Origin: a virus
Lineage: Duplodnaviria; Heunggongvirae; Uroviricota; Caudoviricetes
Strand: one strand, 5' to 3'
DNA length: 42,699 bases
Virus record (IMG/VR): IMGVR_UViG_2870490042_000003
Shown here: one piece after another, positions 1 to 42,699 of the stretch
Numbering within the stretch: the first letter of the stretch is position 1
Layout of the letters: each line of letters begins with the position of its first letter
Made by a program: the position numbers and the translations under genes
Notes under the pieces: model-generated
What the model was told of the DNA's origin: nothing
The model's database searches: none
Seen by the model: only the letters and a program-made list of their open reading frames with translations

Positions 1-327
1 TCATTTTTTCCAGAGGCGGTCGAACTCCGCCTTCGCAAAATAAGCGGAAGCCTGGCGAAGGATATCGTTACTGCGGCGCAGTTCACGATTTTCACGTTCC
101 AGCTCTTTCAGACGCTGACGTTCAGCGGTGGTGAGCCCTCCATCACCGCCCCCGGTATCCCGCTCATGCTGGCGAACCCAGACACGCAGAGTCTCCGGCG
201 TACAGCCAATCTTTGGAGCAATGGAACAAATTGTCGCCCATTGTGAGTCATATTCGCTCTGACTTTCCAGAACCATACGGACTGCCCGTTGACGGACTTC
301 GGGGGAAAAACGAGTATTTTTAGTCAT
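1..327 (-). CDS. IS629 transposase OrfA (HTH protein)
   Basis: 108-aa translation identical to the ORF at 1082-1408; IS3-family OrfA-like. Confidence 0.85.
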
Positions 328-381
328 CCTGTTTACCTCTTTCTCAGGAAGTTTAGTCTCCAGGATTCCCGGGGCGGTTCA
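1..381 (-). mobile_element. IS629 (IS3 family), partial copy in inverted orientation, truncated by the window start
   Basis: Terminal repeat CCCGGGGCGGTTCA ends at 381 and is the reverse complement of the left end of the full copy at 1028; bases 1-327 encode an OrfA identical to that of the full copy. Confidence 0.85.
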
Positions 382-549
382 GTTCGTAGGCCACTCAATA
401 TCAGGTGCAGTTGATGTATCAACACGGTTCAGCAACACCCGATACTTTTTCCAGACTTCCAGCAACAAGGTTTCTTCCTCCGTTGCGATTTCCAGCTCAA
501 CAACAGTCTGAACGTACCGGGAACAGCCTCCTTCAGAGCTTGAAGGATA

Positions 550-1027
550 TTAATGTTCGCTTCCTGTTAACTGCCGGACAAGTGCAACCAGTTCGCTTAC
601 CTGATTTTCCAGAGTGCTGATCCGGGTGCCTGCTGTTGCCAGATTTTGACGTAGCGTTGTGTTTTCCTCTTCCAGCGCGGTAACGCGATCATCTGTTTCA
701 CGGGCGACCTGAACAAGTAAACCCGTCACGGCGGCGTAGTCAACATTAAGATAGCGCGTTTCTTCGCGTAGCTCGTTGCCGTCAACGGTCGGGCCTTGCA
801 ACTCTTCACCGTAATGGATGAATGAACCAACGGCCTCCGGGATGGCCTCTTCAACTTCCTGGGCTATAACCCCGGCGCAATGTGCCCCATTCTCCTTGAG
901 CGTGTACGTGTATCCATTAATTTTGCGGATTGCGTCAGTCGCGTTATCGATAATCTCGATATTTTCTTTCAGTCTGCGGTCTGATGACTGATTCAGTGTG
1001 GTGCAGTTAACACTTCCGTTTACAGTA
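550..1027 (-). pseudogene. Displaced 3' fragment of the side tail fibre gene (C-terminal intramolecular chaperone / peptidase S74-like domain)
   Basis: The - frame is open from the IS629 boundary at 1027 to a stop at 550; translation ...NGSVNCTTLNQSSDRRLKENIEIIDNATDAIRKINGYTYTLKENGAHCAGVIAQEVE... carries the SDxxLKxNI autoproteolysis-type motif; it is in frame with the tail fibre ORF upstream once IS629 and one GTA copy are removed. Confidence 0.7.
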
Positions 1028-1081
1028 TGAACCGCCCCGGGAATCCTGGAGACTAAACTTCCTGAGAAAGAGGTAAACAGG

Positions 1082-1408
1082 ATGACTAAAAATACTCGTT
1101 TTTCCCCCGAAGTCCGTCAACGGGCAGTCCGTATGGTTCTGGAAAGTCAGAGCGAATATGACTCACAATGGGCGACAATTTGTTCCATTGCTCCAAAGAT
1201 TGGCTGTACGCCGGAGACTCTGCGTGTCTGGGTTCGCCAGCATGAGCGGGATACCGGGGGCGGTGATGGAGGGCTCACCACCGCTGAACGTCAGCGTCTG
1301 AAAGAGCTGGAACGTGAAAATCGTGAACTGCGCCGCAGTAACGATATCCTTCGCCAGGCTTCCGCTTATTTTGCGAAGGCGGAGTTCGACCGCCTCTGGA
1401 AAAAATGA
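1082..1408 (+). CDS. IS629 transposase OrfA
   Basis: ATG at 1082 preceded by GAGAAAGAGG; 108 aa; ends in an A6 run (1400-1405, TGGAAAAAATGATG), the likely -1 frameshift site giving OrfAB. Confidence 0.85.
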
Positions 1409-2295
1409 TGCCACTGCTGGATAAGCTGCGTGAGCAGTACGGGGTCGGACCGCTATGCAGCGAACTGCATATTGCCCCGTCAACGTATTACCACTGTCAG
1501 CAACAGCGACATCATCCGGATAAACGCAGTGCCCGTGCGCAGCGCGATGACTGGCTGAAGAAAGAGATACAGCGCGTATACGATGAAAATCACAAGGTAT
1601 ACGGTGTGCGTAAAGTCTGGCGTCAGTTGTTACGGGAAGGTATCAGAGTGGCCAGATGCACTGTGGCACGTCTCATGGCGGTTATGGGACTTGCCGGTGT
1701 TCTCCGGGGTAAAAAGGTCCGTACGACCATCAGCCGGAAAGCCGTTGCCGCAGGCGACCGCGTAAACCGTCAGTTCGTGGCAGAACGACCTGACCAGCTG
1801 TGGGTGGCTGATTTTACTTACGTCAGCACATGGCGGGGCTTCGTCTATGTGGCGTTCATCATTGATGTGTTTGCCGGATACATCGTGGGGTGGCGGGTCT
1901 CATCGTCCATGGAAACGACATTCGTGCTGGATGCACTGGAGCAGGCGTTATGGGCCCGTCGACCGTCCGGCACGGTCCATCACAGTGATAAAGGTTCTCA
2001 GTATGTATCGCTGGCCTACACACAGCGGCTTAAGGAAGCCGGATTACTGGCATCAACAGGAAGTACAGGCGACTCGTATGACAACGCGATGGCGGAGAGC
2101 ATCAATGGTCTTTACAAAGCGGAGGTAATACACCGTAAGAGCTGGAAAAACCGTGCAGAAGTGGAACTGGCCACACTCACGTGGGTGGACTGGTATAACA
2201 ATCGACGATTGCTGGAAAGGCTGGGCCATACTCCTCCGGCAGAAGCAGAAAAAGCTTATTATGCTTCCATCGGAAACGATGATCTGGCAGCCTGA
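1405..2295 (+). CDS. IS629 transposase OrfB (DDE integrase-type catalytic domain)
   Basis: 296-aa ORF in -1 frame relative to orfA; IS3-family transposase-like sequence. Confidence 0.85.
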
Positions 2296-2297
2296 GT

Positions 2298-5200
2298 TCA
2301 CAGATAAAACACTCTCCAGGAAACCCGGGGCGGTTCAGTAAGGTTTTGCCCGTCTGTTGTTTTTTGCGCATAAAACAGATACGCAGCAGACGTTCCAACC
2401 TCAAAAACGTTTTGTCGAGTACTGGAACCCCACACCCTGATACTAACTGGTAGTTCTGAATTACCTGAATTAAGTAAAGCAAAACGATTGCCAGTCCCTG
2501 TTTGTTTTCTAATTACTAAATCGGCAGTTGAGTTAACCTCATCTTTGTTGATGGTTAGCGCCTGCGCTGTAGCACCGTTAACAGTGCCACTTAGTAGTTG
2601 AACCGCTCCATCATCGCCATTTAACAGCACTTGAGCGCTGCTTCTGTGGTTTTTCAGGAACAACATTTTGCCTGTGCTTTCTGATGTGCCTACCGACCAC
2701 GCCGAATTGGTTCCAGTGCTATCAACACCGCGCACAGCACAATTCATACTACTGTAATCTGACGTACTCCCCAGCACATCAACACGCCCGCCGCCTAATT
2801 TTGATGGAGTCGTCGAGGTTAACGACCTGACGGTTACATCCTGATTCCATCCTGAAACAACTACCTGACTCCACTCCGTCCAGTTTCCATTGACAACAAA
2901 GCGAACGTATATGCGTTTTGTGTCGCTGCCAATCAGCGTTTGCATGATCGCATAATCTGAACCCGTAGTTTTACGAGTAGATTCTACACGTAGCAAAAAG
3001 TTACCGCTTACGCCGTCAGGCTTATTGGTAATATATGCACCACCTGCAACAGTTTTGCATTGATAGTATTTAACAGATCCAGCCACTGTATTAGCAATGA
3101 TCAAGTCGTTTAAATCAATAGTCTTGTTGTCAATGGTTTCCGGCTCGATAGATCCCGCCATACCTGCGTTAAATGTGGCAAAGTCAGAAAAGGTTGTTTT
3201 ACCGCCTACCGTCACCCCGCTATCGAGTTTTGCTTGTGTGATTACTTTGCTGTTTTTTGTGTGGTCAGAATAACTACCAAAATACAAATCACCGTCACCA
3301 GCTATACCCAGGTATTTTTGATCAACATCATCAACCTTAAACCCAATGGACAAGTTTTTAATTGTGTTGTTGCTCGTTAAAACCAAAGGCGTATGCTGAG
3401 ATCCTTTGATGCTTACCGTAGTGTTATCGGAACTGGTGCTTGTGTTTGCAAATTCTGCGGTGGCTGCGCTGATTTTGTAAGTTATTTTTAGATTGCGGGC
3501 CTCAACCCTCCCGTCGTGGCGAACAATAAAATCACCACTTGATTCACCTTTTGTGTTTTTCGCCCTGATGTGGATTTCGCCAAGTGATTCGTTGTTTTCA
3601 GGCGACCAAACAACGCCGCGCTCGCTTCCGTCGTTGTTCATGAACCACAGATGAGCGGTTCCTTTTGCTGATTTTAGCCTGATAGATGGCGTTTCTTTCA
3701 ATATATCAAGATCACCAGACATAACATCGCCGGATTTTTTCACCTGCGCATCGTTAGTTACGTTGCCAAGTCCAACATCCGATTTCGACGGCTTGTTTGC
3801 CGAGCCGTATAGCTCATTGATGCTAAAAGTCCCGTTGTTAAGCCGGGCATCGTTGCCGGCATAGATCTTAATCTTCGCGGTTGAGTAGTCGATATTGATC
3901 GCTGACCACGTATCGCCGCACCGCGAGAATATACCAGAACCGTGGCTATAAATGGTCGCCGTGCTTCCGGTCGGCTTATCACCGCGCCAGAAATGACCAC
4001 CTTTGTCACGCAGAGCTTTTAAGATCTCTACATCGCTCATCTTGCCGTTTGTTGATATCCCGCTACCGCCAAGACCGAAAGCGCCTGTAAGCATAGCATT
4101 AGAAAGACCCAAATCTGCTTTAGTCGGCTTGTTTAACTGGTCGTAAATCCTTACAACGGGGCTTTCAACATATCCAGAAGGCGCGGCGGTTTGCTTAACA
4201 AATCCGTCTGGAATGTATAATTCCGGGCGTGCCGTCTGCGCCAGCACCGCAACCTTTGCGCCGTTGATAAATGCGCGCTGGAAGGCCCAAACCTCAATAA
4301 AGCCGTCACCTTTAACCAGGCCGTAACGCATCTGGTTGTTATCGGTCAGCCCGGTTGACCCTAAGCGGCGTATACTCAGATGACGAGAAACATTATCCGC
4401 ACTAAGCAAAGAAGGCAGACCGCGCGCCGAGATCTCGATAAAGTCAATGTTTCCGTAAGGGGAGCCGTAGTTACCGGCATTAGTAACCATTAGCGTTACA
4501 TGGCAATTGCCGCTTCCGGGATCGGAAAGTTTCGCGATCTTTATGTAAAAAGACTCATTACCAGTAACAACGGGCCAATCGTATTGCGTCATCGGGCTGA
4601 CGAGTCCCCCGACCTTGTCGAGATATTCTTTCGCCTTGTTCTCTGACGCTTTAGCGTTGGTTTCGCTGACCTTTGCTGCTGCCTCACTATTTTTCGCGTT
4701 GGTTTCTGATTTTTTGGCTGCTGTCGCGGAGTTTGCCGATGCAGTTTGTGAGTCTGCTGCCGCCTGTGCGCTGTTATCCGCATTCGTCTCAGACGTTTTT
4801 GCGGCCTTCGCGGAATTTCCTGCTGCCGTTGCCGAGGAAGCTGCACTGCCGGCGCTCGAGGCAGCGCTCGTTTCTGATGATTTTGCCGCCACTTTTGAAG
4901 CCGACGCATCCCGGGCTGAGGTGGCAGCTTCTGACGCTTTCGTGGTCGCGGTGGATGCAGATGTGGCCGCAGATTTTTGTGATGCTGCGGCATTCATTTC
5001 CGACGTTTTCGCTGCACCGGCACTGGTGGCTGCCGCGCTTTTTGAAGACTCTGCGGCGGCAGCACTTTTTGATGCTTCAGTGGCCTTTGTTGATGCCGTT
5101 CCTGCGCTGGAAGACGCTGACTGAGCCGACGACGCGGCCTGTCCGGCTGACGTGCTGGCTGCACGTGCTGAGCCTGCAGCATCAGTCGCACGGGTTGCCG

Positions 5201-5621
5201 CCTCACGGGCTGATGTGCTGGCATCGCTGGCTGACTTCTTCGCGGCTGCCGTGTTCTGTGCCACCGCGGACGCGTTACGCGCCACCTCTTCCACCATCAG
5301 TTCAAAACGGCGCAGTGCCTCAGGACGGGCATCATCCTCCGTCATGGCACCGAGAAAATCATTCAGCGTACCGGGTCGGGAATCTTCATACACGGTGATG
5401 GTCCCGGCATGTGACGGCGGGAATCCTTCCACCAACAGAATAACGCTGTACTGACCGTACTCAACGTCCATGCTGTAACGCCCGGCTTCATCCGGATTTT
5501 CTGAGGCCAGCGTGTTCACCACCACCGTGGTACTGTTACGTTTTGCTTTCAGCTGGATTGTGCAGTTCTGTACCGGTTTTCCTGTGCCGTCTTTCAGTAC
5601 ACCTGAAATCTTTACTGCCAT
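2298..5621 (-). CDS. stf: Side tail fibre protein (lambda Stf-like N-terminus, Ala/Ser-rich central repeats); 3' end interrupted by IS629, last 13 codons and stop are IS-derived
   Basis: ATG at 5621 (the track's M1 is GTG at 5627); N-terminus MAVKISGVLKDGTGKPVQNCTIQLKA matches lambda Stf from memory; the ORF runs 40 bp into the IS629 right end. Confidence 0.8.
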   Translation of the reverse strand: MAVKISGVLKDGTGKPVQNCTIQLKAKRNSTTVVVNTLASENPDEAGRYSMDVEYGQYSVILLVEGFPPSHAGTITVYEDSRPGTLNDFLGAMTEDDARPEALRRFELMVEEVARNASAVAQNTAAAKKSASDASTSAREAATRATDAAGSARAASTSAGQAASSAQSASSSAGTASTKATEASKSAAAAESSKSAAATSAGAAKTSEMNAAASQKSAATSASTATTKASEAATSARDASASKVAAKSSETSAASSAGSAASSATAAGNSAKAAKTSETNADNSAQAAADSQTASANSATAAKKSETNAKNSEAAAKVSETNAKASENKAKEYLDKVGGLVSPMTQYDWPVVTGNESFYIKIAKLSDPGSGNCHVTLMVTNAGNYGSPYGNIDFIEISARGLPSLLSADNVSRHLSIRRLGSTGLTDNNQMRYGLVKGDGFIEVWAFQRAFINGAKVAVLAQTARPELYIPDGFVKQTAAPSGYVESPVVRIYDQLNKPTKADLGLSNAMLTGAFGLGGSGISTNGKMSDVEILKALRDKGGHFWRGDKPTGSTATIYSHGSGIFSRCGDTWSAINIDYSTAKIKIYAGNDARLNNGTFSINELYGSANKPSKSDVGLGNVTNDAQVKKSGDVMSGDLDILKETPSIRLKSAKGTAHLWFMNNDGSERGVVWSPENNESLGEIHIRAKNTKGESSGDFIVRHDGRVEARNLKITYKISAATAEFANTSTSSDNTTVSIKGSQHTPLVLTSNNTIKNLSIGFKVDDVDQKYLGIAGDGDLYFGSYSDHTKNSKVITQAKLDSGVTVGGKTTFSDFATFNAGMAGSIEPETIDNKTIDLNDLIIANTVAGSVKYYQCKTVAGGAYITNKPDGVSGNFLLRVESTRKTTGSDYAIMQTLIGSDTKRIYVRFVVNGNWTEWSQVVVSGWNQDVTVRSLTSTTPSKLGGGRVDVLGSTSDYSSMNCAVRGVDSTGTNSAWSVGTSESTGKMLFLKNHRSSAQVLLNGDDGAVQLLSGTVNGATAQALTINKDEVNSTADLVIRKQTGTGNRFALLNSGNSELPVSIRVWGSSTRQNVFEVGTSAAYLFYAQKTTDGQNLTEPPRVSWRVFYL

Positions 5622-5630
5622 ATTCACCCC

Positions 5631-5659
5631 ACAAAAAAGCCCGCCTGAACCGGCGGGCT
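5631..5659 (-). terminator. Intrinsic terminator-like hairpin between lom and stf
   Basis: On the - strand AGCCCGCC-GGTTCA-GGCGGGCT followed by TTTTTT, then the stf SD and start. Confidence 0.5.
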
Positions 5660-5685
5660 GTCATAACACTGTGTTACCTGGCTAA

Positions 5686-6285
5686 TCAGAATTTATAACC
5701 GACACCCACGATGAAACCGTCAGTGCGCCAGTCGCCACTGCCGGAACCTTCATAAGCGACATCAACGGCCACGGATTCGGTCGGGTTAAACTGCACGCCA
5801 GCCCCCCACGCCAGAGACGTGTTGCTGTGGCGACCGTCATCACTTCCGGTCAGCACGTCGTGCGTTTTCCCCTTGTTGTCAGTTACGCGGAGATAATCCC
5901 CGGAGAAAGTCGACACACGGCTGTAAGCCATACCCGCCATCGCATACGCGCTGAACCATTCATTCACGCGCACAGACGGCCCCGCCATCACGCTGAACCA
6001 GCGGTTACGCACGGAATCTTCATGCCAGCGGGTATCGCTGTAATGCGTTTTTTGCTCATCTTTGGCATTGGCATAACTGAATGACGTCACCAGCCCCAGC
6101 GTGTCCGTAAATTCATAACGGTATTTCACGTTAATCCCGTTCAGATTATCGCTGCCGGGGACGTTCGTACGGGCATGAAGATACCCTGCGCTCAGTGTGG
6201 ACTGGTGTTCAGACGCCCATGCAGGCGTACCTGATACGGCCAGACAGATGGCTGCGGACAAAATAGCTGCATAAACTTTACGCAT
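5686..6285 (-). CDS. lom: Lom outer membrane protein (Ail/Lom family beta-barrel)
   Basis: 199 aa; N-terminal signal peptide; C-terminus ...YEGSGSGDWRTDGFIVGVGYKF as in lambda Lom. Confidence 0.85.
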   Translation of the reverse strand: MRKVYAAILSAAICLAVSGTPAWASEHQSTLSAGYLHARTNVPGSDNLNGINVKYRYEFTDTLGLVTSFSYANAKDEQKTHYSDTRWHEDSVRNRWFSVMAGPSVRVNEWFSAYAMAGMAYSRVSTFSGDYLRVTDNKGKTHDVLTGSDDGRHSNTSLAWGAGVQFNPTESVAVDVAYEGSGSGDWRTDGFIVGVGYKF

Positions 6286-6308
6286 AATTACCTCTCGCTT
6301 TTCTGCAA

Positions 6309-6334
6309 TAAAAAAGGCGCCATTTCTGGCGCCC
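6309..6334 (-). terminator. Intrinsic terminator-like hairpin between J and lom
   Basis: - strand GGCGCC-AGAAAT-GGCGCC followed by TTTTTT, then GAGAGG and the lom ATG. Confidence 0.5.
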
Positions 6335-6352
6335 GTATCTGGGTTATAAAAT

Positions 6353-9300
6353 TCAGCTAATCGTGATGCCTGCAGTGGCTTTCTTCATCACCACAACCAG
6401 CAAATCGCTGATACTGGCTGTGGGATACCAGTTATTTACCAGCCATGCTGACACCGAAAACTCCAGTGTCATGTGACCGTGACCGGCAGGCATATCAATA
6501 ACACCACTGTAAATCAGCGTATTATCCAGCGCGGTACGGTTATAAATTTCAGCACCGTTTTTCCGTACTATCAGGCGGCATGACGAATAAATATCGTTAT
6601 TCTCCCGCTCATGTTTAGCGCCGCTGAATGCCACCGCCGGAATAACAATCTGCCGGTCAAACGGCTGATCGTCATAAACCCTGACGGTGATGGTCCCTGA
6701 TGGCCACCGTTCCGGTGCACGGGAGTCCCGGGGGAAAGCTTTGCCCACTGTTTTAACGAGATCGCCTTCAATCTGGTTGGCGGACAGTTTTCCCAGAACC
6801 CGACAGTTCTCGTTAATCGTGACGTTGTTGAGCGTCCCGGCGTTCGCATTCACGTTACCGCTGATATCGGCATTTTTCGCCGTCAGCCGCCCGTCCGGTG
6901 TCAGGGAAAATACCGGAGGATTACCGCCGCTGGTAATGGTGGGAGCCGTCAGGCGTTTCAGGAACACTTCGTTCATGAATATCTGATCGCCCTGCCCAAC
7001 AAACATCGGCTTTGTGTTGCCATTCGCAGGATTAATCATCGCAATCCTGTCTGCCGCCAGCAGCACCTGACTCTGCATGCCGTCAGGGGTGTTCTCAATA
7101 CCGGCACCAATACCCGCGATATAAAGGCGTCCGTCCTGCATCTGCTGCAGCTTCACAGCCCACATGCTGTTCAGGTTATTATTTGTATCAACCTGAACCT
7201 TCTGTATCTGCTGAATTGCCGCACTCTGGTCTTCCAGTTTCTTATTGACGGTCTGCGTGATTTCATTGCTGACATCCGTAATGGACGTCCTGATTTCAGC
7301 CAGGTCAGGCGCAAGCTGACCGTTATCAATCTGCGTCCACAGCTCCTGAGCCAGATGGGTTTTCCCTATCTCGCCTTTGAAAAAATCCAGATAACCGGAT
7401 GCATCATCACTCGGCTGACCAACAGCCTCCACGAATGCCGATTTGCCAACGGTGTTCACACTGCGGATATAAAAGTAATAATCATGGCCCGGTTTGATAT
7501 TGATACTGGCGGCTATCCAGTACAGCGCCGTGCCAAGATAGCGTGCTGTGGTTTCAACCTGCCTGATATCGGTAATCCGCTTTTCCGAGAACCAGAACTC
7601 AAACTGTACCGTCGGATCATAAACCGCAAGATGCGGCGTGGCGGTTATCTGAAAATAGCCCGGCGTCAGCTCAATCCGCGACGGCGCTGCCGGTGCGGCA
7701 ATCCGGAACGATACCGACGCCGGATCGCCCTGCTGCCCCCACGCATTTACTGCCCGGACTGTCAGCCTGTAGTTCCCCAGCGCCAGTTGTGTGAAGCGGT
7801 AAGTGGTTTCCGTCGTCCGGGCCGTGCTGACCAGCCACTCACTGCCGTCATCCGCTGTTACGGTCAGACGGAGCAGGAAGCTCACGCCCTTCACCACCTT
7901 CGGCGTGTCCCAGCGCGCCAGCACCTGATATTCCCCGCTGTCTGCGGTGACTTCGGCAGTCAGGTGCTGCACCGCTGGCGGCGTGACACCATTCACCGTG
8001 CCGCTCTGGTCGCCGTCAAAGTGCGCCCCGTTATCCACGATGGCTTCTTTTTCCGGTACATGCTGCACGGCGGTGATGGCATACGTGCCGTCATCGTTCT
8101 CACGGATACTCACACAGCGGAACAGGCGCTGGCGCAGCGTCGGCAACTTCAGCCCCCACACGCTGTATTCTGCAACACCATCAGGAACCCGGCTCACTTT
8201 CACCTTCACGCCGTCGGTGACGGACTGGACCTCCACGCTGACCGGATTACCCTGACCGTCAACCAGGCTTATCAGCGTGGTACCGGAGGATGGCAGCGTG
8301 ATTTCACGGTCGAGCGTCAGCGTCCGGGTCTGGCTGTTCACCGCCAGCACGCGCCCGCCGGTGCTGATACCCGCATAGTCATCATCGCAGATTTCAATGA
8401 CATCCCCCGGTACATGGCGAAGCCCTTCCGCACCCACGCTGAAGTCCACGGTCTGCGTTTCCAGCAGTTCCGTTTTAATCAGCCACAGCCCGGCGCGGTG
8501 CGCCTGCCCCCGGCTGGTACAGCCAAAGGCATCCATCTTCGTGACGTTACGACCGTAACGGGCAATGGCCTGCGTATCTTCAACAAGCTCTGTCGCCGTC
8601 TCCCAGCCGTTGTCCGGGTCAATCCAGTTCACCTCAACGGCATTATGGCGGTCTTTCAGGGCGCTGAAGCTGTAGCGGAACGGCGCGCCATCATCCGGCA
8701 TCACCACATTACTGCGGTTATAGGTCCACACCTTATCTGATGGTCGGTCCTGCACGAACGTCAGCGTCTGCCCGTTCCATACCGGCATACAGCGCATCGC
8801 CGAGCAGAAATCACTGAGCACATCCCACGCCTTGCGCTGTGTGGTCAGGTACGCATTACAGGTGATGCGCGGCTCCGTGCCGCCAAAGCCGTCCGGCACC
8901 GACTGGTCGCAGTACTGGCCGATGACATACAGCGCCCATTTATCCACATCCGCCGCACCAAGACGTTTCCCCATGCCGTAGCGCGGATGGGTCAGCATAT
9001 CCCACAGACACCAGGCCATGTTGTTGCTGTATGCCGGTTTAAACGTTCCGTCCCAGATACCGCTGTATTGCCGCGTCTGCGGGTTATAGTTCGACGGCAC
9101 CTGCAGAATGCGCCCGCGCAGATGATAATTACGGCTCACCTGCTGGCTGCCGAACTGCTCCGAATCCACCTGTACGCCGACCAGTGCCGTGTTCGGGTAG
9201 CACTGTTTCACATCGATGATTTCGGTGTATGACGACCAGAGCGTTTTGTTCTGCAGCTGGTCTGTGGTGCTGTCCGGCGTCATCCTGCGCATCCGGATAT

Positions 9301-9832
9301 TAAACGGGCGCGGCGGCAGGTTATCCACCACCACCGAGGCCAGATACTGCGAGGTGGTTTTGCCCTTAATGGTGATGTCTTTTTCCGTCACCCAGCCACC
9401 ATTACGCTGTATCTGAACCAGCAGGCGAACTTCCGACGGATTCCGGTCCCCCTTTGAGGTGGTTTCCACCAGTGCCTGCACACCGAAGGTAAAGCGCAGA
9501 CGGTCGATGTTTGCAGACGTGATGGTGCGGGTGATCGGCGTGTCATATTTCACTTCCGTACCCAGCACCGTCTCGGAGCCGGAGGATTCAAACCCCTCCG
9601 GCGGTGTCTGCTCCTGCTCACCGGCACGGAACACCACCGTGACACCGGAGATGTTGGTATTCCCCTCAGTGTCCAGCACCGGCGTACTGTTCAGCAGCAC
9701 GCTTTTTAATCCATCCACCGGACCTTCAACCGGCCCTTCACTGATGGCGTCTATCACGCTCAGCATCTGGGATGATTTCAGGTTGTCCTTCGCTTCGCGC
9801 GGGGTATGCCCCTTACTGCTGCCTTTACCCAT
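6353..9832 (-). CDS. J: Tail tip / host specificity protein J
   Basis: 1159 aa; lambda J-like sequence throughout; ATG at 9832. Confidence 0.9.
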
Positions 9833-9850
9833 TCCTCACGCTCCAGAAAC

Positions 9851-9874
9851 GACAAAACCGCCCTGAGGCGGTTT
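9851..9874 (-). terminator. Terminator-like hairpin between I and J
   Basis: - strand AAACCGCC-TCAG-GGCGGTTT followed by TGTCGTTT and the J SD. Confidence 0.4.
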
Positions 9875-9892
9875 CACATAAAACGTTTTGCA

Positions 9893-10540
9893 TCAGCGAC
9901 CAATCACCACAACCTGACCACCGTCCCCTTCGTCTGCCGTGCTGATCTCCTGAGAAGCCACCCGCGACCCCACGCGCATTTCACCGTACAGAACGGGCAG
10001 AACATTGCCCTGGGCAACCATGTTATCCAGTGAGGAGAAATAGGTGTTCTGCTTACCGTTATCCGTTGTCTGTGTACGGGGAGTTCTGGCTTTCGGTGCC
10101 AGCATCTGCGCCACACCGCCAAGGATCATACTGGCCCCCGCAGCATACATGCCCGATACAGCCGCAGCTCCCAGCCAGCCCACAGGGTTCCACCACGCCA
10201 CTGCAATCAGCGCCGCACCCAGCACCGCCTGAAACACACCGCCACTTTTTGCTCCCGCAAGACGCGGAACGATGTGGATCACGGCACCATTTTTCAGCGG
10301 CTCATTAAGACGGGCTGATAATTCGTTTTCGCCTGCATCACGCCCGGCAATGCGCACCTGATACCAGCCATCGCTCAGTTTCTGACGAAACGCCGGGATC
10401 TGCATGGCCAGCGCCCGGATGGCTTCGGCCCCCGTTTTCACACGAAGGTCGATGCGGCGGCCAAATCGTTGCAAATCCCCGTAAAGGCAGATACGTGCCA
10501 TGCCCGGTGACGCCAGAGGGAGTGTGTGCGTCGCTGCCAT
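9893..10540 (-). CDS. I: Tail assembly protein I
   Basis: 215 aa beginning MAATHTLPLASPGMARICLYGDLQRFGRR, lambda I-like; overlaps K by 103 bp. Confidence 0.85.
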   Translation of the reverse strand: MAATHTLPLASPGMARICLYGDLQRFGRRIDLRVKTGAEAIRALAMQIPAFRQKLSDGWYQVRIAGRDAGENELSARLNEPLKNGAVIHIVPRLAGAKSGGVFQAVLGAALIAVAWWNPVGWLGAAAVSGMYAAGASMILGGVAQMLAPKARTPRTQTTDNGKQNTYFSSLDNMVAQGNVLPVLYGEMRVGSRVASQEISTADEGDGGQVVVIGR

Positions 10541-11181
10541 TTGTCGGTGTACCTCTCTCGTTTGCTCAGTTGTTCAGGAATATGGTGCAGCAGCTCGCCG
10601 TCGCCGCAGTAAATTGCGGCGTGATTCGGCACCGATGAACCAAAACAGCACAGCAGCACATCGCCCGGCTGTGCCGCTGACAACGGCACCTGATACAGCC
10701 CCGTCGCCTCCAGATTATCCAGATAGAGATTCTGGCCGTTACGCCACCAGTCATCCTCACGATGAAAATCAGGCATCTCAATTCCCGCCAGATGGTAAGC
10801 ATCCCGGAGCAGCGTGTAACAGTCCGTCACCCCGTGCTCAAAGCGCCGCCCGGTAAGATGCGGCACACAGCGGAACTTGTGAATCGCCCCCCGGCAGACC
10901 AGCCACCACGGCAAATCACTCTGCACCTGCAGCCGCCGGTCGGCCTCACTCAGCCAGGGCAGACCACCGGGGTGGCTGTGGACCAGCGCCACAATCTCAC
11001 CCTGCATTTCTGCCTGCAGCCAGTCTTCCGGCGACATACGGAAATACGCCTCCGGCTCACCGGAGATATTCACGCAGGGAAAATATCTTTCCCCCTCCGG
11101 CGTGCTTACCACGAAGCCGCACGACTCCGCTGGCGCACATCGCCGGGCGTGCGCCAGAATCGCTGATTCTGTCTGTGTCAT
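10438..11181 (-). CDS. K: Tail assembly protein K (JAB/MPN-type plus NlpC/P60-type domains)
   Basis: 247 aa from ATG at 11181; HSHPGG...SEAD JAMM-like motif; the internal Met at residue 49 would give a 199-aa form. Confidence 0.8.
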   Translation of the reverse strand: MTQTESAILAHARRCAPAESCGFVVSTPEGERYFPCVNISGEPEAYFRMSPEDWLQAEMQGEIVALVHSHPGGLPWLSEADRRLQVQSDLPWWLVCRGAIHKFRCVPHLTGRRFEHGVTDCYTLLRDAYHLAGIEMPDFHREDDWWRNGQNLYLDNLEATGLYQVPLSAAQPGDVLLCCFGSSVPNHAAIYCGDGELLHHIPEQLSKRERYTDKWQRRTHSLWRHRAWHVSAFTGICNDLAAASTFV

Positions 11182-11186
11182 GGGAT

Positions 11187-11885
11187 TTACTGCGAAAGTT
11201 TGTTAATGGAAAGGAAGCCGCCAAAGTTGCCGACGTTATTGCGGAACTTACAACCGCTCAGGCATTTGCTGCATTTATCCTTCGTGATATCGGACGTTGG
11301 CTGGTCATATTCATCCGCGACAGCCGGACCGCTATAACCGCACTCGTCACCGCGATAGGTCCAGGTGCAGGTGTTGGCCAGCATGATACGTCCCGGAAAA
11401 ACAGCGCCATCCGTTTCCGTCGGCGTGGACAGTACAAAGGAGGCACTCACCGCGCTCAGTTCGCTGCACTGCTCAATGCGCCAGCGGCTGATCACCTCCT
11501 GCTCCGGATCGGCGTAACTGTTTCCGTTGACGAAGTTCACCGCATCCAGAAAACGGGCGTAAACCTTACGCCGGACCACCGTTCCGCCGACCAGACTCTG
11601 CATATCTTCCGCCATCCCGGTGACCATGCCGTACAGATTAGAGACTTTAAGCGTTGGCCTTGCACTGGCTCCTTTGCCGTTCATCTCAAATCCGCTTCCC
11701 TGAATGGGATAAGCCTGATACTGCCGCCCCTGCCAGGTGACTGGTTCACCTTTTTCGTTCTGCTCATTACAGAAGAAATAACGATCTCCGCCGACCTCTG
11801 TCAGATCAATTTCCCAGAGCACGACCAGCGCGGATTGCTCCGTTTTAGTGCACTCATTGAGTGTTTCCTGCTGTATATCCTGCAT
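11187..11885 (-). CDS. L: Minor tail protein L
   Basis: 232 aa; lambda L-like; ATG at 11885. Confidence 0.85.
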   Translation of the reverse strand: MQDIQQETLNECTKTEQSALVVLWEIDLTEVGGDRYFFCNEQNEKGEPVTWQGRQYQAYPIQGSGFEMNGKGASARPTLKVSNLYGMVTGMAEDMQSLVGGTVVRRKVYARFLDAVNFVNGNSYADPEQEVISRWRIEQCSELSAVSASFVLSTPTETDGAVFPGRIMLANTCTWTYRGDECGYSGPAVADEYDQPTSDITKDKCSKCLSGCKFRNNVGNFGGFLSINKLSQ

Positions 11886-12226
11886 CAGTGAGTGACCTCT
11901 TCAAAGGTACAGTTAAAATCGGTATACATGGCATTATCCGAAATGCTCCACTCCCTGCAGACAACCCGGACAGTCCTGTTGTGTTTTGGCGGACGCCACA
12001 AAAAAGCACGAATCCCGGCATGACGGGATAAAAAACTGTCCAGCGCGGCACGGGAATATTCATCTGTGACACGAAATACCGGTTTAAACGTTTTCAGATC
12101 CGCATTCAGACCACCAGCCCGTCGCTGTTCATATCCGTCACCAAACTTTACCGTAATAACTGATGGCTTTCGTGTCGTCTCCATCCCCTCACGGGGGATC
12201 CAGTTAAAAACTTCAGGCTCAGGCAC
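11885..12226 (-). CDS. M: Minor tail protein M
   Basis: Lambda M-like (…VKFGDGYEQRRAGGLNADLKT…); start placed at GTG 12226, which has GGAGGA 7 nt upstream and overlaps the H stop by 8 nt; the start is uncertain (ATG alternatives at 12241 and 12184). Confidence 0.65.
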   Translation of the reverse strand: MPEPEVFNWIPREGMETTRKPSVITVKFGDGYEQRRAGGLNADLKTFKPVFRVTDEYSRAALDSFLSRHAGIRAFLWRPPKHNRTVRVVCREWSISDNAMYTDFNCTFEEVTH

Positions 12227-15200
12227 TGTACAATCCTCCATCCCGACGCGATGACTGCATAATTGACACAACCCTGCTGTCGATCAGATCCACCAGTCCC
12301 CTGGCTGAGCGCGCATCTATCTCGCCATTGCTCCCTTGATTCTGAATGCTGATGTGATACACGGGAGAATAAACAAATCCACCGCCACCATTCACATCTC
12401 CAATGGCCCTGACCCCAAGAGAGCCGTCCGCTGCCCGTGTCAGTGGCATGATTGCTTCAGGCCCGGCCTCGCCCATCAACCCGGCCCCCTTCGCAAAAGC
12501 AAAATACGTCGGTGTATCCACAATAGTGTTACTGTAAGCACTCAGATTTGCCGATGTGTAAACACCACCTTTTGCGTTTGCCACTGCCCCCGAAATCCAT
12601 CCGCCGACCGTACCAAGCCACCCTCCGGCACCGGAGAGTGATTTCAGTCCGTTAACAATGGCTGCATTCATCAGAATTTTTGAAACTTCCCGGAGAACTG
12701 AACTCCCCCAGTTCCTCCAGTCCACAACATTTCCGGCCAGTGCATCGGAAATATTTGATACCAGCCCGTCCATAGTGGAAACGACAGCATCTGCCGCCTG
12801 CGAAGCATAATCGGTGGCACTGTCTGCCCAGTTGGTCAGCCCCTCCTGGAGTCCTGCATTCCAGTTATTACGTAAAGCATCGGCCTTTGCATAATAATCC
12901 TGCTGATCGCTGAGACGCTCTTCCAGATATTTTTTATTCAGTTCTTTCTCCTGTTTCCACAGGGCTTCTTCAATTTCTCCGGCCTGATACTGTCTCAGCA
13001 GCTCGTTATTTTTCTGCTCAAACTCATGCCGGATACTCCACATTTCCTGGAGTCGTTCACGCATCCGTGAGCCTTCACCATATCCCAGTAACTGCGCGTC
13101 GTTAGACGCCCGGGTACTGGCATTACTGTCCGCCAGGCTGCTTTCATACGCAGCAAGCTGCTCACGAATCTTTTTCTGGTCGATGAGTGCTGCATTCTGC
13201 AAAAGCGTTTTTTTCTGCGCTTCTGACAGGGTTGATAATTCGCCCTGACTGACCTGATATTTCATCTTAGCCAGTTCAGTATTCTGCCCTGCCAGTGCTA
13301 TCTGTTCTTTTTGCTGTTTAATCAGCCGTTTATAAATATCTTCTGTTTTTTCCGCTTCGGTCTTTTTATGCGCTTTGGGTTTATTTGCCTGGTTATTTCG
13401 CCAGGCATCCAGTGAGTTATTGATATAATTCTGTCTGGCTGTCTGATACGCCTCTCCCACAAAGCCAAGATCATCCGCAGCATAGCCCAGTCGAGCACGC
13501 TCACGCGCTTCCCCCTTAAGGCGGGACAGAGCCAGTTCGCGCTTGCTGTTATTCAGTGCGGTCTGCTGTTTATCATCCAGGGTTGCCTGTGGTAGCCGTA
13601 ACGGTACATTCACCAACCCCTGTCGCTGCTGAAGTAATTCATTACCAAGCCCAAGAAGGCGATTAAACTCGGTATGCTGCCCATTCATGATCAACAGGGA
13701 CTGATACGCTTTGTTTTGTTCCGCCGCCTGTTGACGGATCAACGCAACCCGCCGCTCCTCCAGCCCGGCAAGCACATCCTGAATGGATTGCGCTTTGCCC
13801 TGCATTTGTGTGAGACGGGACTGTTCAACTGCCAGTTGATTTGTTGCTTCTGCAAGCCCTTCTGTGACTGTTTTTACCGACGTCATGTGGTTAATCATAA
13901 AACCGTTATCGGTTGTCCAGCCCGGGTTTGCCAGCACATACTGATAGCCAGCAATTTTTTCCTGTAAGGATTTAATCTTACTTTTCTGCTCGTCAATTAA
14001 CCTGTTTTGCTCATCAAGTGCCTGCCGCGTCTTTTCCTCATTATCTGACGCTTCAGGAAGCGACATTGCCGACGTTTTCTGGCGAATTTCGTCGATTGTT
14101 GCGGCATACTGGCGTGCAGATTCTCTGGCCTGCTCCTGATTCTGATACATCGTGTACCAGGCCGTCGCCCCCAGCATGACGAGTCCCGGCACACCACCAA
14201 CCAGCCCCAGCGCACCACTTAACAGACGACTCCCCACTGACGTGACAGTATTCAGCGTTGTCTGCGCCGCTGTTCTGGCCGCAATATTACGGGTAAGTGA
14301 CGCCTGAGCAGCTGTCAGCTTCGCTTCTGCTGCGGCCTGCCTTTCGGTACCGCGAGCAGCAACAACCGCCTGTTGCGCACGATAAACCGCCGCACGCGCT
14401 CTGGCGGTTGCTATCTGTGTCCCCCGAAGTTGCGCTTCAGCAAGAGCCACTTCGTTTCTGGCTGCAGTAATTAATCCGGCAGTTGCAGATCCAGCAGACG
14501 ACGCCATATTGCCAAAATATCGGGCTACCCCGACGGCAACCAGTGCGCCAGCTGCAGCAGCCACGGTATCAATATTGTCTGCAACACCATTCAGCACACC
14601 GGAGAGTGTCTTTGTCACTCCGCTTGCCTCGTTCGCACCACCAACCCAGGCCATAAAGGCGTTTTCAACTTTGGTTGCAGAGGATGAAACAGTATCAGGC
14701 ATTGCTGCATATTCATCACGCAACGCCCCAAGCTGACTAATCAGTGCAGGAACAACCTTATCGGCGGTCAGTTTTCCGTTATCCGCCATGGCCTTCAGAT
14801 CCTTACGGGCAACCCCCATTCCCGCAGCCAGCGCACGAATAACACGATCGCCGTTCTCATTCACCGAGTTAAACTCTTCACCGCGCAGCACTCCCTGCGC
14901 CAGTGCCTGACTGAACTGCATGATCACCGAACTGGCTTCTGCTGTACTGGCACCGGATAATTTCAGGCCCGTGGAGATCGCCTCGGTGACTTTCAGTACC
15001 TCCTCAGAACTGTAACCATACTCCCGCATGGAAGCTGCAGAACGGGCAAAAAGGCTGGCGTTATCAGAAAACGCCGTCCCCGTTCTCTGGCTGATCGCCA
15101 TTAATTCACGCTGTGATGCCTGAAAATCATCACTGGACTGTGAGGCCTGCTTCAGACGGGCATTTACTGAATTCCACTCATCGGCGAGAGAAATAAGATG

Positions 15201-15452
15201 ACCGGTAGCAAAAGCCCCGGCAAATGCCCCCGCCATATTCAGTGCCGAAGATTTAGCTGTATTTATCTGATCCGTCACTTCTGCCAGTGCACGCCGCATT
15301 TCACGGGAGGCAGCAGCAGACTGTTGGCCTCCGTTCTGCATGGTGCGGTAGTAATCCTGCCCCATACGCGAAGCCCGGGAGATCTCTGACTGGAATGACC
15401 GGGAGTTTGCCGAGATTTTAATAATCAGTTCACGTAATGTCGCCACACTCAT
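12219..15452 (-). CDS. H: Tail tape measure protein H
   Basis: 1077 aa, long coiled-coil-rich protein at the tape-measure position between GT and M; start ATG 15452 or GTG 15446. Confidence 0.85.
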   Translation of the reverse strand: MSVATLRELIIKISANSRSFQSEISRASRMGQDYYRTMQNGGQQSAAASREMRRALAEVTDQINTAKSSALNMAGAFAGAFATGHLISLADEWNSVNARLKQASQSSDDFQASQRELMAISQRTGTAFSDNASLFARSAASMREYGYSSEEVLKVTEAISTGLKLSGASTAEASSVIMQFSQALAQGVLRGEEFNSVNENGDRVIRALAAGMGVARKDLKAMADNGKLTADKVVPALISQLGALRDEYAAMPDTVSSSATKVENAFMAWVGGANEASGVTKTLSGVLNGVADNIDTVAAAAGALVAVGVARYFGNMASSAGSATAGLITAARNEVALAEAQLRGTQIATARARAAVYRAQQAVVAARGTERQAAAEAKLTAAQASLTRNIAARTAAQTTLNTVTSVGSRLLSGALGLVGGVPGLVMLGATAWYTMYQNQEQARESARQYAATIDEIRQKTSAMSLPEASDNEEKTRQALDEQNRLIDEQKSKIKSLQEKIAGYQYVLANPGWTTDNGFMINHMTSVKTVTEGLAEATNQLAVEQSRLTQMQGKAQSIQDVLAGLEERRVALIRQQAAEQNKAYQSLLIMNGQHTEFNRLLGLGNELLQQRQGLVNVPLRLPQATLDDKQQTALNNSKRELALSRLKGEARERARLGYAADDLGFVGEAYQTARQNYINNSLDAWRNNQANKPKAHKKTEAEKTEDIYKRLIKQQKEQIALAGQNTELAKMKYQVSQGELSTLSEAQKKTLLQNAALIDQKKIREQLAAYESSLADSNASTRASNDAQLLGYGEGSRMRERLQEMWSIRHEFEQKNNELLRQYQAGEIEEALWKQEKELNKKYLEERLSDQQDYYAKADALRNNWNAGLQEGLTNWADSATDYASQAADAVVSTMDGLVSNISDALAGNVVDWRNWGSSVLREVSKILMNAAIVNGLKSLSGAGGWLGTVGGWISGAVANAKGGVYTSANLSAYSNTIVDTPTYFAFAKGAGLMGEAGPEAIMPLTRAADGSLGVRAIGDVNGGGGFVYSPVYHISIQNQGSNGEIDARSARGLVDLIDSRVVSIMQSSRRDGGLYSA

Positions 15453-15462
15453 TCTCCGGACG

Positions 15463-15484
15463 AAAAAAAACCGCCGAAGCGGTT
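15463..15484 (-). terminator. Intrinsic terminator-like hairpin between T and H
   Basis: - strand ACCGC-TTCG-GCGGT followed by TTTTTTTT, then GGAGA and the H start. Confidence 0.5.
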
Positions 15485-15492
15485 ATGTTGAC

Positions 15493-16181
15493 TCACTGAG
15501 ACACTATTAAAAGCGCGTTTTCCAGTCCGGCAAATGGATCTGAAGCGCCTTCTGTCTGCTCCTTCTCCCACTGAAGAAGCGCATCATTCAGTGACACTTT
15601 GACCCCCTGCGCACCGTAAATAGCTGAAACAATCTGGGCAGCCCGGAAATCAGCCCGTTCGTCCCCCAGCGGGCTGAACCTGTCAAATTCTGCCCACATC
15701 ATGATTTCTGATGCGGACATTTCCCGGCGTAACTCTGACAATGTGCGCCCCATCCTGAGCGCCAGCATCATCAGAAAACGCATCCCCGGAAGCGCTACTT
15801 TTTTTTAACCTCGCCGGCATCACTGATCAGTTCCAGAGACTGCCGAAGAAGCCGCGCATGCACCGGGCCATACACGGCAATCACCTGTTCACGATCATCC
15901 TCTGAAAATACGGGTTGCAGTCCGGTATCACACAGAACATCAATGAACAGTTCAACATCTGCCTCCAGATTTCGGCGGGCGCGCTCCGCAACGGATAACG
16001 GTGTCTCATCATCTTTTGCTTTAACGATCTCCTGCCAGCGCAACCAGGCTTCTGCAGAAGGTTCCCGTAACACAACCGTTGCTCCCTCCCATTCAGGCAC
16101 ATCAACGGTTTTATGGCGAAACCCCGACATCGTTGCCAGTGCCAGATTACGGATATTTTTAGTCATCACATCCATCCTCAT
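15493..16181 (-). CDS. GT: Tail assembly chaperone GT, fusion made by a programmed -1 ribosomal frameshift
   Basis: The G frame ends GEVKKK-stop at 15795; the -1 frame is open from 15804 to the stop at 15493; slippery heptamer A AAA AAG at 15804-15798; same arrangement as lambda G/GT. Confidence 0.7.
15795..16181 (-). CDS. G: Tail assembly chaperone G
   Basis: 128-aa ORF immediately downstream of V; the real start may be the ATG at 16166 (MTKNIRN..., AGGA upstream). Confidence 0.75.
   Translation of the reverse strand: MRMDVMTKNIRNLALATMSGFRHKTVDVPEWEGATVVLREPSAEAWLRWQEIVKAKDDETPLSVAERARRNLEADVELFIDVLCDTGLQPVFSEDDREQVIAVYGPVHARLLRQSLELISDAGEVKKK
15798..15804 (-). other. -1 programmed frameshift slippery site A_AAA_AAG (G to GT)
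   Basis: The heptamer lies in the G zero frame 2 codons before the G stop; the downstream -1 frame is open for about 100 codons. Confidence 0.65.
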
Positions 16182-16885
16182 TAACTGACGGTTACAGTGC
16201 AGGAAGTGGAGGTCACTTTGTTAACCGGGCTCGCTGAATCAGAAATCTCGCAGGTATACGCACCGGCATCACCGGATGCTGCTGATGCCTTACTGAACGT
16301 TGCCGCCGTCTGTCCGGAAACAGGAGAACCACCTTTTTTCCAGGCATAAGAATAAGGCGGCACACCACCCACAGCCTCAACCGCCATTTCAAGTTTCGCT
16401 CCGGAAGCAACCCGCAGCGTGCTTTTTAAATCGACCTTCACTTTCAGCTGCTCTGTCGTCAGCACAGGCTTACCTTTCAGGCGCAGAGAAAACGTTGCAG
16501 CCACAACACCATTGGTTCCTGCAGACCAGGTATGCTGACGCACCTCTGCCATAAAGGTAAATCCGTTGCCTGACGGAAAAATAACTTTAAAGCCATACGT
16601 GGTGTCATTGTCATAGGCACTGCGCAACGCGTTCTGGGCAGCATTCAGATAAAAGTTGCCTGACATGGAAATCTCTGAAGCAGCCCCAAGACCGTTAATA
16701 TTTTCCTGCTCAACAGAATACAGCGTGGTGACATCAATATCCTGCTTTTGTCCTGCGGTAAACTGCACCTCTTTGATTGTACAGCTCAGGCCAAGATAGC
16801 TGGCAGAATCCAGGGTTTCTGCTGTTACCGGTGCAGACGAAATCATAATTTTCGTCAGTTGCGAACGCTCAAAATTAGAGGACAT
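16181..16885 (-). CDS. V: Major tail protein V with a C-terminal Ig-like domain
   Basis: 234 aa; position and lambda V-like sequence; ATG at 16885 with AGGAGA SD. Confidence 0.85.
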   Translation of the reverse strand: MSSNFERSQLTKIMISSAPVTAETLDSASYLGLSCTIKEVQFTAGQKQDIDVTTLYSVEQENINGLGAASEISMSGNFYLNAAQNALRSAYDNDTTYGFKVIFPSGNGFTFMAEVRQHTWSAGTNGVVAATFSLRLKGKPVLTTEQLKVKVDLKSTLRVASGAKLEMAVEAVGGVPPYSYAWKKGGSPVSGQTAATFSKASAASGDAGAYTCEISDSASPVNKVTSTSCTVTVS

Positions 16886-16902
16886 ACTCGTCTCCTGAAA
16901 AT

Positions 16903-16924
16903 AAAAAAACCCGCCAGCGGCGGG
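16903..16924 (-). terminator. Intrinsic terminator-like hairpin immediately upstream of V
   Basis: - strand CCCGCC-GCT-GGCGGG followed by TTTTTTT, then AGGAGA and the V ATG. Confidence 0.5.
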
Positions 16925-16945
16925 TGGGTAAAATCATTAATGACC

Positions 16946-17290
16946 TCAGGCTATTACCTGGAATTCAAGCGTGGCTCTGCTCAGACGGGAGTCAGGATCA
17001 TAACCCTGCGTTTTAGAAATAACGGAGGGTGCCAGTTTTCTTACCGCATCAAGCGCCTGCTCACGAATATTATCTGCGTCATCAGGTACTGTCGCCCAGA
17101 CATCGATCTGCACGGTAATTCTGGATTCAGCCTGCCCATCAAGCACATCAGATACCGTGTCAGACACCACAGAAAACACCAGCCACGGCGGAGATACTGC
17201 AGGCTTTCCCTCCGTCAGCGGGACCACATAAGGATAAACCTGTCCTCCGGCCAGCTGAGACAACAGGGAATACAGTGTGCCCTCCCTCAT
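16946..17290 (-). CDS. Tail terminator / tail completion protein (U-like position)
   Basis: 114 aa; ATGA overlap with the upstream gene; position between head-tail joining genes and V. Confidence 0.6.
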   Translation of the reverse strand: MREGTLYSLLSQLAGGQVYPYVVPLTEGKPAVSPPWLVFSVVSDTVSDVLDGQAESRITVQIDVWATVPDDADNIREQALDAVRKLAPSVISKTQGYDPDSRLSRATLEFQVIA

Positions 17291-17733
17291 TTACTTAAGA
17301 CCTCATCAATAGCCTGATTCATTCGCTGTATGGCAACCTGCGCCGCCAGCTCCTCTGTCGTATCGAAAGCCGGGCGAATGAATGGATGCGCGGGCATGTT
17401 TATCGTTCCCAGCTCCACAAAGCGCCAGTAAAATGCATTTCGGGGATCGCTGGCTTTCATGCTGTTATCACTGTTTCCGGTTCGCAGGTTCCGTCCGCGA
17501 ATGTGGACACCCGAGATAATTTCCCCCCGACGCTTTGAACGCTGAGTGAGAACAACCACATTTTTCTTCAGTTTCCCGGTTCGCTCCGGCGCACGTTCAA
17601 CAACTGCATCCCGCATAACTTCAGCACCGGCACGGGTGGCATCGCGCAGAACCTTATTGTTTTCTGCCCTGCTGAGCGTCTCCAAATCCCGTGCAATATC
17701 CGCCAGGCCGGAAAAATCAAGACTGAAATCCAT
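17287..17733 (-). CDS. Tail-component protein, HK97 gp10-like
   Basis: 148 aa from ATG 17733 (the track's M1 is GTG); conserved position in HK97-type head-tail joining modules. Confidence 0.6.
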   Translation of the reverse strand: MDFSLDFSGLADIARDLETLSRAENNKVLRDATRAGAEVMRDAVVERAPERTGKLKKNVVVLTQRSKRRGEIISGVHIRGRNLRTGNSDNSMKASDPRNAFYWRFVELGTINMPAHPFIRPAFDTTEELAAQVAIQRMNQAIDEVLSK

Positions 17734-18071
17734 CACACATTCCCCTTCAGGCTGCAGAGTATTTCAAGCCGGGTAGCGCGTGCATCCGGTATTGGTGGAC
17801 CTTCTATACCCAGAATGGCCCCTTTAAATGCACCGGTCAGCACTTTCAGACGTGAAGTCGCTGTCACATCGCGCCGGAATCTCATCCAGACTCTGACCGT
17901 AGCCTGAGCGGTTTCTGCTCCGCCTGAGATTATCTCCCTCCCGCTGATACCCTTAACTTCTGCCCATACGGTAGCTCCCTCCGTCACCGTCTCCACCGGA
18001 TGCCCTGACGGAGAGCGGGCGGTGGTGACATTCAGAATAATTACGCGATCACGTAATCTGCCCGCCTGCAT
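17733..18071 (-). CDS. Head-tail adaptor / head closure protein
   Basis: 112 aa; position after the connector in an HK97-type module. Confidence 0.6.
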   Translation of the reverse strand: MQAGRLRDRVIILNVTTARSPSGHPVETVTEGATVWAEVKGISGREIISGGAETAQATVRVWMRFRRDVTATSRLKVLTGAFKGAILGIEGPPIPDARATRLEILCSLKGNV

Positions 18072-18079
18072 GTCTCCTC

Positions 18080-18397
18080 CTACAAAGGAATAAAACGATA
18101 AGGCTCCAGCAGAGAAGAAAAACCAAACGGGACTGGTGCCTTACTGACATCTGAGGAATTTTCCCGGTTTTCGCACCAGTGCCCGACCAGCAACATGAGC
18201 GCCAGCAAAACATCATCAGCTATAAGCACCCCTTCAGGATCACCTTCCGGCACCGTCTCCTCATAAAGCTTACGGTTGATAAAATTTTCTGCCTTGCGGC
18301 AGGCAGCCCGGAAATACAGCATCAGTAACTCATCATCAGTTGCATCATCTGTATCAATACGGCACTGCGCCCTGAGTTTTTCCACTATTGCTGCCAT
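18080..18397 (-). CDS. Head-tail connector protein (HK97 gp6-like)
   Basis: Start placed at ATG 18397 (AGGAG 7 nt upstream); the track's longer ORF begins at a TTG inside the capsid gene. Confidence 0.6.
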   Translation of the reverse strand: MAAIVEKLRAQCRIDTDDATDDELLMLYFRAACRKAENFINRKLYEETVPEGDPEGVLIADDVLLALMLLVGHWCENRENSSDVSKAPVPFGFSSLLEPYRFIPL

Positions 18398-18430
18398 CAG
18401 AAACTCCTGCCCGCAACACTGTGCGGGCAT

Positions 18431-18452
18431 AAAAAAACCGCGTCGGCGCGGT
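18431..18452 (-). terminator. Intrinsic terminator directly after the major capsid gene
   Basis: - strand ACCGCG-CCGA-CGCGGT followed by TTTTTTT. Confidence 0.55.
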
Positions 18453-18473
18453 CTGTAACTGAACAACGAGTGG

Positions 18474-19691
18474 TTATTTGCCAGTGAGCGCCTTGATGGC
18501 TGCCACATCTTCCAGCACACAGTCAAAACGATGGAAAGCCAGAAATGCCACCTGATCAAACTCAGCATAACGCTCAACCAGACGTTTCAGTTCCATATAA
18601 GTAACGCGGCGAATGATAAAGCGGTTGAAATCCCCCAGGAAAATGAATTTTTTTCCAGTACCAATCCCGTCAATAGCCTGATCAATAACATAAGGGATCC
18701 CCAGCACAGTAGCCGGCGTACCGCCTGCAATATCCGGCAGCCATAACGGGCGTTTCTGTCCATCCTCCATCTCTTCAATAGTCTGCAATGTGGCATCATT
18801 GAATGCCCAGCGGTATTTCGGCCCACCACGATATGCCGGATCAATGGCATGTTTCAGGGCATTCATTTCTTTCCAGGTGAAAGCGGCAGAGGCTGCAGTC
18901 TGGATGGTTCCCGTCACCGACGCTGCCAGCCCTTTTGGCTGTAACGGTGATCCCGTTCCGGTCCCCTGAACCAGATATTTTGCCTCTCCACGACCAATAC
19001 GCTGGGCAATACGGTTTGCCAGATAAGATTCAATATCCACCCCACTGTCCTGGAGCAGCTCATTGGACACACGAATTATTTTTGATGACAGCTTTTTAGC
19101 CCCCAGAATAGCGGTCCCGAACGTCACATCCTGTTCCGTTGCGGCTGTATTTTCCGCCAGCAGTTCGCCCTCTTCAGTCGTGCCATCAGACGTTGACCAG
19201 GTGATATCCTGCCCGGTTGATGTGGTCAGAAGTTGCGCCACACTGGCAATCCCGCCATAAGCCTTCATGGTGTCAATGATTTTGTTACGCATCTGCGTGG
19301 GCACCGTATATCCGCCCTGAGAATCCGTTGTTACACTCTGAGCCCGCAGTTCACGCATCAGATTACGCTCTTCAGCATTCAGTTCTGCAAATCCGGCACG
19401 CAGAAAACGGTTAAATGCCGCAGCACGCTTCTCTTCCACCGCCTTTTTCCCGTTCTCCGCCTCATTATTCTGGCGCTCTTCCGGCCCGGACTCATCCACA
19501 TATGCCTGATCCTGACGGCGCAACTCTTCTTCACGGGCGATTTGCTCATCCAGCGCATCCAGCTCAGCTTTCGCCCTGTTCCACTCTGCCCGTTGCTCAT
19601 CAGTCCATGCGTTATCACCAATTTTTTCATGCAGTGCACGCATATCCTTTGCAATGGTGTTTCGTTTTTGCTTCATCTCATGAAGTTTCAT
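18474..19691 (-). CDS. Major capsid protein, HK97 family, with N-terminal delta/scaffold domain
   Basis: 405 aa; coiled-coil N-terminal region then HK97-like fold sequence; ATG at 19691. Confidence 0.9.
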   Translation of the reverse strand: MKLHEMKQKRNTIAKDMRALHEKIGDNAWTDEQRAEWNRAKAELDALDEQIAREEELRRQDQAYVDESGPEERQNNEAENGKKAVEEKRAAAFNRFLRAGFAELNAEERNLMRELRAQSVTTDSQGGYTVPTQMRNKIIDTMKAYGGIASVAQLLTTSTGQDITWSTSDGTTEEGELLAENTAATEQDVTFGTAILGAKKLSSKIIRVSNELLQDSGVDIESYLANRIAQRIGRGEAKYLVQGTGTGSPLQPKGLAASVTGTIQTAASAAFTWKEMNALKHAIDPAYRGGPKYRWAFNDATLQTIEEMEDGQKRPLWLPDIAGGTPATVLGIPYVIDQAIDGIGTGKKFIFLGDFNRFIIRRVTYMELKRLVERYAEFDQVAFLAFHRFDCVLEDVAAIKALTGK

Positions 19692-19705
19692 CGTCAGTAG
19701 TATCC

Positions 19706-20305
19706 TTATGCATTAAGAAGGGTCAAAAGGCGCTCACGCGCCATTCGTTCATTAACAGCTTTCTTCAGCGCACCACTCGCCCGCGCTTCCTGCCAGGCTT
19801 TCATTGAGCGGACACCGGAGTCTGCGTCCTGATAGGCCGGATATGTCACCGGGCTGACGTCATACAGACGAGAAATGCGCGTGATTTCCCGGATAACAAT
19901 CCCCTCGTCGTCTTCATACCAGCTCTCTCCGTCACGGGCGACACGAAACGCGAACGAGGACTGGTTAATGTCACCACGCAACATTGGAGACAGCACCAGG
20001 TCACAAATAGTCGGAGTATCCGGTGCAACAATGTCATAACGTAAACCGCGTTCATCCACCGACAATGACAATGTGCCGGCAGAACTTCGTCCGAGAATGA
20101 AATTAGGATCATGATTAAACAAGCCACGTACATCATCATTCAGTACATCATCAAAAGCCCCCGGCTTGATGATTTCACGAAATCCCCACAGAGGTTCTGA
20201 ACGACTGTTAAATACCGAGCCATACCCCAGAATGTGGGTCGGGGCATTATCATATTGTTCCGCCCGCACCTCCCCGCTGTAACAGCGCGTTTCACGGTCA
20301 TTCAT
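19706..20305 (-). CDS. Prohead maturation protease (HK97 family)
   Basis: 199 aa located between portal and major capsid genes. Confidence 0.85.
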   Translation of the reverse strand: MNDRETRCYSGEVRAEQYDNAPTHILGYGSVFNSRSEPLWGFREIIKPGAFDDVLNDDVRGLFNHDPNFILGRSSAGTLSLSVDERGLRYDIVAPDTPTICDLVLSPMLRGDINQSSFAFRVARDGESWYEDDEGIVIREITRISRLYDVSPVTYPAYQDADSGVRSMKAWQEARASGALKKAVNERMARERLLTLLNA

Positions 20306-21524
20306 CGTTCTTTTCCTCTTTGCCTTTCGTATCTTTAAAGTTATTCAACGGATTTGCTGCATTTACGCTGACCAGCATTTCATCCAGACCGTCAACCGGG
20401 TTCATATCCTCAAATGCCCTGGCTTCATTCCGACTCATCCAGCCATCTGTAATGGCAAAGTGATAGAACTGCGCACGCTCCTGTGGGGTCCCACGGAGCA
20501 ACCCCGTGAGGTTAAAACGAACGTAATACCCGGCAGCCCGTTCTGTACGGGTAAACAGGCGACGGTTAAGCTCCTGCTCCCAGTTCGCAACCCAGGGCAT
20601 CATCGTGTAGCGAACAAACTGAATCGCCTGCTGCGTAATATTCGAAAATGTGGCTTTTTCCAGGTCATTAATCATGTGCGCCGGGACATTAAAAATCCCT
20701 GCAATCATCGACCTGTTCAGCTTGGTCATATCAATGATCTGAGCATCCACCGGAGAAACTGTCAGAGCGCGGTAATCCAGTTGCGCAGGCAACAGCATGG
20801 TTTTATTTTCCTGGCTGCGAAGCGCTGTCACCGCCCGCTGCCACATATTTTTAAGCCTGCCCCAGCTCTGTTCGTTCAGTTCATTTTTCACAGAAATAAT
20901 ACCGGCAGGACGGGCATTACCGTTAAAAAAGGCGCTGGTATACTGCTGGCCACTCATTCCCATACCAATGGTTTCAGCATGCTGCATGATCGGGCTCAGT
21001 CCCATTTTCTGATTGTTTCCCAGCGCCCTGATATGGATCATGTCGTCCGGACTTACCGCAAATGCACCCTCTTCGTTATACACCCCGTAAGTATGACGCC
21101 CACCGGTGTTAAGTAACGTGGTTTCCCATGGCATACAGCATTCAAGGCTGGTAACCTCTCCACGACGATTACGTTTTACCCACGTATAACCATTGCCCCA
21201 CCCCAGCACATGACGCTGCTTCAGTTCCCGCCACTTATAGCTGGTCTGCCAGGCATTAGGTTCATCATGAACGAGCCAGAACAACGGATGATCGCGTGCA
21301 GGCTGAACATGCTCATTCGTTTTTCGCATCACATGCAGGGGCATCTGAGCCACACTGGATGAAATAACATAAATACAGGCATAGACAGCAGCCAGCTTCA
21401 TGGATGTTTCCGGACTGACATACACATCCCGGGCAAAAATATTATCCGTCTCAGCGGCCTCTCCGGTTACCGGAACCGAGGGATTTTCCAGAGACTCACT
21501 GCGAAACAGAGCATCAAGAAGCAT
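20298..21524 (-). CDS. Portal protein (HK97 family)
   Basis: 408 aa; position after the large terminase; AGGAG SD. Confidence 0.9.
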   Translation of the reverse strand: MLLDALFRSESLENPSVPVTGEAAETDNIFARDVYVSPETSMKLAAVYACIYVISSSVAQMPLHVMRKTNEHVQPARDHPLFWLVHDEPNAWQTSYKWRELKQRHVLGWGNGYTWVKRNRRGEVTSLECCMPWETTLLNTGGRHTYGVYNEEGAFAVSPDDMIHIRALGNNQKMGLSPIMQHAETIGMGMSGQQYTSAFFNGNARPAGIISVKNELNEQSWGRLKNMWQRAVTALRSQENKTMLLPAQLDYRALTVSPVDAQIIDMTKLNRSMIAGIFNVPAHMINDLEKATFSNITQQAIQFVRYTMMPWVANWEQELNRRLFTRTERAAGYYVRFNLTGLLRGTPQERAQFYHFAITDGWMSRNEARAFEDMNPVDGLDEMLVSVNAANPLNNFKDTKGKEEKNDE

Positions 21525-21671
21525 GTTTTCTCCTCATGGACACTACCAGTGCATAAAGCAGCAACAAACAGCCCGACAGCATCAGAGACGCTGGCAGACC
21601 TGCATACAGATAAACGCCAGCAGTGAGCAAACCGAAACCGATCAGCCCGGTCATATCAGTAATAAGCTGTT

Positions 21672-23429
21672 TCACAGAATTAACAGGTCCTCATCAGGAT
21701 CAAGCGTGGACAGAAAGTCATTCACGCCCCCGCCATTTACCAGAAAGCGGCTCATGGCCGTAAAAAGCGCAACAGGGCCGTCGATTTTGGCTTCAGGCGT
21801 GGATTTATTCGGGAAGATGTTGTCGTTTTTGTCCGGTTTTACCGTAACGTTAGACATCATCCAGTTCATGACCGGATGATTGCTGTGATGGAAACGCCCG
21901 GCATAAACCAGTGATTCCGTTTCCTTCATGGCCTCTGACAGATTGCGGACCGTCTGCGGAACCTCCACCAGCGGTATCCCTTCTTCAGCCAGTGCCAGGC
22001 TGAACTGCATTGCGCTCCACGGGTCAAATCCCAGTTCCCTGAGGTTTTCACCGCCAATCCATTCCAGTAAGTCACTTTTTATCTGAGCATGATCGATAAC
22101 ATCACCATCCGTCAGGATGAGCTTATCCATCTCCGCCCACTTCCGGTAAAGTTCTGCCTGCTGCCGCGAGCATCGCTCCAGCCGTCCTTCCGGAAGCCAG
22201 AATTTAAAATCAGCATGAACATGTCCGTTATCGGTTCGCCAGAGTTTTGCCGCCGCACAGATATCAATCTTATGAGCAAGGTCGACGCCGACCCACATGG
22301 GATATGTTTTCAGCTCATGTTGTGGAGCAATGTATTCGCACTTCTCCCACTTAATCATATCCATCCAGGCAGATTCGGCAGTGACCCACACATTCATGTG
22401 TTTGGTAAAAAAATTCACCCGCGCAGAGACCTGCTCCTTCGCTTTTTTCGCCAGACGACGCAGATCATCCCAGCGTTTACAGATGCCCAGGCCAGGATTC
22501 GCTTTCTGCCAGACCGTTTCATCAAACGGATCATCTCCCTCATCGAGCGTGTAAATGATCGCAAAGTAGGAGTCGTCTTTTACCGCGCCCTCCACGTCGC
22601 TGTTATAGCCTCGCAATACCTTAATGGCGTAATCGCGCTGCTCGTAGCAAATCCCTTCCTTGTTAAAGCCAGCCGTGGTGATGCCAAATAACAGAGACTG
22701 CAGACGGGCACCGGTTGCCGTTTCCAGAACGTCCCACACGTCACGGGTTTTATGAGCATGCAGCTCATCAATAATGGCGCAGTGGATGTTCAGACCGTCC
22801 AGGTTGTTTGCATCCGAGGAAAGCGGTTCAAATTTTGATGCGCTCTGCTCCTGGTAAATCGCCAGCTTGTTGAAATCAAACAACCGCCCGAGTGTCGACC
22901 GGGCTTTTCTGACCATATTTTTGGCGTCTTCAAACACAATTCTGGCCTGGTCACGCGTGGTTGCGGCTGAATACACCTCAGCCCCGCCTTCACCATCTGC
23001 CCCCGTCATATACAGACCGATACCCGATGACAGGGTTGATTTTGCGTTTTTACGGGCAACTTCGTTGTATGCTGTCCGGAACCGGCGCACCATCACCGGG
23101 CGTCCACTGCCATCGCTGCGCATGACAACTTCCCCGGTTTCTTCATTCACCAGCGGAATGACAAAACCAAAAATATTAATGAGGATAAACACATGCCAGT
23201 CCATCAACTCAATGGGCTGACCTGCCAGCGCCCCTTTCACATGGGGTACAAATTTGTAGAAATTAAGGATGTGCTGTGCACGGGGTTCACTGAAATAAAT
23301 CCCCCGCTCTTCGCCGTACTTCAGATCATCAAGAAAACGCTGGCAGGCCAGACGGACAAATTCGCCAGCAACAATTTCTCCTGCAACAACACGTTCGGCG
23401 TAGCGGATCCCGTCAGCCACTTTTGCCAT
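21672..23429 (-). CDS. terL: Terminase large subunit
   Basis: 585 aa; ATPase and nuclease region motifs (…IIDELHAH…); ATGA overlap with terS. Confidence 0.9.
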   Translation of the reverse strand: MAKVADGIRYAERVVAGEIVAGEFVRLACQRFLDDLKYGEERGIYFSEPRAQHILNFYKFVPHVKGALAGQPIELMDWHVFILINIFGFVIPLVNEETGEVVMRSDGSGRPVMVRRFRTAYNEVARKNAKSTLSSGIGLYMTGADGEGGAEVYSAATTRDQARIVFEDAKNMVRKARSTLGRLFDFNKLAIYQEQSASKFEPLSSDANNLDGLNIHCAIIDELHAHKTRDVWDVLETATGARLQSLLFGITTAGFNKEGICYEQRDYAIKVLRGYNSDVEGAVKDDSYFAIIYTLDEGDDPFDETVWQKANPGLGICKRWDDLRRLAKKAKEQVSARVNFFTKHMNVWVTAESAWMDMIKWEKCEYIAPQHELKTYPMWVGVDLAHKIDICAAAKLWRTDNGHVHADFKFWLPEGRLERCSRQQAELYRKWAEMDKLILTDGDVIDHAQIKSDLLEWIGGENLRELGFDPWSAMQFSLALAEEGIPLVEVPQTVRNLSEAMKETESLVYAGRFHHSNHPVMNWMMSNVTVKPDKNDNIFPNKSTPEAKIDGPVALFTAMSRFLVNGGGVNDFLSTLDPDEDLLIL

Positions 23430-23911
23430 CAGTCTCTCGCTTTTAAAAGCTCTGCCAGCGGATCAACATCATCCGGTCCGGCGGTATTTACTTTCGCCCG
23501 GCTTGCCGGTGACATACCAAACTCTGCAAGCATCGCCCGAATCCGCTTCCAGGCATCAGCCTTCATCGCAGCAGCCGGGTGTGCCTTGATCAGCACATCG
23601 CCATTCTGCGTTTCCGTGCGGTAGGTATAACCCTCAACATCGAGTATTTCGCAGTGATGCCGGTATTCGGTGTAGGCTTCCACCAGTAACTCGAGCGCAC
23701 GTGCATCGAGCTGAGAAATGATCCCTTCCGCATTCAGCTCTTCCGCCATTCGCCTGAACCAGTACTTCCCCTGCGCCCCTAAATGTTGCGGAATTTTAGG
23801 GAGACCTTTTTCATCCTTTTTAGCGGTTTTTTTGGAGTCTTTAACTGGCCGCTTTGAGGGGTTACCTCGTATCAAATGCAGGCGTGGCGGGGTTTTCGGG
23901 GGTCCAGACAT
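23429..23911 (-). CDS. terS: Terminase small subunit (P27 family)
   Basis: 160 aa, basic N-terminus MSGPPKTPPRLHLIRGNPSKRP…; immediately upstream of terL. Confidence 0.8.
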   Translation of the reverse strand: MSGPPKTPPRLHLIRGNPSKRPVKDSKKTAKKDEKGLPKIPQHLGAQGKYWFRRMAEELNAEGIISQLDARALELLVEAYTEYRHHCEILDVEGYTYRTETQNGDVLIKAHPAAAMKADAWKRIRAMLAEFGMSPASRAKVNTAGPDDVDPLAELLKARD

Positions 23912-24058
23912 AATCGATTTTACCTATCAATCATTTAATCACATTCCAAAAAAAAGTTTTCGAACCTGCGGCGATGCGAGGAAAGGTCAGGCGGCGGTAC
24001 TGAGCAGCCAGGGTTGCAGAGATTTGACCTGCCCCTCCCCTACAGATGGGAACTGTTA

Positions 24059-24409
24059 TCAATTGAGGCGTTCGCGCGCTGTTTTTGCTTTATGACAGGG
24101 CCAGCACAGACTCTGCAGGTTACTGTCTGCATCCGTGCCACCATGAGCTTTCGGAATGATGTGGTCCACAGTTCTGGCTTCAACGGCTCTCCCATTGCGC
24201 AGGCAGTTCTGACACAGATGATTATCACGCTTCAGTATGCGCGCACGTATGGCATCCCATTTCGAGCCATAGCCACGCTGGTGGCGGCTCAGTCCGCGTT
24301 GATGCTGTACCCATCCTTCGCCACGATGTTTATCGCAGTAACCAGAACTGTCTGTGGTTGTACCTGCACATCCACGCTTACGGCAGGCGCGTGGGATTCG
24401 TGGGGGCAT
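24059..24409 (-). CDS. HNH endonuclease (terminase-associated)
   Basis: C-terminal HNH motif …DHIIPKAHGGTDADSNLQSLCWPCHKAK…; start placed at ATG 24409 (GGAG SD); the track's M1 is GTG. Confidence 0.85.
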   Translation of the reverse strand: MPPRIPRACRKRGCAGTTTDSSGYCDKHRGEGWVQHQRGLSRHQRGYGSKWDAIRARILKRDNHLCQNCLRNGRAVEARTVDHIIPKAHGGTDADSNLQSLCWPCHKAKTARERLN

Positions 24410-24519
24410 ATGTACTCCAATGAAGAAGCCACCGACATAGCCTCCTCCATTCATAGTGAAACTATTTTCATCTACCCAGTAATGAATTCTTTGTAGAGTT
24501 GTGATCAATACAACTCACT

Positions 24520-24541
24520 AATGGAGAGGCTTGTCCAACAC
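24520..24541. promoter_or_regulatory. 22-bp near-perfect palindrome CTTGTCCAAC-AC-GTTGGACAAG followed by a T-rich tract on the + strand
   Basis: 10-bp arms are exact reverse complements; followed by TTTCCTGTTTGATTT. Confidence 0.4.
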
Positions 24542-24631
24542 GTTGGACAAGTTTCCTGTTTGATTTACTGGACACTATAGAAGGACAGAATGCCTTCATC
24601 ACTCGAATAACATCAATTAAGGAGGTTCAAC

Positions 24632-24754
24632 ATGTTTCATTCCACAAATCATCAGGCTGTAATTATGGCTGCATCAGCTTGTGCCACAGACCTTTTCCGC
24701 TTCACTTTGAGCCTGATTCATTTCTACCTGACCGGCTCGCCTCTATCTTTTTAA
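24632..24754 (+). CDS. Small ORF (40 aa) with a consensus ribosome-binding site; unknown function
   Basis: AAGGAGG 7 nt upstream of the ATG; translation MFHSTNHQAVIMAASACATDLFRFTLSLIHFYLTGSPLSF; below the track's length cutoff. Confidence 0.35.
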   Translation: MFHSTNHQAVIMAASACATDLFRFTLSLIHFYLTGSPLSF

Positions 24755-24934
24755 TCCCCGCTTTATCCAAATTGCATTGCCAGAATGCCGACAACAGACT
24801 GACATTCAAATCCTGACTACCTCCAATAGGCTGAGCATCCACCTATATAGTTTTAATTTTCATCAATCCATTTAACTATCGTTTAATTGTTGTCACATAG
24901 GATTCTGCCGTTTTTAACAATGCAGGATAATAAG

Positions 24935-25228
24935 ATGAAAAAAATGTTGTTTTCTGCCGCTCTGGCAATGCTTATTACAGGATGTGCTCAACAGACGTTT
25001 ACTGTTGGAAACAAACCGACAGCAGTAACACCAAAGGAAACCATCACCCATCATTTCTTCGTTTCGGGAATTGGACAGGAGAAAACTGTTGATGCAGCCA
25101 AAATTTGTGGCGGCGCAGAAAATGTTGTTAAAACAGAAACCCAGCAAACATTCGTAAATGGATTTCTCGGTTTTATTACTTTAGGCATTTATACTCCACT
25201 GGAAGCGCGTGTGTATTGCTCACAATAA
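24935..25228 (+). CDS. bor: Bor lipoprotein (serum-resistance lipoprotein, Iss-like)
   Basis: 97 aa from ATG 24935; MKKMLFSAALAMLITGC lipobox; lambda Bor-like sequence. Confidence 0.9.
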   Translation: MKKMLFSAALAMLITGCAQQTFTVGNKPTAVTPKETITHHFFVSGIGQEKTVDAAKICGGAENVVKTETQQTFVNGFLGFITLGIYTPLEARVYCSQ

Positions 25229-25259
25229 TTGCATGAGTTGCCCATCGATATGGGCAGCT

Positions 25260-25721
25260 CTATCTGCACTGCTCATTAATATACTTCTGGGTTCCTTCCA
25301 GTTGTTTTTGCATTGTGATCAGCCTCTCTCTGAGGGTGAAATAATCCCGTTCAGCGGTGTCTGCCAGTCGGGGGCTGGTTGCATTATCCACGCCGGAGGC
25401 GGTGGTGGCTTCACGCACTGACTGACAGACTGCTTTGATGTGCAACCGACGACGACCAGCGGCAACATCAGCGCGCAGAGTTTCATTTTCAGCTTTCGCA
25501 TTGGCTAATTCTCTCGAGTACTTTGCATCGAGTGCAGCAACATCACGCTGACGCTGCTGCATGTCAGCGATAGTGGCGATCGCCTGCTTCAGCTCACTGA
25601 CTTTTTTATCACGCTGTTCTTTGTAGGCGATGGCGTTATCACGGTAATGATTGACCGCCCACGACAGGCAGACGATGATGCAGATAACCAAAGCATAAAT
25701 AATCGCGGCGACTCTGCTCAC
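25260..25721 (-). CDS. Rz: Rz i-spanin
   Basis: Start placed at GTG 25721 (GGGGA SD) giving [18 protein letters not shown]…, lambda Rz-like; GTGA overlap with the endolysin stop. Confidence 0.8.
25319..25501 (-). CDS. Rz1: Rz1 o-spanin (lipoprotein), nested inside Rz in another frame
   Basis: 60 aa with LVVVGC lipobox and PPPPPAW proline-rich segment; fully embedded in Rz. Confidence 0.85.
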
Positions 25722-26251
25722 TGCTCTATCCCCCAACAGGCTAATGCGCTTTCCTGGTCACGACGAATAACCTGTCCATAGCAGTTATTTGAACGTATGC
25801 GGCAATCGCGCCCACCATCTTTTATCCACCAGCGAATCGCCTCGCATGCGCCCTTACGATCACCGGCATTCAGCCGCTTATAAAACGTCGACGGGAAACA
25901 CTTACCGGGGCCAATGTTATAGGGACAGAATGACGCTATACCCGCTTTTTGTGGTTCGGTCAGTAGTACTTTAATATTGCGCTCCACCCATGCCAGCGCC
26001 TTATCACGCTCAATGGCGTTGACCTGGTCGCATTTTTCCTTCGACAGTTTCATACCGGGAAAAACGGGTTTTCCATCCACCATCGTGGCACCCCGACAGA
26101 TGGTCCAGATGCCGGACCCATCGCGGTATGCCGTTGTGTGGTTACCTTCTTTTTCATCCAGAAACTGGTCGAGAATATCAGGCGCGGGCGCACCGACGGC
26201 AATCAGTGCCAGAACGGCAGCCGACAGGCCGTATCTGATTTTTGCGTTCAT
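25718..26251 (-). CDS. R: Endolysin, T4-lysozyme type with N-terminal signal-anchor-release (SAR) domain
   Basis: 177 aa; weakly hydrophobic Gly/Ala-rich N-terminus [14 protein letters not shown]; E-x8-D-x5-T catalytic spacing. Confidence 0.8.
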
Positions 26252-26314
26252 GGATATTTATCAGGATTTATCGGTTTCTGCCCACGGACAGGTTTATCTG
26301 TTCCGGTCAGTGAC

Positions 26315-26665
26315 TTAAGGTTGTGATTCCGGAGGAGTCTTCAGAGAACCAGTAATTCTTCCCGGTAGCTTTCCTTTGTAGGTTATCCATACATTCTGCG
26401 CCTCTAAAATTACGGGGCGCTTTTCCGGCGACTGCTCATCCCCTTCACATAACCCGGCAGCAACATCCAGGAAGACCTGTCTGATACTCATTCTGGCTGC
26501 TGCCTCATAAAACTCCAGCGCGGCACCTTCAACACGGTCCAGCGAGATGTCCAGGTCAAAAATTTCACCGTCAAAGCGTTTTTTGTCCCGTAACGCTAAA
26601 GTTACCGTAACTTTATTCTCAAAATTGCGGATCCCTTTCACAATCAGTTCATAGTTTTGAGTCAT
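26315..26665 (-). CDS. Conserved phage protein inside the lysis cassette (DUF1327/YdfR-like by recollection)
   Basis: 116-aa ORF with ATG start between the holin and endolysin genes; the family name is from memory only. Confidence 0.5.
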   Translation of the reverse strand: MTQNYELIVKGIRNFENKVTVTLALRDKKRFDGEIFDLDISLDRVEGAALEFYEAAARMSIRQVFLDVAAGLCEGDEQSPEKRPVILEAQNVWITYKGKLPGRITGSLKTPPESQP

Positions 26666-26669
26666 TGAA

Positions 26670-26885
26670 TTACTCTCCCCGTGCCGCCTTACGACGGTCC
26701 TCTCTGATTTTGAAATACAGGTTAGTCAGATATGTCAGCAGCCCAAACAGCAGACTCCCCAGCACGCCTATTGCCGCCCACTGAGACGGGGAAACCCTGT
26801 CCAGCAACTGCAGGAACCAGTAGCCCGTTCCCACCGCTGACGTGGTGTATGACACACCTGTTGTGATTTTTTCCATCTGGTCCAT
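26670..26885 (-). CDS. S: Holin, phage 21 S-like pinholin with dual start (MDQM)
   Basis: 71 aa from ATG 26885; …[50 protein letters not shown] resembles S21; the track's ORF extends to an upstream alternative start. Confidence 0.8.
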
Positions 26886-27192
26886 ACCCCGTCTCCCGTT
26901 ATCCGGAAGCTGACAACAATAAAAAAGCCACCAGTTAACTACTGATGGCTCTGATAACTCATGCAAGCGTCTCAGACGATCCACTGACACTACCGGTGAG
27001 TTTAACGATACCTTCCATTTGACTGGCTCACTTTTTATGATGATGCCGGTGTATTTATCTCCAGCACCAGACTTTCTATCTCAACGCCATACGTTGCATT
27101 TTTGGTAATATCCGTCAGCGTCAGTGCATTTAGTCCCACTGCCAGACCGTCTTTTATGGTCTGGAATGCCGGGCCAGTACGATGACGTAGTA

Positions 27193-27381
27193 TCACTCCG
27201 GCTCAGTTGCACCACTGACCACCACATCACCTTCTGCTGCAATCGCCTGCATCAGGGTATAAGGGGTTATGGCCACCGGACTACCAAACGGCTGCCAGCC
27301 CTCTTTCAGTTTATGTGTCAGCTTTTCCGCAAGATCTGACGGCGGCGCCGCCCTGACAACATCATAGTGTTTAAATGCCAT
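27193..27381 (-). CDS. Small conserved lambdoid-phage protein upstream of the holin
   Basis: 62 aa from ATG 27381 (MAFKHYDVVRAAPPSDLAEKL…); position between the Q/tRNA region and the holin. Confidence 0.5.
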   Translation of the reverse strand: MAFKHYDVVRAAPPSDLAEKLTHKLKEGWQPFGSPVAITPYTLMQAIAAEGDVVVSGATEPE

Positions 27382-27641
27382 GGTTCTTTCCACCATCTGA
27401 AAAATAATTCTTTAAAATACCAGACATGTAACACAGAAAAAACACAAAACCATACCTTAAATAGAAACCTGATCATCAAGCAGATATGCATGGATAAACT
27501 ACAAGACGAGATATAAACCACCCTGCATTTAAATAAACAATAAACAACATCAGAAAAATAATTCTGCTCTATGGTTTATATTCAAAAATATCATTTATAC
27601 TTTTCAGAACATCACCAGCAAGGCATAAACAAGGAAGCTAA

Positions 27642-27977
27642 ATGAAGTGGATTGTAATTGATACAGTTATCCAGCCATCATGCGGAATATCTTTTTCAGT
27701 CATATGGAGTAAAGTAAAATTAATAATCTGGTATCAATCGGATGCTTTCTTACCTCCTGAAAGTATATTTACACTGACTCACACAGGTATCATGCTCAAT
27801 AACAAAGTGCTACCTGTAACCATTTACAACGTAGTACCATTCAATAAAACATTCTGGAATTTAATCAAAAACAGCCAGGAATGCCCTACAAATACAGATA
27901 ACGTATTGAATGAATGCTTTAATAACCGTTGCATTCTGCAAATATGTCCTTATGGACTAAAACAACAAAGTCCATAA
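27642..27977 (+). CDS. Hypothetical protein (111 aa) in an AT-rich cargo island, convergent with late transcription
   Basis: ATG 27642 with AAGGAAG SD 4 nt upstream; surrounding 27.40-28.00 kb is markedly AT-rich; no family recognised. Confidence 0.45.
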
Positions 27978-28012
27978 GGAGTTTACTCACATCTGACAAA
28001 ATCAATATAAAC

Positions 28013-28216
28013 AGCCCCTCCGGAGAGGGGCTGGAGAGTGGCGCTATGTGCCATTGCATGGTGCCGGGTGCCTCCCGGTGAATTCAGTACCAGCACCTGA
28101 ATCCGCGATTATCCCATATACCTACTCGCTGATTACCCCTCCGCACAGGGGGATTCACCATGCGAAATTTTTTAACAAACTTCCCGCCGGCCAGACAATA
28201 ATCGCCAGCCTGAATT
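28013..28216. repeat. Copy 1 of a diverged ~205-bp direct repeat beginning with GC-rich hairpin AGCCCCTCCGGAGAGGGGCT
   Basis: Shared blocks with copy 2: AGCCCCTCCGGAGAGGGGCTG, CATGGTGCC..GCCTCCCGGT.AATTCAG, GGGGGATTCACCATGCGA, TTTTTAACAAA, GCCAGACAAT.ATC. Confidence 0.7.
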
Positions 28217-28475
28217 ATGAGCAACGTGGCATTTTACGGGAAAACTGTTTTCTGCAGTAAAAAGGCCCGCCGGAGCGAGCCTGGAAGGATAGCGGTCATG
28301 TGATGCCGGTTTCCCGGTAACTCAGCATCGGTATCTGAGTCAACGTTTTCTCTACTGGGTCATTTCCGATACGTTCCGCCTTCCGGCAGACTTTCATCAC
28401 GTCAGAAAATATAGCACCCTGAGTAACAGGACAGTACTCAGAATTCAGGAAACTGTGACACATCCTGCACAGAAA

Positions 28476-28685
28476 AGCCCCTCCGGAGAGGGGCTGAAGT
28501 ATAGCCTAATTTCTGTCTGTCGCATGGTGCCAGGGGCCTCCCGGTAAATTCAGCCTGTCTACTGAATTTGCATGTTCTCTGGATCATACACTTTGCCAGA
28601 TGCCCCGCCGCTGAGGGGGATTCACCATGCGATGTAATTTTTAACAAATTCTCCGGCAGCCAGACAATCATCAAGCTGTGGAATT
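28476..28685. repeat. Copy 2 of the diverged ~205-bp direct repeat
   Basis: Same conserved blocks as copy 1; the hairpin read on the - strand is followed by TTTTCTGTG. Confidence 0.7.
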
Positions 28686-28867
28686 GTGAGGTATTTAAAA
28701 ATTTCAACGGGTAACTGATACCCTGCTAATCGCCTGATGCTTTCTTTTTCAGCAACGGGAAAGCAACAACCACACACCCGCCACCAAAACACCATCAGAC
28801 AGCACCGACATTATCCGGCTGCTGAAGTCCACCATCACCACCAGAAACAACAGGAGTGCAACCACAG

Positions 28868-28910
28868 CTGCTTAGAAGGCAATTGCTCTGCCCGGCTGAG
28901 CTAACAACGC
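28868..28910 (-). pseudogene. Truncated tRNA-Arg(UCU): 5' half only (acceptor 5' strand, D-arm, anticodon arm)
   Basis: - strand GCGTTGT-TA-GCTC-AGCCGGGCA-GAGC-A-ATTGC-CTTCTAA-GCAGC has tRNA geometry with anticodon TCT, but no T-arm or 3' acceptor strand follows. Confidence 0.55.
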
Positions 28911-29010
28911 TGAATACCGATAATGGACCGCCATCGGGGACCCGCCCCCGCACCAACAACCCTGTTATCGTGTCGTCTGCTCTTCCTGATAAGCTAATGG
29001 CGGTTTGTGA

Positions 29011-29086
29011 TGGTGGCCCTTGCTGGATTTGAACCAGCGACCTGGCGATTATGAGTCGCTCGCTCTCACCACTGAGCTAAAGGGCC
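29011..29086 (-). tRNA. tRNA with CAU anticodon (tRNA-Ile2 ileX/ileZ-like, or Met), encoded CCA
   Basis: 76 nt folded by hand into a canonical cloverleaf: acceptor GGCCCTT/AAGGGCC, D-stem GCTC/GAGC, anticodon loop CT-CAT-AA, T-stem GCTGG/CCAGC, T-loop TTCAAAT, discriminator A, CCA. Confidence 0.85.
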
Positions 29087-29125
29087 GGGAGTAGAATAAT
29101 AACGGTCCGTAACTAATTCCGCAAT

Positions 29126-29149
29126 AAAAAACCCGCTCGGCGGCGGGTT
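29126..29149 (-). terminator. Candidate tR' (late terminator downstream of pR')
   Basis: - strand AACCCGC-CGCCGA-GCGGGTT followed by TTTTTT, about 50 nt downstream of the candidate pR' -10. Confidence 0.55.
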
Positions 29150-29196
29150 GTAGAAACTCTTCTAACGTCAGGCATAAAAAGCCCATTATTATGACG

Positions 29197-29224
29197 AATT
29201 TACCACAGATTCCGGAAAAATCAA
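29197..29224 (-). promoter_or_regulatory. Candidate late promoter pR' (-35 TTGATT, 16-bp spacer, -10 TAAATT)
   Basis: Immediately downstream of the Q stop on the - strand; the -10 TAAATT matches my recollection of lambda pR'. Confidence 0.45.
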
Positions 29225-29229
29225 CCTTG

Positions 29230-30051
29230 TTACCTAGTTACCTTTTTTAACTGCCGCTCAGCCCATGCTTCTTCAATATCAAACCGGGTCACCAGCGCAT
29301 CATAGAATTTCTTAACTGTTTTTTCCCATGACGCGCGTGTTATCTGGTTTGTCACCTCGCATATAGCATTAAATGTCTCCGTTGATGGTAGTCTTTCATA
29401 GCCACGACCACCACAACGCTGGCAGTCTCTGATAACAGGCATACCACGTTTTACCGACTCTTCACGATGAATGGCGACACCACGCCCACGGCAATCCTTA
29501 CAGGCGGTGGAAACCTCACCCTTTCCGCCACACTCCGGACAGGCAACTTTTACCACCTCCCTGACTTTTTTCCATTCTTCCCAGTAAGACGAATACACAC
29601 CTTTCGTACACTTTGCCCATACCGGCGGCTTACCATCCGGATACTGGACCTTGTTTGTAAAAACTACGCTTTCAATAAATTTTTCCCCATAGCAACAAGG
29701 GCACTGCTTTTTACTCGCTGCGCTGCGGGCATAATCCTCAAAAGCGTACGAAGCCATAATGCGCATCACTAACGGTTTTATTTCTGCCGGAAGTTTTCTC
29801 AACGCCGCAACACGATCGCACCGACTGAGTGCATAATCTGCCAGTAATTCTGTTGCCCGCGCCCTGTCATTCATACTGATGCCCATTTTCCCCAGGAACG
29901 CAGAAAACCCCATCTCAGCCCGATTCTGTGTCATGCCCTGCGCGGCCATCACATCAGTGATACTCAGCGCATCTTTTGACGTTGAGGCCGATGCATCGGT
30001 CAGGCCAGGGGATTTTGGGGAGTAGTATTTCGGTAAATCTTCCAGTTTCAT
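29230..30051 (-). CDS. Antitermination protein Q (QuuQ-like, zinc-binding Cys clusters)
   Basis: 273 aa; MKLEDLPKYYSPKSP… N-terminus and CxxC clusters (CPCCYG, CPECGG, CKDCRG, CQRCGG); ATGA overlap with rusA; followed by pR'/tR'/tRNA. Confidence 0.75.
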   Translation of the reverse strand: MKLEDLPKYYSPKSPGLTDASASTSKDALSITDVMAAQGMTQNRAEMGFSAFLGKMGISMNDRARATELLADYALSRCDRVAALRKLPAEIKPLVMRIMASYAFEDYARSAASKKQCPCCYGEKFIESVVFTNKVQYPDGKPPVWAKCTKGVYSSYWEEWKKVREVVKVACPECGGKGEVSTACKDCRGRGVAIHREESVKRGMPVIRDCQRCGGRGYERLPSTETFNAICEVTNQITRASWEKTVKKFYDALVTRFDIEEAWAERQLKKVTR

Positions 30052-30428
30052 TTTTTGACCTGCTCTTCATGCATTATGGGGTAAATCTTCACCCCCAGAC
30101 GTCCACCAGATACTGGCTGACCACGAACGATATTGATTTCATCAAACTGCTCATCGTCCATTAACACTCCCGCATGCGTCAGCGCATCCAGCGGTGCTTT
30201 CAGGATATTGTCCAGGTCGCGACGACGCTTATCCGGTGGCTCTGCAATCACCTTTATCGCCAGCCTTCCGGACAGGTTTAATTTCAGCCGCTGCTGGCGA
30301 ACAATTAGCGCCACATCACGGCGATAACGCTTTCCGGCCTCCGAGATGAAATACGTATTGCCATGACGTCGCCAGTAGGTATTCACCGTCGGCGGGTAAG
30401 GCAAAACAAATTCTATGCGTTCAGTCAT
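30048..30428 (-). CDS. rusA: Holliday junction resolvase RusA
   Basis: 126 aa MTERIEFVLPYPPTVNTYWRRHG…, RusA-family sequence. Confidence 0.85.
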   Translation of the reverse strand: MTERIEFVLPYPPTVNTYWRRHGNTYFISEAGKRYRRDVALIVRQQRLKLNLSGRLAIKVIAEPPDKRRRDLDNILKAPLDALTHAGVLMDDEQFDEINIVRGQPVSGGRLGVKIYPIMHEEQVKK

Positions 30429-31487
30429 TCATGCTTTCCACTTCAGGACACCCGAATTTCTCGCGTGCATTAAAAAACGAATCAGCAACAACAGCTGGCT
30501 GCCGTGTTTTTCTTCAAAATCTTTTACCCCGGCGTGCAGTTCGTTATGACATTTACGGCACAGCGGAATAACAAACAAATCATCAGCCTTTGTTCCCATA
30601 CCTCCCAGGCCATGACCAATGATGTGATGCGGATCATCTGCCTGATTACCGCACGTCATGCATTTCTGCGTTTTTACCCAGCGCGTGTATACAGGCATCT
30701 CTTCCCGTTGTGGTTTCTGGCGCTGGAGATACTGAACCGGAGACTCCGGATCAACGGCGATGCTTACTAACGTCTTTTCCTGGAGTGGGGGCTGTTGCTG
30801 GTGGACGTGAAGTGGCAGCGCAATATTTTTTGTGCGCTGCTTCAGTATGCTGGTGGCAGTCTGTTCTCCCGGTACGATGTCACTCTCACGGTATACGGAG
30901 CGGATTTTTTCCACCGGTAATCCCAGTGAACGACACAATACAGACTCCGGAAGCGCATCAGCCACCTGATTGCAGACCGCCCACCAGGATAATTCGGCCA
31001 GCGATAACTCCCTCTCCTGCGTACCGCTGATTGCGTGACGGATGACGTCAATCATCCATGCTGACAAGTTTTGATGAGCAAGTTGCCCGAGTGATTCTGA
31101 TGTCTGGTCCCGCAACTGGTTGTCACAGTGCCAGCACAACACCATCGCGCCGGTACCGTAACGGTGAATGACGGTTTCACTGTGATGATAGTCACCATGA
31201 GGCCACTGGCAGGATTTGACATGACGCAACAGCCAGTCAGACAGTGCCCCAGCGCCGCCAGCAGCACGAATCACCCGATCATCGCTGAAAAATGGCAGTA
31301 ATGATTTATCCTCCGCCAGCGGCTGGCGAACGGCAGGGACGACTCCGGACGGCAGACCGCGCATGCTTTTCGGTTCAGGCTCCACCAGCACTCGAGGGTT
31401 ATGAAATACTTGCATGGATTCACGGCCCGGCCTAAGGACCACCAGCCCGAGTTCCGGTACCAGAACAGGTCGAAGTAATATCCGCAC
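30429..31487 (-). CDS. DUF968-type phage protein (YdfU-like) with a C-terminal HNH-like Cys/His motif
   Basis: Start at GTG 31487 with GGAGG 4 nt upstream; C-terminal CMTCGNQADDPHHIIGHGLGG…CRKCHNELH. Confidence 0.6.
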   Translation of the reverse strand: MRILLRPVLVPELGLVVLRPGRESMQVFHNPRVLVEPEPKSMRGLPSGVVPAVRQPLAEDKSLLPFFSDDRVIRAAGGAGALSDWLLRHVKSCQWPHGDYHHSETVIHRYGTGAMVLCWHCDNQLRDQTSESLGQLAHQNLSAWMIDVIRHAISGTQERELSLAELSWWAVCNQVADALPESVLCRSLGLPVEKIRSVYRESDIVPGEQTATSILKQRTKNIALPLHVHQQQPPLQEKTLVSIAVDPESPVQYLQRQKPQREEMPVYTRWVKTQKCMTCGNQADDPHHIIGHGLGGMGTKADDLFVIPLCRKCHNELHAGVKDFEEKHGSQLLLLIRFLMHARNSGVLKWKA

Positions 31488-31488
31488 G

Positions 31489-31767
31489 TTACCTCCAGAT
31501 CCGTTGCTGGTATGTGCGGGATGAACGCGGTGGGCGTTCGGAGTAAGGGAGTCTGACTGAGATTATCCAGTGACGGTAGTCGAGGCTAAGAGCTTTCTTA
31601 ACCTCGTATCCGCGCCTGCGGTAACACTGAATTATCCATTCCGCCTGCTCTTCAGTGCATGGAGGATGCTGGAACCAGTCTGATTTGAATGCGTGAAAAC
31701 GCCGTCCGCACCTACTGGCAAAGACGGCAGAATCATTAGAATTGTGTAATTTGGTATCGTGCGCCAT
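31489..31767 (-). CDS. Hypothetical protein (start uncertain)
   Basis: ORF between hok and the DUF968 gene; first ATG at 31767 gives 92 aa; a GTG alternative lies at 31896. Confidence 0.4.
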   Translation of the reverse strand: MAHDTKLHNSNDSAVFASRCGRRFHAFKSDWFQHPPCTEEQAEWIIQCYRRRGYEVKKALSLDYRHWIISVRLPYSERPPRSSRTYQQRIWR

Positions 31768-31840
31768 CGGTTGTCTCTGCTGGCGCAGCAGGTGCCAGTT
31801 GTTCAGGCTGGCGTGCGAATTGTAAACCAGAATGCCAGGA

Positions 31841-31865
31841 AAAAACAAAACCCGCCGAAGCGGGT
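31841..31865 (-). terminator. Intrinsic terminator downstream of hok (probable hok mRNA 3' end)
   Basis: - strand AACCCGC-TTCG-GCGGG followed by TTTTGTTTTTT. Confidence 0.55.
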
Positions 31866-31934
31866 TACGTGCGGGTGCGTTGAGGATGCCTGACACATCA
31901 GAGGTGGCGAGGGATTTCTCCCCCGCCAGGTCTC

Positions 31935-32090
31935 TTACTCCTCAGGTTCGTAAGCTGTGAAGACAGCGACCTCCGTCTGGCCGGTTCGGATTCGTACCTC
32001 GCAGAGGTCTTTCCTCGTTACCAGTGCCGTCACAATGACGGTTAAACAGATGACGATCAGGGCGATTAACATCGCCTTTTGCTGCTTCAT
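31935..32090 (-). CDS. hok: Hok/Gef-family type I toxin (HokD/RelF-like)
   Basis: 51 aa MKQQKAMLIALIVICLTVIVTALVTRKDLCEVRIRTGQTEVAVFTAYEPEE; an in-frame upstream ATG at 32147 would give a 70-aa form. Confidence 0.85.
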   Translation of the reverse strand: MKQQKAMLIALIVICLTVIVTALVTRKDLCEVRIRTGQTEVAVFTAYEPEE

Positions 32091-32349
32091 AGCCTGCTTC
32101 TCCTTGCCTTTCGGCACGTAAGAGGCTAACCTAGATTTGCCGTTCATAGATTGAGCCTCAGATTAATGTTAAGCGTCTTGCAGGACGCGTAATGTTAACT
32201 GGGGCTTTTCTCTATCTGCCTTTTGGTGTTCATGCCTGAGACAGATAGCCTCAAGCACCCGCAGTCATTCTACTTAACTAAGATTTCCCCGCAAACCGTT
32301 TTTGTCCGGCACAGTAAATATCCAACTAAACCAATGGCGTTCGCTGTAT

Positions 32350-32529
32350 TTACCGCCAGTATTCAATGCACATGACCGCCATGAACACCCCTAAAAAAAG
32401 GGCATTTATATATCCAAATATTAATATCAAAACATCAACTTTTTCCATATACCTTGCTGTGAAGATGATGGGCATACATGATACGAACAACCAGAACGCA
32501 ACAAACAAAAACTGCAATGCGTTTTTCAT
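32350..32529 (-). CDS. Small hydrophobic membrane protein (59 aa, two predicted TM segments) in an AT-rich island
   Basis: ATG 32529 with AGGAGG 5 nt upstream; MKNALQFLFVAFWLFVSCMPIIFTARYMEKVDVLILIFGYINALFLGVFMAVMCIEYWR. Confidence 0.55.
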   Translation of the reverse strand: MKNALQFLFVAFWLFVSCMPIIFTARYMEKVDVLILIFGYINALFLGVFMAVMCIEYWR

Positions 32530-32758
32530 TATTCCTCCTACAATCAATGTGCAATTACATTTAAACACACCTCAATTTGGCCGAACATATAAATATCTAA
32601 ACCAGAAAAAATCACTTACATAGCGTTACAAACTCTTTAGTCTAAATATTCATCGTAAAACATTCCCCATACTTATCAGCCCGTTCTGCGCCAGGTAGCT
32701 CATTGCCTTATCTGGGAATCTGTAATCAGGTTTCCGGATGCTGGTGGATTTTCGCGTT

Positions 32759-33016
32759 TTAGTTGTTCATAAAAGTGCACAGCTTTAACCAGTTCTTCTG
32801 ATGTAACCGGGACTGGCGGGGCAGTGAATAAGGCCTGAATTTCATAGTTCGGCCTGTCGTTACAATCCTCTTTTTTCGGTACATATTTCCAGTCACCAGA
32901 CCACTACTTCTCCTGAAAGTCCGTAACGCCTTTTTTTTCACGTAGCGATATCGCCATGCCACTGTTTTTGCTTGCCCCGCCGTTTCATGCCCTTCCTGAT
33001 AATTAACCTCGCTCAT
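32759..33016 (-). CDS. Hypothetical basic protein (85 aa) containing an A8 homopolymer; possibly frameshifted
   Basis: ATGA start/stop overlap with the upstream small gene; Arg/Lys-rich; A8 run (T8 on +, 32931-32938). Confidence 0.3.
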   Translation of the reverse strand: MSEVNYQEGHETAGQAKTVAWRYRYVKKKALRTFRRSSGLVTGNMYRKKRIVTTGRTMKFRPYSLPRQSRLHQKNWLKLCTFMNN

Positions 33017-33189
33017 TCATCGCCCCACTCATCACAATATGCTTCGACCGGAGTTTTTCCTGCTTCATAATCATCACGCCATGCTTCAGCATCAGCAGCA
33101 CTGCCACCACGTAACTCTGCATAGTCCATTAACAGTTCATGCCATTCTTCAAAACTGACGTTGTATTTAGTTGAACCAAAATCAGCCAT
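33016..33189 (-). CDS. Small acidic protein (57 aa), nin-region-like small gene
   Basis: ATG 33189 with GGAAG SD; MADFGSTKYNVSFEEWHELLMDYAELRGGSAADAEAWRDDYEAGKTPVEAYCDEWGDE; below the track's cutoff. Confidence 0.4.
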
Positions 33190-33364
33190 TTTGTTCTTCC
33201 TCTTCGTCTTTTATTTCGTGATATGAGTAATTGCAGTAGTTAAAGAAAATATCTTTTGCTTCGTCATGTATTTCATCAGGCGTCGCATCATCATCCACTT
33301 CGAATTCATCCTCGAAATCTCCACCGGCTATTCCCGTTTCAATAATTATTTTAAACTTTCGCAT
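33182..33364 (-). CDS. Small acidic protein (60 aa)
   Basis: ATG start; highly acidic; 8-nt overlap with the next small gene. Confidence 0.4.
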   Translation of the reverse strand: MRKFKIIIETGIAGGDFEDEFEVDDDATPDEIHDEAKDIFFNYCNYSYHEIKDEEEEQNG

Positions 33365-33457
33365 TTAACTACCGCCCTTTCGGGCGGCCTCCTGATGTTC
33401 TGAGGGTGCAGAAATCCCTCCGGTTAAGGATTAAATTTTTAACAGAGCTAAATTTAA

Positions 33458-33814
33458 TTATTCAGTTCTGGATTTTGTCGCCCTGCGTATCCGCGCTTTC
33501 GCGTTACGCTCAATCTGAATTAGCTTTTCTATATTTTTTCGCCTTTCCCGCTCCTCCTGACGCAAGAGCCTTACATCATCTGCCAGTCTGGTTTCTCTTT
33601 TCGCCACAGAGAGCATCCAGTCAAATGGCTCCACAACTGCACCGCAGATTTTACAGCGGACCTGACGCTCTTTTTCGTCAACCCGGACAGAGGCGTGATG
33701 ACAATATGGTCTTTCCGATGGCTCATAAAGAAAATTAACCTGATTACGAGGGTCATCCTCTTTTACCGGAAATAAAACGATATTGCTTAACTCATCCTCT
33801 GGTTTTATTTCCAT
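33458..33814 (-). CDS. Hypothetical protein with a Cys-His zinc-finger-like motif
   Basis: Start ATG 33814 with GGAGAGGAG SD; …YCHHASVRVDEKERQVRCKICGAV…. Confidence 0.5.
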   Translation of the reverse strand: MEIKPEDELSNIVLFPVKEDDPRNQVNFLYEPSERPYCHHASVRVDEKERQVRCKICGAVVEPFDWMLSVAKRETRLADDVRLLRQEERERRKNIEKLIQIERNAKARIRRATKSRTE

Positions 33815-33871
33815 GCTCCTCTCCTTTGATGCGAATGCCAGCGGTAATTGAAGCCTGATAGCTAATTTCAC

Positions 33872-34294
33872 TCACAGTACCGCCTCCTGAAAATTACCCT
33901 GATAGAAAGCCAGTACACGCTGCATAGCTTCACTCTTCCGGCACTCGCGACAGATTATGTTTAGGCGACTGTCGTAGCGACGTATTTCTCCGTCAGGTAA
34001 CGACCAGATAAGGTCCGGATCAACCACAACCGGTTTCTTCAGCTTTGCCCTCGATAATTTTTTGCGGGCATTTTGCCAGTCTTTACGAGCCTGTTCAGAC
34101 GGGAATAACCCGTAGCCAGAATTGTATACATCGCCACTGGCAACCAGCTCTCTGGCCAGAACGCTCATCAGATATCTTGTTGCCCCAGTTTTAGCTTCCA
34201 GTTGTCGTAACGTCTCGCGCCCACTCTGGCGTACGAGTTCAAGAACCTGTCCTTTAATTTTTTCCCGCTCTTCTTGTGTAAAAACTTTTGCCAC
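33872..34294 (-). CDS. Hypothetical protein downstream of the replication gene
   Basis: 140 aa from GTG 34294 with AGGAGG SD; no family recognised. Confidence 0.5.
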   Translation of the reverse strand: MAKVFTQEEREKIKGQVLELVRQSGRETLRQLEAKTGATRYLMSVLARELVASGDVYNSGYGLFPSEQARKDWQNARKKLSRAKLKKPVVVDPDLIWSLPDGEIRRYDSRLNIICRECRKSEAMQRVLAFYQGNFQEAVL

Positions 34295-34334
34295 AAGCCC
34301 TCCTGAAAATTACCTCATGACCAGAAATTAACAC

Positions 34335-35405
34335 TTACCCCCTGAAGCCCGGCGGAATTTCGTTATCCGGTTCAGAAATATGATTCACACAACGCTGGTT
34401 GTTCGTGCCGCTTACCGGGAGCAGCCAGGGGTTTTCAAAATTCCGGTCCGGTCCAAAAAACGTCGTCGCTCGCTGAACAAATTCCGTTCCCGTTTTCCCG
34501 GTAGCCGCAAGGTATCTTGCGTAACGCCTCACGCCATCCAGCATGGCCTCTGGTGGCACCCCCTCGCGTAATCTGGCTTTCCAGGCACTGAAAGCGGATT
34601 TCTTCGGGTTTGCCCCGGCACGCAACGGGTATTCCCGCCAGACCTGTTCGAACACATCAGGATAATCCACTCGTCCCACAGGCTGCCCGGTGTTTTCCGG
34701 GACTACCCGATCGGCTTCCCGCTGAATGGCGGAATCGGCTTCAGGCTGCTGAAGTTGGTGTGATTGCTCCTGCCTTGCGGTCATCACCTGCTGCACAGCG
34801 CCCGAATCGGCTTTCAGCGCATACGCTGAATCGGCTTCCGGTGTCGTGCCTGCGGGCTGGCCAGGAGTGACGGTCTGAACATCCCCTGCCTGGTTCGTGG
34901 CGTTTTTTACGCCATGGACCATAGTGTTTTGATCTTCTTGATCTGTATCTTTATCTGTATCTTTATCTGTCGTGACTCGTCGTGACATGTGCGTGACATT
35001 TCGTGACTCGCCGTGACAATCGCCATTTTGTTCCCGCTTTCTTTCCCTCTCTCGCTGCGCCCTCTTGCGCTCTGCCGGAGATTTTGCGGTTTGCGAAATA
35101 TTGCCGTTGTCCTCTTTCAGCACCTGGCGTTTTTCCCATCCAGTGATTAAATCACCATCAAGTACCCGCCCCTGCATCGTCTGCAAAATTGAATCAATTA
35201 CCTCTTCTGTCACGTCGAGCGCACTTGCCAAATCTTCTGTCGTGACATCAATGTGACCTCGCGTGACATTTCGTGACGCGCTCACCAGGAGGTGGATATA
35301 CACTGCCATCACTGTTGCAATTGGCTGCCCTGACACCCTGGCAATTGTTCGCCACTTAGGGTCATTTGGCATGTCATGCCATAATCTGAGCCAGGCGTTA
35401 GCCAT
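34335..35405 (-). CDS. Replication initiation protein (O-like) with internal origin iterons
   Basis: Start ATG 35405 (GAGGTG SD); the central coding region contains phased CGTGAC repeats and AT-rich tandem repeats; located at the O position downstream of the Cro/CII-like genes. Confidence 0.6.
   Translation of the reverse strand: MANAWLRLWHDMPNDPKWRTIARVSGQPIATVMAVYIHLLVSASRNVTRGHIDVTTEDLASALDVTEEVIDSILQTMQGRVLDGDLITGWEKRQVLKEDNGNISQTAKSPAERKRAQRERERKREQNGDCHGESRNVTHMSRRVTTDKDTDKDTDQEDQNTMVHGVKNATNQAGDVQTVTPGQPAGTTPEADSAYALKADSGAVQQVMTARQEQSHQLQQPEADSAIQREADRVVPENTGQPVGRVDYPDVFEQVWREYPLRAGANPKKSAFSAWKARLREGVPPEAMLDGVRRYARYLAATGKTGTEFVQRATTFFGPDRNFENPWLLPVSGTNNQRCVNHISEPDNEIPPGFRG
34939..35016. 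repeat. Candidate origin: three tandem 12-bp AT-rich repeats (TCTGTATCTTTA) then five CGTGAC iterons at ~10-11 bp spacing
   Basis: Direct repeats seen in the sequence inside the O-like gene; a second CGTGAC cluster lies at 35241-35277. Confidence 0.55.
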
Positions 35406-35476
35406 ACTCACCTCTTCTGATACCGAATCTTTTTACTCACGAGTTGCCGGAAGCGATTCGATATGACTATTGTCAG

Positions 35477-35902
35477 TCAATGTACTGCCACAGCATTTCC
35501 TGCCGGGCCACCACGGTTCATCTGATTGAAACCGGCGATTGCCACTGCGACAAAATCATCAGCGTCTCTCACCAGTCGCTCCCGCGTCTCCACCAACTCC
35601 CGAAAATAAGCTGAACTGTGGCTGCGCATTCTGGCCACCAGCAAAGGTGGCATTGCCTTTTCGATCGCTGGTAACAACGCCTGAATTTTTTCAACTGCAT
35701 CAGGGGTGTCTTTCTCCACCCAGCGGAAAATTTTCTGGGTATTGCGAGCCAGGGCTTCCGGATGGCTGTCGTCATACAGTTCCGGGAACGTCATTCCCAG
35801 CTCGAAATACGCTTTGGTAATTTTCGCAGCCGGTACTTTTTCGCCGTCCGGATGCGCCCAGGCATTCATCGCCATGCGGATGTGTTCATGCTTGATTTTC
35901 AT
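35477..35902 (-). CDS. YdaT-like protein (CII-like regulator position)
   Basis: 141 aa from ATG 35902 (GGGGGG SD), N-terminus MKIKHEH… as I recall for Rac YdaT. Confidence 0.6.
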   Translation of the reverse strand: MKIKHEHIRMAMNAWAHPDGEKVPAAKITKAYFELGMTFPELYDDSHPEALARNTQKIFRWVEKDTPDAVEKIQALLPAIEKAMPPLLVARMRSHSSAYFRELVETRERLVRDADDFVAVAIAGFNQMNRGGPAGNAVAVH

Positions 35903-36128
35903 GAATCCCCCCTTGGTTAGAAGGCGGATTATGATCAGAACCGGGAATGACAACCGTCGGTATGTGTAACTCATATTTGAGCGCCCCGGCAGTGACTGCC
36001 TGAATTAGCAACGCCCATTTCCACGGAACCTCTTCCCCCCACATGCTGACTGTGGTTTTTGACGTTCCTAGAGCTGCGGCTGTTTTAACAACTCCGCCAA
36101 AATAGCCTAATACTTCTGATTTTTTCAT
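35886..36128 (-). CDS. Cro-type HTH regulator (YdaS-like)
   Basis: About 80 aa from ATG 36128 (GGAG SD); divergent from the CI-like repressor gene. Confidence 0.6.
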   Translation of the reverse strand: MKKSEVLGYFGGVVKTAAALGTSKTTVSMWGEEVPWKWALLIQAVTAGALKYELHIPTVVIPGSDHNPPSNQGGIHENQA

Positions 36129-36140
36129 GAGTCGCTCCAT

Positions 36141-36222
36141 AAAACTGAACGTCAAAAGTTTAATAATCAAAACCAAAGAAAGTCAAGAAACAAAACCATC
36201 TGTGTTTTAAAATCAAAACATG
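36141..36222. promoter_or_regulatory. Immunity control region between the Cro-like and CI-like genes: operator palindrome TGTTTT-N6-AAAACA (36203-36220) and candidate divergent promoters
   Basis: 18-bp palindrome abuts the cI ATG; TAAAAT hexamer 6 nt upstream of the cI ATG with no SD; AAAAC/GTTTT half-site repeats; - strand TTGACT…ATTAAA upstream of the cro-like gene. Confidence 0.5.
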
Positions 36223-36858
36223 AGCAAGCAAACTATATCTGAACGCATAACCCAACGTATGCATGCGCTAAACCTGAAAGGCAAAGACCTTGTCAATGGC
36301 ACTGGCGCATCAAAAGGCTCCGTAAGTCAATGGATGAACGGTGGAGGAGCGCCGTCCTCGCGTTACATAAGTTCACTGGCAAAAATATTGAAAGTAAACG
36401 AAAATTGGCTTCTTAATGGAGGAGAGTTAAATACAGGTGATTCGCTTGATCTATCTTTACCGCCGATAAAAACGGTTCCGCTACTATCACTTCAGCAGGC
36501 AGCAAGCTGGAGTGATTATATGAAAAATTCCTCAATAACCTCTTGTGTGCAGCTTGTCGGAGAAATCCCGGTCAATACCTTTGCAGTTGTTCTAGAGAGT
36601 GACAGTATGTCAACATCTGGTGGGGGAGTTTCCATCCCAAATGGTTCAACAGTTTTTGTTGATCCCGATCGAACCGTACAACCAGGAAATATTGTCCTTG
36701 CCTTACCCAAAGGGACCACAACACCTGTCATTCGTAAACTGGAGATAGAAGGGCCGGATATTCTTTTAGTCCCCACGAATCCTCGCTACCCTTCAATTAT
36801 GCTGGATGATCTATCTTGCATATTGGGCGTATGCTTTAAAATTCAACAAGATATTTAA
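36220..36858 (+). CDS. CI-like repressor (N-terminal HTH, C-terminal S24 LexA-type autopeptidase)
   Basis: 212 aa; HTH region …GKDLVNGTGASKGSVSQWMNG…; Ser (SDSM) and Lys (VIRKL) dyad candidates in the C-terminal half. Confidence 0.8.
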   Translation: MSKQTISERITQRMHALNLKGKDLVNGTGASKGSVSQWMNGGGAPSSRYISSLAKILKVNENWLLNGGELNTGDSLDLSLPPIKTVPLLSLQQAASWSDYMKNSSITSCVQLVGEIPVNTFAVVLESDSMSTSGGGVSIPNGSTVFVDPDRTVQPGNIVLALPKGTTTPVIRKLEIEGPDILLVPTNPRYPSIMLDDLSCILGVCFKIQQDI

Positions 36859-36924
36859 CCAACCTCATCTATTTGATTAACTGTATGCCATCGTGGTGAT
36901 GGCTTAACAGCTGCCTGCTTAAAA

Positions 36925-36971
36925 TGTTTTGATAAAAAAACATTGACCTGAAAAGTTCGTTTTTCTAAACT
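36925..36971 (+). promoter_or_regulatory. Candidate early-left promoter (pL-like: TTGACC-N17-TAAACT) with an overlapping operator palindrome
   Basis: -35 at 36943-36948, -10 at 36966-36971; TGTTTT-GATAAA-AAAACA at 36925-36942 has the same architecture as the site at 36203-36220. Confidence 0.5.
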
Positions 36972-37289
36972 TCATTCATTCCCTCACCCCATCCTACAGA
37001 ATGCAGGGCAATACTTCGAGTTACCAGGCAGTGGTCAGGGGTTAAGTAGCCAGCCCGAGGCGTAAGAACATGACGGCAGGGTTCAACTTTAATAACTATG
37101 CAGCAGGTTTTTGTTCCGCTACCCCGGCGTTAAGGGGAAACAGAGGATTTCTCAGTGGGCGAAGTCAAACATCAGAATGGAAGGCGTCCAGGGATCAGCA
37201 AAGAAACAGCGATGGCGCTTTATATTGATATCAGCGCCATTGCCGGACAGGTAAGAATTATCAGAGCGGTAACTAAGCGGTATGCGCCT

Positions 37290-37490
37290 TTACTTCAGAA
37301 AGTCTCTGGTGAGTGCACCGAAGATATTGTCAACGATTTCGTCATCAAACTGCGAGGACTCATCTTCAGTTACAAGGTGACCACAATTTTTGCAGATGGC
37401 TCCCGCGAAACTGTCAGAGCCCTGCGGTTTAAAGGATGTGTCAAAGACTTCGCCACCACATTCTGGGCAAGAAAACTTGATTGTATTCAT
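37290..37490 (-). CDS. Small zinc-ribbon protein (CPECGG…CKNCGH), 66 aa
   Basis: ATG 37490 with AGAGGA SD; two CxxC pairs; overlaps a + strand ORF (37155-37511) that starts with GTG and has no clear SD. Confidence 0.45.
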   Translation of the reverse strand: MNTIKFSCPECGGEVFDTSFKPQGSDSFAGAICKNCGHLVTEDESSQFDDEIVDNIFGALTRDFLK

Positions 37491-37582
37491 AACCAATTTC
37501 CTCTCGAGTAACAGACCCCTCAGAGGATACCACCTCGCCTGACGTGGTTAAAAGCAGGCAACGCTAACCACAAGGAGCCGAC

Positions 37583-37801
37583 ATGCAGAAACGAGAACCC
37601 GTCATCATCGCGCCAGACTATACCGATGATGAACTTTATGAGTGGATGCGCCAGAAAATTAATGCAGCGCAGGATTTGAAATGGGCCAATGAAGCCAGGG
37701 CTAAGCAGGCTGAAAATCTGTCCGCTCTGGAGCAGGATATCACCAGGCTGGAAAAAGCAGCGGCATTAAGCATTGCCAGAATGATTACATACCCGCGTTA
37801 A
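37583..37801 (+). CDS. Hypothetical early-left protein (72 aa)
   Basis: ATG 37583 with GGAG 6 nt upstream; predicted helical; no family recognised. Confidence 0.55.
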   Translation: MQKREPVIIAPDYTDDELYEWMRQKINAAQDLKWANEARAKQAENLSALEQDITRLEKAAALSIARMITYPR

Positions 37802-38208
37802 TAGATAACCAACGAAGCTAAGGTTGGTAATTAAGGAGTTCTCCACGGGTGAGGTGGAGTGCGTGCGCCGGACACGGGTGAGCATCCGGCACTGACAGTT
37901 TACTGAAAGGATATTTCCCTGAAAAGTCAGACCATAACGCGAAAGCGCACGGCGAGGTAGCTGGTTCATAGATAGCCTGTCGTTAAATTTTCGTCGACCG
38001 TGCGCTTCCGGTTGTGGCAATCCGCGAAATGGCGCGGCGGTAAGTATGGCGGGGTTATTCCTTCCCCCGTTGAGGACACCGGGTTGTCAGGTTGACCATA
38101 CGCTTAAGTGACAACCCCACTGCAACGCCCTCTGTTATCAATTTTCTGGTGACGTTTGGCGGTATCAGTTTTACTCCGTGACTGCTCTGCCGCCCTTTTT
38201 AAAGTGAA

Positions 38209-38348
38209 TTTTGTGATGCGGTGAATGCGGCTAAGCGCACGCGGAACAGTTAAAACCAAAAACAGTGTTATGGGTGGATTCTCTGTATCCGGCGTTAATT
38301 GTTAACTGGTTAACGTCACCTGGAGGCACCAGGCACCGCATCACAAAA
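38209..38348. repeat. Pair of perfect 15-bp inverted repeats (TTTTGTGATGCGGTG / CACCGCATCACAAAA) separated by 110 bp
   Basis: Left arm 38209-38223, right arm 38334-38348; the right arm lies about 20 nt upstream of the kilR-like ATG. Confidence 0.6.
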
Positions 38349-38369
38349 CTCATTGTTGAGGGCGCGATA

Positions 38370-38558
38370 ATGAAAACGTTATTACCAAACGTTAATACGT
38401 CTGAAGGTTGTTTTGAAATTGGTGTCACTATCAGTAATCCTGTATTTACTGAAGATGCCATTAACAAAAGAAAACACGAACGGGAGTTATTAAATAAAGT
38501 ATGCATTGTTTCAATGCTGGCCCGTTTACGTCTGATGCCAAAAGGATGTGCACAATGA
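38370..38558 (+). CDS. KilR-like small protein (Rac-type cell-division inhibitor candidate)
   Basis: 62 aa from ATG 38370 (GAGGG SD); …NVNTSEGCFEIGVTISNPVFTEDAINKRKHERELLNKVCIVSMLARLRLMPKGCAQ; the KilR call is from memory and position. Confidence 0.45.
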   Translation: MKTLLPNVNTSEGCFEIGVTISNPVFTEDAINKRKHERELLNKVCIVSMLARLRLMPKGCAQ

Positions 38559-38746
38559 ATCCAGTATTTGCACTTATTCTGACGGTTTTTCTTGTTTCCG
38601 GAGAGCCAGTTGATATTGCAGTCAGTGTTCACAGAACAATGCAGGAATGTATGGCAGCAGCAACCGAACAGAAAATTCCAGGCAACTGTTATCCGGTCGA
38701 TAAAGTTATTCACCAGGATAATAACGAAATCCCGGCAGGATTTTAA
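38555..38746 (+). CDS. Small protein with hydrophobic N-terminus (63 aa), translationally coupled to the kilR-like gene
   Basis: ATGA start/stop overlap at 38555-38558; MNPVFALILTVFLVSGEPVDIAVSVHRTMQECMAAATEQ…. Confidence 0.5.
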   Translation: MNPVFALILTVFLVSGEPVDIAVSVHRTMQECMAAATEQKIPGNCYPVDKVIHQDNNEIPAGF

Positions 38747-38839
38747 AACAGCACCGTAATAAATATCCAGTTTCATTCTTATATGTCAGCAATGGCAGAG
38801 ATTTGTTCACCCTTAAATCTGTGATGAGGTTTACCAATA

Positions 38840-41281
38840 ATGAGCACTGATAAAGAAGAATTTGCACTATATTGCGAAGCAAAAAATGACAAAGTAAGAA
38901 AACGCCTAGGAATTAAAGGTGGTTTTTACTGGACTACAGCAAAAAAATTATCTGTTGCAATCTCCCGCTGCATTACCGCAATGGATGACAACGATTATGA
39001 TGAAGACGACTTTAAAAAACCCGTCCGCGTCAATTTGCCCGTTGTTGACGACCTTCCGCCAGAAGGCGTGTTTGATACTGAATTCTGCAACCGCTATGAA
39101 AAAGGCGGGAAAGATGGCATCACAATGACATTTATCGGCCCTTCCCCCTCTGTTCAGGACAAACCAGCCAGCACTGACAATACCAACATCAACGGCGAAG
39201 CCATGACTGAGATTGAGGAGAGCATGCTTCTGCCTGTCTCCGGTCAGGAACTGCCCATTCGTTGGCTTGCTCAACACGGCAGCGAAAAACCAGTAACGCA
39301 CGTTTCACGCGACGAACTCCAGGCATTACACATTGCACGGGCTGAAGAACTACCGGCTGTTACTGCCCTGGCTATTTCGCATAAAACCAGTCTGCTCGAC
39401 TCGCTGGAGATTCGCGACCTCCACAAACTGGTTCGTGACACTGACAAAGTTTTCCCTAATCCTGGTAATTCAGACCTGGGACTAATAACTGCTTTTTTCG
39501 AAGCATACCTAGACGCTGACTACACTGATCGGGGTCTGCTGACAAAAGAGTGGATGAAAGGAAATCGTGTTTCACGCATCACCCGCACGGCTTCCGGTGC
39601 TAATGCTGGCGGTGGGAACAAAACCGATCGCAATCCGAATTTAGTACACACCCTCGACACACTGGATGTGGAGATTGCAGCAGCCACACTTCCGATGGAT
39701 TTTAATATTTATGAAATTCCGGGCAGCGTTTATCGTCGCGCAAAAGAAGTAGTCCTGAACAAAGAAAGTCCGTTCAAAGAATGGTCCGCAGCACTTCGTG
39801 CAACCCCGGGTATTCTGGACTATTCCCGCGCCGCTATTTTTGCACTTATCCGAAGCGCACACCCTGAATTTTATCACTACCCGGGACGCCTTCAGGGGTA
39901 TATCAACGCCTATTTGACGGAAACTGATCACGAGAACCCCAGCAAGGAAACTCTCACAGCTGCCCGGCATACGCCGGAAAAAGATATCCTGGAAGAAATT
40001 AACCGCGAGGTGGTTACTGAGCGTGAAACAGAAGAAGAAAAACCACAACCATCTGACGCAATGGCAGGTGAACAGGCAACAACTGAAACAATGGAACCGG
40101 ATACAACTGAACATGGCCAGAACGCGCAGTCGCTGGATGCTCAGTCGCAGGTGAGTTCCGCTAACCAAGTAAAAGTCACCGCTGACGAAGTAAACAAAAT
40201 TATGCAGGCAGCCAATATCAGCCAGCCTGACGCCGATAAGTTACTTGCTGTATCGCGTGGTGAATTTGTTGAGGGGATTAGCGACCCTAATGATCCGAAA
40301 TGGGTCAAAGGGATCCAGACTCGCGATTCTGTGAACCAGAACCAGCATGAATCGGAACGGAACGACCAAAAAGCGGAACAAAACAGCCCAAATGCGTTAC
40401 AAAACGAGCCAGAAACGAAACAATCCGAACCAGTGGCGCAACAGGAAGTGGAAAAAGTCTGCACCGCCTGCGGTCAGACCGGCGGCGGCAACTGCCCTGA
40501 TTGTGGCGCGGTGATGGGCGACGCAACATACCAGGAAACATTCGATGAAGAGTATCAGGTTGAAGTTCAGGAAGATGATCCGGAGGAAATGGAAGGCGCT
40601 GAACATCCACACAAGGAGAACACTGGCGGCAATCAGCATCACGATAGCGATAATGAAACTGGCGAGACGGCAGATCACTCAATTAAGGTGAACGGTCATC
40701 AAGAAATCACATCCACCAGCAGGACGTGTGACCATCTAATGATCGACCTTGAAACCATGGGAAAAAATCCTGATGCCCCGATCATCTCAATAGGTGCAAT
40801 ATTTTTCGATCCGCAAACCGGAGATATGGGACCGGAATTTAGTAAGACTATCGATCTGGAAACTGCTGGCGGAGTCATTGATCGGGACACCATTAAATGG
40901 TGGCTTAAGCAATCACGCGAAGCGCAATCTGCCATTATGACCGATGAAATCCCGTTAGATGATGCACTGTTACAATTGCGGGAATTTATCGACGAAAACT
41001 CCGGTGAATTTTTTGTTCAGGTCTGGGGAAATGGAGCCAACTTCGACAACACGATTTTGCGCCGTTCATACGAACGGCAGGGGATCCCCTGCCCGTGGCG
41101 TTACTACAACGATCGCGATGTACGCACAATCGTTGAGCTGGGGAAAGCCATAGACTTCGATGCCAGAACGGCTATTCCATTCGAAGGTGAGCGCCATAAT
41201 GCACTTGATGACGCCCGTTACCAGGCAAAATACGTTTCAGTTATCTGGCAAAAACTGATCCCGAGTCAGGCTGATTTTTAA
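38840..41281 (+). CDS. RecE-like N-terminal/central region fused to a C-terminal DEDDh (DnaQ-like) 3'-5' exonuclease domain
   Basis: 813 aa; N-terminal two-thirds (…[30 protein letters not shown]…[19 protein letters not shown]…) resembles Rac RecE as I recall it; the C-terminal ~190 aa carry DEDDh-type motifs ([28 protein letters not shown]). Confidence 0.65.
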
Positions 41282-41342
41282 TGTTCAACCGTCGCCAGTT
41301 GTCGTTGATATTCTGCAACTGGCGCGTTCCGGAGTGATAGCC

Positions 41343-41612
41343 ATGAGCGAACAGTACCTGATAACGCTCGACGAGTGGAAACCAAAACGGTTCAGTCTCC
41401 CAATAACAAACACTACCCTGGTGAAATACGGAAAACTAGGATACATCGTTCCAAGGCCACAAAAAATTCGTGGGCGTTGGCTGATAGATCGCCGAGCAGT
41501 ATTTGTTGGGCCTGGTGAAACGGGAATTGCGCCGGAAATTCATACTGGCGATGATGATGCACTGAAGGAGATTTTAACTCATGTCACCGAGGCCACGAAA
41601 AAACAGCACTGA
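41343..41612 (+). CDS. xis: Excisionase (Xis-like)
   Basis: 89 aa from ATG 41343 (GGAG SD); small DNA-binding protein directly upstream of and overlapping int. Confidence 0.6.
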   Translation: MSEQYLITLDEWKPKRFSLPITNTTLVKYGKLGYIVPRPQKIRGRWLIDRRAVFVGPGETGIAPEIHTGDDDALKEILTHVTEATKKQH

Positions 41613-42699
41613 CGTAGCCGGTCTTTACGAAAAGTTTGATCGCAGAACTGGCAGAGTTTACTACCAGTATAAAAATCCTGTGACTGGAAAATTTCACGGA
41701 CTCGGAACAGACAAAGGTAAGGCAGAAAAAATCGCTTCCACAGCCAATCAGCGAATAGCTGCAGCAGAAGCTGAATATTTCATGCGCAAAATTGATGAAA
41801 GTCTGTCAGCAACAAAACGTCGGGGTATCAGATTAAAGGCATGGGTTGATCGATATCTGAAAATACAGGACACGCGACTGAAAAATGGAGATATTGCAGC
41901 TACAACTCACAAAGAAAAAACTCGAATGGCTGCATACCTGGTTTCCCGTCTGGGAAACCACCCATTGAAAGAACTGGAAGTAAGAGACTTTGCATTAATA
42001 CTGGATGAGTGGCTGGATAAAGACATGGTCAGCACAGCGAGAGTAAATCGTGGATTATGGGTTGATATTTATAAAGAAGCACAGCATGCAGGGGAAGTTC
42101 CTCCTGGATGGAATCCTCCGGAGGCTACCCGTAAACCGATCCCTAAAGTAACCAGAGCCAGGCTCACCATGGAAGACTGGCAAAAAATTTACAATGCAAC
42201 GCCTGAAAAACACTTTATCCGTAACGCAATGCTTCTTGCGATTGTTACTGGTCAGCGCCGTGATGACATTTGCCACATGCGTTTTTCAGATGTGTGGAAC
42301 GAACACTTGCATATCACCCAGGGAAAAACCGGAATGCGTCTGGCGTTACCGCTTACACTACGCTGTGATGCCATTGGGATAACGTTAAAAGAAGTTATTG
42401 ATGGGTGCCGAGACAGAATATTAAGTCCATATCTAATCCATAGTCGGCACCAGAAACAACCGAAGCCGATGAGTAAAGACAACCTGAGCGACTACTTTGC
42501 CAAAGCACGGGATCTGGCTGGGATAATTCCACCAGCAGGAAAAACTCCGCCAACATTTCATGAACAACGCTCTCTATCAGAACGGCTGTACCGTGCACAG
42601 GGTATCGATACAAAAACATTACTAGGACATAAAGTCCAGGCAACCACCGATCGCTATAACGATACTCGAGGTCAGGAATGGGTTAAGTTGGTTATTTGA
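41581..42699 (+). CDS. int: Integrase (tyrosine recombinase, lambda Int family), 3' end beyond the window
   Basis: N-terminal arm-binding-type domain; the ORF is open to the window end, so the catalytic C-terminus is not visible. Confidence 0.8.
   Translation: MSPRPRKNSTDVAGLYEKFDRRTGRVYYQYKNPVTGKFHGLGTDKGKAEKIASTANQRIAAAEAEYFMRKIDESLSATKRRGIRLKAWVDRYLKIQDTRLKNGDIAATTHKEKTRMAAYLVSRLGNHPLKELEVRDFALILDEWLDKDMVSTARVNRGLWVDIYKEAQHAGEVPPGWNPPEATRKPIPKVTRARLTMEDWQKIYNATPEKHFIRNAMLLAIVTGQRRDDICHMRFSDVWNEHLHITQGKTGMRLALPLTLRCDAIGITLKEVIDGCRDRILSPYLIHSRHQKQPKPMSKDNLSDYFAKARDLAGIIPPAGKTPPTFHEQRSLSERLYRAQGIDTKTLLGHKVQATTDRYNDTRGQEWVKLVI

What the first reader, a model, noticed from the sequence alone, without database searches (positions are those of the whole stretch)
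550..5621. IS629 has split the side tail fibre gene, and the two halves are still in frame
The tail fibre ORF (start 5621) runs uninterrupted into the IS629 right end at 2337 and stops 40 bp inside the element. On the other side of the IS, the - strand frame is open from 1027 to 550 and encodes a C-terminal domain with an SDRRLKENIE motif, typical of the self-cleaving intramolecular chaperone domains that fibre trimerisation depends on. The IS is flanked by a 3-bp GTA duplication (1025-1027, 2338-2340). Removing the IS and one GTA rejoins the two parts in frame into a fibre of about 1,256 aa. This is therefore a recent insertion that probably leaves the prophage unable to make a functional side tail fibre, although the rest of the morphogenetic operon looks intact.
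Basis: partly seen in the sequence, partly recalled or inferred. Interest (0 to 1): 0.6.

Follow-up and report, generated by a model that had tools for sequence, protein, structure and literature searches.

The report
IS629 insertion splitting a prophage tail-fibre gene
A common jumping gene (IS629) has cleanly split the side tail fibre gene of a lambda-like prophage and cut off the small C-terminal domain the fibre needs to fold. This is an ordinary gene-inactivating insertion, inherited by a whole E. coli lineage (ST167/ST617) rather than arising recently in one strain.

Summary
IS629 (1310 bp) lies at 1028-2337 with a 3-bp GTA duplication. The N-terminal fibre ORF (ATG 5621) stops 40 bp inside the IS, and the minus-strand frame 1027-550 encodes a Peptidase_S74 chaperone domain. 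Deleting 1028-2340 gives one ORF of 1252 aa, not about 1256.

That ORF is identical to an uninterrupted ORF in E. coli AJ6, whose DNA around the site is 100% identical. It also aligns without gaps, 1-1252, at 87% identity with the side tail fibre of the cultured phage Ayreon.

The IS sits 13 codons before the catalytic Ser of SDRRLK. The orphaned fragment has no usable start codon upstream of that motif. The fibre is therefore very probably unable to trimerise.

Two corrections:
- The insertion is not a private recent event. The exact junction is in 176 of 5426 complete E. coli genomes, from both ST167 and ST617.
- A second, inverted IS629 lies 646 bp away at window 1-381. It has its own GTT duplication and is found in only 45 genomes, so I infer it arrived later.

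By analogy with lambda PaPa, loss of the side fibre need not stop particle production. This is textbook pseudogenisation and of low interest.

The parts
1028..2337 (+). Complete IS629 (IS3 family), 1310 bp. orfA is at 1082-1408 and orfB at 1405-2295. The ALIL frameshift pseudoknot is at 1363-1479.
   Evidence: Ends and ORFs. It is 99.5% identical to elements annotated 'IS3 family IS629' in Stx phage records, and 100% identical to a copy in the phage 21 int record. Rfam ALIL scores 120 bits. PGAP labels the same copy 'IS3-like element IS629 family transposase' in strain 5CRE51.
1025..1027 (.). Left copy of the 3-bp target-site duplication, GTA.
   Evidence: There is a single GTA at the empty site in AJ6.
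2338..2340 (.). Right copy of the 3-bp target-site duplication, GTA.
2298..5621 (-). 5' fragment of the side tail fibre gene. It encodes 1095 native residues plus 12 IS-encoded residues (EPPRVSWRVFYL) and then a stop. The N-terminal PF08400 domain covers residues 1-134.
   Evidence: RefSeq annotates it as WP_223349244.1.
550..1027 (-). Orphaned 3' fragment of the side tail fibre gene, residues 1096-1252. It holds the Peptidase_S74 intramolecular chaperone domain, with S1109 and K1114 in the SDRRLK motif, followed by a C-terminal helical tail.
   Evidence: Pfam PF13884, residues 1109-1160, 60.1 bits against a cutoff of 22. PDB 6F45 (a long tail fibre distal subunit) aligns with the SSDRR[L/I]K motif. 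There is no ATG, GTG or TTG between the upstream stop at 1117-1119 and position 801.
382..504 (-). 3' remnant of a tail fibre assembly (tfa) gene downstream of the fibre gene. It is already a pseudogene in the IS-free allele.
   Evidence: The translation reads ...[26 protein letters not shown]. PGAP annotates it as 'tail fiber assembly protein, incomplete, missing N-terminus' in SCEC020023 and in AJ6.
1..381 (-). Left end (IRL plus orfA) of a second IS629 copy, complete in the genome, in inverted orientation and cut by the window edge. Its target-site duplication is GTT.
   Evidence: Its 381 bp are identical to the first copy. The full 1310-bp copy, the GTT duplication and the empty site in AJ6 are shown.

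Best explanation
A single IS629 transposition, which made the usual 3-bp duplication, landed in codon 1096 of a 1252-codon lambda-type side tail fibre gene (stf). The gene belongs to a lambdoid prophage integrated between potB and potC.

The insertion separates the fibre shaft and tip (residues 1-1095) from the C-terminal S74 intramolecular chaperone, which begins 13 residues further on. The upstream fragment is translated into a 1107-aa protein that ends with 12 IS-encoded residues. The downstream fragment has no start codon upstream of the catalytic motif and is not made.

S74 domains act in cis to nucleate trimerisation of the preceding domain and then cleave themselves off at the Ser of the S-D-x-x-x-K motif. 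Without that domain the truncated protein is expected not to form a functional trimeric fibre (inferred, not shown).

The allele arose once in an ancestor of the E. coli ST167/ST617 lineage and has been inherited vertically. A second IS629 inserted 646 bp away later, within ST617. The J-dependent tail tip is untouched. By analogy with lambda PaPa, particle formation and J-mediated infection need not be abolished (inferred).
For: Shown:
- IS boundaries, target-site duplication and the in-frame join.
- An IS-free allele with 100% identical DNA and an identical 1252-aa protein in AJ6. Apart from the two IS copies, 12.3 kb of surrounding DNA is identical.
- A gapless 1-1252 alignment at 87.2% with the side tail fibre of the cultured phage Ayreon, and 77.5% identity to the mEp460 fibre over the last ~325 residues (98% of a 332-aa C-terminal query).
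- Pfam PF08400 at residues 1-134 and Peptidase_S74 at residues 1109-1160.
- S1109 and K1114 have the same +5 spacing as Ser1264 and Lys1269 of T5 pb1 (PMC4690869).
- No canonical start codon ahead of the S74 motif in the orphaned fragment.
- The exact IS/stf junction is in 176 of 5426 genomes, including strains listed as ST167 and as ST617 in PMC6392093.
- The second IS junction is in 45 genomes. Of the ten listed, seven are among the strains PMC6392093 names as ST617, including SCEC020023.
- Structural genes from terS to J are annotated as intact.

From established knowledge:
- The S74 domain of endosialidases is required for folding and trimerisation (Muhlenhoff 2003; Schwarzer 2007; Schulz 2010).
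- Lambda PaPa carries an stf frameshift and is viable (Hendrix and Duda 1992).
Against: Nothing found here contradicts the explanation.

No expression, folding or adsorption data exist for this fibre. I inferred loss of function from other S74 proteins. I have not excluded that the 1107-aa fragment retains partial function, or trimerises through its long N-terminal and central regions.

Vertical inheritance is inferred from the identical junction at the same chromosomal site. I built no genome phylogeny, and I checked sequence types only for the strains named in PMC6392093.
Confidence: 0.9

Rival explanations
1. The stretch 550-1027 is a separate downstream gene, such as a tail fibre assembly protein or a stand-alone chaperone. 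The apparent in-frame join would then be a coincidence.
For: A tfa-like remnant does lie just downstream at 382-504. A 3-bp duplication and a matching frame could each arise by chance.
Against: The empty site in AJ6 has a single GTA and one continuous 1254-codon ORF. Ayreon Stf is exactly 1252 aa and aligns without gaps across the junction. The fragment has no start codon before its S74 motif.
Confidence: 0.01
2. The IS in the fibre gene is an assembly artefact, or a very recent strain-private event.
For: IS copies often cause misassembly. The two IS copies are identical, and the flanks show no decay.
Against: The identical junction is found in 176 independently assembled complete genomes. It has secondary derivatives. 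One carries a group II intron inside the IS, and one is an internally deleted IS at the same site. A draft contig, ON470612.1, breaks at exactly this junction.
Confidence: 0.02
3. The truncated fibre is still functional. The 1095 native residues include nearly all of the mature, post-cleavage fibre, so the insertion could alter the fibre rather than abolish it.
For: Only 13 residues of the predicted mature protein are lost. The 3.3-kb fragment is still an open frame with no further mutations.
Against: In characterised S74 proteins the chaperone is needed in cis for folding of the preceding domain (PMC4690869 and earlier endosialidase work, recalled from memory). The absence of decay is equally explained by the young age of the lineage, about 30 years for the O89b lineages according to PMC6392093.
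Confidence: 0.07

Closest known systems
IS629 insertions in lambdoid prophages of E. coli O157:H7 and other Shiga-toxin-producing E. coli
   Same: The same element at 99.5% identity. The same habit of landing in prophage genes. IS629 copies are widespread in prophage (Stx phage) records.
   Different: The host here is a phylogroup-A multidrug-resistant lineage (ST167/ST617), not an enterohaemorrhagic strain. The target is the 3' end of the side tail fibre gene. I found no paper describing this particular insertion.
Lambda PaPa stf frameshift (Hendrix and Duda 1992, from memory)
   Same: A lambda-type side tail fibre gene, with the PF08400 N-terminus, located after J and lom, is inactivated while the J tail tip remains intact.
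   Different: The lesion here is an IS insertion and not a 1-bp deletion. This fibre carries a built-in S74 chaperone and does not depend on a separate Tfa.
S74 intramolecular-chaperone fibres and spikes: K1F endosialidase, T5 pb1, and the fibre in PDB 6F45
   Same: The Peptidase_S74 domain, the S-D-x-x-x-K Ser/Lys dyad and a following helical region.
   Different: The domains upstream of the chaperone are unrelated to those of pb1 or the endosialidase. Part of this region resembles T4 gp34 repeats.
Side tail fibres of the cultured lambdoid phages Ayreon and mEp460
   Same: Ayreon Stf has the same length (1252 aa) and an end-to-end gapless alignment at 87.2%. The mEp460 fibre is 77.5% identical over the last ~325 residues.
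   Different: Those genes are uninterrupted.

Membership tests
IS629 (IS3 family, IS3 group) | Length of about 1310 bp with terminal inverted repeats beginning TGAACCGCCCCGGG. | tested here: met
   The element is 1310 bp, with imperfect terminal inverted repeats whose first 14 bases match.
IS629 (IS3 family, IS3 group) | Two overlapping ORFs, orfA and orfB, joined by a programmed -1 frameshift with a pseudoknot. | tested here: met
   orfA is at 1082-1408 and orfB at 1405-2295. Rfam ALIL pseudoknot at 1363-1479 scores 120 bits. PGAP annotates a 'programmed frameshift'.
IS629 (IS3 family, IS3 group) | At least 95% nucleotide identity to elements curated as IS629. | tested here: met
   It is 99.5% identical over the full length to features annotated 'insertion sequence: IS3 family IS629' in LC567824 and LC567828. 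ISfinder itself was not available.
IS629 (IS3 family, IS3 group) | A 3-bp (sometimes 4-bp) target-site duplication. | tested here: met
   GTA for this copy and GTT for the second copy. Each is single at the empty site in AJ6.
Peptidase_S74 intramolecular chaperone domain | A match to Pfam PF13884 above the gathering score. | tested here: met
   60.1 bits against a cutoff of 22, E 2.5e-16, residues 1109-1160 of the joined protein.
Peptidase_S74 intramolecular chaperone domain | A catalytic Ser and a Lys five residues later. | tested here: met
   S1109-D-R-R-L-K1114. T5 pb1 has the same spacing, Ser1264/Lys1269. The SSDRR[L/I]K motif is conserved in PDB 6F45.
Peptidase_S74 intramolecular chaperone domain | Autoproteolytic release after trimer folding, and a requirement for folding. 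| not testable with these tools
   This needs expression of the intact allele and of the S1109A and truncated variants.
Lambda-type side tail fibre (Stf) | The N-terminal 'prophage tail fibre N-terminal' domain and a gene position after J and lom. | tested here: met
   PF08400 at residues 1-134, 238.8 bits. The gene order J, lom, stf is seen, and the same order is in phage Ayreon.

The most novel reading that the evidence does not exclude
The stf::IS629 allele may not be a neutral hitchhiker. It could have been fixed in the ancestor of the globally spread ST167/ST617 carbapenem-resistant lineage because disabling the side fibre helped to domesticate a cargo-carrying prophage (iss/bor, iraM, dicB, hok/sok). 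For example, it could limit productive spread or change the host range of released particles. As a by-product, the allele would be a simple PCR marker for the lineage.
Probability: 0.08. Interest if true: 0.35.

Novelty: already known. Interest (0 to 1): 0.12.

Why it matters
The finding matters little beyond bookkeeping. It is a clean textbook example of an IS insertion making a pseudogene of a prophage gene.

It has three practical uses:
- The junction at 2337/2338 is a ready-made marker shared by ST167 and ST617 genomes. The second junction at 381/382 marks a subset of ST617.
- RefSeq annotates the truncated 1107-aa fragment as a normal protein, and splits the intact AJ6 gene into two features. 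Fibre-based host-range predictions drawn from these records would be misled.
- Anyone inducing this prophage should expect particles without side fibres.

Tried and rejected
- NCBIfam scan of the joined fibre and of the tfa remnant: no family matched, so no finer domain map was obtained.
- The 100% hit to 'Escherichia phage vB_EcoS-640R1' at first looked like evidence that the IS-bearing prophage yields viable phage. The record is a draft bacterial contig with about 13 kb of host genes that simply ends at the IS junction. It comes from an in-silico prophage survey. I rejected it as evidence.
- Literature searches for this specific insertion found nothing relevant. The IS629 and tail fibre co-mentions were unrelated.
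- I considered whether recombination between the two inverted IS629 copies had inverted the 646-bp segment. I rejected this because each copy keeps its own matching duplication and the segment is colinear with AJ6.
- I considered an IS629-flanked composite transposon carrying the chaperone module. There is no evidence that the 646-bp segment occurs elsewhere flanked by IS629, and I did not pursue it.
- One paper search failed on a term that was too short.
- I judged the large protein searches, structure prediction and contig scans unnecessary and did not use them.
Full report
**Observation**

The element at 1028-2337 is exactly 1310 bp. It starts TGAACCGCCCCGGG and ends CCCGGGGCGGTTCA. It carries orfA (1082-1408) and an overlapping orfB (1405-2295). 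Rfam places the IS3-type ALIL frameshift pseudoknot at 1363-1479, at 120 bits.

The element is 99.5% identical over its full length to features annotated 'IS3 family IS629' in Stx phage records. PGAP names the same copy 'IS3-like element IS629 family transposase' in strain 5CRE51.

GTA flanks the element on both sides, at 1025-1027 and 2338-2340.

On the minus strand the fibre ORF runs from ATG 5621 and stops at 2298-2300, 40 bp inside the IS. The frame on the other side of the IS is open from 1027 to the stop at 550-552. It reads TVNGSVNCTTLNQSSDRRLKENIE....

Deleting 1028-2340 gives one ORF of 1252 aa from the ATG, or 1254 aa from an upstream GTG.

**Is the join real?**

Yes.

- At the insertion point AJ6 reads ...TTTACAGTAAGG... 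with a single GTA.
- AJ6 has one uninterrupted 1254-codon ORF, and its product is identical to the joined protein.
- Apart from the two IS copies, 12.3 kb around the site is identical between AJ6 and the window's closest relative, SCEC020023.

Independently, the side tail fibre of the cultured lambdoid phage Ayreon is also 1252 aa. It aligns with the joined protein from residue 1 to residue 1252 without a gap, at 87.2% identity. Over the last ~325 residues, the mEp460 fibre is 77.5% identical. Other genomes carry single CDSs named 'prophage tail fiber N-terminal domain and S74 family endopeptidase-containing protein'.

The stretch 550-1027 is therefore the fibre's own C-terminus and not a separate gene. 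The tail fibre assembly remnant lies further downstream, at about 382-504. It is already a pseudogene in the IS-free allele.

**What the insertion does**

Pfam places the prophage tail fibre N-terminal domain at residues 1-134 and Peptidase_S74 at residues 1109-1160 of the joined protein.

The S74 motif is S1109-D-R-R-L-K1114. This is the same Ser/Lys(+5) arrangement as Ser1264/Lys1269 of T5 pb1. [quoted passage not shown] The nearest solved relative of this stretch is PDB 6F45 (a long tail fibre distal subunit), which conserves SSDRR[I/L]K.

The IS sits after residue 1095, 13 codons before the catalytic Ser. The upstream fragment therefore encodes almost the whole mature fibre plus 12 IS-derived residues, with no chaperone.

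The downstream fragment's frame is open into the IS as far as a stop at 1117-1119. It contains no ATG, GTG or TTG until position 801, well past the S74 motif, so the chaperone cannot be made separately.

Loss of a functional trimeric fibre is an inference from what is known of S74 domains. It was not shown here.

**Context**

The window is 99.993% identical to the ST617 strain SCEC020023. The differences are two substitutions and one intergenic indel, all outside the structural genes.

The window is a prophage of about 45 kb between potB and potC, with lambda-like tail genes (J, lom, tape measure) and HK97-family head genes. Every gene from the small terminase to J is annotated as intact.

By analogy with lambda PaPa, which lacks side fibres through an stf frameshift and is viable (Hendrix and Duda 1992, from memory), particle production and J-mediated infection need not be lost.

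**How recent?**

Neither fragment differs by a single base from the AJ6 allele, so the event is young in mutational terms. It is not private to this strain, however.

| Query | Genomes out of 5426 |
|---|---|
| 120-bp probe across the IS/stf junction | 176 |
| 120-bp probe across the uninterrupted site, at least 80% coverage | 643 |
| Junction of the second IS629 | 45 |

Carriers of the IS/stf junction include strains that PMC6392093 lists as ST167 (M217, AR435, 51008369SK1, CREC-629, Y5, Sanji). They also include strains it lists as ST617 (AR_0114, the MRSN series, 5CRE51, SCEC020023). That paper dates the O89b-carrying lineages to about 30 years before 2019.

The simplest reading is one insertion in a common ancestor followed by vertical inheritance. 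I did not build a phylogeny, so this remains an inference.

**Second IS**

The window begins inside another IS629 (1-381), in the opposite orientation and identical in sequence. In the genome it is a complete 1310-bp copy with its own GTT duplication, and its site is empty in AJ6.

Its junction occurs in only 45 genomes. Of the ten listed, seven are among the strains PMC6392093 names as ST617. It is therefore a later, nested event.

The two copies bracket 646 bp that hold the orphaned chaperone fragment and the tfa remnant. Each copy keeps its own matching duplication, and the segment is colinear with AJ6, so no IS-mediated inversion has occurred.

**Derivatives and traps**

- In 5CRE51 the fibre-gene IS has itself been invaded by a group II intron.
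- In 11899A_LBHALD the same site holds a 262-bp internally deleted IS, which could be a real deletion or an assembly collapse.
- The GenBank 'phage' vB_EcoS-640R1 gave a 100% hit ending exactly at the insertion point. It is a draft bacterial contig that breaks at the IS, not an isolated virus.

**Verdict**

The finding is correct and well read. It describes an ordinary IS-mediated pseudogenisation. The mechanism, the element, the fibre type and the chaperone domain are all known, and RefSeq already annotates the IS and the partial fibre fragments. I found no paper on this specific allele. Its only added value is as a lineage marker and as an annotation caveat.

Noticed in passing
window 1-381 (full copy at L001 4691-6000): A second IS629 lies in inverted orientation 646 bp from the first, with its own GTT duplication. 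It is inserted at the end of the tfa remnant and in a small hypothetical ORF. It is present in 45 genomes, against 176 for the fibre-gene copy, so I infer it is a later event within ST617.
   Followed up: yes
L009 (5CRE51) about 7500-9765: In strain 5CRE51 the IS629 copy inside the fibre gene has been invaded by a group II intron (ltrA). This is a nested mobile-element insertion. A similar spacing in strain 675SK2 suggests the same.
   Followed up: partly
L004 (11899A_LBHALD) 5647-5908: The same insertion site holds only a 262-bp IS629 remnant, made of 132 bp of the left end and 130 bp of the right end. That genome lacks the second IS. It could be a real internal deletion or an assembly collapse.
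   Followed up: partly
GenBank ON470612.1 (L007): The record named Escherichia phage vB_EcoS-640R1 is a draft bacterial contig. It holds about 13 kb of host genes (mfd to potC) plus this prophage, and it ends at the IS629 junction. It is not a cultured phage genome.
   Followed up: yes
window 2298-5621; L002 6169-9933: RefSeq annotation is inconsistent. The IS-truncated 1107-aa fragment is given a normal protein accession (WP_223349244.1) and is not flagged as a pseudogene. The fully intact AJ6 ORF is split into a 267-aa CDS plus an N-terminal pseudogene.
   Followed up: yes
window 386-502, and L001 3644-3760 (outside the window): There are two 3' remnants of tail fibre assembly genes, 88.9% identical over 117 bp. 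One lies just after the fibre gene and one lies beyond a SAM-dependent methyltransferase. They look like scars of past exchanges of the fibre-tip and tfa module for an S74-type tip that needs no Tfa.
   Followed up: no
window 28003-28191, 28467-28660, 32085-32260, 38144-38195: Rfam finds two copies of the sRNA STnc100, a sok antitoxin RNA next to hokD, and DicF next to dicB. The prophage also carries iss/bor and iraM as cargo.
   Followed up: no
window 29011-29086 (-): A prophage tRNA with anticodon CAT is called Met by ARAGORN but tRNA-Ile by PGAP, presumably as the lysidine-modified Ile2 type.
   Followed up: no

Follow-up and report, generated by a model that had tools for sequence, protein, structure and literature searches.

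The DNA analysed here (the window, 42,699 nucleotides) is an E. coli lambdoid prophage with 100% identity to phage vB_EcoS-640R1 across the region searched. The gene calls of the first-pass annotation (HK97-type major capsid protein (MCP), V, G/T, H, I, J, Lom and Stf) are correct, and the window is mosaic, with a head module that is new, a neck and tube resembling those of HK97 and a tip resembling that of lambda. The genes and hairpins considered below are listed from Q downstream:

29230–30051, minus strand: Q-family late antiterminator gene (PF03589, E = 1.2e-54), which precedes the entire late operon and has the same orientation
26924–29149, minus strand: leader of the late operon, containing tRNA-Met, two STnc100 copies and five more terminator-like hairpins
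29149–29130, 28495–28476, 28282–28263, 28033–28012 and 26952–26924, minus strand: the five leader hairpins, between Q and holin, 5′ of the lysis genes
19742–19729, minus strand: seventh strict-scan site, within the protease gene at its 3′ end
18428–18454, minus strand: MCP/adaptor (post-capsid) terminator-like hairpin; stem 18454–18435, 7–8 bp, 4-nt loop; 7 U
18409–18428, minus strand: second hairpin, GCCCGCA-CAGTGT-TGCGGGC, lacking a U-tract; it separates the post-capsid hairpin from the AGGAG of Ad1 (adaptor gene, ATG 18397)
16902–16925, minus strand: hairpin that separates V, the major tail gene, from the tail-completion gene (pre-V); stem 16925–16909, 7 bp, 3-nt loop; 7 U
15461–15484, minus strand: T/H terminator-like hairpin; stem 15484–15469, 6 bp, UUCG loop; 8 U
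9851–9875, minus strand: I/J hairpin; stem 9872–9857, 6 bp, extendable by AAA/UUU; short interrupted U-tract UUUUGUCGUUUCU
6309–6334, minus strand: J/lom terminator-like hairpin; stem 6334–6315, 8 bp, GAAA loop; U-run 6314–6309
5686–6285, minus strand: lom, Ail/Lom outer-membrane protein gene (PF06316, E = 3.5e-125)
5632–5659, minus strand: lom/stf terminator-like hairpin; stem 5659–5638, 8 bp, 6-nt loop; U-run 5637–5632

Hairpins at the gene junctions

Inspection of the sequence and folding bear out all six of the GC-rich, T-run-associated hairpins noted earlier on the minus strand of the morphogenetic genes. They have the form of Rho-independent terminators, each a GC-rich RNA hairpin followed by a U-tract and co-oriented with the operon, and at five of the six sites 6–8 U stand immediately 3′ of the stem. 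The two strongest flank lom: lom/stf (AGCCCGCC-GGTTCA-GGCGGGCT followed by TTTTTG; ΔG −17.6 kcal/mol) and J/lom (GGGCGCCA-GAAA-TGGCGCCT followed by TTTTTATT; −15.1). The pre-V hairpin (ACCCGCC-GCT-GGCGGGT followed by TTTTTTATTTT) folds at −12.0, the post-capsid hairpin, with its tail TTTTTAT, at −10 to −10.6, and the T/H hairpin (AACCGC-TTCG-GCGGTT followed by TTTTTT, 8 U in all) at a marginal −8.0. The I/J hairpin (ACCGCC-TCAG-GGCGGT followed by TTTGTCGTTT; −10.4) has only four consecutive U past its last G–C pair, the weakest tail of the six, and is the weakest terminator candidate among them. Hairpins identified by the same scanner at lambda positions that we take to be tR2, t-oop, tL1, tL3 and t-imm score −8.5 to −16.0; since these score like the window hairpins (−8.0 to −17.6 kcal/mol), the latter do not count as weak.

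All six hairpins lie 19–45 nt past the stop codon of the upstream gene, and their T-runs end 5–20 nt from the following Shine–Dalgarno sequence, in agreement with the placement before the next ribosome-binding site first described. The post-capsid hairpin starts 19 nt past the MCP stop codon, and the lom/stf hairpin stands 27 nt past that of lom, with its U-run ending approximately 5 nt from the stf Shine–Dalgarno sequence. The V Shine–Dalgarno sequence lies 14 nt 3′ of the pre-V stem, and the T/H hairpin occupies the 40 nt that separate the tail chaperone T gene from the tape-measure gene.

A strict scan (perfect stem of at least 5 bp, ΔG ≤ −7.5, T-tail score ≥3.2) of the 21.6-kb morphogenetic operon, positions 2298–23911, returned seven sites on the minus strand and none on the plus strand, against 0.3 ± 0.5 (maximum 2) in 40 dinucleotide shuffles of the same region. 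The intergenic share of this region is 393 nt (1.8%) and holds six of the seven sites, so placed that every one of the six gaps of at least 40 nt is occupied. Over the whole window the scan gave 14 sites on the minus strand and none on the plus strand; the initial count of ‘at least six’ was too low, as the site in the protease gene and the five between Q and holin are added to it. A permissive consensus scan gave 28 sites against an expectation of 18.5 ± 4.6 for 20 kb, which shows how readily weak matches occur; its output includes five of the six hairpins, I/J being absent because its T-run is short. The permissive count is what speaks for functionless, chance inverted repeats, a scarcely credible origin that is refuted by the strict count, the confinement to one strand, the packing of six sites into 1.8% of the sequence, the covariation and the conserved position.

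Conservation and covariation at the junctions

Alignments of related loci indicate that the hairpins are under selection for structure. The pre-V hairpin and its T-run are found in 39–40 of 40 diverged Enterobacterales prophage loci, with a single insertion at the junction, and its U-tract is kept in all 40; five consecutive T columns are at least 90% conserved, in contrast to the remainder of the gap, and the distance from hairpin to Shine–Dalgarno sequence is constant at 12–16 nt. In the pre-V alignment (A1), 95.4% of cells are paired and 25 are changed on both sides, giving a covariation of 0.328 compared with 0.171 ± 0.02 in shuffled alignments (reached in 0 of 500) and at most 0.19 in slid controls. 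In the J/lom alignment (A2, 21 variants), pairing is retained in 98.2% of cells, with compensatory changes at two pairs (12 cells), a signal matched by none of 500 shuffles and equal to zero in slid controls. The lom/stf hairpin is present in 41 related loci, where the changes among its 15 variants fall mostly in the loop or are G–U-compatible, and the I/J stem never varies in 74 related loci, whereas its loop does. The T/H hairpin is kept in 80 close relatives; among 35 diverged loci, a hairpin and T-run stand directly 5′ of H in 22, with differing stems, and insertions of 430–1121 nt, mostly ending in a hairpin before H, occupy the junction in at least 13.

The post-capsid hairpin is kept in 45 close relatives, and in most of the diverged loci a hairpin lies 3′ of the MCP-like open reading frame with or without a U-tract, the latter being absent altogether from about 8–12 of 32 distinct diverged sequences (roughly one-third). 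Because the hairpin is kept without its U-tract, selection at this site would also be for a role other than termination. The second hairpin, in tandem with it and next to the Ad1 Shine–Dalgarno sequence, also has no U-tract, and its pairing is preserved by compensatory changes in three diverged loci (L167, L187 and L201). The short I/J tail, the marginal T/H energy and the lack of a post-capsid U-tract in about one-third of diverged relatives were all counted against the explanation preferred below.

These features, together with the fixed hairpin-to-Shine–Dalgarno spacing before V, suggest elements that act at the RNA level, instead of or besides terminators: as 3′ barriers to exonucleases that stabilise the upstream message (for example, that of the capsid), or as structural insulators or standby sites that hold the next ribosome-binding site open (V, Ad1) and so tune expression post-transcriptionally. 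In lytic growth, terminators should be passed over by Q-modified polymerase, which would leave only effects at the RNA level to matter. A pure stabiliser, however, does not need the 6–8 U that follow the stem at five of the six sites, nor the invariably retained pre-V U-tract with its conserved T columns; given its position 5–8 nt from the Shine–Dalgarno sequence, this U-tract might instead serve as a U-rich enhancer of translation. An RNA-level function is possible rather than probable, and it is compatible with the terminator explanation, the two not being exclusive.

Counterparts in HK97, lambda and phage L

Hairpins of this kind within late operons are already known, and the finding is real and ordinary, because HK97 is annotated with the same layout and lambda carries it too. 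In the HK97 record (NC_002167; cited in the literature as Juhala et al. 2000), the authors placed a ‘putative terminator’ 3′ of gp5 and others 5′ of the major tail gene, of H and of J. As in the window, these are co-oriented hairpins with T-runs just 5′ of the next ribosome-binding site, one of them separating the tail-terminator gene from the major tail gene. Neck and tube proteins of the two phages are 51–80% identical, whereas the window portal and MCP belong to another HK97-fold lineage (the portals are 28% identical, and the MCP has no match in HK97 at E = 1e-5). At the shared junctions, I/J included, stems and loops differ in sequence, and HK97 has extra sites after the portal gene, after the major tail gene and before I. 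In the lambda late operon, hairpins are present at D/E, E/FI, I/J, J/lom and lom/stf, and no terminator features are annotated at them in the lambda RefSeq record. The lambda L, K, I and J genes are 79–96% identical to those of the window, and the lambda I/J (15465–15480) and lom/stf (19612–19633) elements have nearly the window sequence; unlike the window, lambda lacks gaps at T/H and 5′ of V, and its J/lom hairpin is different and weaker. Hairpin position is conserved in HK97 despite differing stem sequences, and in lambda as well.

Phage L, which is P22-like, has a comparable predicted Rho-independent terminator at the end of its procapsid module, within a late operon controlled by antitermination from a single promoter; it differs in being a podovirus with unrelated morphogenetic genes and in having one such site rather than six or more. 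The phage L paper describes terminators within late operons as common, not unique and of unknown role, the stopping of spurious transcription being one role proposed.

Morons, which are described in the literature as carrying their own terminator, form a promoter–gene–terminator cassette in the late operon, as with HK97 gene 15 and lambda lom, the latter reported to be expressed from the prophage. The window lom resembles such a cassette in being accessory and absent from some relatives and in having a strong terminator-like hairpin 3′ of it. It differs in that no promoter of its own was identified and its GC content is not distinctive (lom 0.55, J 0.57, stf 0.50). The J/lom U-run ends 24 nt from the lom ATG (6285), too short a distance for a promoter in between, and a search of the 230 nt 5′ of the J/lom hairpin found no good sigma-70 promoter. 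The first-pass idea that lom is insulated thus fits the downstream hairpin, which suits a moron terminator, and not the upstream one. The remaining four window hairpins, unlike those of morons, are attached to no accessory gene.

The hairpins could also be leftovers of evolution, 3′ ends of moron cassettes or joints of module recombination that are harmless under Q and so retained. The T/H insertions fit this, as does the presence in HK97 of moron gene 15 with a ‘putative terminator’ at that junction; lom is missing from HK97 and its product is 46% identical to lambda Lom, yet its 3′ flank, hairpin included, is almost identical to that of lambda, and the window is a mosaic of head, neck/tube and tip modules. 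Compensatory substitutions and 95–98% pairing nevertheless point to ongoing selection instead of neutral persistence, and the pre-V junction, with its nearly universal hairpin, has taken only one insertion, which makes this origin unlikely.

Late transcription and the probable role of Q

The sites had also been proposed to set stoichiometry, remaining leaky even in late transcription so that mRNA steps down and capsid exceeds connector. In lambda virions, V is abundant and the tail-completion protein is present in low copy number. The polarity is right at the site that follows the major capsid gene and at those preceding the low-copy H and J, and wrong at the best-conserved site, which is 3′ of the low-copy tail-completion gene and 5′ of V, the most abundant tail protein gene; in HK97, sites flank the major tail gene on both sides. 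Many relatives keep a hairpin without a U-tract, at the post-capsid site about one-third of the diverged ones, a pattern for which partial termination does not account. Although the phage L paper names partial termination among possible roles, Q-modified polymerase is processively terminator-resistant, and control of stoichiometry is quite unlikely.

The six elements are probably terminator-type signals built into gene and module junctions of a Q-controlled late operon, aligned with late transcription. The dependence on Q-modified polymerase proposed initially agrees with the Q gene upstream on the same strand, the terminator-rich leader and the established model, but is not implied by the six sites themselves. 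In lambdoid phages, Q-dependence is fixed at tR′ beside the late promoter. The window has the corresponding order of a Q-family gene, a terminator-like hairpin (29149–29130) and a long co-oriented operon; unlike tR′, the six sites are internal and far from the Q-loading site, and they appear to be only tolerated thanks to Q, not to act as a regulatory switch. Q is described as a processive antiterminator with which polymerase bypasses intrinsic terminators (papers on Q), and the literature searched contained no 3′-end or in vitro termination experiments on the homologous lambda or HK97 sites. From established lambdoid biology, termination without Q and read-through with it would be expected at these sites.

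In the repressed prophage, polymerase unmodified by Q, arriving by read-in or from spurious promoters or accessory moron genes such as lom, would fall off at the next hairpin; virion genes would therefore stay silent and accessory transcripts would end at a defined 3′ position. Once the prophage is induced, Q would join polymerase at the late promoter and allow read-through of all of the approximately 12 sites, beginning in the leader and ending at stf. In the resulting mRNA the hairpins would remain as stable local structures, which may shield upstream segments from 3′ exonucleases.

Anatomy and placement of hairpins in the late operon

Over bases 5500–18600 the window matches Escherichia phage vB_EcoS-640R1 (ON470612.1), a prophage induced from E. 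coli, with 100% identity. The order of genes on the − strand, taken from the annotation of that record together with Pfam scans, is as follows.

29230–30051, − strand, Q antiterminator (PF03589)
After Q, − strand, in order: holin, DUF1327 protein, lysozyme, HNH endonuclease, TerS, TerL, portal, prohead protease
18474–19691, − strand, major capsid protein, HK97-fold
18080–18397, − strand, Ad1 adaptor, followed by Hc1 and a gp10-like protein
16946–17290, − strand, tail completion protein
16181–16885, − strand, major tail protein V, followed by G
15493–15783, − strand, T
12219–15452, − strand, tape measure protein H, followed by M, L and K
9893–10540, − strand, I
6353–9832, − strand, J
5686–6285, − strand, Lom
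2298–5621/5627, − strand, Stf

The late operon is a mosaic when compared with reference phages: the neck and tube genes of HK97 are 51–80% identical to those of the window, the portal and capsid are only distant relatives of those of HK97, and L, K, I and J of lambda are 79–96% identical to their counterparts. The HNH endonuclease gene (24059–24508, − strand) lies directly upstream of the small terminase gene, the usual HNH–terminase pairing in HK97-like packaging modules. At the other end of the operon, an IS3-family element within 1–2297 (ORFs 1082–1408 and 1405–2295, + strand, with HTH_Tnp_1 and rve domains, and an ALIL frameshift pseudoknot at 1363–1479) adjoins the stf stop codon at 2298, exactly where the phage record ON470612 ends, and a second, inverted copy starts at 1–327 (− strand). 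The 3′ end of stf and the tail-fibre assembly gene have probably been displaced. Outside the late region, the early-left arm (36220–42699, + strand) encodes a cI-like S24 repressor (36220–36858), an 813-residue protein resembling exonuclease VIII/RecE whose C-terminal domain is of the Rv2179c-like exoribonuclease type (38840–41281) and a lambda-type integrase that reaches the window end (41581–42699); Rfam matches in the early region comprise a sok antitoxin RNA of a hok/sok-type locus (32085–32260, − strand) and the DicF sRNA (38144–38195, + strand).

Six GC-rich hairpins, each followed immediately by a T-run, had been picked out in a first-pass annotation, and all were seen at their positions on the − strand. 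They are co-oriented with the operon and lie in gaps between genes, here named after their neighbours; the pre-V site separates the tail completion gene from V, and the post-capsid site separates the major capsid gene from the Ad1 gene.

Hairpins in gaps of the late operon: gap, position (− strand), hairpin ΔG (kcal/mol)
lom/stf, 5632–5659, −17.6
J/lom, 6309–6334, −15.1
I/J, 9851–9875, −10.4
T/H, 15461–15484, −8.0
pre-V, 16902–16925, −12.0
post-capsid, 18428–18454, about −10

The stems are 6–8 bp long with 4–7 G–C pairs and enclose loops of 3–6 nucleotides. Five sites carry a tract of 6–8 U, as in the T/H hairpin with its UUCG loop and 8 U; at I/J the tract is weakly developed, with 4 U followed by GUCGUUU. 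A consensus terminator scan listed five of the six sites, I/J being absent because only four U follow its stem, and folding gave hairpin energies from −8.0 to −17.6 kcal/mol. Run on lambda, the strict scanner described below gave −8.5 to −16.0 kcal/mol for hairpins at positions that we take, from the lambda map, to be those of tR2, t-oop, tL1, tL3 and t-imm. The energies in the window fall within a comparable range, and the hairpins are therefore not weakly folded. The placement just ahead of the next ribosome-binding site also held throughout, the end of the T-run lying 5–20 nucleotides from a GGAG-type Shine–Dalgarno sequence at 6/6 sites.

An initial permissive scanner returned many long irregular intragenic hairpins and did not discriminate, and was replaced by a strict one (perfect stem of at least 5 bp, ΔG ≤ −7.5, T-tail score ≥ 3.2). 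Across the 21.6-kb morphogenetic operon, the strict scanner found seven matches, all of them on the − strand, and 40 dinucleotide-preserving shuffles gave 0.3 ± 0.5 (maximum 2). Of these matches, six lie within the 393 intergenic nucleotides that make up 1.8% of the operon, and every intergenic gap of at least 40 nucleotides (6/6) is occupied by such a match. The placement of the hairpins is thus strongly non-random. In the whole 42.7-kb window, all 14 strict matches were on the − strand. The seventh match in the operon (19742–19729, − strand; GGCGC-GTGA-GCGCC followed by TTTTGACC, ΔG −9.2) is within the prohead protease gene, at its 3′ end and approximately 40 nucleotides ahead of the capsid gene start, and may be a chance occurrence, since 0.3 matches are expected per region.

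Two other identities for the hairpins were set aside. One was that of 3′ ends of Hfq-binding prophage sRNAs: no Rfam match was found at any of the six sites, and a paper on anti-sRNAs of enterohaemorrhagic E. coli (EHEC) locates such prophage sRNAs beside PR′ and outside the tail operon. The other was a REP-like or other repeat family, and here the stems have in common only a generic CCGCC/GGCGG composition.

Conservation of stem pairing in related prophages

The three tail-end sites (J/lom, I/J and lom/stf) were compared among 80 IMG/VR loci having the K gene in common. The J/lom stem occurs in these loci as GCGCC/GGCGC, GCGTC/GACGC and GCACC/GGTGC; 98.2% of cells are paired and compensatory changes occur at two pairs (12 cells), a level of covariation reached by 0/500 shuffles and by no slid register. 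At I/J the loop varies and the stem is invariant, and variation at lom/stf is mainly in the loop or compatible with G–U pairing; these patterns may be read as supportive, though weak, signs of a conserved structure.

The first sets of relatives, comprising 160 IMG/VR contigs, were too alike for covariation at three sites. Because the three head-proximal sites were near-invariant in 80 close relatives, a diverged set was fetched, consisting of 41 prophage loci from other Enterobacterales genera (one genome per species) whose gp10-like proteins are 55–81% identical. The pre-V gap is 43–63 nucleotides long in all of these loci except one, which carries an 831-nucleotide insertion. A hairpin with a T-run was found there in 39/40 loci by the scanner and in 40/40 by eye, built from at least five different stem sequences. 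In the alignment, 95.4% of cells are paired, with changes on both sides in 25 cells, and the covariation score is 0.328; shuffles gave 0.171 ± 0.02 (0/500 reaching the observed score), and no slid register exceeded 0.19. Conservation is at least 90% at five T in a row, but not in the remainder of the gap.

Conservation at the other two head-proximal sites takes the form of a position occupied by different stems in relatives. Ahead of H, a hairpin and T-run are present in 22/35 diverged loci. At least 13 of the 35 prophages carry insertions of 430–1121 nucleotides, usually still ending in a hairpin, at the junction of the T and H homologues (15453–15492 in the window); this junction is a recurrent cargo site, the same spot as is occupied by moron gene 15 of HK97. 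After the capsid-like ORF, a GC hairpin is found in most diverged loci that have a gap, and roughly a third of the distinct diverged sequences are without a credible U-tract.

Proposed roles: insulation of lom, stoichiometry and functions in the mRNA

Reviews define a moron as a cassette with its own promoter and terminator and locate gene 15 of HK97 between the genes for the chaperone and the tape measure; lom is among the genes listed as expressed from the lambda prophage. The proposal that the hairpins insulate lom agrees with the arrangement on its downstream side: the lom/stf hairpin, the strongest of the six, lies 27 nucleotides past the lom stop codon and fits a moron terminator. The gene also shows a presence–absence pattern, HK97 having no Lom match though J and stf are present, and the Lom of lambda being only 46% identical. 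The upstream side does not fit as well, as the U-run of the J/lom hairpin ends 24 nucleotides from the lom ATG and no good σ70 promoter precedes the gene. In the search for a promoter that would make the J/lom hairpin an insulator, a promoter scan listed nothing around lom on the − strand, and the sole match in a lenient search of 6286–6520 (8/12, at 6472–6445) is upstream of the J/lom hairpin; a lom promoter could possibly be non-consensus or activator-dependent. The GC deviation that is a hallmark of morons is absent (lom 0.55, J 0.568, stf 0.50).

The suggestion that the terminators set stoichiometry, with capsid above connector, fits the post-capsid site and fails at pre-V, the best-conserved site, because its upstream neighbour is the low-copy tail completion gene and its downstream neighbour is the major tail tube gene. 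That the completion protein is of low copy number is known from lambda virions. In HK97, putative terminators are present on both sides of the tube gene.

At the post-capsid site, many relatives keep the hairpin without a U-tract, which points to a role at the RNA level, such as protection of the 3′ end, rather than to partial termination. In the lineage of the window, a second hairpin without a T-run (18428–18409, − strand; GCCCGCA-CAGTGT-TGCGGGC) comes after the post-capsid one and touches the ribosome-binding site of the Ad1 gene (AGGAG; ATG at 18397), and this tandem arrangement is retained with compensatory stem changes in three of the diverged loci (L167, L187 and L201). The pre-V hairpin and its spacing to the ribosome-binding site are likewise retained in 39–40 of the 40 diverged Enterobacterales prophages. 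The pre-V and post-capsid hairpins might be primarily conserved mRNA elements that determine, within an antiterminated transcript, how much is made of the two virion proteins of highest abundance, with termination secondary or ancestral. They would do so by protecting 3′ ends left by processing, by structural insulation or as a standby site for ribosomes. We regard this reading as unlikely, and favour intrinsic-terminator-type signals as the explanation for all six elements.

Probable Q-dependent read-through and known terminator-like sites of late operons

The Q-family gene is positioned as in a Q-antiterminated lambdoid late operon, at the end of the early-right operon: RusA and DUF968 (nin-type) genes precede it, and the genes for holin, lysozyme, terminase, head and tail follow it on its own strand. 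A promoter-like TTGATT-16-TAAATT (8/12) was recognized by eye at 29224–29197, absent from the promoter scan, and is followed by a terminator-like hairpin at 29149–29130. This is one of five such hairpins in the leader between Q and holin (26924–29149, − strand), which begin at 29149, 28495, 28282, 28033 and 26952. The leader also carries a tRNA-Met (29011–29086) and two copies of the Rfam sRNA STnc100 (28467–28660 and 28003–28191), each ending in one of the leader hairpins, and resembles the PR′-proximal sRNA/moron region of EHEC prophages.

Q proteins are described as processive antiterminators that bypass intrinsic terminators and so allow late gene expression. The most likely mechanism is that the six elements act as intrinsic-terminator-type signals at the module junctions of a Q-driven operon. 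Unmodified polymerase would be released at the hairpins when Q is absent, and accessory transcripts such as that of lom would thereby be given a 3′ end; when Q is present, the six sites and the five leader hairpins would all be read through. The interpretation offered in the first-pass annotation, of late transcription by a Q-modified polymerase with the hairpins perhaps also setting stoichiometry and insulating lom, is supported in part.

Features of this kind are already known: HK97 has annotated examples, lambda carries them, and they have been noted for P22-like phages. The HK97 RefSeq record lists ‘regulatory: terminator, putative’ after the portal and major head genes, on either side of the major-tail gene (the first of these two separating it from the tail-terminator gene), between moron gene 15 and H, and ahead of both I and J. 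These annotations mean that the phenomenon was described long ago. The HK97 sequences are unlike those of the window at equivalent junctions, and a position kept with different sequences argues for function. In lambda, co-oriented hairpins occupy the gaps D/E, E/FI, I/J, J/lom and lom/stf, and the I/J and lom/stf elements have nearly the same sequence as those of the window. A full-text literature search found no published 3′-end mapping or termination assay for the homologous internal sites of lambda or HK97; Term-seq data exist in GEO for EHEC prophages with homologous tail regions.

The six sites carry little weight as a discovery, as terminator-like hairpins in the lambdoid late operon of HK97 were annotated a quarter-century ago, and such hairpins are expected wherever an operon is driven by a processive antiterminator. 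Their practical value is modest: as markers of the junctions of modules and of moron insertions, they can help in prophage annotation and engineering. The biological role of terminators within late operons is still called unknown in the paper on the P22-like phage L, which puts forward either partial termination or a block to spurious transcripts begun without antitermination. The pre-V and post-capsid sites are the best places at which to separate termination from roles in RNA stability and translation, including during lytic growth.

Follow-up and report, generated by a model that had tools for sequence, protein, structure and literature searches.

The prophage studied here carries two short genes, G and T, between its tail tube and tape measure genes, and both the RefSeq (PGAP) annotation and the GenBank phage records that were checked give them as separate coding sequences. 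The question raised by this locus is whether T is a protein of its own, or the C-terminal part of a longer product, GT, made by ribosomes that move into the -1 frame at the end of G. A programmed -1 ribosomal frameshift of the lambda G/GT type, within the HK97 gp13/gp14 family, is in our view very probably the answer. Tail assembly chaperones of the G/GT type reportedly form a class of genes with -1 programmed frameshifting, described by Levin and co-workers in 1993 and by Xu, Hendrix and Duda in 2004. The features of this class are present at the locus, namely the gene position, the conserved -1 frame, a slippery site in phase and coding constraint upstream of the possible start codons of T. 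In the following, the window means the whole stretch of DNA that was analysed, which is 42,699 nt long.

The G/T locus and its slip site

The genes and signals discussed below are as follows:

16181..16885, minus strand: tail tube (major tail) protein with a C-terminal Ig-like domain, the upstream neighbour
15795..16166, minus strand: G, HK97 gp13-type tail assembly chaperone of 123 aa (PF06222, PDB 2OB9, PGAP start)
15805..15807, minus strand: TAA in the -1 frame, closing that frame directly 5' of the heptamer
15804..15798, minus strand: slippery heptamer A_AAA_AAG, in the X_XXY_YYZ phase of the G ORF by a script check
15797-15795, minus strand: 0-frame stop codon TAG of G
15493..15798, minus strand: T segment of 101 codons in the -1 frame, entered by the slip; VALPGMRFLMMLALRMGRT...LIVSQ, stop codon TGA 15495-15493
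15493..16166, minus strand: predicted GT fusion of 224 aa, made of 123 aa of G and 101 aa of T
15783-15781 and 15771-15769, minus strand: in-frame ATGs of T, candidate independent starts, the second being the PGAP start of T
12219..15452, minus strand: tape measure protein of 1077 aa, matching PF06120 (HK97 TLTM; E 4.8e-93), PF20155 and PF09718

G matches PF06222 (Phage_TAC_1) over the entire profile (E 2.7e-58; 195.7 bits with a cutoff of 25; profile positions 1-124 of 124), and aligns in full length, residues 1-123, with the HK97 protein in PDB 2OB9, 'Tail assembly chaperone' (E 1.5e-49). No match at E <= 0.01 was obtained to PF06894 (Phage_TAC_2), the family of lambda G. The -1-frame translation matches PF06223 (Phage_tail_T) with 70.1 bits (cutoff 25.9; profile positions 1-69 of 73). 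When the two are joined, residues 1-220 of the fusion align with positions 1-220 of 224 in phrog_14766, a PHROG of full-length GT proteins (E 1.5e-91); against NCBIfam, the GT fusion found no match. The tube gene has significant Ig-domain matches (PF13895, Ig_2) and weak, sub-threshold ones to Phage_TTP_11 and Phage_tail_2, and it is named 'putative major tail subunit' in the phage records. The gene order of tube, G, T and tape measure is the one expected for G/GT. The window as a whole is a complete lambdoid prophage, with genes for integrase, antiterminator Q, large terminase, an HK97-fold capsid, tube, G/T, H, M, L, K, I, J and a tail fibre. Of 5426 complete E. coli genomes, 901 contain a 901-bp region of the locus, and four GenBank phage records named vB_EcoS-... 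match that region at 100% identity.

The longest minus-strand ORF of G (16181..15795) has 128 aa, and the initial annotation accordingly took the region up to 16181, which is probably 15 nt too far. The likely start is the ATG at 16166 (MTKNIRNL), because it is the PGAP start, encodes the first residue aligned with Pfam and 2OB9, and has GAGGA 7 nt upstream; the ATG at 16181 is less likely. The stop codon of the tube gene and this longer-ORF ATG overlap as TAATG (16181; region 16164-16190, minus strand), and ATG 16166 lies 15 nt downstream. Two terminator-like hairpins were seen within the late operon, both on the minus strand. One, at 15463-15484 (AACCGC-TTCG-GCGGTT followed by T8), lies downstream of the T stop and ahead of the tape measure start, and the other, at 16909-16925 (ACCCGCC-GCT-GGCGGGT followed by T7), between the tail completion and tube genes. 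In the HK97 record, putative terminators are annotated at comparable sites. With a Q gene at 29230-30051, Q-antiterminated RNA polymerase presumably reads through both of these intrinsic-terminator-like hairpins.

The anatomy of the slip site can be read directly from the DNA. The C-terminal end of G is ...DAGEVKKK-stop, and its 3' end on the minus strand is GAT GCC GGC GAG GTT AAA AAA AAG TAG. The heptamer sits within a run of eight A (A8; 15806..15799), and the G stop TAG adjoins its 3' end. The initial annotation was right that G ends in ...GEVKKK-stop and that the -1 frame is open from an A AAA AAG heptamer down to 15493, but it placed the heptamer two codons before the stop, while the last codon of the heptamer in fact adjoins TAG directly. 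On the 5' side the -1 frame is open only as far as 15804, so that the overlap of the G and T frames is the heptamer alone. Because of the TAA at 15807-15805 in the -1 frame, a productive slip is restricted to the heptamer. The first -1-frame codon after the slip is GTA (15798-15796), and the junction of the fusion is ...GEVKKK|VALPGMRFLMMLALRMGRT...; the fusion has 224 aa if counted from ATG 16166 and 229 aa if counted from ATG 16181. Wherever within the A run the slip occurs, the junction reads ...EVKKK|VALPGM... with three Lys, one more than in the ...EVKK/VALPGM... that was first suggested. The predicted Glu-C junction peptide of the fusion is VKKKVALPGMRFLMMLALRMGRTLSE; trypsin cuts after each Lys.

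According to the mechanism that we favour, the majority of ribosomes would read GTT AAA AAA AAG and stop at the adjoining TAG, leaving the 123-aa chaperone G. A minority would slip back one base on A_AAA_AAG; the sole E. coli tRNA-Lys pairs better with AAA than with AAG (PMC5009743). The slipped ribosomes would continue with GTA GCG CTT CCG... to complete the 224-aa GT (...EVKKK-VALPGMRFLMM...). By analogy with lambda, many G and few GT molecules would coat the tape measure protein, the T domain would recruit the tube protein, and neither chaperone would be retained in the virion; the G:GT ratio in lambda is about 30:1, and its mechanism and role have been reviewed (PMC5009743). We infer that this prophage makes the fusion, and that GT has the corresponding role in tail assembly. 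Its level is probably a few percent, by analogy with a tested homologue: a homologous cassette with A_AAA_AAG and TAG supported 7% +/- 0.79 of -1 frameshifting in E. coli (Antonov 2013, PMC3711429 Table S2). Another member of the same 'Phage_TAC' cluster, with G_GGA_AAG_CCG_TAA, gave 6% (PMC3711429).

The heptamer alone was considered as a significant signal and rejected. AAAAAAG is not rare in the 42,699-nt window (16 copies, with 9.95 +/- 2.86 expected from shuffles), and its context alone is significant. This abundance, together with the homopolymer-length variants A7 and A9 among relatives, is compatible with a chance juxtaposition or a decaying prophage, in which the heptamer would be incidental and the genes would not be productively expressed. 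However, the copy at the G/T site is the only one of the 16 that has the signature of an ending G and an opening T, that is, a 139-codon 0-frame ORF which ends at most two codons away and a newly opened -1 ORF. In a scan of the 16 copies, the -1 frame at this heptamer opens two codons upstream and then runs for 101 codons. Furthermore, the arrangement is kept across Enterobacterales at G identities down to 40%, the four vB_EcoS-... phage records are 100% identical to the region, and the prophage has a complete structural module in addition to integrase, Q and terminase genes. Coincidence or decay is thus hardly credible. Apart from this, the gene for antiterminator Q (29230-30051) has a second in-phase A_AAA_AAG at 29242-29248 (minus strand), with the stop codon of the gene 5 codons further on. 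A -1 slip there would end 2 codons on and yield a product 3 aa shorter, which is probably inconsequential.

Entry into the T frame among related loci

Three features were observed directly in related loci: the relation of the two frames, the codon at the shift site and the constraint on the T frame. A total of 201 loci were gathered, 70 of which are from one-per-species genomes across Enterobacterales, with G identity down to 40%. A query with the single protein reached 100%-identical loci only, and the diverse loci were reached by an alignment query. Relative to G, T lies in the -1 frame at 195 of 200 related loci. Exceptions to the frame are L160 and L179, which have A7; L141, in which A9 puts T in frame; L112, with A6; L100, with an indel within G; and L183, the G of which is truncated at its 5' end.

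Among 140 distinct contexts, in-phase A_AAA_AAG is the modal site (100 contexts), and in 89 of these 100 the stop directly adjoins it. The others have G_GGA_AAG (6), A_AAA_AAA (2) or no canonical heptamer (32). Nevertheless, 31 of the 32 non-canonical contexts keep an in-phase A_AAG (GAA AAG of HK97, GCA AAG TAA, etc.), the exception being L183, which is not assessable. An in-phase A_AAG site is found in every -1-frame locus where the site is locatable, i.e., all but L183. All 72 loci that were compared use AAG at the shift site (A-site), although AAG makes up only 30% of the Lys codons in other parts of the same genes; the 72 loci are related, and no formal probability is attached to this figure. 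The initial annotation pointed out that the slippery sequence differs from that of lambda. The difference itself stands, as lambda uses G_GGA_AAG, but the implied novelty does not, since A_AAA_AAG is the modal site of the family and has already been tested (7%, PMC3711429).

The point at which translation enters the T frame is indicated by conservation. The alignment of the T-frame protein holds from the residue directly behind the slip, with the pattern K|V-x-x-P-x-x-x-F-L-M-x-LALR-x-G-R/K-T. The Val, which lies between the shift site and the conserved ATG, is kept in 62 of 67 relatives. Pro at residue 4 is kept in 64 of 67 and is encoded by all four codons (CCC 22, CCG 20, CCT 12 and CCA 10), and Phe is kept in 66 of 67, encoded equally by TTT (33) and TTC (33). 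Both Pro and Phe are upstream of the sole widely conserved ATG of the T frame (64 of 67). Because T-frame conservation with synonymous variation begins at the slip site, upstream of the conserved ATG, the alignments indicate that translation enters the T frame there, and not at a start codon. The ATGs at 15783 and 15771 are probably internal Met codons.

Independent translation of T has to be weighed against these observations. T could be produced by reinitiation after the G stop, or by de novo initiation at ATG 15783 or 15771, as a free protein of 92-96 aa with no functional fusion being made. These ATGs are 12 and 24 nt downstream of the G stop, respectively, the equivalent of ATG 15771 is present in 64 of 67 relatives, and PGAP and the phage records indeed list T as a separate coding sequence. 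However, the conserved Val, Pro and Phe start exactly at the shift site, upstream of the conserved ATG, and independent translation leaves the strict -1 relationship and the invariant in-phase A_AAG unexplained. Just 21 of 67 relatives have Met where the window has ATG 15783, and the first ATG comes as late as residue 32 in L102 and L108 and residue 18 in L155. On inspection of the sequence neither ATG has a well-spaced Shine-Dalgarno (SD) sequence, as GGGG abuts ATG 15783 and GGGGA is 11 nt from ATG 15771. In lambda, the 1993 work of Levin, Hendrix and Casjens is said to have found T to be made only as GT. Independent translation is therefore a very improbable source of T function, while some termination-reinitiation that yields free T may occur. 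The view of the initial annotation that the ATG-initiated ORF in the T frame is merely the tail of the fusion fits these data well, and the lambda G/GT-type mechanism that it proposed is supported by gene position, homology, the -1 frame in 195 of 200 loci, the in-phase sites, the constraint on the T frame and the alignment with phrog_14766.

The stop codon adjoins the shift codon in 44 of the 67 contexts, as TAA in 27, TAG in 17 and TGA in none. TGA at this place would still encode Val (GTG) in the T frame, and TAG as the adjoining stop looks over-represented for enterobacterial genes. In a protein database of 5.8 billion clusters, hardly any genes have G and T joined in frame in the DNA itself; the search gave three sporadic proteins, each on a single contig. 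Such proteins were considered as evidence for or against the frameshift and set aside as noise; P0001 and P0003 carry obvious indels, and P0002 has an in-frame linker deletion. In three other proteins, P0091, P0096 and P0098, a G or T domain is joined to an unrelated tail or lysis domain, namely the tape measure C-terminus, J Ig domains or a glycoside hydrolase. Such proteins probably represent chimeras from E. coli prophages that arose by deletion or in assembly.

Ribosome, RNA polymerase and stimulatory elements

The same fusion could also originate at transcription. If RNA polymerase adds an extra A on the A8/T8 tract, the resulting A9 mRNA would give the same GT (...VKKKVALPGM...) by standard translation, a protein identical to the frameshift product. 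The tract is 8 A long, A runs with n > 7 are among the motifs for programmed transcriptional realignment (Antonov et al., PMC3711429), and the existence of A9 and A7 variants of the tract at the DNA level suggests that it is slippage-prone for polymerases. However, efficient slippage of bacterial RNA polymerase has been documented for runs of 9 A/T (PMC5009743), and the run here has 8. Programmed transcriptional realignment calls for a conserved run of at least 9 A/T, whereas the relatives have between 3 and 9. The lengths in 67 contexts are 3 (18 contexts), 4 (9), 6 (3), 7 (29), 8 (7) and 9 (1). In 27 of the 67 the run is thus only 3-4 nt, and these contexts still have T in the -1 frame and an A_AAG in phase; therefore, the family-wide mechanism is ribosomal. 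A tested homologue with 6 A still gave 7% (PMC3711429). In addition, AAG as the shift codon in 72 of 72 loci and a heptamer kept strictly in phase are ribosomal signatures for which polymerase slippage has no need. Transcriptional slippage as the source of GT is improbable, and a minor contribution of it may exist in this prophage.

The length of the A tract varies among otherwise near-identical prophages, the examples being L160, L179, L141, L112 and the protein cluster P0004, which has 54 member sequences. In A7 variants T is put in the +1 frame and G becomes longer by 38 aa; in the A9 variant, which comes from a Symbiopectobacterium symbiont, the two genes form a single reading frame. These variants may be real mutations, phase-variation-like events or errors in the assembly of homopolymers. 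Two IMG/VR contigs, L186 and L187, have a G that is 76-78% identical and the sequence GTT AAA AAA AAA TAG, in which the heptamer is A_AAA_AAA and 9 A adjoin the stop; their T frame starts with IAMPG.... They are the best candidates for a real contribution of transcriptional slippage.

For ribosomal frameshifting at A_AAA_AAG, stimulatory elements were searched for on both sides of the site. Folds of 53 and 98 nt on its 3' side were no better than those of shuffled sequences (z +0.18 and -1.10), and RNAalifold predicted 0 conserved pairs in 33 diverse homologues. An upstream SD-like motif is absent in 33 of 67 relatives, and its spacing is variable in the remainder, so that it is not a conserved element. 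In the window, GAGG lies 4 nt 5' of the heptamer. It was considered as an SD-like stimulator and rejected, being too close for a dnaX-like effect and not conserved. A stimulated cassette of the dnaX type was likewise dismissed, as these searches turned up neither a supported downstream stem-loop nor a conserved SD-like stimulator at a distance of about 10 nt on the 5' side. With no stimulator found, the efficiency of frameshifting would depend on the heptamer alone, possibly helped by the adjoining stop. Of the heptamers known in E. coli, A_AAA_AAG is the most shift-prone. A stronger proposal is that the adjoining 0-frame stop is itself the stimulatory or pausing element, in place of an RNA structure, and that the A8 run adds polymerase slippage here. 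We consider this proposal speculative and rather unlikely. If it were true, the G:GT ratio would be higher than the 30:1 of lambda, and would respond to release-factor status and to the modification status of tRNA-Lys.

Annotation and known relatives

Frameshifting in this gene family is already known. The site is a textbook recoding event, and its scientific weight is small. The main value of the analysis is in annotation, as the records of a prophage that 901 of 5426 complete E. coli genomes carry lack the 224-aa GT. Because G and T are annotated separately, GT is absent from the proteomes used for mass spectrometry, structure prediction and studies of defence sensing. A simple rule can be given for PF06222/PF06223 pairs, which is to join them at whichever in-phase A_AAG is nearest upstream of the G stop. 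What remains of mild interest is the omission of the fusion from public annotation, the stop adjoining the heptamer (44 of 67) and the variable A tract. In the record of phage vB_EcoM-606R7 (ON470580.1; L002), a third 'tail assembly chaperone' coding sequence is given at 1981-2118, a +1-frame ORF across the G/T junction, and T is called from a later ATG. The junction DNA of this record is identical to that of the window, and the third coding sequence looks like an annotation artefact, for which reason it was not retained as a gene.

Four known systems can be compared with the site. First, E. coli dnaX (tau/gamma) uses the same heptamer, A_AAA_AAG, and the same logic of re-pairing by tRNA-Lys with mnm5s2U34 (PMC5009743). 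It differs in having an upstream SD-like stimulator and a downstream hairpin, with about 50% shifting, whereas no stimulators were found in the window, and the frameshift product is the shorter protein in dnaX but the longer one here.

Second, the pair in Stx/O157 prophages (e.g., phage 2851, NC_049943) is the 'Phage_TAC' cluster that was tested in PMC3711429, where -1 frameshifting in E. coli came to 7%. Like the pair in the window, it belongs to an E. coli prophage and to the same Pfam families, and has A_AAA_AAG followed directly by TAG and then GTA GC. in the -1 frame. The proteins of phage 2851 are 68% (G) and 62% (T) identical to those in the window. Its A run has 6 A (AGA AAA AAG) instead of 8, and Ile is found at the position of the window's ATG 15783.

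Third, HK97 gp13 and gp13-14 (NC_002167, HK97p11/p12; PDB 2OB9) are the relatives by family, with PF06222 and PF06223 in the same roles and identities of 64% for G and 62% for T. The HK97 pair is likewise flanked by the major tail and tape measure genes, with T in the -1 frame and a tRNA-Lys shift at an in-phase A_AAG. A comparison with annotated G/GT pairs, which the initial annotation proposed, agrees with a frameshift here, as the HK97 GenBank record labels the GT-equivalent product 'translated due to a -1 frameshift'. The HK97 site, CGG GAA AAG, is non-canonical in phase, and its G stop is 5 codons further on, whereas A_AAA_AAG abuts TAG in the window. In HK97 a moron, gp15, separates GT from the tape measure gene, and the window has no moron there.

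Finally, lambda G/GT shares with the window the -1 frameshift near the end of G, GT at a low, fixed ratio, a T belonging to PF06223, and the position, which in lambda is between V and H. Lambda is reported by Levin, Hendrix and Casjens in 1993 to need no RNA-structure stimulator, and none was found at the site in the window. On the other hand, lambda G belongs to PF06894 (E 9.2e-62), to which the HK97-type G of the window has no match, and the lambda heptamer is G_GGA_AAG (GCG GGA AAG), followed by five codons and then TGA. Judged from these comparisons, the site works like lambda G/GT, and by family it is HK97 gp13/gp14 (PF06222 and PF06223).

Follow-up and report, generated by a model that had tools for sequence, protein, structure and literature searches.

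A truncated tRNA-Arg gene as a probable deletion scar in the cargo region of a potC-adjacent lambdoid Escherichia coli prophage

The region at positions 27400 to 29229 of the DNA analyzed here (a stretch of 42,699 nucleotides, hereafter referred to as the window) is the late-operon cargo ("moron") segment of a complete lambdoid Escherichia coli prophage located next to potC, and it reads on the minus strand. We propose, with a probability of roughly 0.88, that it is a lambdoid cargo locus whose tRNA array was scarred by a single deletion of about 0.65 kb, that the scarred module subsequently spread, and that iraL and STnc100 cargo was retained. Between Q and the lysis genes lie one intact tRNA gene, two dead tRNA relics, the deletion scar, iraL, and STnc100 sRNA genes. 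The order on the minus strand is Q, a candidate pR' promoter, a tR' terminator, and a three-slot tRNA array in which only ileZ is intact, followed by a tciB remnant, two STnc100 genes plus a degenerate copy, iraL on the opposite strand, a gutted nanS-p gene, and the lysis cassette. Gene content and alignments bear out the initial annotation of this sequence, which had seen here the cargo region that separates Q from the holin gene in a lambdoid prophage. The further view that the locus had been remodeled stands insofar as argO is cut and the layout is derived, but the locus has not been emptied, as iraL and two or three STnc100 genes remain. The layout is an ordinary one, since about 6% of complete E. 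coli genomes share it, and it represents routine lambdoid mosaicism in a locus that is already annotated.

The gene at 29230 to 30051 (minus strand) encodes a late antiterminator Q of 273 aa that belongs to Pfam family PF03589, Antitermination protein Q (E = 1.2e-54; 182.8 bits versus a gathering score of 26.7), and is labeled "antitermination protein" in RefSeq. The candidate pR' (29197 to 29224, minus strand) consists of a -35 element, TTGATT (29224 to 29219), a 16-nt spacer, and a TGn-extended -10 element, TAAATT (29202 to 29197). The motif is thus present as initially proposed, but it is weak, matching 8 of 12 consensus positions and scoring under the listing threshold of the promoter scan; a pR' function is plausible from where it lies, past the Q stop codon and ahead of the terminator. 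The tR'-like intrinsic terminator that had been noted downstream of Q was recovered by the terminator scan at 29123 to 29149 (minus strand), with a hairpin at 29149 to 29130 (a 7-bp stem with five GC pairs, then TTTTTATT) and a T-run to 29123. A leader RNA ending there would be about 67 nt long. In the alignments, the Q module ceases to match other prophages at this terminator (29122 to 29125).

The intact member of the tRNA array is an ileZ-type gene with a CAU anticodon (29011 to 29086, minus strand; 76 nt including CCA). ARAGORN and the Rfam tRNA model (RF00005; 72.5 bits versus a threshold of 29) agree with the original call of a canonical tRNA, which has a complete cloverleaf with a CCA end and is identical across four aligned sequences except for one substitution in phiP27. 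It is designated tRNA-Ile by RefSeq/PGAP and, by anticodon, Met by ARAGORN. The acceptor stem carries C4-G69 and C5-G68 pairs, which we take to be TilS determinants. On the basis of the RefSeq label and of knowledge of ileX-type tRNAs, we regard it as a putative isoleucine tRNA reading AUA. A candidate tRNA promoter at 29096 to 29124 (minus strand; TTGCGG, a 17-nt spacer, and TATTAT) has a -10 element that stops 10 nt short of the tRNA 5' end. A feature of phage 24B annotated as "pT; putative tRNA promoter" is laid out identically, and the position and motif of the site in the window suggest that it may drive the tRNA gene. Codon usage was considered as a reason for the retention of ileZ and the loss of argO and was set aside as not discriminating: ATA, AGA, AGG, and CGA all occur at 5.6 to 8.1 per 1,000 codons in 45 prophage coding sequences.

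Over positions 29126 to 28869, the ileZ-argN-argO module is 86 to 92% identical to those of phiP27, Lahn2, and PhiR49_2, in keeping with the resemblance to Stx-converting phages that had been pointed out initially; in the window, ileZ is the only intact gene of the three. Between ileZ and the argO remnant sits a decayed argN relic, psi-argN (28924 to 29003, minus strand), recognized from its fold and from alignments with the argN genes of Lahn2, PhiR49_2, and L009. It keeps the acceptor, D, and T stems, carries a 9-bp hairpin with a 3-nt loop in place of the anticodon arm, and has a mutated T-loop. As it has no canonical 7-nt anticodon loop and received no call from ARAGORN or Rfam, it does not qualify as a tRNA-Arg(UCG) argN gene.

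The scar itself lies in argO. The remnant at 28869 to 28910 (minus strand) aligns with nt 1 to 42 of the tRNA-Arg(UCU) gene argO from phiP27, Lahn2, PhiR49_2, mEp460_ev081, and E. coli 042, and comprises the acceptor 5' strand, the D arm, the anticodon loop, and 3 nt on the 3' side of the anticodon stem. The match to the phiP27, 042, mEp460_ev081, and CFT073 loci stops at 28869, and three-way alignments of the window, argO, and the tciB genes of JLK-2012, Evi, and DS566-2 place a nonhomologous junction without microhomology between A28869 and G28868. Five argO-bearing and three tciB-bearing loci fix this breakpoint to the base, within 1 nt of the site near 28868 at which the UCU tRNA had been said to stop after its anticodon arm. 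We also considered, and rejected, an intact but unusual tRNA at this site. The fragment received no ARAGORN call and no Rfam tRNA match at E ≤ 1, no T-loop motif occurs downstream of it, and the 35-nt 3' half of argO is absent from the whole 42.7-kb window with 6 mismatches allowed; the sole 7/7 partner of the 7-mer tested, which was shifted by 2 nt relative to the true acceptor strand, lies about 100 nt downstream.

The DNA beyond the break had been described as unrelated; it is in fact tciB from codon 7 on. This tciB (DUF3927) remnant (28749 to 28868, minus strand) shows 95% DNA identity to tciB of phage JLK-2012 and matches PF13064 with 42.6 bits. It is not a full-length TciB/DUF3927 open reading frame downstream of tciA: the start codon and the first six codons are gone, close to the 3' end the loss of a single nucleotide causes a frameshift, with tblastn matches falling in two frames, and tblastn detected no tciA remnant in the window. 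Because the break lies inside argO at one end and inside tciB at the other, we interpret it as a deletion scar of about 0.65 kb. Relative to related loci, the missing sequence includes the 3' half of argO, the spacer, tciA, and the first six tciB codons, a span of 654 nt as measured on DS566-2. The earlier suggestion of a recombination breakpoint exactly at the classic cargo insertion site therefore holds for the presence of a true nonhomologous break but not for its placement, one end being 35 nt inside argO and the other inside tciB. Undeleted relatives with an intact argO followed by tciA/tciB include phage Evi, DS566-2, O157 86-24, and RM9088, with tciA following argO in the last two. As judged from these alignments, in which relatives keep argO-tciA-tciB, the layout is derived and not ancestral. 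A single illegitimate deletion would have joined argO to codon 7 of tciB, and homologous recombination via the conserved flanks would then have carried the fused module from one E. coli prophage to another.

The distribution of the junction is consistent with such a history. With a 141-nt probe across the junction, covered at at least 80%, the identical junction was found in 320 of 5,426 complete E. coli genomes, and at an identity of at least 99% in 258 genomes. It occurs in at least two phage backgrounds; strains 190693 and AST198 carry the same junction but have an intact argN and an upstream methyltransferase gene. Four phage depositions (vB_EcoS-...) also contain the whole 1.83-kb region at 99.9% identity, which implies that their authors recovered it as phage DNA. 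The identity of the junction across genomes, backgrounds, and phage records points to a single, old illegitimate deletion that recombination then disseminated. At least 80% of the 1.83-kb query is covered in 669 genomes versus the 320 with the junction, a gap that is probably due to 042- and CFT073-type loci that share both flanks and yet keep argO; roughly 950 loci have an intact argO. No progenitor with both flanks near-identical and an intact argO-tciA-tciB segment was present among the sampled matches, so the event could have been an illegitimate recombination of two different phages and not an intramolecular deletion; the closest right-hand relatives are 78 to 95% identical to the window. 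What sets the window apart from E. coli 042 and CFT073 is a replaced segment of 648 nt and not a simple deletion, and on this comparative evidence the history of the locus has more than one step.

Downstream of the tciB remnant, STnc100 copy A (28467 to 28660; Rfam RF02076, 138 bits; intrinsic terminator at 28495 to 28476) and copy B (28003 to 28191; 132.5 bits; terminator at 28033 to 28012), both on the minus strand, span positions 1 to 206 of the model and exceed its gathering score of 47. The STnc100-like copy between them (28256 to 28431, minus strand; 30 bits, E = 4.5e-4; terminator hairpin at 28282 to 28263) is degenerate and scores below that value. Copy B sits in a block that is 97 to 98% identical to the E. 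coli 042 and CFT073 loci, each of which has one STnc100-type copy there. In 9 of 10 comparator loci, STnc100 forms the right edge of the cargo slot, irrespective of whether that slot contains stx2, tciAB, or nothing. According to work cited in PMC12711010, the stx2-linked copy (EcOnc27/sRNA103) is a discrete Hfq-binding RNA; position and motif suggest that the alleles in the window may likewise be expressed.

The iraL cassette (27400 to 27977, plus strand) contains a 111-aa open reading frame (27642 to 27977) preceded by an AT-rich region (27 to 36% GC) with a promoter-like site at 27534 to 27562 in the promoter scan; the gene uses five ATA codons and no AGA or AGG. Its product matches the IraM family over its full length (NCBIfam NF007393; 162 bits versus a cutoff of 121) and is identical at 109 of 111 residues to that of the one IraM-family gene detected in the potC-adjacent prophage of CFT073, which identifies it with the characterized IraL and not with K-12 IraM. 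That CFT073 gene was named iraL and placed on the potB genomic island by Hryckowian et al. (2014; PMC4045071), and IraL of CFT073 and Shigella sonnei binds RssB and stabilizes RpoS, in CFT073 in log phase (PMC4045071). Without iraL, the RpoS half-life in CFT073 falls from about 5 to about 2.5 min. Given 98% identity, the IraL encoded in the window probably does the same. Next come the nanS-p remnants (27035 to 27396, minus strand; DUF1737 plus sialate esterase), detected by Pfam and blastn and annotated as partial in RefSeq. They show an internal deletion of about 1.5 kb: tblastn with NanS-p of JLK-2012 matched aa 1 to 74 at 27381 to 27160 and aa 572 to 617 at 27175 to 27038. A strong hairpin terminator (26952 to 26924) and a class II holin gene (together 26670 to 26952, minus strand; terminator scan, Pfam Phage_holin_2_1, and RefSeq) follow, the latter marking the start of the lysis cassette. 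The argN relic, the STnc100 genes, iraL, and the internal nanS-p deletion had all been overlooked initially.

Both strands of 26900 to 29400 contain 13 terminator-like sites in the terminator scan, versus 2.2 ± 1.6 in shuffled sequences. Between pR' and the holin gene, Q-modified RNA polymerase would have to pass five minus-strand terminator-like hairpins to reach the lysis and morphogenesis genes. In a lysogen, ileZ and iraL would be expressed from their own promoters, and the sRNAs possibly likewise, whereas the argO and tciB fragments are presumably dead.

Other explanations of the truncated argO concern where its missing half went and what the slot once held. Foreign DNA, either a cargo cassette or an integrating element, might have inserted into the anticodon arm of argO and left the 3' half elsewhere. 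The break does fall at the anticodon stem, and tRNA genes are common integration targets. However, the 3' half is absent from the window even with 6 mismatches allowed, which largely refutes an insertion; moreover, the sequence across the break comes from within tciB, a gene located about 0.6 kb past an intact argO in relatives, and both flanking direct repeats and a nearby integrase are lacking. We reject insertion as extremely improbable. That the locus belonged to a former Stx-converting phage, with stxAB lost through this same deletion, is also highly improbable. Such an origin could draw on the 86 to 92% identity of the tRNA module to Stx phages, including phiP27 with stx2e after argO, and on the position of STnc100 just downstream of stx2B in Stx2 phages (PMC12370729). 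Against it, no stx remnant was found: tblastn with Stx2e A and B gave only chance matches (E ≥ 0.46), in agreement with the initial statement that toxin genes are absent, and the stxA and stxB genes that an Stx cargo locus would have between the tRNA array and STnc100/nanS-p are missing. In addition, Q here is a 273-aa PF03589 protein, whereas Q of phage 24B is PF06530 according to its annotation, and many non-Stx prophages share the tRNA module with tciAB or an empty slot. The fusion of argO to tciB implies that the slot held tciAB when the deletion happened; nothing indicates that stx was ever present, and the cargo lost was tciA/tciB.

A different type of alternative is that the argO 5' fragment or psi-argN has been kept for a function of its own, such as that of a regulatory RNA resembling a tRNA half, a signal for RNase P/E processing of the ileZ transcript, or an anticodon-nuclease decoy. 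The junction persists at an identity of at least 99% in 258 genomes, eight loci in distant prophages show almost no variation in the replaced segment of psi-argN (one copy being annotated tRNA-OTHER), and the fold of psi-argN retains the acceptor, D, and T stems. Yet recent spread by recombination predicts low divergence equally well, so near-invariance, which offers no covariation as a test of function, does not separate the two; the T-loop of psi-argN is further mutated in the window, and the tciB frameshift fits neutral decay. We consider such retention very unlikely. An extended version, to which we give similarly little credence, holds that the flanking RNA genes are portable homology anchors for cargo swaps and that the argO fragment and psi-argN yield a functional, stable tRNA-like RNA instead of hitchhiking. 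In this version, the tRNA array on the left and STnc100 on the right would anchor the exchange of stx, tciAB, and iraL cassettes, and the RNA, whose source segments persist in about 6% of E. coli genomes, might act in ileZ-transcript processing, as a decoy, or as a tRNA-half regulator.

Under the favored reading, a deletion within a tciAB-bearing slot followed by spread of the scarred module, the result matters little beyond correct annotation. The region is a nontoxigenic relative of the Stx cargo locus, with iraL, which stabilizes RpoS, and STnc100-type sRNAs as its conversion cargo. The truncated argO is a dated deletion scar that can be used as a lineage marker for one recombining module carried by about 6% of complete E. 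coli genomes, and the slot between the tRNA array and STnc100, which holds stx2, tciAB, or nothing depending on the phage, provides context for the gain and loss of Stx cargo.

Among known systems, the iraL locus of CFT073, in a prophage adjacent to potC (the "potB genomic island"), shares the neighbors lolE, nagK, cobB, potD, potC, and integrase, and is 97.4% identical in DNA over 28220 to 26326. It has the same order of an 822-nt Q, the tRNA array, a DUF3927 gene, an STnc100-type copy, iraL on the opposite strand, a truncated DUF1737 gene, and a class II holin gene. It differs in having three intact tRNAs, an IS200 between Q and ileZ, and a 132-nt DUF3927 gene, whereas the window carries the psi-argN relic, joins its truncated argO to another tciB allele, and contains an extra STnc100 plus a degenerate copy. 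Phage JLK-2012 has a tciB 95% identical to the remnant in the window; phage Evi has the same Q type followed by ileZ, tRNA-Lys, argO, tciA, tciB, and STnc100; and the DS566-2 prophage has the full array with tciA and tciB and shares with the window the order tciB, STnc100, degenerate copy, and second STnc100. In these three, argO (or other tRNAs), tciA, and full tciB are intact, and in the window they are deleted or truncated. The Stx phages 24B, phiP27, and Lahn2 resemble the window in having a homologous tRNA module downstream of the late terminator, STnc100 and nanS-p as the right boundary of the cargo slot, and the lysis cassette thereafter, but in the window argO is truncated, nanS-p is gutted, and stx is absent; iraL holds the position and orientation of AsxR in Stx2 phages. 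Finally, the STnc100/EcOnc27/PasD family of Hfq-binding prophage sRNAs is likewise described as lying downstream of Q (PF03589) and ahead of the esterase and holin genes, and relative to the published family the window is distinguished by three tandem copies, one of them degenerate.

The window holds a complete lambdoid prophage with its early and late operons on the minus strand, placed beside potC/potD in a RefSeq genome whose copy of the 1.83-kb region between Q and the lysis cassette (27400-29229) is 100% identical. Gene order runs from integrase through exo, dicB, a repressor/cro pair, replication genes, hokD/sok, DUF968 and rusA to Q (30051-29230, minus strand), which bounds the region upstream, and continues past it with holin, lysozyme, Rz, iss/bor, terminase, and HK97-type head and tail genes. 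Two RNAs typical of Qin/Rac-like prophages were also found, a Sok antitoxin RNA (32085-32260, minus strand; 112 bits) adjoining the hokD-type toxin ORF and a DicF sRNA (38144-38195, plus strand; 76.7 bits) in the early region near dicB. At the tail-fibre end, the stretch 1363-2295 (plus strand) holds an ALIL pseudoknot (Rfam RF01497, 120 bits) overlapping the start of a 296-aa ORF (1405-2295), which indicates an IS3-family insertion sequence.

Immediately downstream of Q, the pR' motif proposed in the initial annotation is present as TTGATT (29224-29219), a 16-nt spacer and TAAATT (29202-29197), but only 8 of its 12 positions agree with the consensus and the promoter scan did not list it. Its TGn extended -10 and its place between the Q stop codon and a terminator make it a plausible candidate. 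The tR'-like terminator is solid, with a hairpin at 29149-29130 and a T-run reaching 29123. ARAGORN likewise bore out the intact CAU tRNA, the only tRNA it found in the window (29011-29086, minus strand, 76 nt; 72.5 bits with the Rfam tRNA model); this ileZ-type gene is labelled tRNA-Ile in RefSeq. Directly upstream lies a candidate ileZ promoter (TTGCGG-17-TATTAT, 29124-29096, minus strand), whose geometry is shared by the annotated "pT" feature of phage 24B.

The last tRNA gene of the array, argO (UCU), is broken. Its first 42 nt (28910-28869) match argO of phiP27, Lahn2, PhiR49_2, mEp460_ev081 and Escherichia coli 042 base for base, and similarity ends between A28869 and G28868, within one base of where the initial annotation had placed the truncation. 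No partner fitting the cloverleaf was found in the downstream sequence, and the 35-nt 3' half of argO has no match anywhere in the window even with six mismatches permitted. The sequence beyond the break had been described as unrelated DNA; instead, it is tciB, 95% identical to that of phage JLK-2012 and entered at codon 7. It translates as AVVALLLFLVVMVDFSSRIMSVL..., corresponding to TciB residues 8 onward, until a 1-nt deletion close to the 3' end throws it out of frame; Pfam finds DUF3927 in it, and RefSeq calls a 38-aa "DUF3927 family protein" there from an internal GTG start. In relatives such as phage Evi, strain DS566-2, O157 86-24 and RM9088, argO is intact and leads into a ~170-nt spacer, the TerB-family gene tciA (432 nt) and full tciB. 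With DS566-2 as the measure, the stretch lost from the window between argO nt 42 and tciB codon 7 is 654 nt long. This loss, the tciB interior directly after the break and the lack of microhomology at the junction in the alignments together mark the event as illegitimate, either a deletion or an equivalent recombination, which cut into both the last tRNA gene and a cargo gene. The initial annotation was correct in substance in reading a breakpoint here, but the event was no clean swap at the slot edge, as the cut lies inside argO and tciB.

Two other histories were considered. Insertion of foreign DNA into argO would also interrupt the gene, but it is excluded with near certainty: the window lacks the 3' half, and the break runs straight into tciB interior. 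That the locus formerly carried stx is highly improbable: the window contains no stx remnants, the cargo adjoining the break is tciB, and Q, of the 822-nt type shared with Evi, belongs to a family unlike that of phage 24B.

Between ileZ and the argO fragment we identified a further relic, overlooked initially, of the middle tRNA gene (psi-argN, 29003-28924, minus strand). Over the acceptor, D and T stems it can be aligned with argN (UCG) from Lahn2, PhiR49_2 and strain 190693, whereas its anticodon arm has been swapped for a 9-bp hairpin closed by a 3-nt loop; the window copy also has a mutated T-loop. The replaced segment is near-invariant in phiP27, mEp460_ev081, E. coli 042, O157 strain 86-24 and RM9088, whose better-preserved copy is labelled "tRNA-OTHER" by PGAP. 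The tRNA module holding psi-argN occurs in up to 7 to 8 places per O157 genome. In Evi a tRNA-Lys (UUU) takes the place of psi-argN; hence, the middle slot is itself variable. Both argN and argO are therefore dead as tRNA genes in the window. It is very unlikely that the two relics have a function of their own: persistence, the only point in favor, is equally well explained by recent recombinational spread, and the copies vary too little to provide covariation by which psi-argN function could be judged. Codon usage (ATA, AGA, AGG and CGA each at 5.6 to 8.1 per 1,000 codons) offers no rare-codon ground for ileZ having been kept and argO lost.

The deletion scar is widespread. A 141-nt junction-centred probe had ≥80% coverage in 320 of the 5,426 complete E. 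coli genomes, with 258 records at ≥99% identity, and a 541-nt probe found ~950 further genomes whose halves lie 0.5 to 0.65 kb apart with an intact argO in between. The identical junction also occurs in another left-hand context in strains 190693 and AST198 (locus positions ~2530-2575), where Q is followed by a hypothetical gene, a DNA methyltransferase, ileZ, intact argN, the argO fragment-tciB fusion, the same STnc100 copies, iraL and full-length nanS-p. In these strains the scarred module has thus moved by recombination into the background of another phage, and sharing of one breakpoint by at least two backgrounds indicates that the junction is a single old event carried by homologous recombination. 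The initial annotation had raised the alternative that the layout is ancestral; it is derived, because a 42-nt tRNA stub joined to a start-less gene cannot be ancestral. Four phage-deposited records (vB_EcoS-640R1 and relatives), recovered as phage DNA by their authors, carry the region at 99.9% identity, which suggests that the scar does not cripple the phage. Further, a 648-nt segment (28868-28221) containing the tciB remnant, STnc100-A and a degenerate STnc100 copy stands in place of a 702-nt segment of 042 and CFT073 comprising the argO 3' half, spacer, a 132-nt DUF3927 gene and sequence up to STnc100. The history therefore had several steps, as expected for lambdoid mosaics.

The region has not been emptied, as it retains iraL and STnc100 sRNAs, both already known. 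STnc100, a known prophage sRNA family, is represented by two full-length copies on the minus strand, A (28660-28467; Rfam 138 bits) and B (28191-28003; 132.5 bits), both above the gathering score of 47, with a degenerate copy between them (28431-28256, minus strand; 30 bits, below threshold). Each of the three ends in an intrinsic terminator. DS566-2 has a matching three-unit arrangement at 78% identity; thus, the triplication is old. The family has been tied to PasD in a 2026 preprint, and the degenerate copy might be a PasD-type relative. In Stx2 phages, an STnc100 copy lies 75 nt downstream of stx2B, overlapping the Hfq-binding sRNA EcOnc27/sRNA103. The opposite strand carries iraL, a 111-aa ORF (27642-27977, plus strand; 162 bits with the NCBIfam IraM model, cutoff 121) within an AT-rich island (GC 27 to 36%). 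Beyond it, nanS-p, normally a ~1.85-kb DUF1737 plus sialate O-acetylesterase gene, survives as two small ORFs of 67 and 53 aa (27035-27396, minus strand), corresponding to aa 1-74 (27381-27160) and 572-617 (27175-27038) of the JLK-2012 protein, with an internal deletion of ~1.5 kb. A strong 12-bp hairpin with a T-run (26924-26952, minus strand) precedes the RefSeq holin start (26885) by ~40 nt; the Pas sRNA preprint gives this position, next to the holin-lysozyme genes, for the PasA/PasC sRNAs.

From established lambdoid biology, Q would load onto RNA polymerase at the candidate pR', and the modified polymerase would continue past tR' and the sRNA terminators into the lysis and morphogenesis genes. 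Counted over both strands of 26900-29400, there are 13 terminator-like sites, compared with 2.2 ± 1.6 in shuffles. ileZ may also be transcribed from its own candidate promoter, and iraL, driven by its own promoter in the lysogen, could raise RpoS levels. The CFT073 gene was given the name iraL by Hryckowian et al. [quoted passage not shown]

The feature amounts to a deletion scar, and the E. coli prophage late regions in which it lies form a class with many members that has been annotated before. In 9 of 10 comparator loci, STnc100 forms the right edge of the cargo slot. The slot carries stx2 in 24B and tciAB in JLK-2012, Evi and DS566-2, whereas phi296 and PhiR49_2 have nothing in it. From 28220 up to and including the holin region, CFT073 and 042 share 97 to 98% identity with the window, and the IraM-family gene at the equivalent place in the CFT073 potC-side prophage matches the window IraL at 109 of 111 aa. 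In the Stx2 phages, as seen in 24B (locus L015, 3971-4023, minus strand), and also in DS566-2 (locus L012, 4291-4343, minus strand), STnc100 is followed at once by the anti-sRNA AsxR on the other strand, and the window carries its iraL cassette (27400-27977, plus strand) in that same position and orientation.

Follow-up and report, generated by a model that had tools for sequence, protein, structure and literature searches.

The AT-rich island of a lambdoid prophage carries an intact gene that is very probably iraL, a paralogue of the RssB anti-adaptor gene iraM

An intact open reading frame of 111 aa lies at positions 27642–27977 (+ strand) of the window, that is, of the whole 42,699-nt stretch of viral DNA analyzed here (IMGVR_UViG_2870490042_000003). 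We identify it, with high confidence, as iraL, a prophage-borne paralogue of iraM that encodes a small cytoplasmic anti-adaptor acting on RssB and stabilizing sigma-S. The gene is already known and is found in its usual place, and the feature is real but ordinary. A first-pass annotation of the same DNA had seen here a cargo gene of the lysogen, and this part of its reading stands; the description of the gene as an orphan, and the proposal of an effector, toxin or anti-defence factor, do not.

The segment at 27400–27990 has a GC content of 32.3%, compared with 50.6% for the whole window (591-nt windows: standard deviation 4.8%, z = −3.8), and it is the lowest-GC 591-nt window of the entire 42.7 kb. 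Its 1-kb flanks have GC contents of 50.0% and 51.5%, which bears out the initial impression that the region at 27.40–28.00 kb is much more AT-rich than the phage DNA around it. The limits of the island were set by alignment with Stx1a and Stx2a phages, both of which have its flanks, and fall at approximately 27382 and 28010. Within these limits the GC content is 32.4% (31% upstream of iraL), and the content consists only of iraL and its upstream region. The left border is the start codon of a truncated nanS-p/DUF1737 gene (27196–27381, − strand), an N-terminal remnant of the prophage sialate O-acetylesterase gene nanS-p (yjhS), and the right border is the terminator hairpin of an STnc100 small RNA. 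The DUF1737 stump comes from the PGAP annotation on identical DNA in strain M217, which was transferred only where ORF coordinates coincide; other iraL prophages and Stx phages have a full-length SASA esterase at the same position. Upstream of iraL, a 21-nt direct repeat (CAnCATCnGAAAAATAATTCT) occurs at 27391–27411 and 27545–27565. The two copies are identical at 19 of 21 positions, lie 154 nt apart and are both kept in E. coli CFT073; they could be regulator sites or the relic of a duplication.

The reading frame opens with ATG and is preceded, at a distance of 4 nt, by the ribosome-binding site AAGGAAG (27631–27637, + strand), just as the first reading of the sequence had it, and the several cysteines remarked on at that stage number five (residues 14, 81, 92, 97, and 102). 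The protein is identical to IraL of CFT073 at 109 of 111 residues (98%), the two substitutions being I25V and T98I (V25 and I98 in the window copy). The literature sets apart two paralogues, iraM of K-12 and iraL of uropathogenic CFT073, whose matches do not overlap, and iraL has been defined by its nucleotide identity to the CFT073 gene, with thresholds of ≥95% for the entire coding region and ≥96% for the promoter region (PMC4045071). Here, 332 of the 336 bases of the coding sequence are identical to CFT073 (98.8%), two mismatches are located at positions −100 to −1, and identity is ~98% over a stretch that begins 260 nt before the gene and ends 80 nt after it. Because the coding-region identity lies above 95%, the gene is called iraL. 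K-12 IraM is 63% identical to the window protein.

The protein also passes the NCBIfam model for IraM (NF007393, the IraM/IraL/RssC anti-adaptor family; 162 bits, cut-off 121), with residues 1–110 covering profile positions 1–113 of 114, and the listed records of the megablast matches are annotated "anti-adapter protein IraM." Together with the 98% identity to CFT073 IraL, this match contradicts the earlier statement that the gene belongs to no recognizable family. In the copy of Pfam searched (PF11183.13 for PmrD), no usable match was found for the window protein or for its IraM relatives, which fits the failure to recognize a family from the sequence. Precomputed Pfam labels assign PF11183.15 (PmrD) to IraM/IraL proteins; the discrepancy seems to reflect the different releases of the model.

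In CFT073, the iraL mRNA begins with ACATCACCAGCAAGGCATAAACAAGGAA, as determined by 5′ RACE (PMC4045071). This string starts at position 27609 of the window (+ strand), 33 nt before the ATG, and the transcription start, with a 33-nt 5′ UTR, was placed there by homology to CFT073. The hexamers of a probable sigma-70 promoter (27575–27601, + strand) were read from the sequence upstream of the RACE start site. With the start-site sequence ACATCACCAGC at 27609, the −10 hexamer would be TATACT at 27596–27601, and the likely −35 hexamer, TTTATA at 27575–27580, is one base off its CFT073 counterpart, with T at 27579 where CFT073 has C (TTTACA). The 5′ UTR differs from that of CFT073 at two bases. A simple promoter scan made no call at 27575–27601. 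A −35 point mutation has been reported in JJ1886 iraL2, a second copy of the gene, and in other strains, with uncertain effect on expression (PMC4045071); the T-for-C difference between the window copy and CFT073 may be a new point. Among complete genomes, exact 45-mers carrying the window −35 allele were counted 283 times and those carrying the CFT073 allele 308 times, so most iraL genomes have other variants in this stretch.

No alignment was obtained between the upstream regions of the window gene and K-12 iraM. A PhoP box was sought by eye upstream of iraL, and only a single GGTTTA half-site (27573–27578) was found; the idea of PhoP control was dropped. H-NS silences iraM, and given its low GC content the iraL island is likely an H-NS target as well. 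As for other conditions, the iraL product is increased in a CFT073 fur mutant (PMC7157518), and iraL mRNA rises by 1.6 log2 upon a shift from 23 to 37°C (PMC12890032).

At the structural level, the protein matches IraM residues 1–78 in PDB entry 8twd_A by sequence (E = 8.7×10−32). An AF2 model computed with 10 close sequences was poor (pLDDT 58), and a 34-sequence alignment was used instead, with a mean pLDDT of 88.7. When compared by Foldseek, the latter model superimposes on 8twd_A with a TM score of 0.92 and an rmsd of 1.1 Å over 78 columns, and the TM score against PmrD is 0.73. In the model, IraL consists of a PmrD-like antiparallel β-barrel with a C-terminal helix (residues 1–78) and a Cys4 tail (residues 79–111). 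Both the 8twd_A match and the model place the N terminus in the first β-strand of a cytoplasmic barrel, with no signal peptide.

The function of IraL has been studied in CFT073 and other strains. IraL copurifies with RssB; of the two RssB domains, a two-hybrid assay found IraL bound to the N-terminal receiver domain only and IraM to both (PMC4045071). [quoted passage not shown] Conversely, K-12 given iraL with 100 nt of its native promoter has more sigma-S in log phase, and CFT073 iraL is transcribed in growing cells from its own sigma-70-type promoter (PMC4045071). In the crystal structure of IraM(1–78) with RssB, the β-barrel lies over the receiver domain of RssB, on its α4-β5-α5 face, and shuts sigma-S out (PMC10844676). 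Among the 14 RssB-contact residues of IraM listed in that study, 10 are identical in the window IraL. The five residues of interface cluster I, on the side of the RssB N-terminal domain, are all identical, and the differences (T13S, L75I, H63N, and I64V) are located in clusters II and III, whose contacts are with the C-terminal domain and the linker. As far as residue identities can tell, this pattern fits the reported binding of IraL to the N-terminal domain only.

For the CFT073 protein, it has been shown that IraL binds RssB, an adaptor resembling a response regulator that delivers sigma-S (RpoS) to ClpXP for degradation, and that sigma-S is thereby stabilized and its level raised in exponential phase. 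By analogy with the IraM–RssB structure, the barrel (residues 1–78) would sit on the α4-β5-α5 face of the receiver domain and keep sigma-S out. The window copy should do the same in the lysogen, an expectation based on 98% protein identity and on the conserved promoter, start site and ribosome-binding site.

Several other readings of the gene were weighed. An orthologue of K-12 iraM, induced through PhoP under Mg2+ starvation and binding both domains of RssB, would account for the PGAP product name and for the match to the NCBIfam IraM model; it is very unlikely, given the 63% identity to K-12 IraM vs. 98% to IraL, an upstream region that does not align with K-12 iraM, a position in the lambdoid Q-to-lysis slot as against the region beside e14 in K-12, and the separation of iraL and iraM matches in the earlier survey (PMC4045071). 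The structural relationship to PmrD raises another alternative, in which the protein would be a connector shielding some other phosphorylated response regulator instead of RssB. PmrD, the PhoP-PmrA connector (PDB 4HN7), has the same unusual β-barrel (TM score 0.73), both proteins bind the receiver domain of a response regulator, and the precomputed labels list PF11183 for the family. The two proteins nevertheless share only ~15% identity, the window protein has no match to the Pfam PmrD model searched (PF11183.13), PmrD chains of 81–88 residues are too short to hold a Cys4 tail, and the partner of PmrD is PmrA, whereas IraL copurifies with RssB and alters sigma-S stability (PMC4045071). We regard a PmrD-like role as highly improbable and treat the relation as one of fold only.

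The chance that the gene encodes a secreted effector, a toxin or an anti-phage-defence factor, as the first-pass annotation had suggested, is close to negligible. Such a reading draws on the generic look of lysogenic conversion (AT-rich DNA, a promoter of its own, the opposite strand), and it runs against the near-identity of the protein to IraL, a cytoplasmic protein that controls RpoS proteolysis in the host and whose action on RssB is established (PMC4045071), against an N terminus that forms the first β-strand of a cytoplasmic barrel instead of a signal peptide, and against Pfam and NCBIfam scans in which no rival family appeared. A different kind of alternative accepts the identification and holds that iraL, although intact, is effectively silent in this prophage, being neutral cargo with a weakened −35 element and bound H-NS. 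The T for C at 27579, with which the best −35 candidate reads TTTATA in place of TTTACA, is in its favor, as are the −35 mutation of uncertain effect in JJ1886 iraL2 and other strains (PMC4045071), the GC content of 31% upstream of the gene, and the decayed copies found in YDC107 (frameshift) and Ec-2844 (IS2 in the promoter). Yet the ORF is intact, as are the −10 hexamer, the start site and the ribosome-binding site, and the 45-mer with the window allele is about as frequent among complete genomes as that of CFT073 (283 and 308). We therefore consider silence unlikely, while granting it some weight, and retain an iraL gene that is intact and active on RssB as the preferred reading.

The C-terminal tail of the family was compared across a wider set of proteins. 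A profile search of 1.84 billion representative proteins returned 95 relatives at E ≤ 0.001, and the sources that could be traced include Salmonella salamae, Citrobacter, Klebsiella pneumoniae, Enterobacter, Cronobacter, Franconibacter, Pantoea, and others. Among 34 full-length members, drawn from Escherichia, Salmonella, Citrobacter, Klebsiella, Enterobacter, Cronobacter, Franconibacter, and Pantoea, with identities down to 20%, the only invariant positions are M1, P12, W72, C81, C97, and C102. C92 and P103 are each conserved at 97%, and C14 of IraL is not conserved. All 34 members have at least four cysteines in the tail, and 32 of them fit the pattern C-x8-13-C-x4-7-C-x4-C; the other tail positions vary more than those of the core. 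In IraL the motif occupies residues 81–103 (C81, C92, C97, and C102; window 27882–27950, + strand), and it can be written as CP-x9-10-C-x4-6-C-x4-CP[YF]G, a spacing that resembles that of a CCCH zinc finger. When a tail-only profile was run against PDB sequences, the matches, to tristetraprolin (TTP)-type CCCH zinc fingers, all fell below threshold (E 0.016–1.3) and amount to no more than a lead.

The tail was removed from IraM for crystallization and described as less conserved and flexible, and we found no metal site mentioned in the two versions of the structure paper that were searched (PMC10844676). We found no solved structure that covers the IraL/IraM tail; in the AF2 model with the 34-sequence alignment, its pLDDT is 72–80. 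Tentatively, the C-terminal 30 residues of IraL and its IraM relatives could be a conserved four-cysteine module that binds metal or responds to redox state, although we hold this to be somewhat less probable than the opposite. In general, four cysteines conserved within ~22 residues of a cytoplasmic protein would most likely serve to bind a metal. The family-wide conservation of the Cys4 tail may be a new point. If the module is real, the stability or activity of the anti-adaptor could be tied to zinc, iron or oxidative state, and a tail that binds metal would be an extra input to RpoS control, outside the scope of the structural work so far.

Transcription on the other strand may bear on when iraL is expressed. 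Two tandem copies of the STnc100 sRNA lie next to the island, both on the − strand, at 28003–28191 (copy 1, convergent with iraL; 132.5 bits) and at 28467–28660 (copy 2; 138 bits). Both match Rfam RF02076 (gathering score 47) over its full length, model positions 1–206 of 206, and both belong to an ~465-nt duplication (repeat families D1–D4). The hairpin GCCCCTCCGGAGAGGGGC ends each copy, and these are its only two occurrences, where 0.01 is expected by chance. A PGAP pseudo-CDS called at 28048–28173 (+ strand), overlapping copy 1, is probably spurious. In Stx2 phages, STnc100 lies downstream of stx2 (PMC12370729; bioRxiv 10.64898/2026.05.13.724894), and the STnc100 copies here occupy the position of the stx genes in Stx phages.

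The hairpin that closes copy 1, a GC-rich stem of 9 bp at 28012–28033, starts 35 nt past the stop codon of iraL. When both strands were folded, the stem is followed on the − strand by GUUUAUAUUGAUUUUG, a U-rich tail with a terminator call, and on the + strand by GAGAGUGGCG, which has no U tract. The hairpin is thus the terminator of the convergent STnc100 and not a canonical terminator of iraL, although it may still stop or stabilize iraL transcripts. The GC hairpin that had been noted after the gene does exist at that place; as a terminator, it belongs to the − strand RNA.

The direction of late transcription is set by the late antiterminator gene Q (29230–30051, − strand) and runs antisense through iraL. 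The order along the − strand is Q, a terminator, tRNA-Ile with anticodon CAU (29011–29086), a DUF3927 gene, the two STnc100 copies, iraL in opposite orientation, DUF1737, and the holin gene (26670–26885). The lysozyme and spanin genes near iraL are also on the − strand; with iraL on the + strand, the gene does point against the late operon, as first reported. Four terminator-like hairpins, all on the − strand, are arranged in series between Q and the lysis genes, at 29149–29130, 28495–28476 (in STnc100 copy 2), 28282–28263, and 28033–28012. The first is probably tR′, the terminator of the short PR′ transcript. The same stretch contains 13 terminator-like sites in 2.4 kb, compared with 2.9 expected, and a Q-modified polymerase would need to pass all four − strand terminators. 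Upon induction, Q-antiterminated late transcription would read through these terminators and run antisense across iraL. We infer from this arrangement that convergent Q-dependent transcription may switch iraL off when the prophage is induced, so that its expression would be limited to the lysogenic state.

The genomic context makes iraL a classic moron, an AT-rich cassette of 630 bp, of a composition unlike that of the phage, in the lambdoid Q-to-lysis cargo slot. On one side are Q and its tRNA, on the other the lysis cassette. Stx1a phages have both flanks in common with the window and unrelated DNA between them, and some Stx2a phages have a divergent allele. Transcription from a promoter of its own is indicated by the RACE start in CFT073, and on the + strand no U tract follows the downstream hairpin. 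The proposal of lysogenic-conversion cargo, made at first pass, holds in these respects: an AT-rich moron with a probable promoter of its own, opposed to the late operon and probably expressed in the lysogen, in a lambdoid prophage. Other morons, bor/iss, lom, and stx, are likewise AT-rich, have autonomous promoters, lie between modules, and are present or absent among related phages, and stx occupies the same Q-to-S cargo region. The difference is in the products, which are surface or secreted virulence factors for bor/iss, lom, and stx and a regulator of host proteolysis for iraL.

By megablast of the segment, iraL is present in 1445 of 5426 complete E. coli genomes (~27%), and in every genome inspected it is located at the same slot, between STnc100 and nanS-p. 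Four other E. coli genomes, chosen across the identity range, have iraL in this slot on different backbones, with a DNA methyltransferase gene after Q or none, one to three tRNAs, and a full-length or truncated nanS-p. The gene thus travels with different lambdoid prophages, a check that had been suggested from the outset. Copies of the segment with 100% identity are also found in four deposited phage records. Decayed iraL loci were also encountered, with a frameshift in YDC107 (L011:3743-4077) and an IS2 insertion in the promoter region in Ec-2844 (L012:2181-3409).

Comparison with the known carriers shows both shared and separate features. In a strain with identical DNA, the integrase end of the prophage adjoins potC, and the iraL prophage of CFT073 is the potB island, at the same site. 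The CFT073 gene (c1429; Hryckowian et al. 2014, mBio, PMC4045071) has the same promoter region, start site and ribosome-binding site, and the two prophages share the potC/potB chromosomal site and the slot between STnc100 and the nanS-p remnant. They differ in the head and packaging genes, which are HK97-like with a P27-family terminase in the window and λ-like with an S49 protease and a decoration protein in CFT073, and in the RNA genes, one tRNA and two STnc100 copies in the window and three tRNAs in CFT073. IraM of K-12 (b1160; PDB 8TWD, PMC10844676) belongs to the same family, with the same fold and Cys4 tail. Mg2+ starvation induces IraM, and IraL is active in log phase; the K-12 gene lies beside e14, and the window iraL is in the Q-to-lysis slot.

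A further relative is the iraM-like gene of some Stx2a-converting phages, for example Stx2_EH2246 (LC567837), which occupies this slot in the same orientation, with the STnc100 hairpin on one side and nanS-p on the other. It is 73% identical to the window iraL in protein and 77% in nucleotide sequence, with an alignable upstream region. It encodes 107 aa, lies directly downstream of stx2AB, and represents a separate allele lineage. Located at L004:4964-5287 with a consensus TATAAT upstream, it can be counted as a third lineage of iraM/iraL.

Other cargo was observed elsewhere in the prophage. The serum-resistance lipoprotein gene iss/bor (24935–25228, + strand) also runs against the late genes, in a region of 38–40% GC, and is a second moron. 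A hokD toxin gene with sok antisense RNA (RF01794, 112 bits) is located at 31935–32260 (− strand), and the DicF sRNA (RF00039, 77 bits), at 38144–38558 (+ strand), lies upstream of dicB and ydfD; hokD/sok and DicF-dicB-ydfD are Qin-like cargo of the early region. At the left end, positions 1–2295 contain an IS3-family element that abuts the tail-fibre gene, with orfA at 1082–1408, orfB at 1405–2295, and an ALIL frameshift pseudoknot at 1363–1479, together with an inverted partial copy of orfA at 1–327. Strain M217, which otherwise matches, has a group II intron where the window has the IS3 copies.

The AT-rich "orphan" of this prophage is thus a known regulator, and the PGAP label "IraM" hides the distinction between iraL and iraM. 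The iraL locus is a further case of a temperate phage rewiring a core stress pathway of its host. With iraL on board, a prophage increases the RpoS level of cells during growth, an effect that for uropathogenic E. coli and Shigella has been linked to tolerance of stress and to fitness in the niche. Because iraL occupies the slot of stx, beside STnc100, in about a quarter of complete E. coli genomes, the region from Q to the lysis genes is worth reading as a unit. A Stx2a toxin phage that also stabilizes RpoS might merit attention.

Follow-up and report, generated by a model that had tools for sequence, protein, structure and literature searches.

What is encoded by the repeated DNA between the tRNA gene and the cargo gene of this prophage? 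A first-pass annotation, made from the sequence alone, had recorded two diverged copies of an element of about 205 bp at positions 28013-28216 and 28476-28685. It had suggested a structured RNA, a leader-peptide attenuator or extra terminators guarding the cargo locus, and had named descent from a duplicated protein-coding gene as one outcome that would count against these readings. We find that each repeat carries STnc100, an already described small regulatory RNA gene of prophages that is kin to PasD and EcOnc27.

STnc100 genes between the late antiterminator and the lysis cassette

The window (the whole 42,699-nucleotide stretch of DNA that was analysed) is a nearly complete, Qin-like lambdoid prophage of E. 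coli, and its positions 27600-29250 are 100% identical to many E. coli chromosomes. Read along the minus strand, the gene order is DUF968/YdfU, RusA, Q, a candidate PR' and tR', tRNA-Ile(CAU), DUF3927 and then three units, referred to here as copy A (right), mid (middle) and copy B (left), all of which lie on the phage late-gene (minus) strand. Beyond copy B are the convergent iraM gene, on the plus strand, and then DUF1737, a class II holin, YdfR, lysozyme and Rz. The array is the cargo ("moron") region of the interval that separates the late antiterminator from the lysis cassette (Table 1).

Table 1. Features of the array and its surroundings, numbered along the window.
Feature	Positions	Strand	Elements and basis
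Q antiterminator	30051..29230	-	PF03589
Candidate tR' terminator, just downstream of Q	29130..29149	-	Terminator scan; role assigned from position
tRNA, CAU anticodon	29011..29086	-	RNA scan and PGAP (tRNA-Ile per PGAP)
DUF3927, short ORF of 38 aa immediately preceding copy A	28749..28865	-	PF13064, 42.6 bits; PGAP
Copy A, predicted promoter	28638..28667	-	-35 TTGTCT, 28667..28662; 18-nt spacer ending TG; -10 TAAAAA, 28643..28638
Copy A, sRNA of ~163 nt, predicted start 28630	28468..28630	-	P1: 28630..28623 with 28529..28522
Copy A, linker GACAGACAGAAAUUAGGCUAUACUUC, candidate seed	28496..28521	-	Between P1 and terminator
Copy A, intrinsic terminator	28476..28495	-	AGCCCCUC-UCCG-GAGGGGCU, then UUUUCUGUG; terminator scan; second reported hairpin
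Mid, unit	28257..28416	-	Extended -10 TGCTATATT, 28416..28408; predicted RNA 28402..28257
Mid, linker AUGACCGCUAUCCUUCC	28299..28283	-	Fold
Mid, terminator	28282..28263	-	Terminator scan; same hairpin type as in copies A and B
Copy B, predicted promoter	28169..28198	-	-35 TTGTCT, 28198..28193; TG; -10 TAAAAA, 28174..28169
Copy B, sRNA of ~159 nt, predicted start 28163	28005..28163	-	P1: 28163..28156 with 28063..28056
Copy B, linker AAUGGCACAUAGCGCCACUCUC, candidate seed differing from that of copy A	28034..28055	-	Fold and module comparison
Copy B, intrinsic terminator	28012..28033	-	Terminator scan; first reported hairpin
iraM (anti-adapter protein), cargo, convergent with copy B	27642..27977	+	NF007393, 162 bits (cut-off 121); PGAP
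Holin	26888..26673	-	PF04971

Both copies lie where the first-pass annotation had placed them, and a repeat finder recovered four ordered conserved blocks of 27-35 nt (83-93% identity) with diverged sequence between them; overall, copies A and B are 74% identical (159 of 215 aligned columns). A search of the RNA family database, one of the checks that the annotation had proposed, identified both as members of RF02076 ('Gammaproteobacterial sRNA STnc100'; gathering score 47 bits). Copy A matches at 28660..28467 on the minus strand with 138 bits (E 1.8e-30) and copy B at 28191..28003, also on the minus strand, with 132.5 bits (E 4.6e-29), and each match covers the full model (1-206). The likeness of the two copies is far above chance, as each of them matches the same Rfam covariance model from end to end.

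A third unit, mid, lies between the two copies and had been missed in the earlier annotation. It matches the whole RF02076 model at a permissive threshold (28431..28256, 30 bits, E 3e-4), which is below the gathering score that copies A and B pass, and it is 57-60% identical to them with the same helix plan. Mid was found in 24 loci including the window (unchanged in nine others and as an allele of ~90.5% identity in 14), and in all 24 it is positioned between two canonical copies that are 467-483 nt apart. The two alleles differ mainly in helix P2, where the hairpin is kept through changes of U-A to C-G, U-G to U-A and C-G to U-G. Among 5426 complete E. coli genomes, 672 carry mid, about half with each allele (UTI89 is one example). 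Mid is not debris; it is a sub-threshold third paralogue, a diverged relative of STnc100.

A nucleotide search for the element elsewhere, also proposed at the outset, revealed that it is widespread in E. coli genomes and phage records. Sequences like copy B occur in 2857 of the 5426 complete genomes, at a median of two and a maximum of 12 places per genome, and in 353 phage records, mostly of Stx-converting phages. Other loci likewise have tandem pairs on one strand and arrays in which as many as four copies are evenly spaced, and one IMG/VR locus holds five copies, four of them in tandem. Among the lambda-like prophages of E. coli, an STnc100-type array is nothing out of the ordinary. A DUF3927-type ORF ends 50-200 nt upstream on the same strand in 81 of 163 family copies, and such an ORF precedes PasD1 and PasD2 too. 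In RefSeq the locus has no ncRNA annotation, and copy B is covered by a pseudo 'hypothetical protein'.

RNA fold, covariation and exchangeable 3' modules

The three predicted RNAs share a common fold plan, in which a multi-branch 5' domain closed by helix P1 is followed by an unpaired linker (17-26 nt across the three units), a terminator hairpin and a U tail. In copies A and B, P1 is formed by GCAUGGUG and CACCAUGC, and the domain of ~105 nt contains P2 (CCCCU...AGGGG), a variable hairpin, P3 (GGAUUCAG...CUGAAUUC) and P4 (CCGGG-AGGCA-CCCGG). The corresponding helices in mid are GUGAUG/CAUCAC (P1), CUGCC-GGAA-GGCGG (P2), ACUCAG/CUGAGU (P3) and CCGG-GAAA-CCGG (P4). Minimum free energies are -64.9, -50.3 and -69.8 kcal/mol for copy A, mid and copy B, respectively, with z scores between -2.9 and -3.2 (-3.2 for both A and B). 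The minimum free energy fold of copy A contains P1-P4 and the terminator, and these folds reproduce the consensus structure of RF02076, including its closing helix, internal hairpins and terminator. The perfect hairpins AGCCCCTC-CGGA-GAGGGGCT that first drew attention to the repeats are present at 28013-28032 and 28476-28495, and read on the minus strand they are indeed followed by T-rich tracts (TTTATATTGA after the first and TTTTCTGTGC after the second), although the U tract of copy B is poor (UUUAUAUU).

Relatives were collected by scanning IMG/VR with the pattern TTAAAAAN{4,9}GCATGGTGAATCC, which returned 120 loci with 141 instances and 67 distinct full-length RNAs. In a MAFFT alignment of the 67 RNAs, 94.3% of the cells in five helices are standard pairs, as compared to 39-52% when the partner column is slid, and both-sided changes are seen in six of the eight pairs of P3. 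The 5' strand of P1 was dictated by this pattern, so the same loci were also searched with an nhmmer profile built on the 5' domain, yielding 163 copies that include neighbours not matching the pattern. Among these neighbours, P1 is found in the compensated variants GCAUAGUG with CACUAUGC and GCAUGAUG with CAUCAUGC, and the GUGAUG and CAUCAC strands of mid are counted with them. When 62 distinct domains were aligned, five of the eight pairs of P1 and five of the eight pairs of P3 displayed both-sided changes, and 96.3% of the cells pair versus 37-47% when slid, values that none of 500 shuffles reached (counts in both alignments are of sequences and cells rather than independent events, as the relatives are linked by descent and recombination). 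P2 and P4 are neither supported nor contradicted by these comparisons, since they hardly vary among the relatives. The proposal of a structured RNA, as opposed to a protein gene, is borne out by the STnc100 family match and by compensatory changes in P1 and P3 among the 62-67 distinct relatives.

The relatives are mosaic in their construction. They share the promoter, P1, P2, P3 and P4. Their internal hairpin module is of one of several unrelated types, and their 3' end is one of no fewer than seven combinations of linker and terminator, which are swapped among otherwise similar 5' domains. The distribution of the copy B linker shows this module shuffling directly, as it is found behind three different internal modules in other loci; the linker of copy A, when aligned, is similar to the ACAGAGAUUAGGCAUAUAC module that the STnc100/EcOnc27 copy of 933W carries. 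The best conserved segment of the RNAs is the 5' domain, unpaired positions included (GAAUC, the AGGCA loop and, in most variants, an invariant CCGGGAGGCACCCGG). As their linkers are different, copies A and B differ exactly at the position of the proposed seed of PasD, and from this equivalence we infer that the linker acts as the seed. That the 5' domain is better conserved than the presumed seed is unusual for Hfq-associated sRNAs.

Candidate targets were sought within the window. When the three linkers were compared by RNAduplex with 90 translation-start regions in the window, none scored above shuffled linkers. The sole strong match in this comparison is to a plus-strand ORF that is antisense to copy B itself. 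Duplexes between the whole sRNAs and the DUF3927 mRNA were no better than those of dinucleotide shuffles, by a method that is crude for long RNAs, and they lend no support to a type I toxin-antitoxin reading of the sRNA and DUF3927. A scan of genome contigs with the 15-base pattern GCATGGTGAATCCNCC produced only chance matches in unrelated phyla (L005-L124), which were ignored.

Promoters, transcripts and competing explanations

The 5' ends of copies A and B were placed by analogy with PasD1 and PasD2, whose ends have been mapped to 1060260-1060432 and 741157-741328 of NC_011601 (Table S6, PMC8550237). Both PasD loci were aligned to the three units, and their RNA-seq 5' ends coincide with the G of GCAUGGUGAAUCC, upstream of which is the arrangement TTGACT-N18-TAAAAA-N7-G; the promoter geometry of copies A and B is the same as that upstream of the PasD1 and PasD2 ends. 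In this alignment the distal conserved block of the repeats (28169-28203 and 28638-28672) corresponds to the predicted promoter and falls outside the predicted RNA. Because the PasD 5' ends are mapped and copies A and B have the same arrangement of elements, we assign their outermost conserved block as the promoter, and the start of the RF02076 model, about 29 positions, is probably promoter as well, judging by where PasD begins. The position of the promoter elements is conserved in 46 distinct upstream sequences. The elements are weak, and a consensus promoter scan did not report the minus-strand -35 and -10 of copies A and B. Plus-strand promoter matches at 28172-28199 and 28641-28668 were rejected, as what they match is the minus-strand -10 and -35 elements in mirror image, and the PasD 5' end favours the minus strand.

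We consider it likely that the locus specifies three independently transcribed, Hfq-dependent sRNAs with different seeds that base-pair in trans, arranged head to tail as an STnc100/PasD array on the late strand. This trans-acting reading is the best supported because of the published behaviour of its STnc100, EcOnc27 and PasD relatives. Against it weigh the stronger conservation of the 5' domain than of the presumed seed, the weak -35 and -10 elements, the poor U tract of copy B, the ribosome footprints on some EDL933 copies and the target scans within the window, in which no linker beat its shuffled controls. Each gene would be transcribed from its own sigma-70-like promoter (TTGTCT, 18 nt and TG-n-TAAAAA in copies A and B; the extended -10 element TGCTATATT in mid), and its predicted start site is the G of GCAUGG. 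The RNAs would measure ~145-165 nt, and each would comprise the conserved 5' domain, a copy-specific linker and a GC-rich terminator with a U tail, the last of which may bind Hfq by analogy with PasD1/PasD2 and EcOnc27/sRNA103. The linker would pair as a seed with host or prophage mRNAs in trans, and the different linkers would give the three copies different sets of targets. As a side effect in the lysogen, the units may form three further late-strand barriers after tR', and Q-modified polymerase would read through the three terminators.

A reading in which the units are translated was suggested by the ATG-initiated frame MVNPP.RRG that both copies share, and this frame does exist (copy A, MVNPPQRRGIWQSV; copy B, MVNPPVRRGNQRVGIWDNRGFRCWY). 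It can be traced to conserved helices, since AUG-GUG-AAU includes the 5' strand of P1 and the CCCCC...GGGG sequence belongs to P2. A short MVNPP... peptide, or a Pro-Pro leader peptide whose translation controls the downstream terminator, would account for the AUG at +3 in nearly all variants and for the ribosome footprints on some STnc100 copies of EDL933 (ribosome coverage values up to 3.2; PMC5331693). In addition, the 3' strand of P2 (CGGAGGGGC) is identical to the 3' strand of the terminator, so that attenuator-like 1:2, 2:3 and 3:4 pairings can be drawn. However, the frame varies from 8 to 56 codons and yields 35 different peptides in 67 variants, one of which is frameshifted after MVNP, while another relative has lost its AUG to AUA with a compensating C-to-U change on the other strand of P1, and mid encodes an unrelated MKVCRKAER... 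at this position. No Shine-Dalgarno sequence was found for the MVNPP frame, and its AUG is inside P1. When the anti-terminator pairing between the P2 3' strand and the terminator 5' strand was forced in copy A, the fold reached -54.2 as compared to -64.9 kcal/mol, 10.7 kcal/mol worse than the best, and such pairing is impossible in many variants that join the same P2 to an unrelated PasD-type terminator. The peptide and attenuator readings are largely refuted, and we regard them as very unlikely. Similarly improbable is the view that the units have no present function and represent either a duplicated protein gene in decay or a mobile repeat, for example a MITE. Although 'hypothetical protein' or pseudogene ORFs are annotated over the units in RefSeq and GenBank and genomes hold many copies (up to 12), no reading frame is kept among the variants on either strand (stop-free stretches do not exceed 61 codons), unit lengths fall into all three classes modulo 3, substitutions preserve the RNA helices, the examined copies share prophage position and orientation, and a repeat search found no terminal inverted repeats. 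The copies are not remnants of a protein-coding gene, an outcome named at the start, as their frame varies in length, is shifted in one variant, loses its AUG in one relative and is not conserved across the variants. A plus-strand ORF over the units was rejected because no plus-strand frame is kept among the variants.

The remaining explanations accept the RNA structure and differ in what it is for. We think it quite unlikely that the units are purely cis-acting terminators or insulators, with functionless RNA products, that shield the iraM-antisense and lysis region from transcription arising at PR' or upstream. The array does lie within the path of the late transcript, and four minus-strand terminators are found between Q and the lysis genes (29149..29130, 28495..28476, 28282..28263 and 28033..28012), where shuffled sequence leads one to expect 1.5 terminator sites in the scanned region. 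Nevertheless, a terminator needs only ~30 nt, whereas here the multi-helix domain upstream, ~105 nt long, has been conserved and shows compensatory changes, each unit is preceded by a promoter-like block, and relatives accumulate as discrete Hfq-associated RNAs. The idea that extra terminators guard the cargo locus is therefore retained in part: the hairpins are terminators in the late-transcript path, and a barrier role for them when Q is not present is plausible, but they are primarily the terminators of sRNA genes and iraM is on the opposite strand. It is also unlikely that the 5' domain itself is the functional part, not as a carrier of the seed but as a protein-binding decoy, RNA sponge or sensor to which the 3' end is secondary. 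Such a role would fit the high conservation of the domain, including its unpaired positions and loops, the free exchange of linkers and terminators, and the fact that the STnc100 family has no recorded function; against it, a protein partner or ligand is not known, PasD remains an active Hfq-bound RNA though it is devoid of P4 and its target motif complements a site 5' of the terminator, and the conservation could reflect recent common descent and prophage recombination.

A further reading, which we put forward only tentatively and consider rather doubtful, is a 'scaffold plus exchangeable seed' cassette, in which the promoter and 5' domain have a function of their own and are recombined with 3' modules, mid represents a separate unnamed subfamily, and DUF3927 and the sRNA form a functional module. 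If this were true, the 5' domain would serve stability, processing or protein binding, mid would stand for a subfamily that is below the Rfam threshold and yet present, as two helix-keeping alleles, in ~12% of complete E. coli genomes, and DUF3927 would be, for example, a small membrane protein with its expression or effect coupled to the sRNA.

Relation to known sRNAs

Published work already covers the STnc100 family, where it lies in prophages and how it is related to PasD, and the locus is a common one. A common ancestor of PasD and STnc100 has already been proposed (bioRxiv 10.64898/2026.05.13.724894; Zhu, Shabalina and Storz 2026). In EDL933, copies of STnc100 are transcribed, with northern blot confirmation for STnc100_4 (PMC5331693). 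The STnc100 copy of an Stx2 phage overlaps EcOnc27/sRNA103, an Hfq-binding sRNA that was recovered by Hfq-CRAC and is northern-positive (PMC7873438; PMC12711010), and Tree et al. described such sRNA genes as sitting in the moron site downstream of PR' (PMC4104026). PasD1 and PasD2 are abundant and their stability is Hfq-dependent, as judged by northern blots; they form RIL-seq chimeras with core and virulence mRNAs, and the motif found in these targets has its complement immediately 5' of the PasD terminator (PMC8550237).

Few bacterial sRNAs are annotated as often as those of the STnc100 type, and the identification as such changes little for the field. The gain for annotation is that spurious 'hypothetical protein' ORFs stand over these sRNA genes in RefSeq and GenBank, which have no ncRNA there. 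In the accessible literature we did not find the sub-threshold third paralogue, the conserved scaffold with exchanged 3' modules, or tandem arrays, the PasA and PasD copies being reported as dispersed and distant rather than tandem (bioRxiv 10.64898/2026.05.13.724894). The linkage to DUF3927 was not found in the accessible literature either and is unmentioned in the same preprint. The third paralogue, the tandem arrays, the swapped presumed seeds and the DUF3927 linkage are small additions to research on prophage sRNAs.

The array resembles PasD1 and PasD2 of EPEC E2348/69 (Pearl Mizrahi et al. 2021) in its identical 5' start (GCAUGGUGAAUCC), in its promoter geometry and in a P3 hairpin that is kept via compensatory changes. 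Copy A also shares their synteny, as it lies directly after a DUF3927 ORF and downstream of Q. PasD differs in that P4 is missing and the 3' half is unrelated, with UGUGAG as its proposed seed and a terminator of its own. It scores 41.4 bits on RF02076, which is under the gathering score, and its similarity to the units does not extend over the full length or to the seed: only the first ~30 nt, P3 and a GGGAGGC block align, and none of the three predicted RNAs contains UGUGAG.

The STnc100 genes of 933W and Sp5 likewise lie downstream of Q and PR' and upstream of the lysis genes, and the 933W gene shares its linker module with copy A. In 933W, 75 nt separate stx2B from the STnc100 gene that follows it (207.7 bits), with AsxR in convergent orientation, whereas in the window the array follows DUF3927, comprises three genes in tandem, has no AsxR or AgvB partner and is convergent with iraM, and the linker of copy B is different. 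Neither of the anti-sRNAs of ~55 nt, AsxR (RF02703) and AgvB (RF02702), has a match in the window at the gathering score, or in 27400-29300 at E values up to 5, and the same AsxR model does detect AsxR in 933W.

Paralogous sRNA genes that lie side by side, have separate promoters and terminators and differ in part of their sequence are also known from OmrA/OmrB, PrrF1/PrrF2 and Qrr. In those systems the seed is conserved, whereas in the window array it is the 5' scaffold that is conserved and the presumed seed that varies. Finally, lambda 6S RNA and StxS are small, terminator-ended RNAs encoded on the late strand in the same region of the phage map. They are prematurely terminated late transcripts, the counterpart of which would here be 29190..29124, upstream of the tRNA; unlike them, each of the three units seems to be served by a promoter of its own.

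Gene neighbourhood and array size in the STnc100 family

The DUF3927 small hydrophobic ORF that precedes copy A, the first of the window's three tandem STnc100-family sRNA genes, recurs in the same setting elsewhere, as such an ORF also lies directly upstream of the related EPEC sRNAs PasD1 and PasD2 (loci L003/L004). Among the 163 family copies in the collected loci, 81 have a DUF3927-type ORF on the same strand ending 50-200 nt upstream, and a search for special complementarity between the sRNAs and the DUF3927 mRNA revealed none. The largest array seen occurs in two further loci, L208 (6956-7937) and L225, where four STnc100-type genes follow one another head to tail, spaced ~260-270 nt apart, and a fifth is found ~2 kb upstream of these, after two tRNAs. 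Standard Rfam annotation misses both PasD and the middle unit of the window's array; in the case of PasD, this is because PasD2 (L003 1628-1832) scores 41.4 bits on RF02076, just below the gathering score of 47.

Features flanking the sRNA genes and elsewhere in the prophage
Feature	Position in window	Strand	Support or context
ALIL frameshifting pseudoknot	1363-1479	+	RF01497, 120 bits
296-aa ORF	1405-2295	+	ALIL pseudoknot at its start
iraM homologue (cargo gene)	27642-27977	+	NF007393 score of 162 bits; convergent with copy B
DUF3927 small hydrophobic ORF	28749-28865	-	directly upstream of copy A
tRNA, CAU anticodon, annotated tRNA-Ile	adjoining 28866-29010	-	single tRNA in this region
Candidate terminator tR'	29149..29130	-	right after Q
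Candidate late promoter PR'	TTGATT 29224..29219, 16 nt, TG-G-TAAATT 29205..29197	-	right after Q
sok antitoxin RNA	32085-32260	-	112 bits
DicF sRNA	38144-38195	+	76.7 bits

Sequences facing copy B

The stop codon of iraM, whose product is an anti-adapter that protects RpoS, is spanned by a perfect 12-bp inverted repeat (27947-27958 / 27969-27980). Because no T tract follows this repeat, iraM transcripts may run antisense into copy B, the last gene of the array. On the plus strand, antisense to copy B, public records also annotate a 'hypothetical protein' or pseudogene (window 28048-28260; 4449-4574 in locus L001). Copy A interrupts this frame and relatives do not conserve it, so the call is probably spurious.

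Prophage context and comparison with related phages

The sok and DicF RNAs both fit a Qin-like prophage, and hokD is annotated beside sok in identical genomes. At the window's left end, the position of the ALIL pseudoknot at the start of an ORF suggests an IS3-family insertion sequence. The window has a single tRNA, with a CAU anticodon, at a place where three are found in Stx and related phages: two tRNA-Arg plus a CAU-anticodon tRNA annotated as Ile or Met. Remnants of the other two may persist in the minus-strand stretch between this tRNA and the DUF3927 ORF (28866-29010). The candidate PR' scores only 8/12 and is absent from the consensus-scan list; the PR'-tR' pair, in the stretch 29124-29224, would yield a leader RNA of ~65 nt, a counterpart of lambda 6S RNA or StxS.

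What the first reader, a model, noticed from the sequence alone, without database searches (positions are those of the whole stretch)
31841..32529. hok type I toxin locus inside the prophage early region, next to a second small membrane-protein gene
A 51-aa Hok-family toxin (31935-32090) has an in-frame upstream ATG at the position where a Mok-like reading frame would be expected, and a strong terminator after it. The expected Sok antisense RNA would be encoded on the + strand near 32090-32250; I could not place its promoter confidently. About 260 bp upstream, in an AT-rich segment, is a 59-aa protein with two predicted transmembrane segments and a consensus AGGAGG site (32350-32529). It could be a second small toxin or a superinfection-exclusion protein.
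Basis: partly seen in the sequence, partly recalled or inferred. Interest (0 to 1): 0.55.

Follow-up and report, generated by a model that had tools for sequence, protein, structure and literature searches.

The report
Intact prophage hokD/sok toxin–antitoxin cassette
This is an ordinary, already catalogued hok/mok/sok RNA-controlled toxin–antitoxin cassette (the toxin is identical to E. coli HokD) sitting in a lambda-like prophage. An unannotated but conserved 59-residue membrane-protein gene of unknown function lies just upstream.

Summary
Window 32295..31840 (minus strand) is a complete hok/mok/sok type I toxin–antitoxin cassette.

- **Toxin:** Hok (32090..31935) matches Pfam HOK_GEF (E 3e-23) and is 100% identical to E. 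coli K-12 HokD/RelF.
- **Leader:** it matches Rfam RF01794 at 112 bits against a threshold of 59.
- **mRNA switch:** predicted folds of the full-length and 3'-trimmed mRNA reproduce the published R1 switch (tac/fbi, then tac/ucb).
- **Sok:** I place it on the plus strand at about 32139..32210. It has a conserved TTGCCT-17-TAACCT promoter and a strong terminator hairpin, at the position annotated for sokW in phage 933W.
- **Distribution:** the same DNA is 100% identical in many E. coli chromosomes, where RefSeq calls it hokD. The 92%-identical hokW-sokW locus has been characterised experimentally.

The hok part is therefore already known.

The 59-aa ORF (32529..32350) is probably a real gene. 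A second allele, 41% identical, ungapped and of the same length, lies next to a decayed hok remnant in about 1,000 E. coli genomes. Divergence between the two alleles is concentrated at third codon positions (dN/dS about 0.23). It matches no protein family, is unannotated in RefSeq, and is restricted to E. coli and Shigella. Its function is unknown. Interest is low to modest.

The parts
32267..32295 (-). Putative hok promoter: -35 TTTGCG (32295..32290), 17-nt spacer, -10 TAGAAT (32272..32267), with +1 at G32260.
   Evidence: Read from the sequence. The -10 is conserved in all five aligned alleles, including 933W. Homology with the 933W hokW locus begins at 32306. The strict promoter scan did not report it, so this is an inference.
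31843..32260 (-). Full-length hok (mok-hok) mRNA, about 415 nt.
   Evidence: The Rfam model starts at 32260 and the terminator lies at 31866..31849. The MFE fold is -173 kcal/mol, z = -7.3.
32249..32260 (-). tac element (5' GGGUGCUUGAGG).
   Evidence: It pairs with fbi in the full-length fold and with ucb in the 3'-trimmed fold.
32201..32206 (-). ucb, the anti-SD box (AGCCCC).
   Evidence: It pairs with the mok SD in the full-length fold and with tac in the trimmed fold.
31935..32147 (-). mok-like leader reading frame: 70 codons, in frame with hok and sharing its stop codon. SD GAGG at 32159..32156.
   Evidence: It has the same layout as the annotated mokW/hokW of 933W.
32122..32127 (-). dcb box (AGCCUC).
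   Evidence: It pairs with the mok SD in the trimmed mRNA fold.
31935..32090 (-). hok toxin CDS, 51 aa. SD AAGGAG at 32105..32100.
   Evidence: Pfam PF01848 E 3e-23 and PHROG 251 E 3e-33. The protein is 100% identical to K-12 HokD and 47/51 identical to HokW. RefSeq annotates it as hokD.
31873..31885 (-). fbi element (CCUCAACGCACCC).
   Evidence: It pairs with the 5' tac in the MFE and centroid structures of the full-length mRNA.
31840..31866 (-). Intrinsic terminator of the hok mRNA.
   Evidence: a 7-bp stem with 5 G-C pairs, followed by a T-run.
32104..32132 (+). Putative sok promoter: -35 TTGCCT (32104..32109), 17-nt spacer, -10 TAACCT (32127..32132).
   Evidence: Read from the sequence. 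Among the five aligned alleles, including 933W, the -10 hexamer changes only in L008 (TAATCT). The -35 changes only in L006, with a 1-nt insertion in L008. The strict scan did not report it.
32139..32210 (+). Sok antisense RNA, about 70 nt: a single-stranded 5' tail complementary to the mok start region, then a long hairpin (32153..32207) and a U-run.
   Evidence: The 933W sokW annotation starts 8 nt inside mokW and maps onto this position. The fold is -31.9 kcal/mol, z = -6.3. The hairpin is nearly invariant and the 5' tail hypervariable among alleles.
32350..32529 (-). 59-aa two-helix membrane-protein gene ('ORF59'), unannotated in RefSeq. SD AGGAGG at 32539..32534.
   Evidence: A 41%-identical, ungapped, same-length homologue exists (P0037/P0047). 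Codon-position identity is 0.58/0.71/0.47 and pN/pS is 0.34/0.70. AlphaFold2 predicts a helix-loop-helix hairpin at pLDDT 72. The ORF is intact in all 13 fetched loci.
32307..32647 (-). AT-rich segment (29-41% G+C) carrying ORF59. It is inherited together with the hokD-type cassette but is absent from the 933W-type hokW loci.

Best explanation
Window 32295..31840 is an intact hokD-type hok/mok/sok type I toxin–antitoxin cassette. It lies in the nin-type region of a lambdoid E. coli prophage.

Proposed mechanism, inferred from the R1 paradigm and supported here only in silico:
1. A weak promoter makes a roughly 415-nt hok mRNA. The mRNA is locked shut by pairing of its 5' end (tac) with its 3' end (fbi), while the ucb box sequesters the mok ribosome-binding site.
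2. Slow 3' trimming removes fbi. tac then pairs with ucb, and the mok start region becomes accessible.
3. Translation of mok is needed for translation of the overlapping hok frame.
4. The cis-encoded roughly 70-nt Sok RNA is transcribed from the opposite strand, starting 8 nt inside mok. It base-pairs with the mok start region and triggers decay of the mRNA.
5. When Sok synthesis stops, the stable mRNA pool yields Hok. This could happen on loss of the element, host transcription shut-off, or prophage induction. Hok is a 51-aa inner-membrane toxin identical to HokD/RelF and it depolarises and kills the cell.

For a prophage, the plausible pay-offs are element retention, abortive infection of competing phages, or help with lysis on induction, as shown for hokW-sokW.

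Immediately upstream, and co-inherited with the cassette, lies a probable real gene for a 59-aa helical-hairpin membrane protein of unknown function. It has no recognisable promoter of its own. It is most likely expressed as part of the delayed-early rightward transcript, as a prophage accessory membrane protein.
For: - **Toxin identity:** Pfam HOK_GEF 3e-23 and PHROG 251 'MokW-like host killing' 3e-33. It is 100% identical to K-12 HokD.
- **Toxicity of HokD:** the Hok survey preprint used it as a previously characterised toxic control and cites overexpression studies.
- **Leader RNA:** Rfam RF01794 matches its full length at 112 bits against a threshold of 59.
- **mRNA switch:** the full-length fold shows tac/fbi and ucb/mok-SD pairing. 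The 3'-trimmed fold shows tac/ucb and mok-SD/dcb pairing. This matches the R1 mechanism as described in PMC9841398.
- **Sok:** the promoter hexamers and hairpin are conserved across alleles, including 933W, where sokW is annotated at the same relative position. The hairpin folds with z = -6.3.
- **Homologue tested experimentally:** hokW-sokW acts as a type I TA. Its sokW RNA falls after mitomycin C, and it doubles Sp5 phage release (PMC8621323).
- **Context:** Cro/CI, YdaT, DUF977 ... hok ... DUF968, RusA, Q.
- **K-12 comparison:** K-12 keeps only 32104..31841 of this locus, downstream of relBE. The window therefore holds the complete form of the truncated K-12 hokD.
- **ORF59:** see the parts list.
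Against: - Nothing here shows transcription of hok or Sok, or Hok production, in this strain.
- The consensus promoter scan found no sigma-70 site on either strand. Both promoters are therefore placed by homology and by eye.
[quoted passage not shown] An intact sequence does not guarantee activity.
- Within the window-type allele of ORF59, all four observed substitutions are non-synonymous.
- Frameshifted ORF59 variants at the T7 run (32399..32393) exist in public assemblies.
- RefSeq does not annotate ORF59.
Confidence: 0.88

Rival explanations
1. The cassette is intact in sequence but functionally inert. On this view it is a hitch-hiking relic that gives the prophage or host no phenotype, as reported for other chromosomal hok/sok loci.
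For: [quoted passage not shown] Many related copies have lost the toxin. An ISEsa1-family element replaces everything from the hok ATG onward in L004, L006, L009 and L010. K-12 lacks the leader, and the sit-linked copy is a 62-nt remnant.
Against: All regulatory elements are present and fold as expected. The toxin is identical to HokD, which the survey lists as toxic. The 92%-identical hokW-sokW has a measurable phenotype on prophage induction.
Confidence: 0.2
2. The 59-aa ORF is not a gene. It would be a chance open frame in AT-rich intergenic DNA upstream of the hok promoter.
For: PGAP does not call it. It matches no Pfam, PHROG, NCBIfam or PADLOC family. Phage annotators called the opposite strand instead. 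All four within-allele substitutions are non-synonymous. Frameshifted alleles exist. No promoter was found.
Against: The homologue is 41% identical, ungapped and of identical length, with aligned start and stop codons. Third codon positions are the least conserved and second positions the most (0.47 against 0.71), and pN 0.34 is below pS 0.70. Only 0.6-1.4% of composition-matched shuffles stay open over 59 codons. The opposite strand is closed in the second allele. Conserved polar and small residues sit inside both helices (S17, C18, P20, T24, G39, N42). The SD is a consensus AGGAGG.
Confidence: 0.2
3. The 59-aa protein is a second membrane toxin, either an orphan or one controlled by an RNA. 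This would make the segment a double-toxin islet.
For: It is small, very hydrophobic and forms a two-helix hairpin. It lies beside a type I TA. From my own knowledge, its size and topology resemble two-TM toxins such as GhoT and OrtT.
Against: No antisense promoter, terminator or RNA-family hit was found over or beside it. It matches no toxin family by sequence. It stays intact, with a strong SD, in loci that have lost hok and have no obvious antitoxin. That is hard to reconcile with a potent toxin.
Confidence: 0.1
4. The 59-aa protein is a functional partner of Hok. It might be a membrane modulator or immunity factor that tunes Hok killing or lysis timing.
For: Two alleles only 41% identical to each other both sit immediately upstream of hok sequence. 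The segment is co-inherited with the hokD-type cassette while the upstream neighbours vary.
Against: Most hok loci lack it, including 933W hokW and other phage copies whose homology starts at about 32306. It persists in more than 1,000 genomes where hok is reduced to a remnant or replaced by an IS. No precedent is known to me.
Confidence: 0.1

Closest known systems
hokD (relF) of the E. coli K-12 Qin cryptic prophage
   Same: The toxin protein is 100% identical. The DNA is 98% identical over 32104..31841. The downstream neighbourhood is the same: the DUF968/YdfU homologue and the Q antiterminator, with K-12 additionally carrying rem.
   Different: K-12 retains only 14 nt upstream of the hok ATG. 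There relBE replaces the hok promoter, the tac/ucb leader, the mok start and sok. The window carries the complete cassette plus ORF59.
hokW-mokW-sokW of Stx phage 933W / Sakai prophage Sp5 (experimentally characterised, PMC8621323)
   Same: The DNA is 92% identical over 32306..31863. Hok is 47/51 identical. The mok/hok/sok layout and the Sok hairpin are the same.
   Different: The Sok 5' tail and mok N-terminus differ (MNGKS... against MLNTC...), so Sok recognition may be allele-specific. hokW lies near the right end of the phage genome rather than in the nin region, and it has no ORF59 segment upstream.
hok/sok (parB) of plasmid R1, the family paradigm
   Same: The gene set and RNA logic are the same: tac/fbi lock, ucb/dcb switch, mok-coupled translation and a cis-antisense Sok.
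   Different: It has a different replicon and a different biological setting (plasmid stabilisation). The sequences are diverged. Post-segregational killing has not been shown for this prophage copy.
Unannotated 59-aa ORF next to sitABCD in B2-type E. coli (for example EEJ46887.1 of strain 83972; P0043/P0047)
   Same: It is the only homologue of ORF59 found: 41% identical, same length, same predicted topology, and immediately upstream of hok-derived sequence inside a prophage remnant.
   Different: Its hok is reduced to a 62-nt remnant with an in-frame stop. Its SD is weak (GGGA). It sits in a fixed chromosomal remnant rather than a complete prophage.

Membership tests
[quoted passage not shown] | A toxin of about 50 aa with an N-terminal transmembrane helix and the conserved Hok C-terminal region. 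| tested here: met
   PF01848 E 3e-23, 81.6 bits against a cut-off of 22. The protein is identical to HokD.
[quoted passage not shown] | An overlapping upstream leader frame (mok) with its own SD, through which hok is translated. | tested here: met
   A 70-codon frame runs from ATG 32147, with GAGG 8 nt upstream. The layout matches the annotated mokW. Translational coupling itself was not tested.
[quoted passage not shown] | Conserved sequence and structure of the hok mRNA leader. | tested here: met
   RF01794 matches model positions 1-157 of 157 at 112.4 bits against a gathering score of 59.
[quoted passage not shown] | Long-range 5'-3' (tac/fbi) pairing in the full-length mRNA, with a switch to tac/ucb after 3' trimming. 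| tested here: met
   The MFE and centroid of the full-length RNA pair 32260..32249 with 31885..31873. The trimmed RNA pairs tac with AGCCCC and the mok SD with AGCCUC. These are in silico results only.
[quoted passage not shown] | A cis-encoded antisense Sok RNA with its own promoter and terminator, complementary to the mok translation-initiation region. | tested here: met
   TTGCCT-17-TAACCT, with a start about 8 nt inside mok as in annotated sokW. The hairpin plus U-run has z = -6.3. The strict promoter scan was negative, and transcription was not tested.
[quoted passage not shown] | Toxicity of Hok and neutralisation by Sok. | not testable with these tools
   Literature only. HokD is listed as a previously characterised toxic control. 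hokW-sokW was shown to act as a TA pair.
Type I toxin (considered for the 59-aa ORF) | A small hydrophobic toxin gene overlapped or flanked by an antisense RNA gene with a promoter and terminator. | tested here: not met
   No promoter-like or terminator-like site on either strand in 32300..32750. No RNA family reached its gathering score there, and there are no inverted repeats.
Known small two-TM membrane toxins, holins or defence proteins (considered for the 59-aa ORF) | Sequence membership in a described family. | tested here: not met
   No hit at E <= 0.1 in Pfam or PHROGs. Only chance-level hits in NCBIfam and none in PADLOC. The prophage has its own class II holin at 26670..26885.
Superinfection-exclusion membrane proteins (considered for the 59-aa ORF) | Blocks entry or DNA injection of incoming phage. 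| not testable with these tools
   These proteins have no common sequence signature, so a phage challenge assay is needed.

The most novel reading that the evidence does not exclude
The unannotated 59-aa helical-hairpin protein defines a new small-membrane-protein family that is functionally tied to hok. Two alleles only 41% identical both sit directly upstream of hok sequence in lambdoid prophage DNA. This could mean the protein tunes or counteracts Hok action at the inner membrane. It might, for example, set lysis timing on induction or protect the lysogen from leaky Hok. That would add a protein component to a system thought to be purely RNA-regulated.
Probability: 0.1. Interest if true: 0.5.

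Novelty: already known. Interest (0 to 1): 0.2.

Why it matters
The hok part matters little as a discovery. It is a textbook family, it is annotated as hokD in RefSeq, and a 92%-identical prophage copy has been studied. It is still a useful reference, because it shows the complete ancestral form of the truncated K-12 hokD/relF locus, with promoter, leader, mok and sok intact.

The only open item is the 59-aa membrane protein. It is conserved, shows signs of purifying selection, is missing from the RefSeq annotations examined here, and is present in roughly 1,600 (window type) plus 1,000 (second type) of 5,426 complete E. coli genomes. It is a cheap candidate for small-protein validation and for testing a link with Hok.

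Tried and rejected
1. **Strict promoter scan of 31750..32750.** It found no sites, so the hok and sok promoters rest on homology and conservation. No promoter could be assigned to ORF59.
2. **Within-allele variation of ORF59.** There were only 4 substitutions in 180 nt among 7 sequences, all non-synonymous. That is too few to test selection, so I relied on the comparison between the two alleles instead.
3. **The plus-strand 85-aa ORF (32366..32623).** It is annotated as 'hornerin' or 'hypothetical protein' in phage records. I rejected it because it has no family hit and all three opposite-strand frames are closed in the second allele.
4. **Searches for more distant ORF59 relatives.**
   - HMMER against 1.84 billion representatives.
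   - A profile search of 5.8 billion proteins.
   - A scan of GTDB genomes, which found only Shigella plus a short, chance-level Asticcacaulis match.
   - tblastn against phages, which found three E. coli phages.
   - A plasmid search, which found four hits.

   Nothing was found outside E. coli, Shigella and their elements, apart from one Klebsiella oxytoca plasmid record.
5. **Family libraries.** Pfam, PHROGs, NCBIfam and PADLOC gave no meaningful hit for ORF59.
6. **Sub-threshold Rfam hit.** isrK on the hok 3' UTR scored 27 bits against a threshold of 50. I treated it as chance or distant resemblance.
7. **Literature for the ORF59 peptide.** The search found nothing. A CFT073 Ribo-seq preprint that might cover the second allele was listed but could not be opened.

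Full report
**1. What is at the coordinates**

The elements lie on the minus strand.
- A 51-codon ORF runs 32090..31935, preceded by AAGGAG at 32105..32100.
- An in-frame ATG at 32147 gives a 70-codon frame, with GAGG 8 nt upstream.
- A G+C-rich stem at 31866..31849 is followed by a T-run. This was the only terminator-like site found in 31750..32750.
- Further upstream, a 59-codon ORF runs 32529..32350, with AGGAGG at 32539..32534.
- G+C drops to 29-35% across about 32360..32660, against 47-58% on both sides.

**2. Identity of the toxin locus**

- The 70-aa frame matches Pfam HOK_GEF (E 3e-23).
- The 51-aa product matches PHROG 251 'MokW-like host killing' (E 3e-33).
- Rfam RF01794 (named 'sok' but modelled on the hok-leader strand) matches 32260..32085 on the minus strand. 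The match covers the whole model at 112.4 bits, against a gathering score of 59.
- The 901-nt stretch 31800..32700 is 100% identical in many E. coli chromosomes, where PGAP names the gene hokD.
- 4,955 of 5,426 complete genomes match some part of this stretch, and 1,068 match at least 80% of it.
- The protein is 100% identical to K-12 HokD (RelF) and 47/51 identical to HokW of phage 933W.
- In 933W, mokW, hokW and the antisense sokW are annotated. The window is 92% identical to that locus over 32306..31863.

**3. Is the locus intact or decayed?**

It looks intact. The full-length RNA (32260..31843) has an MFE and centroid structure in which the first 12 nt (GGGUGCUUGAGG, tac) pair with CCUCAACGCACCC at 31885..31873 (fbi). 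In the same structure AGCCCC (ucb, 32206..32201) pairs with the mok SD. The fold has z = -7.3 against shuffles.

Removing the 3' end, including fbi, changes the predicted fold. tac now pairs with ucb, and the mok SD pairs with AGCCUC (dcb, 32127..32122). This is the closed-to-open switch described for R1 hok mRNA (PMC9841398).

**4. Placing Sok**

In 933W, sokW starts 8 nt inside mokW. The same register in the window gives a start at about 32139 on the plus strand.
- Upstream lie TTGCCT (32104..32109), a 17-nt spacer, and TAACCT (32127..32132).
- Downstream, the RNA has a roughly 14-nt single-stranded tail complementary to the mok start region.
- A long hairpin (32153..32207) and a U-run follow. 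The fold is -31.9 kcal/mol, z = -6.3.

I aligned five alleles: the window, 933W and three E. coli chromosomes. The promoter hexamers show few changes and the hairpin is almost invariant. In contrast, 32134..32154 (the Sok 5' tail and mok N-terminus) is hypervariable. That pattern fits a conserved antisense gene whose recognition region diversifies.

The strict consensus scan did not call either promoter, so both are inferences. A putative hok promoter (TTTGCG-17-TAGAAT, 32295..32267) precedes G32260, and its -10 is conserved.

**5. Context and relation to K-12**

From 1814 to its end, the window is 99.98% identical to E. coli M217. The annotation of that strain shows a nearly complete lambdoid prophage.
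- Integrase and excisionase, the exonuclease, and the dicB/ydfD genes with DicF lie on the plus-strand left arm.
- The minus strand carries, in order:
  - the LexA-family repressor, Cro/CI and YdaT;
  - a replication-region gene, DUF977 and several small genes;
  - the AT-rich segment and hokD;
  - a 92-aa protein (PHROG 1212), DUF968/YdfU, RusA and Q;
  - tRNA-Ile and the lysis genes;
  - HK97-type head genes and lambda-type tail genes.

In K-12 Qin, homology to the window covers only 32104..31841. relE-relB lie immediately upstream. K-12 hokD therefore lacks the promoter, tac/ucb leader, mok start and sok that the window retains.

Other relatives have lost the toxin instead. In ATCC 8739-like strains and phage PhiR42_1, an ISEsa1-family element replaces everything from the hok ATG (32089) onward. 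The leader and sok remain.

**6. Likely function**

By family mechanism, Hok is made only when Sok synthesis ceases. For the close homologue hokW-sokW, mitomycin C removed sokW RNA, HokW accumulated in the inner membrane in a RecA-dependent way, and phage release halved without the locus (PMC8621323).

A recent survey found hok enriched about four-fold in prophages and lists HokD among previously characterised toxic controls. It also recalls that chromosomal hok/sok loci failed to give post-segregational killing (10.1101/2025.08.07.668861).

I therefore rate the identity and mechanism as near certain. The benefit to the prophage is open. It could be retention, abortive infection or help with lysis.

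**7. The 59-aa ORF**

*Annotation.* RefSeq does not annotate it. Two phage records instead annotate an opposite-strand ORF, one calling it 'hornerin'. ORF59 has no hit in Pfam, PHROGs, NCBIfam or PADLOC.

*Distribution.* The AT-rich segment occurs in 1,584 of 5,426 E. coli genomes, always at 95% identity or more. That diversity is too low to test selection: only four substitutions were seen, all non-synonymous. Frameshifted variants at the T7 run exist among database proteins.

*A second allele.* An exhaustive HMMER search found a second allele (P0037/P0047; EEJ46887.1 of strain 83972). It is 59 aa, 41% identical and ungapped. Its locus sits in a prophage remnant between sitABCD and uspF in 1,045 genomes. 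About 55 nt downstream of its stop codon there is a 62-nt stretch 80.6% identical to hok codons about 23-43, now carrying an in-frame stop.

*Evidence for coding.*
- Between the two alleles, identity by codon position is 0.58/0.71/0.47.
- pN is 0.34 and pS is 0.70, giving dN/dS of about 0.23, although dS is near saturation.
- Only 0.6-1.4% of composition-matched shuffles remain open.
- The opposite strand is closed in the second allele.
- AlphaFold2 predicts two helices (residues 2-26 and 31-58) at pLDDT 72.
- Invariant positions include W13, S17, C18, P20, T24, G39, N42, E56, W58 and R59.
- The ORF is intact in all 13 loci I fetched, including those without a hok CDS.

*Conclusion.* It is probably a real small inner-membrane protein gene, historically linked to hok but maintained without it. 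I found no antisense RNA signals, so I do not file it as a type I toxin. Its function is unknown. My best guess is a prophage accessory membrane protein expressed from the rightward early transcript.

**8. Verdict**

The hok/mok/sok cassette is already known and annotated, so its interest is low. The small membrane protein is a modest, testable lead.

Noticed in passing
window 32134-32154: The Sok 5' tail and mok N-terminal region are hypervariable among otherwise 92-96% identical alleles (MNGKS... here, MLNTC... in 933W and others). The sok promoter and hairpin stay conserved. This may give allele-specific Sok/hok recognition in genomes that carry several copies (median 2 and up to 10 matching places per genome).
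   Followed up: partly
window 31949-31953 (also 31993-31997): The Tyr47 codon of hok lies in CUUACGAA, a mimic of the tRNA-Arg anticodon loop containing the UACG motif used by TadA for A-to-I editing. Editing would recode Tyr to Cys. The Hok survey preprint says such editing is observed in hokB, hokC, hokD and hokE mRNAs.
   Followed up: no
L004, L006, L009, L010 (equivalent to window 32089): In ATCC 8739-like strains and phage PhiR42_1, an ISEsa1-family element replaces everything from the hok start codon onward. ORF59, the hok promoter, the leader and sok remain, leaving an orphan antitoxin RNA gene.
   Followed up: partly
L012 1063-1124 / L016 (between sitA and uspF): A 62-nt hok remnant with an in-frame stop lies just downstream of the second ORF59 allele, in a prophage remnant next to sitABCD. 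It occurs in 1,045 of 5,426 E. coli genomes, and neither feature is annotated.
   Followed up: partly
window 32366-32623 (+): An 85-codon plus-strand ORF is annotated in two phage GenBank records as 'hornerin' or 'hypothetical protein'. It overlaps ORF59 antisense and is probably a spurious call, because the frame is closed in the diverged allele.
   Followed up: yes
window 28003-28191 and 28467-28660 (-): Two tandem copies of the STnc100 sRNA family (132 and 138 bits) lie downstream of the Q antiterminator and tRNA-Ile, around the late-promoter region. IraM and a small pseudogene are nearby.
   Followed up: no
window 38144-38195 (+): A DicF sRNA (76.7 bits) lies upstream of dicB/ydfD in the leftward operon, so the prophage has a Qin-type left arm.
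   Followed up: no
window 1-2296: The left end of the window carries an apparently intact IS3-family element: orfA 1082-1408 and orfB 1405-2295, with the ALIL frameshift pseudoknot at 1363-1479. The otherwise 99.98%-identical strain M217 has a group II intron (ltrA) there instead.
   Followed up: partly
window 31845-31926 (-): The hok 3' UTR and terminator give a sub-threshold match to Salmonella IsrK (27 bits against a threshold of 50, E 0.0013). This is probably chance or distant resemblance.
   Followed up: no
window 24935-25228 (+) and 27642-27977 (+): The same prophage carries lysogenic-conversion-type genes: iss (the serum-survival lipoprotein, a bor homologue) and the anti-adaptor iraM.
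   Followed up: no
L008 (E. coli EE72d), equivalent to window 32140-32150: In this allele the mok frame has no ATG in the usual position, because of a 2-nt deletion and substitutions. hok may therefore be untranslatable there despite an intact CDS.
   Followed up: no
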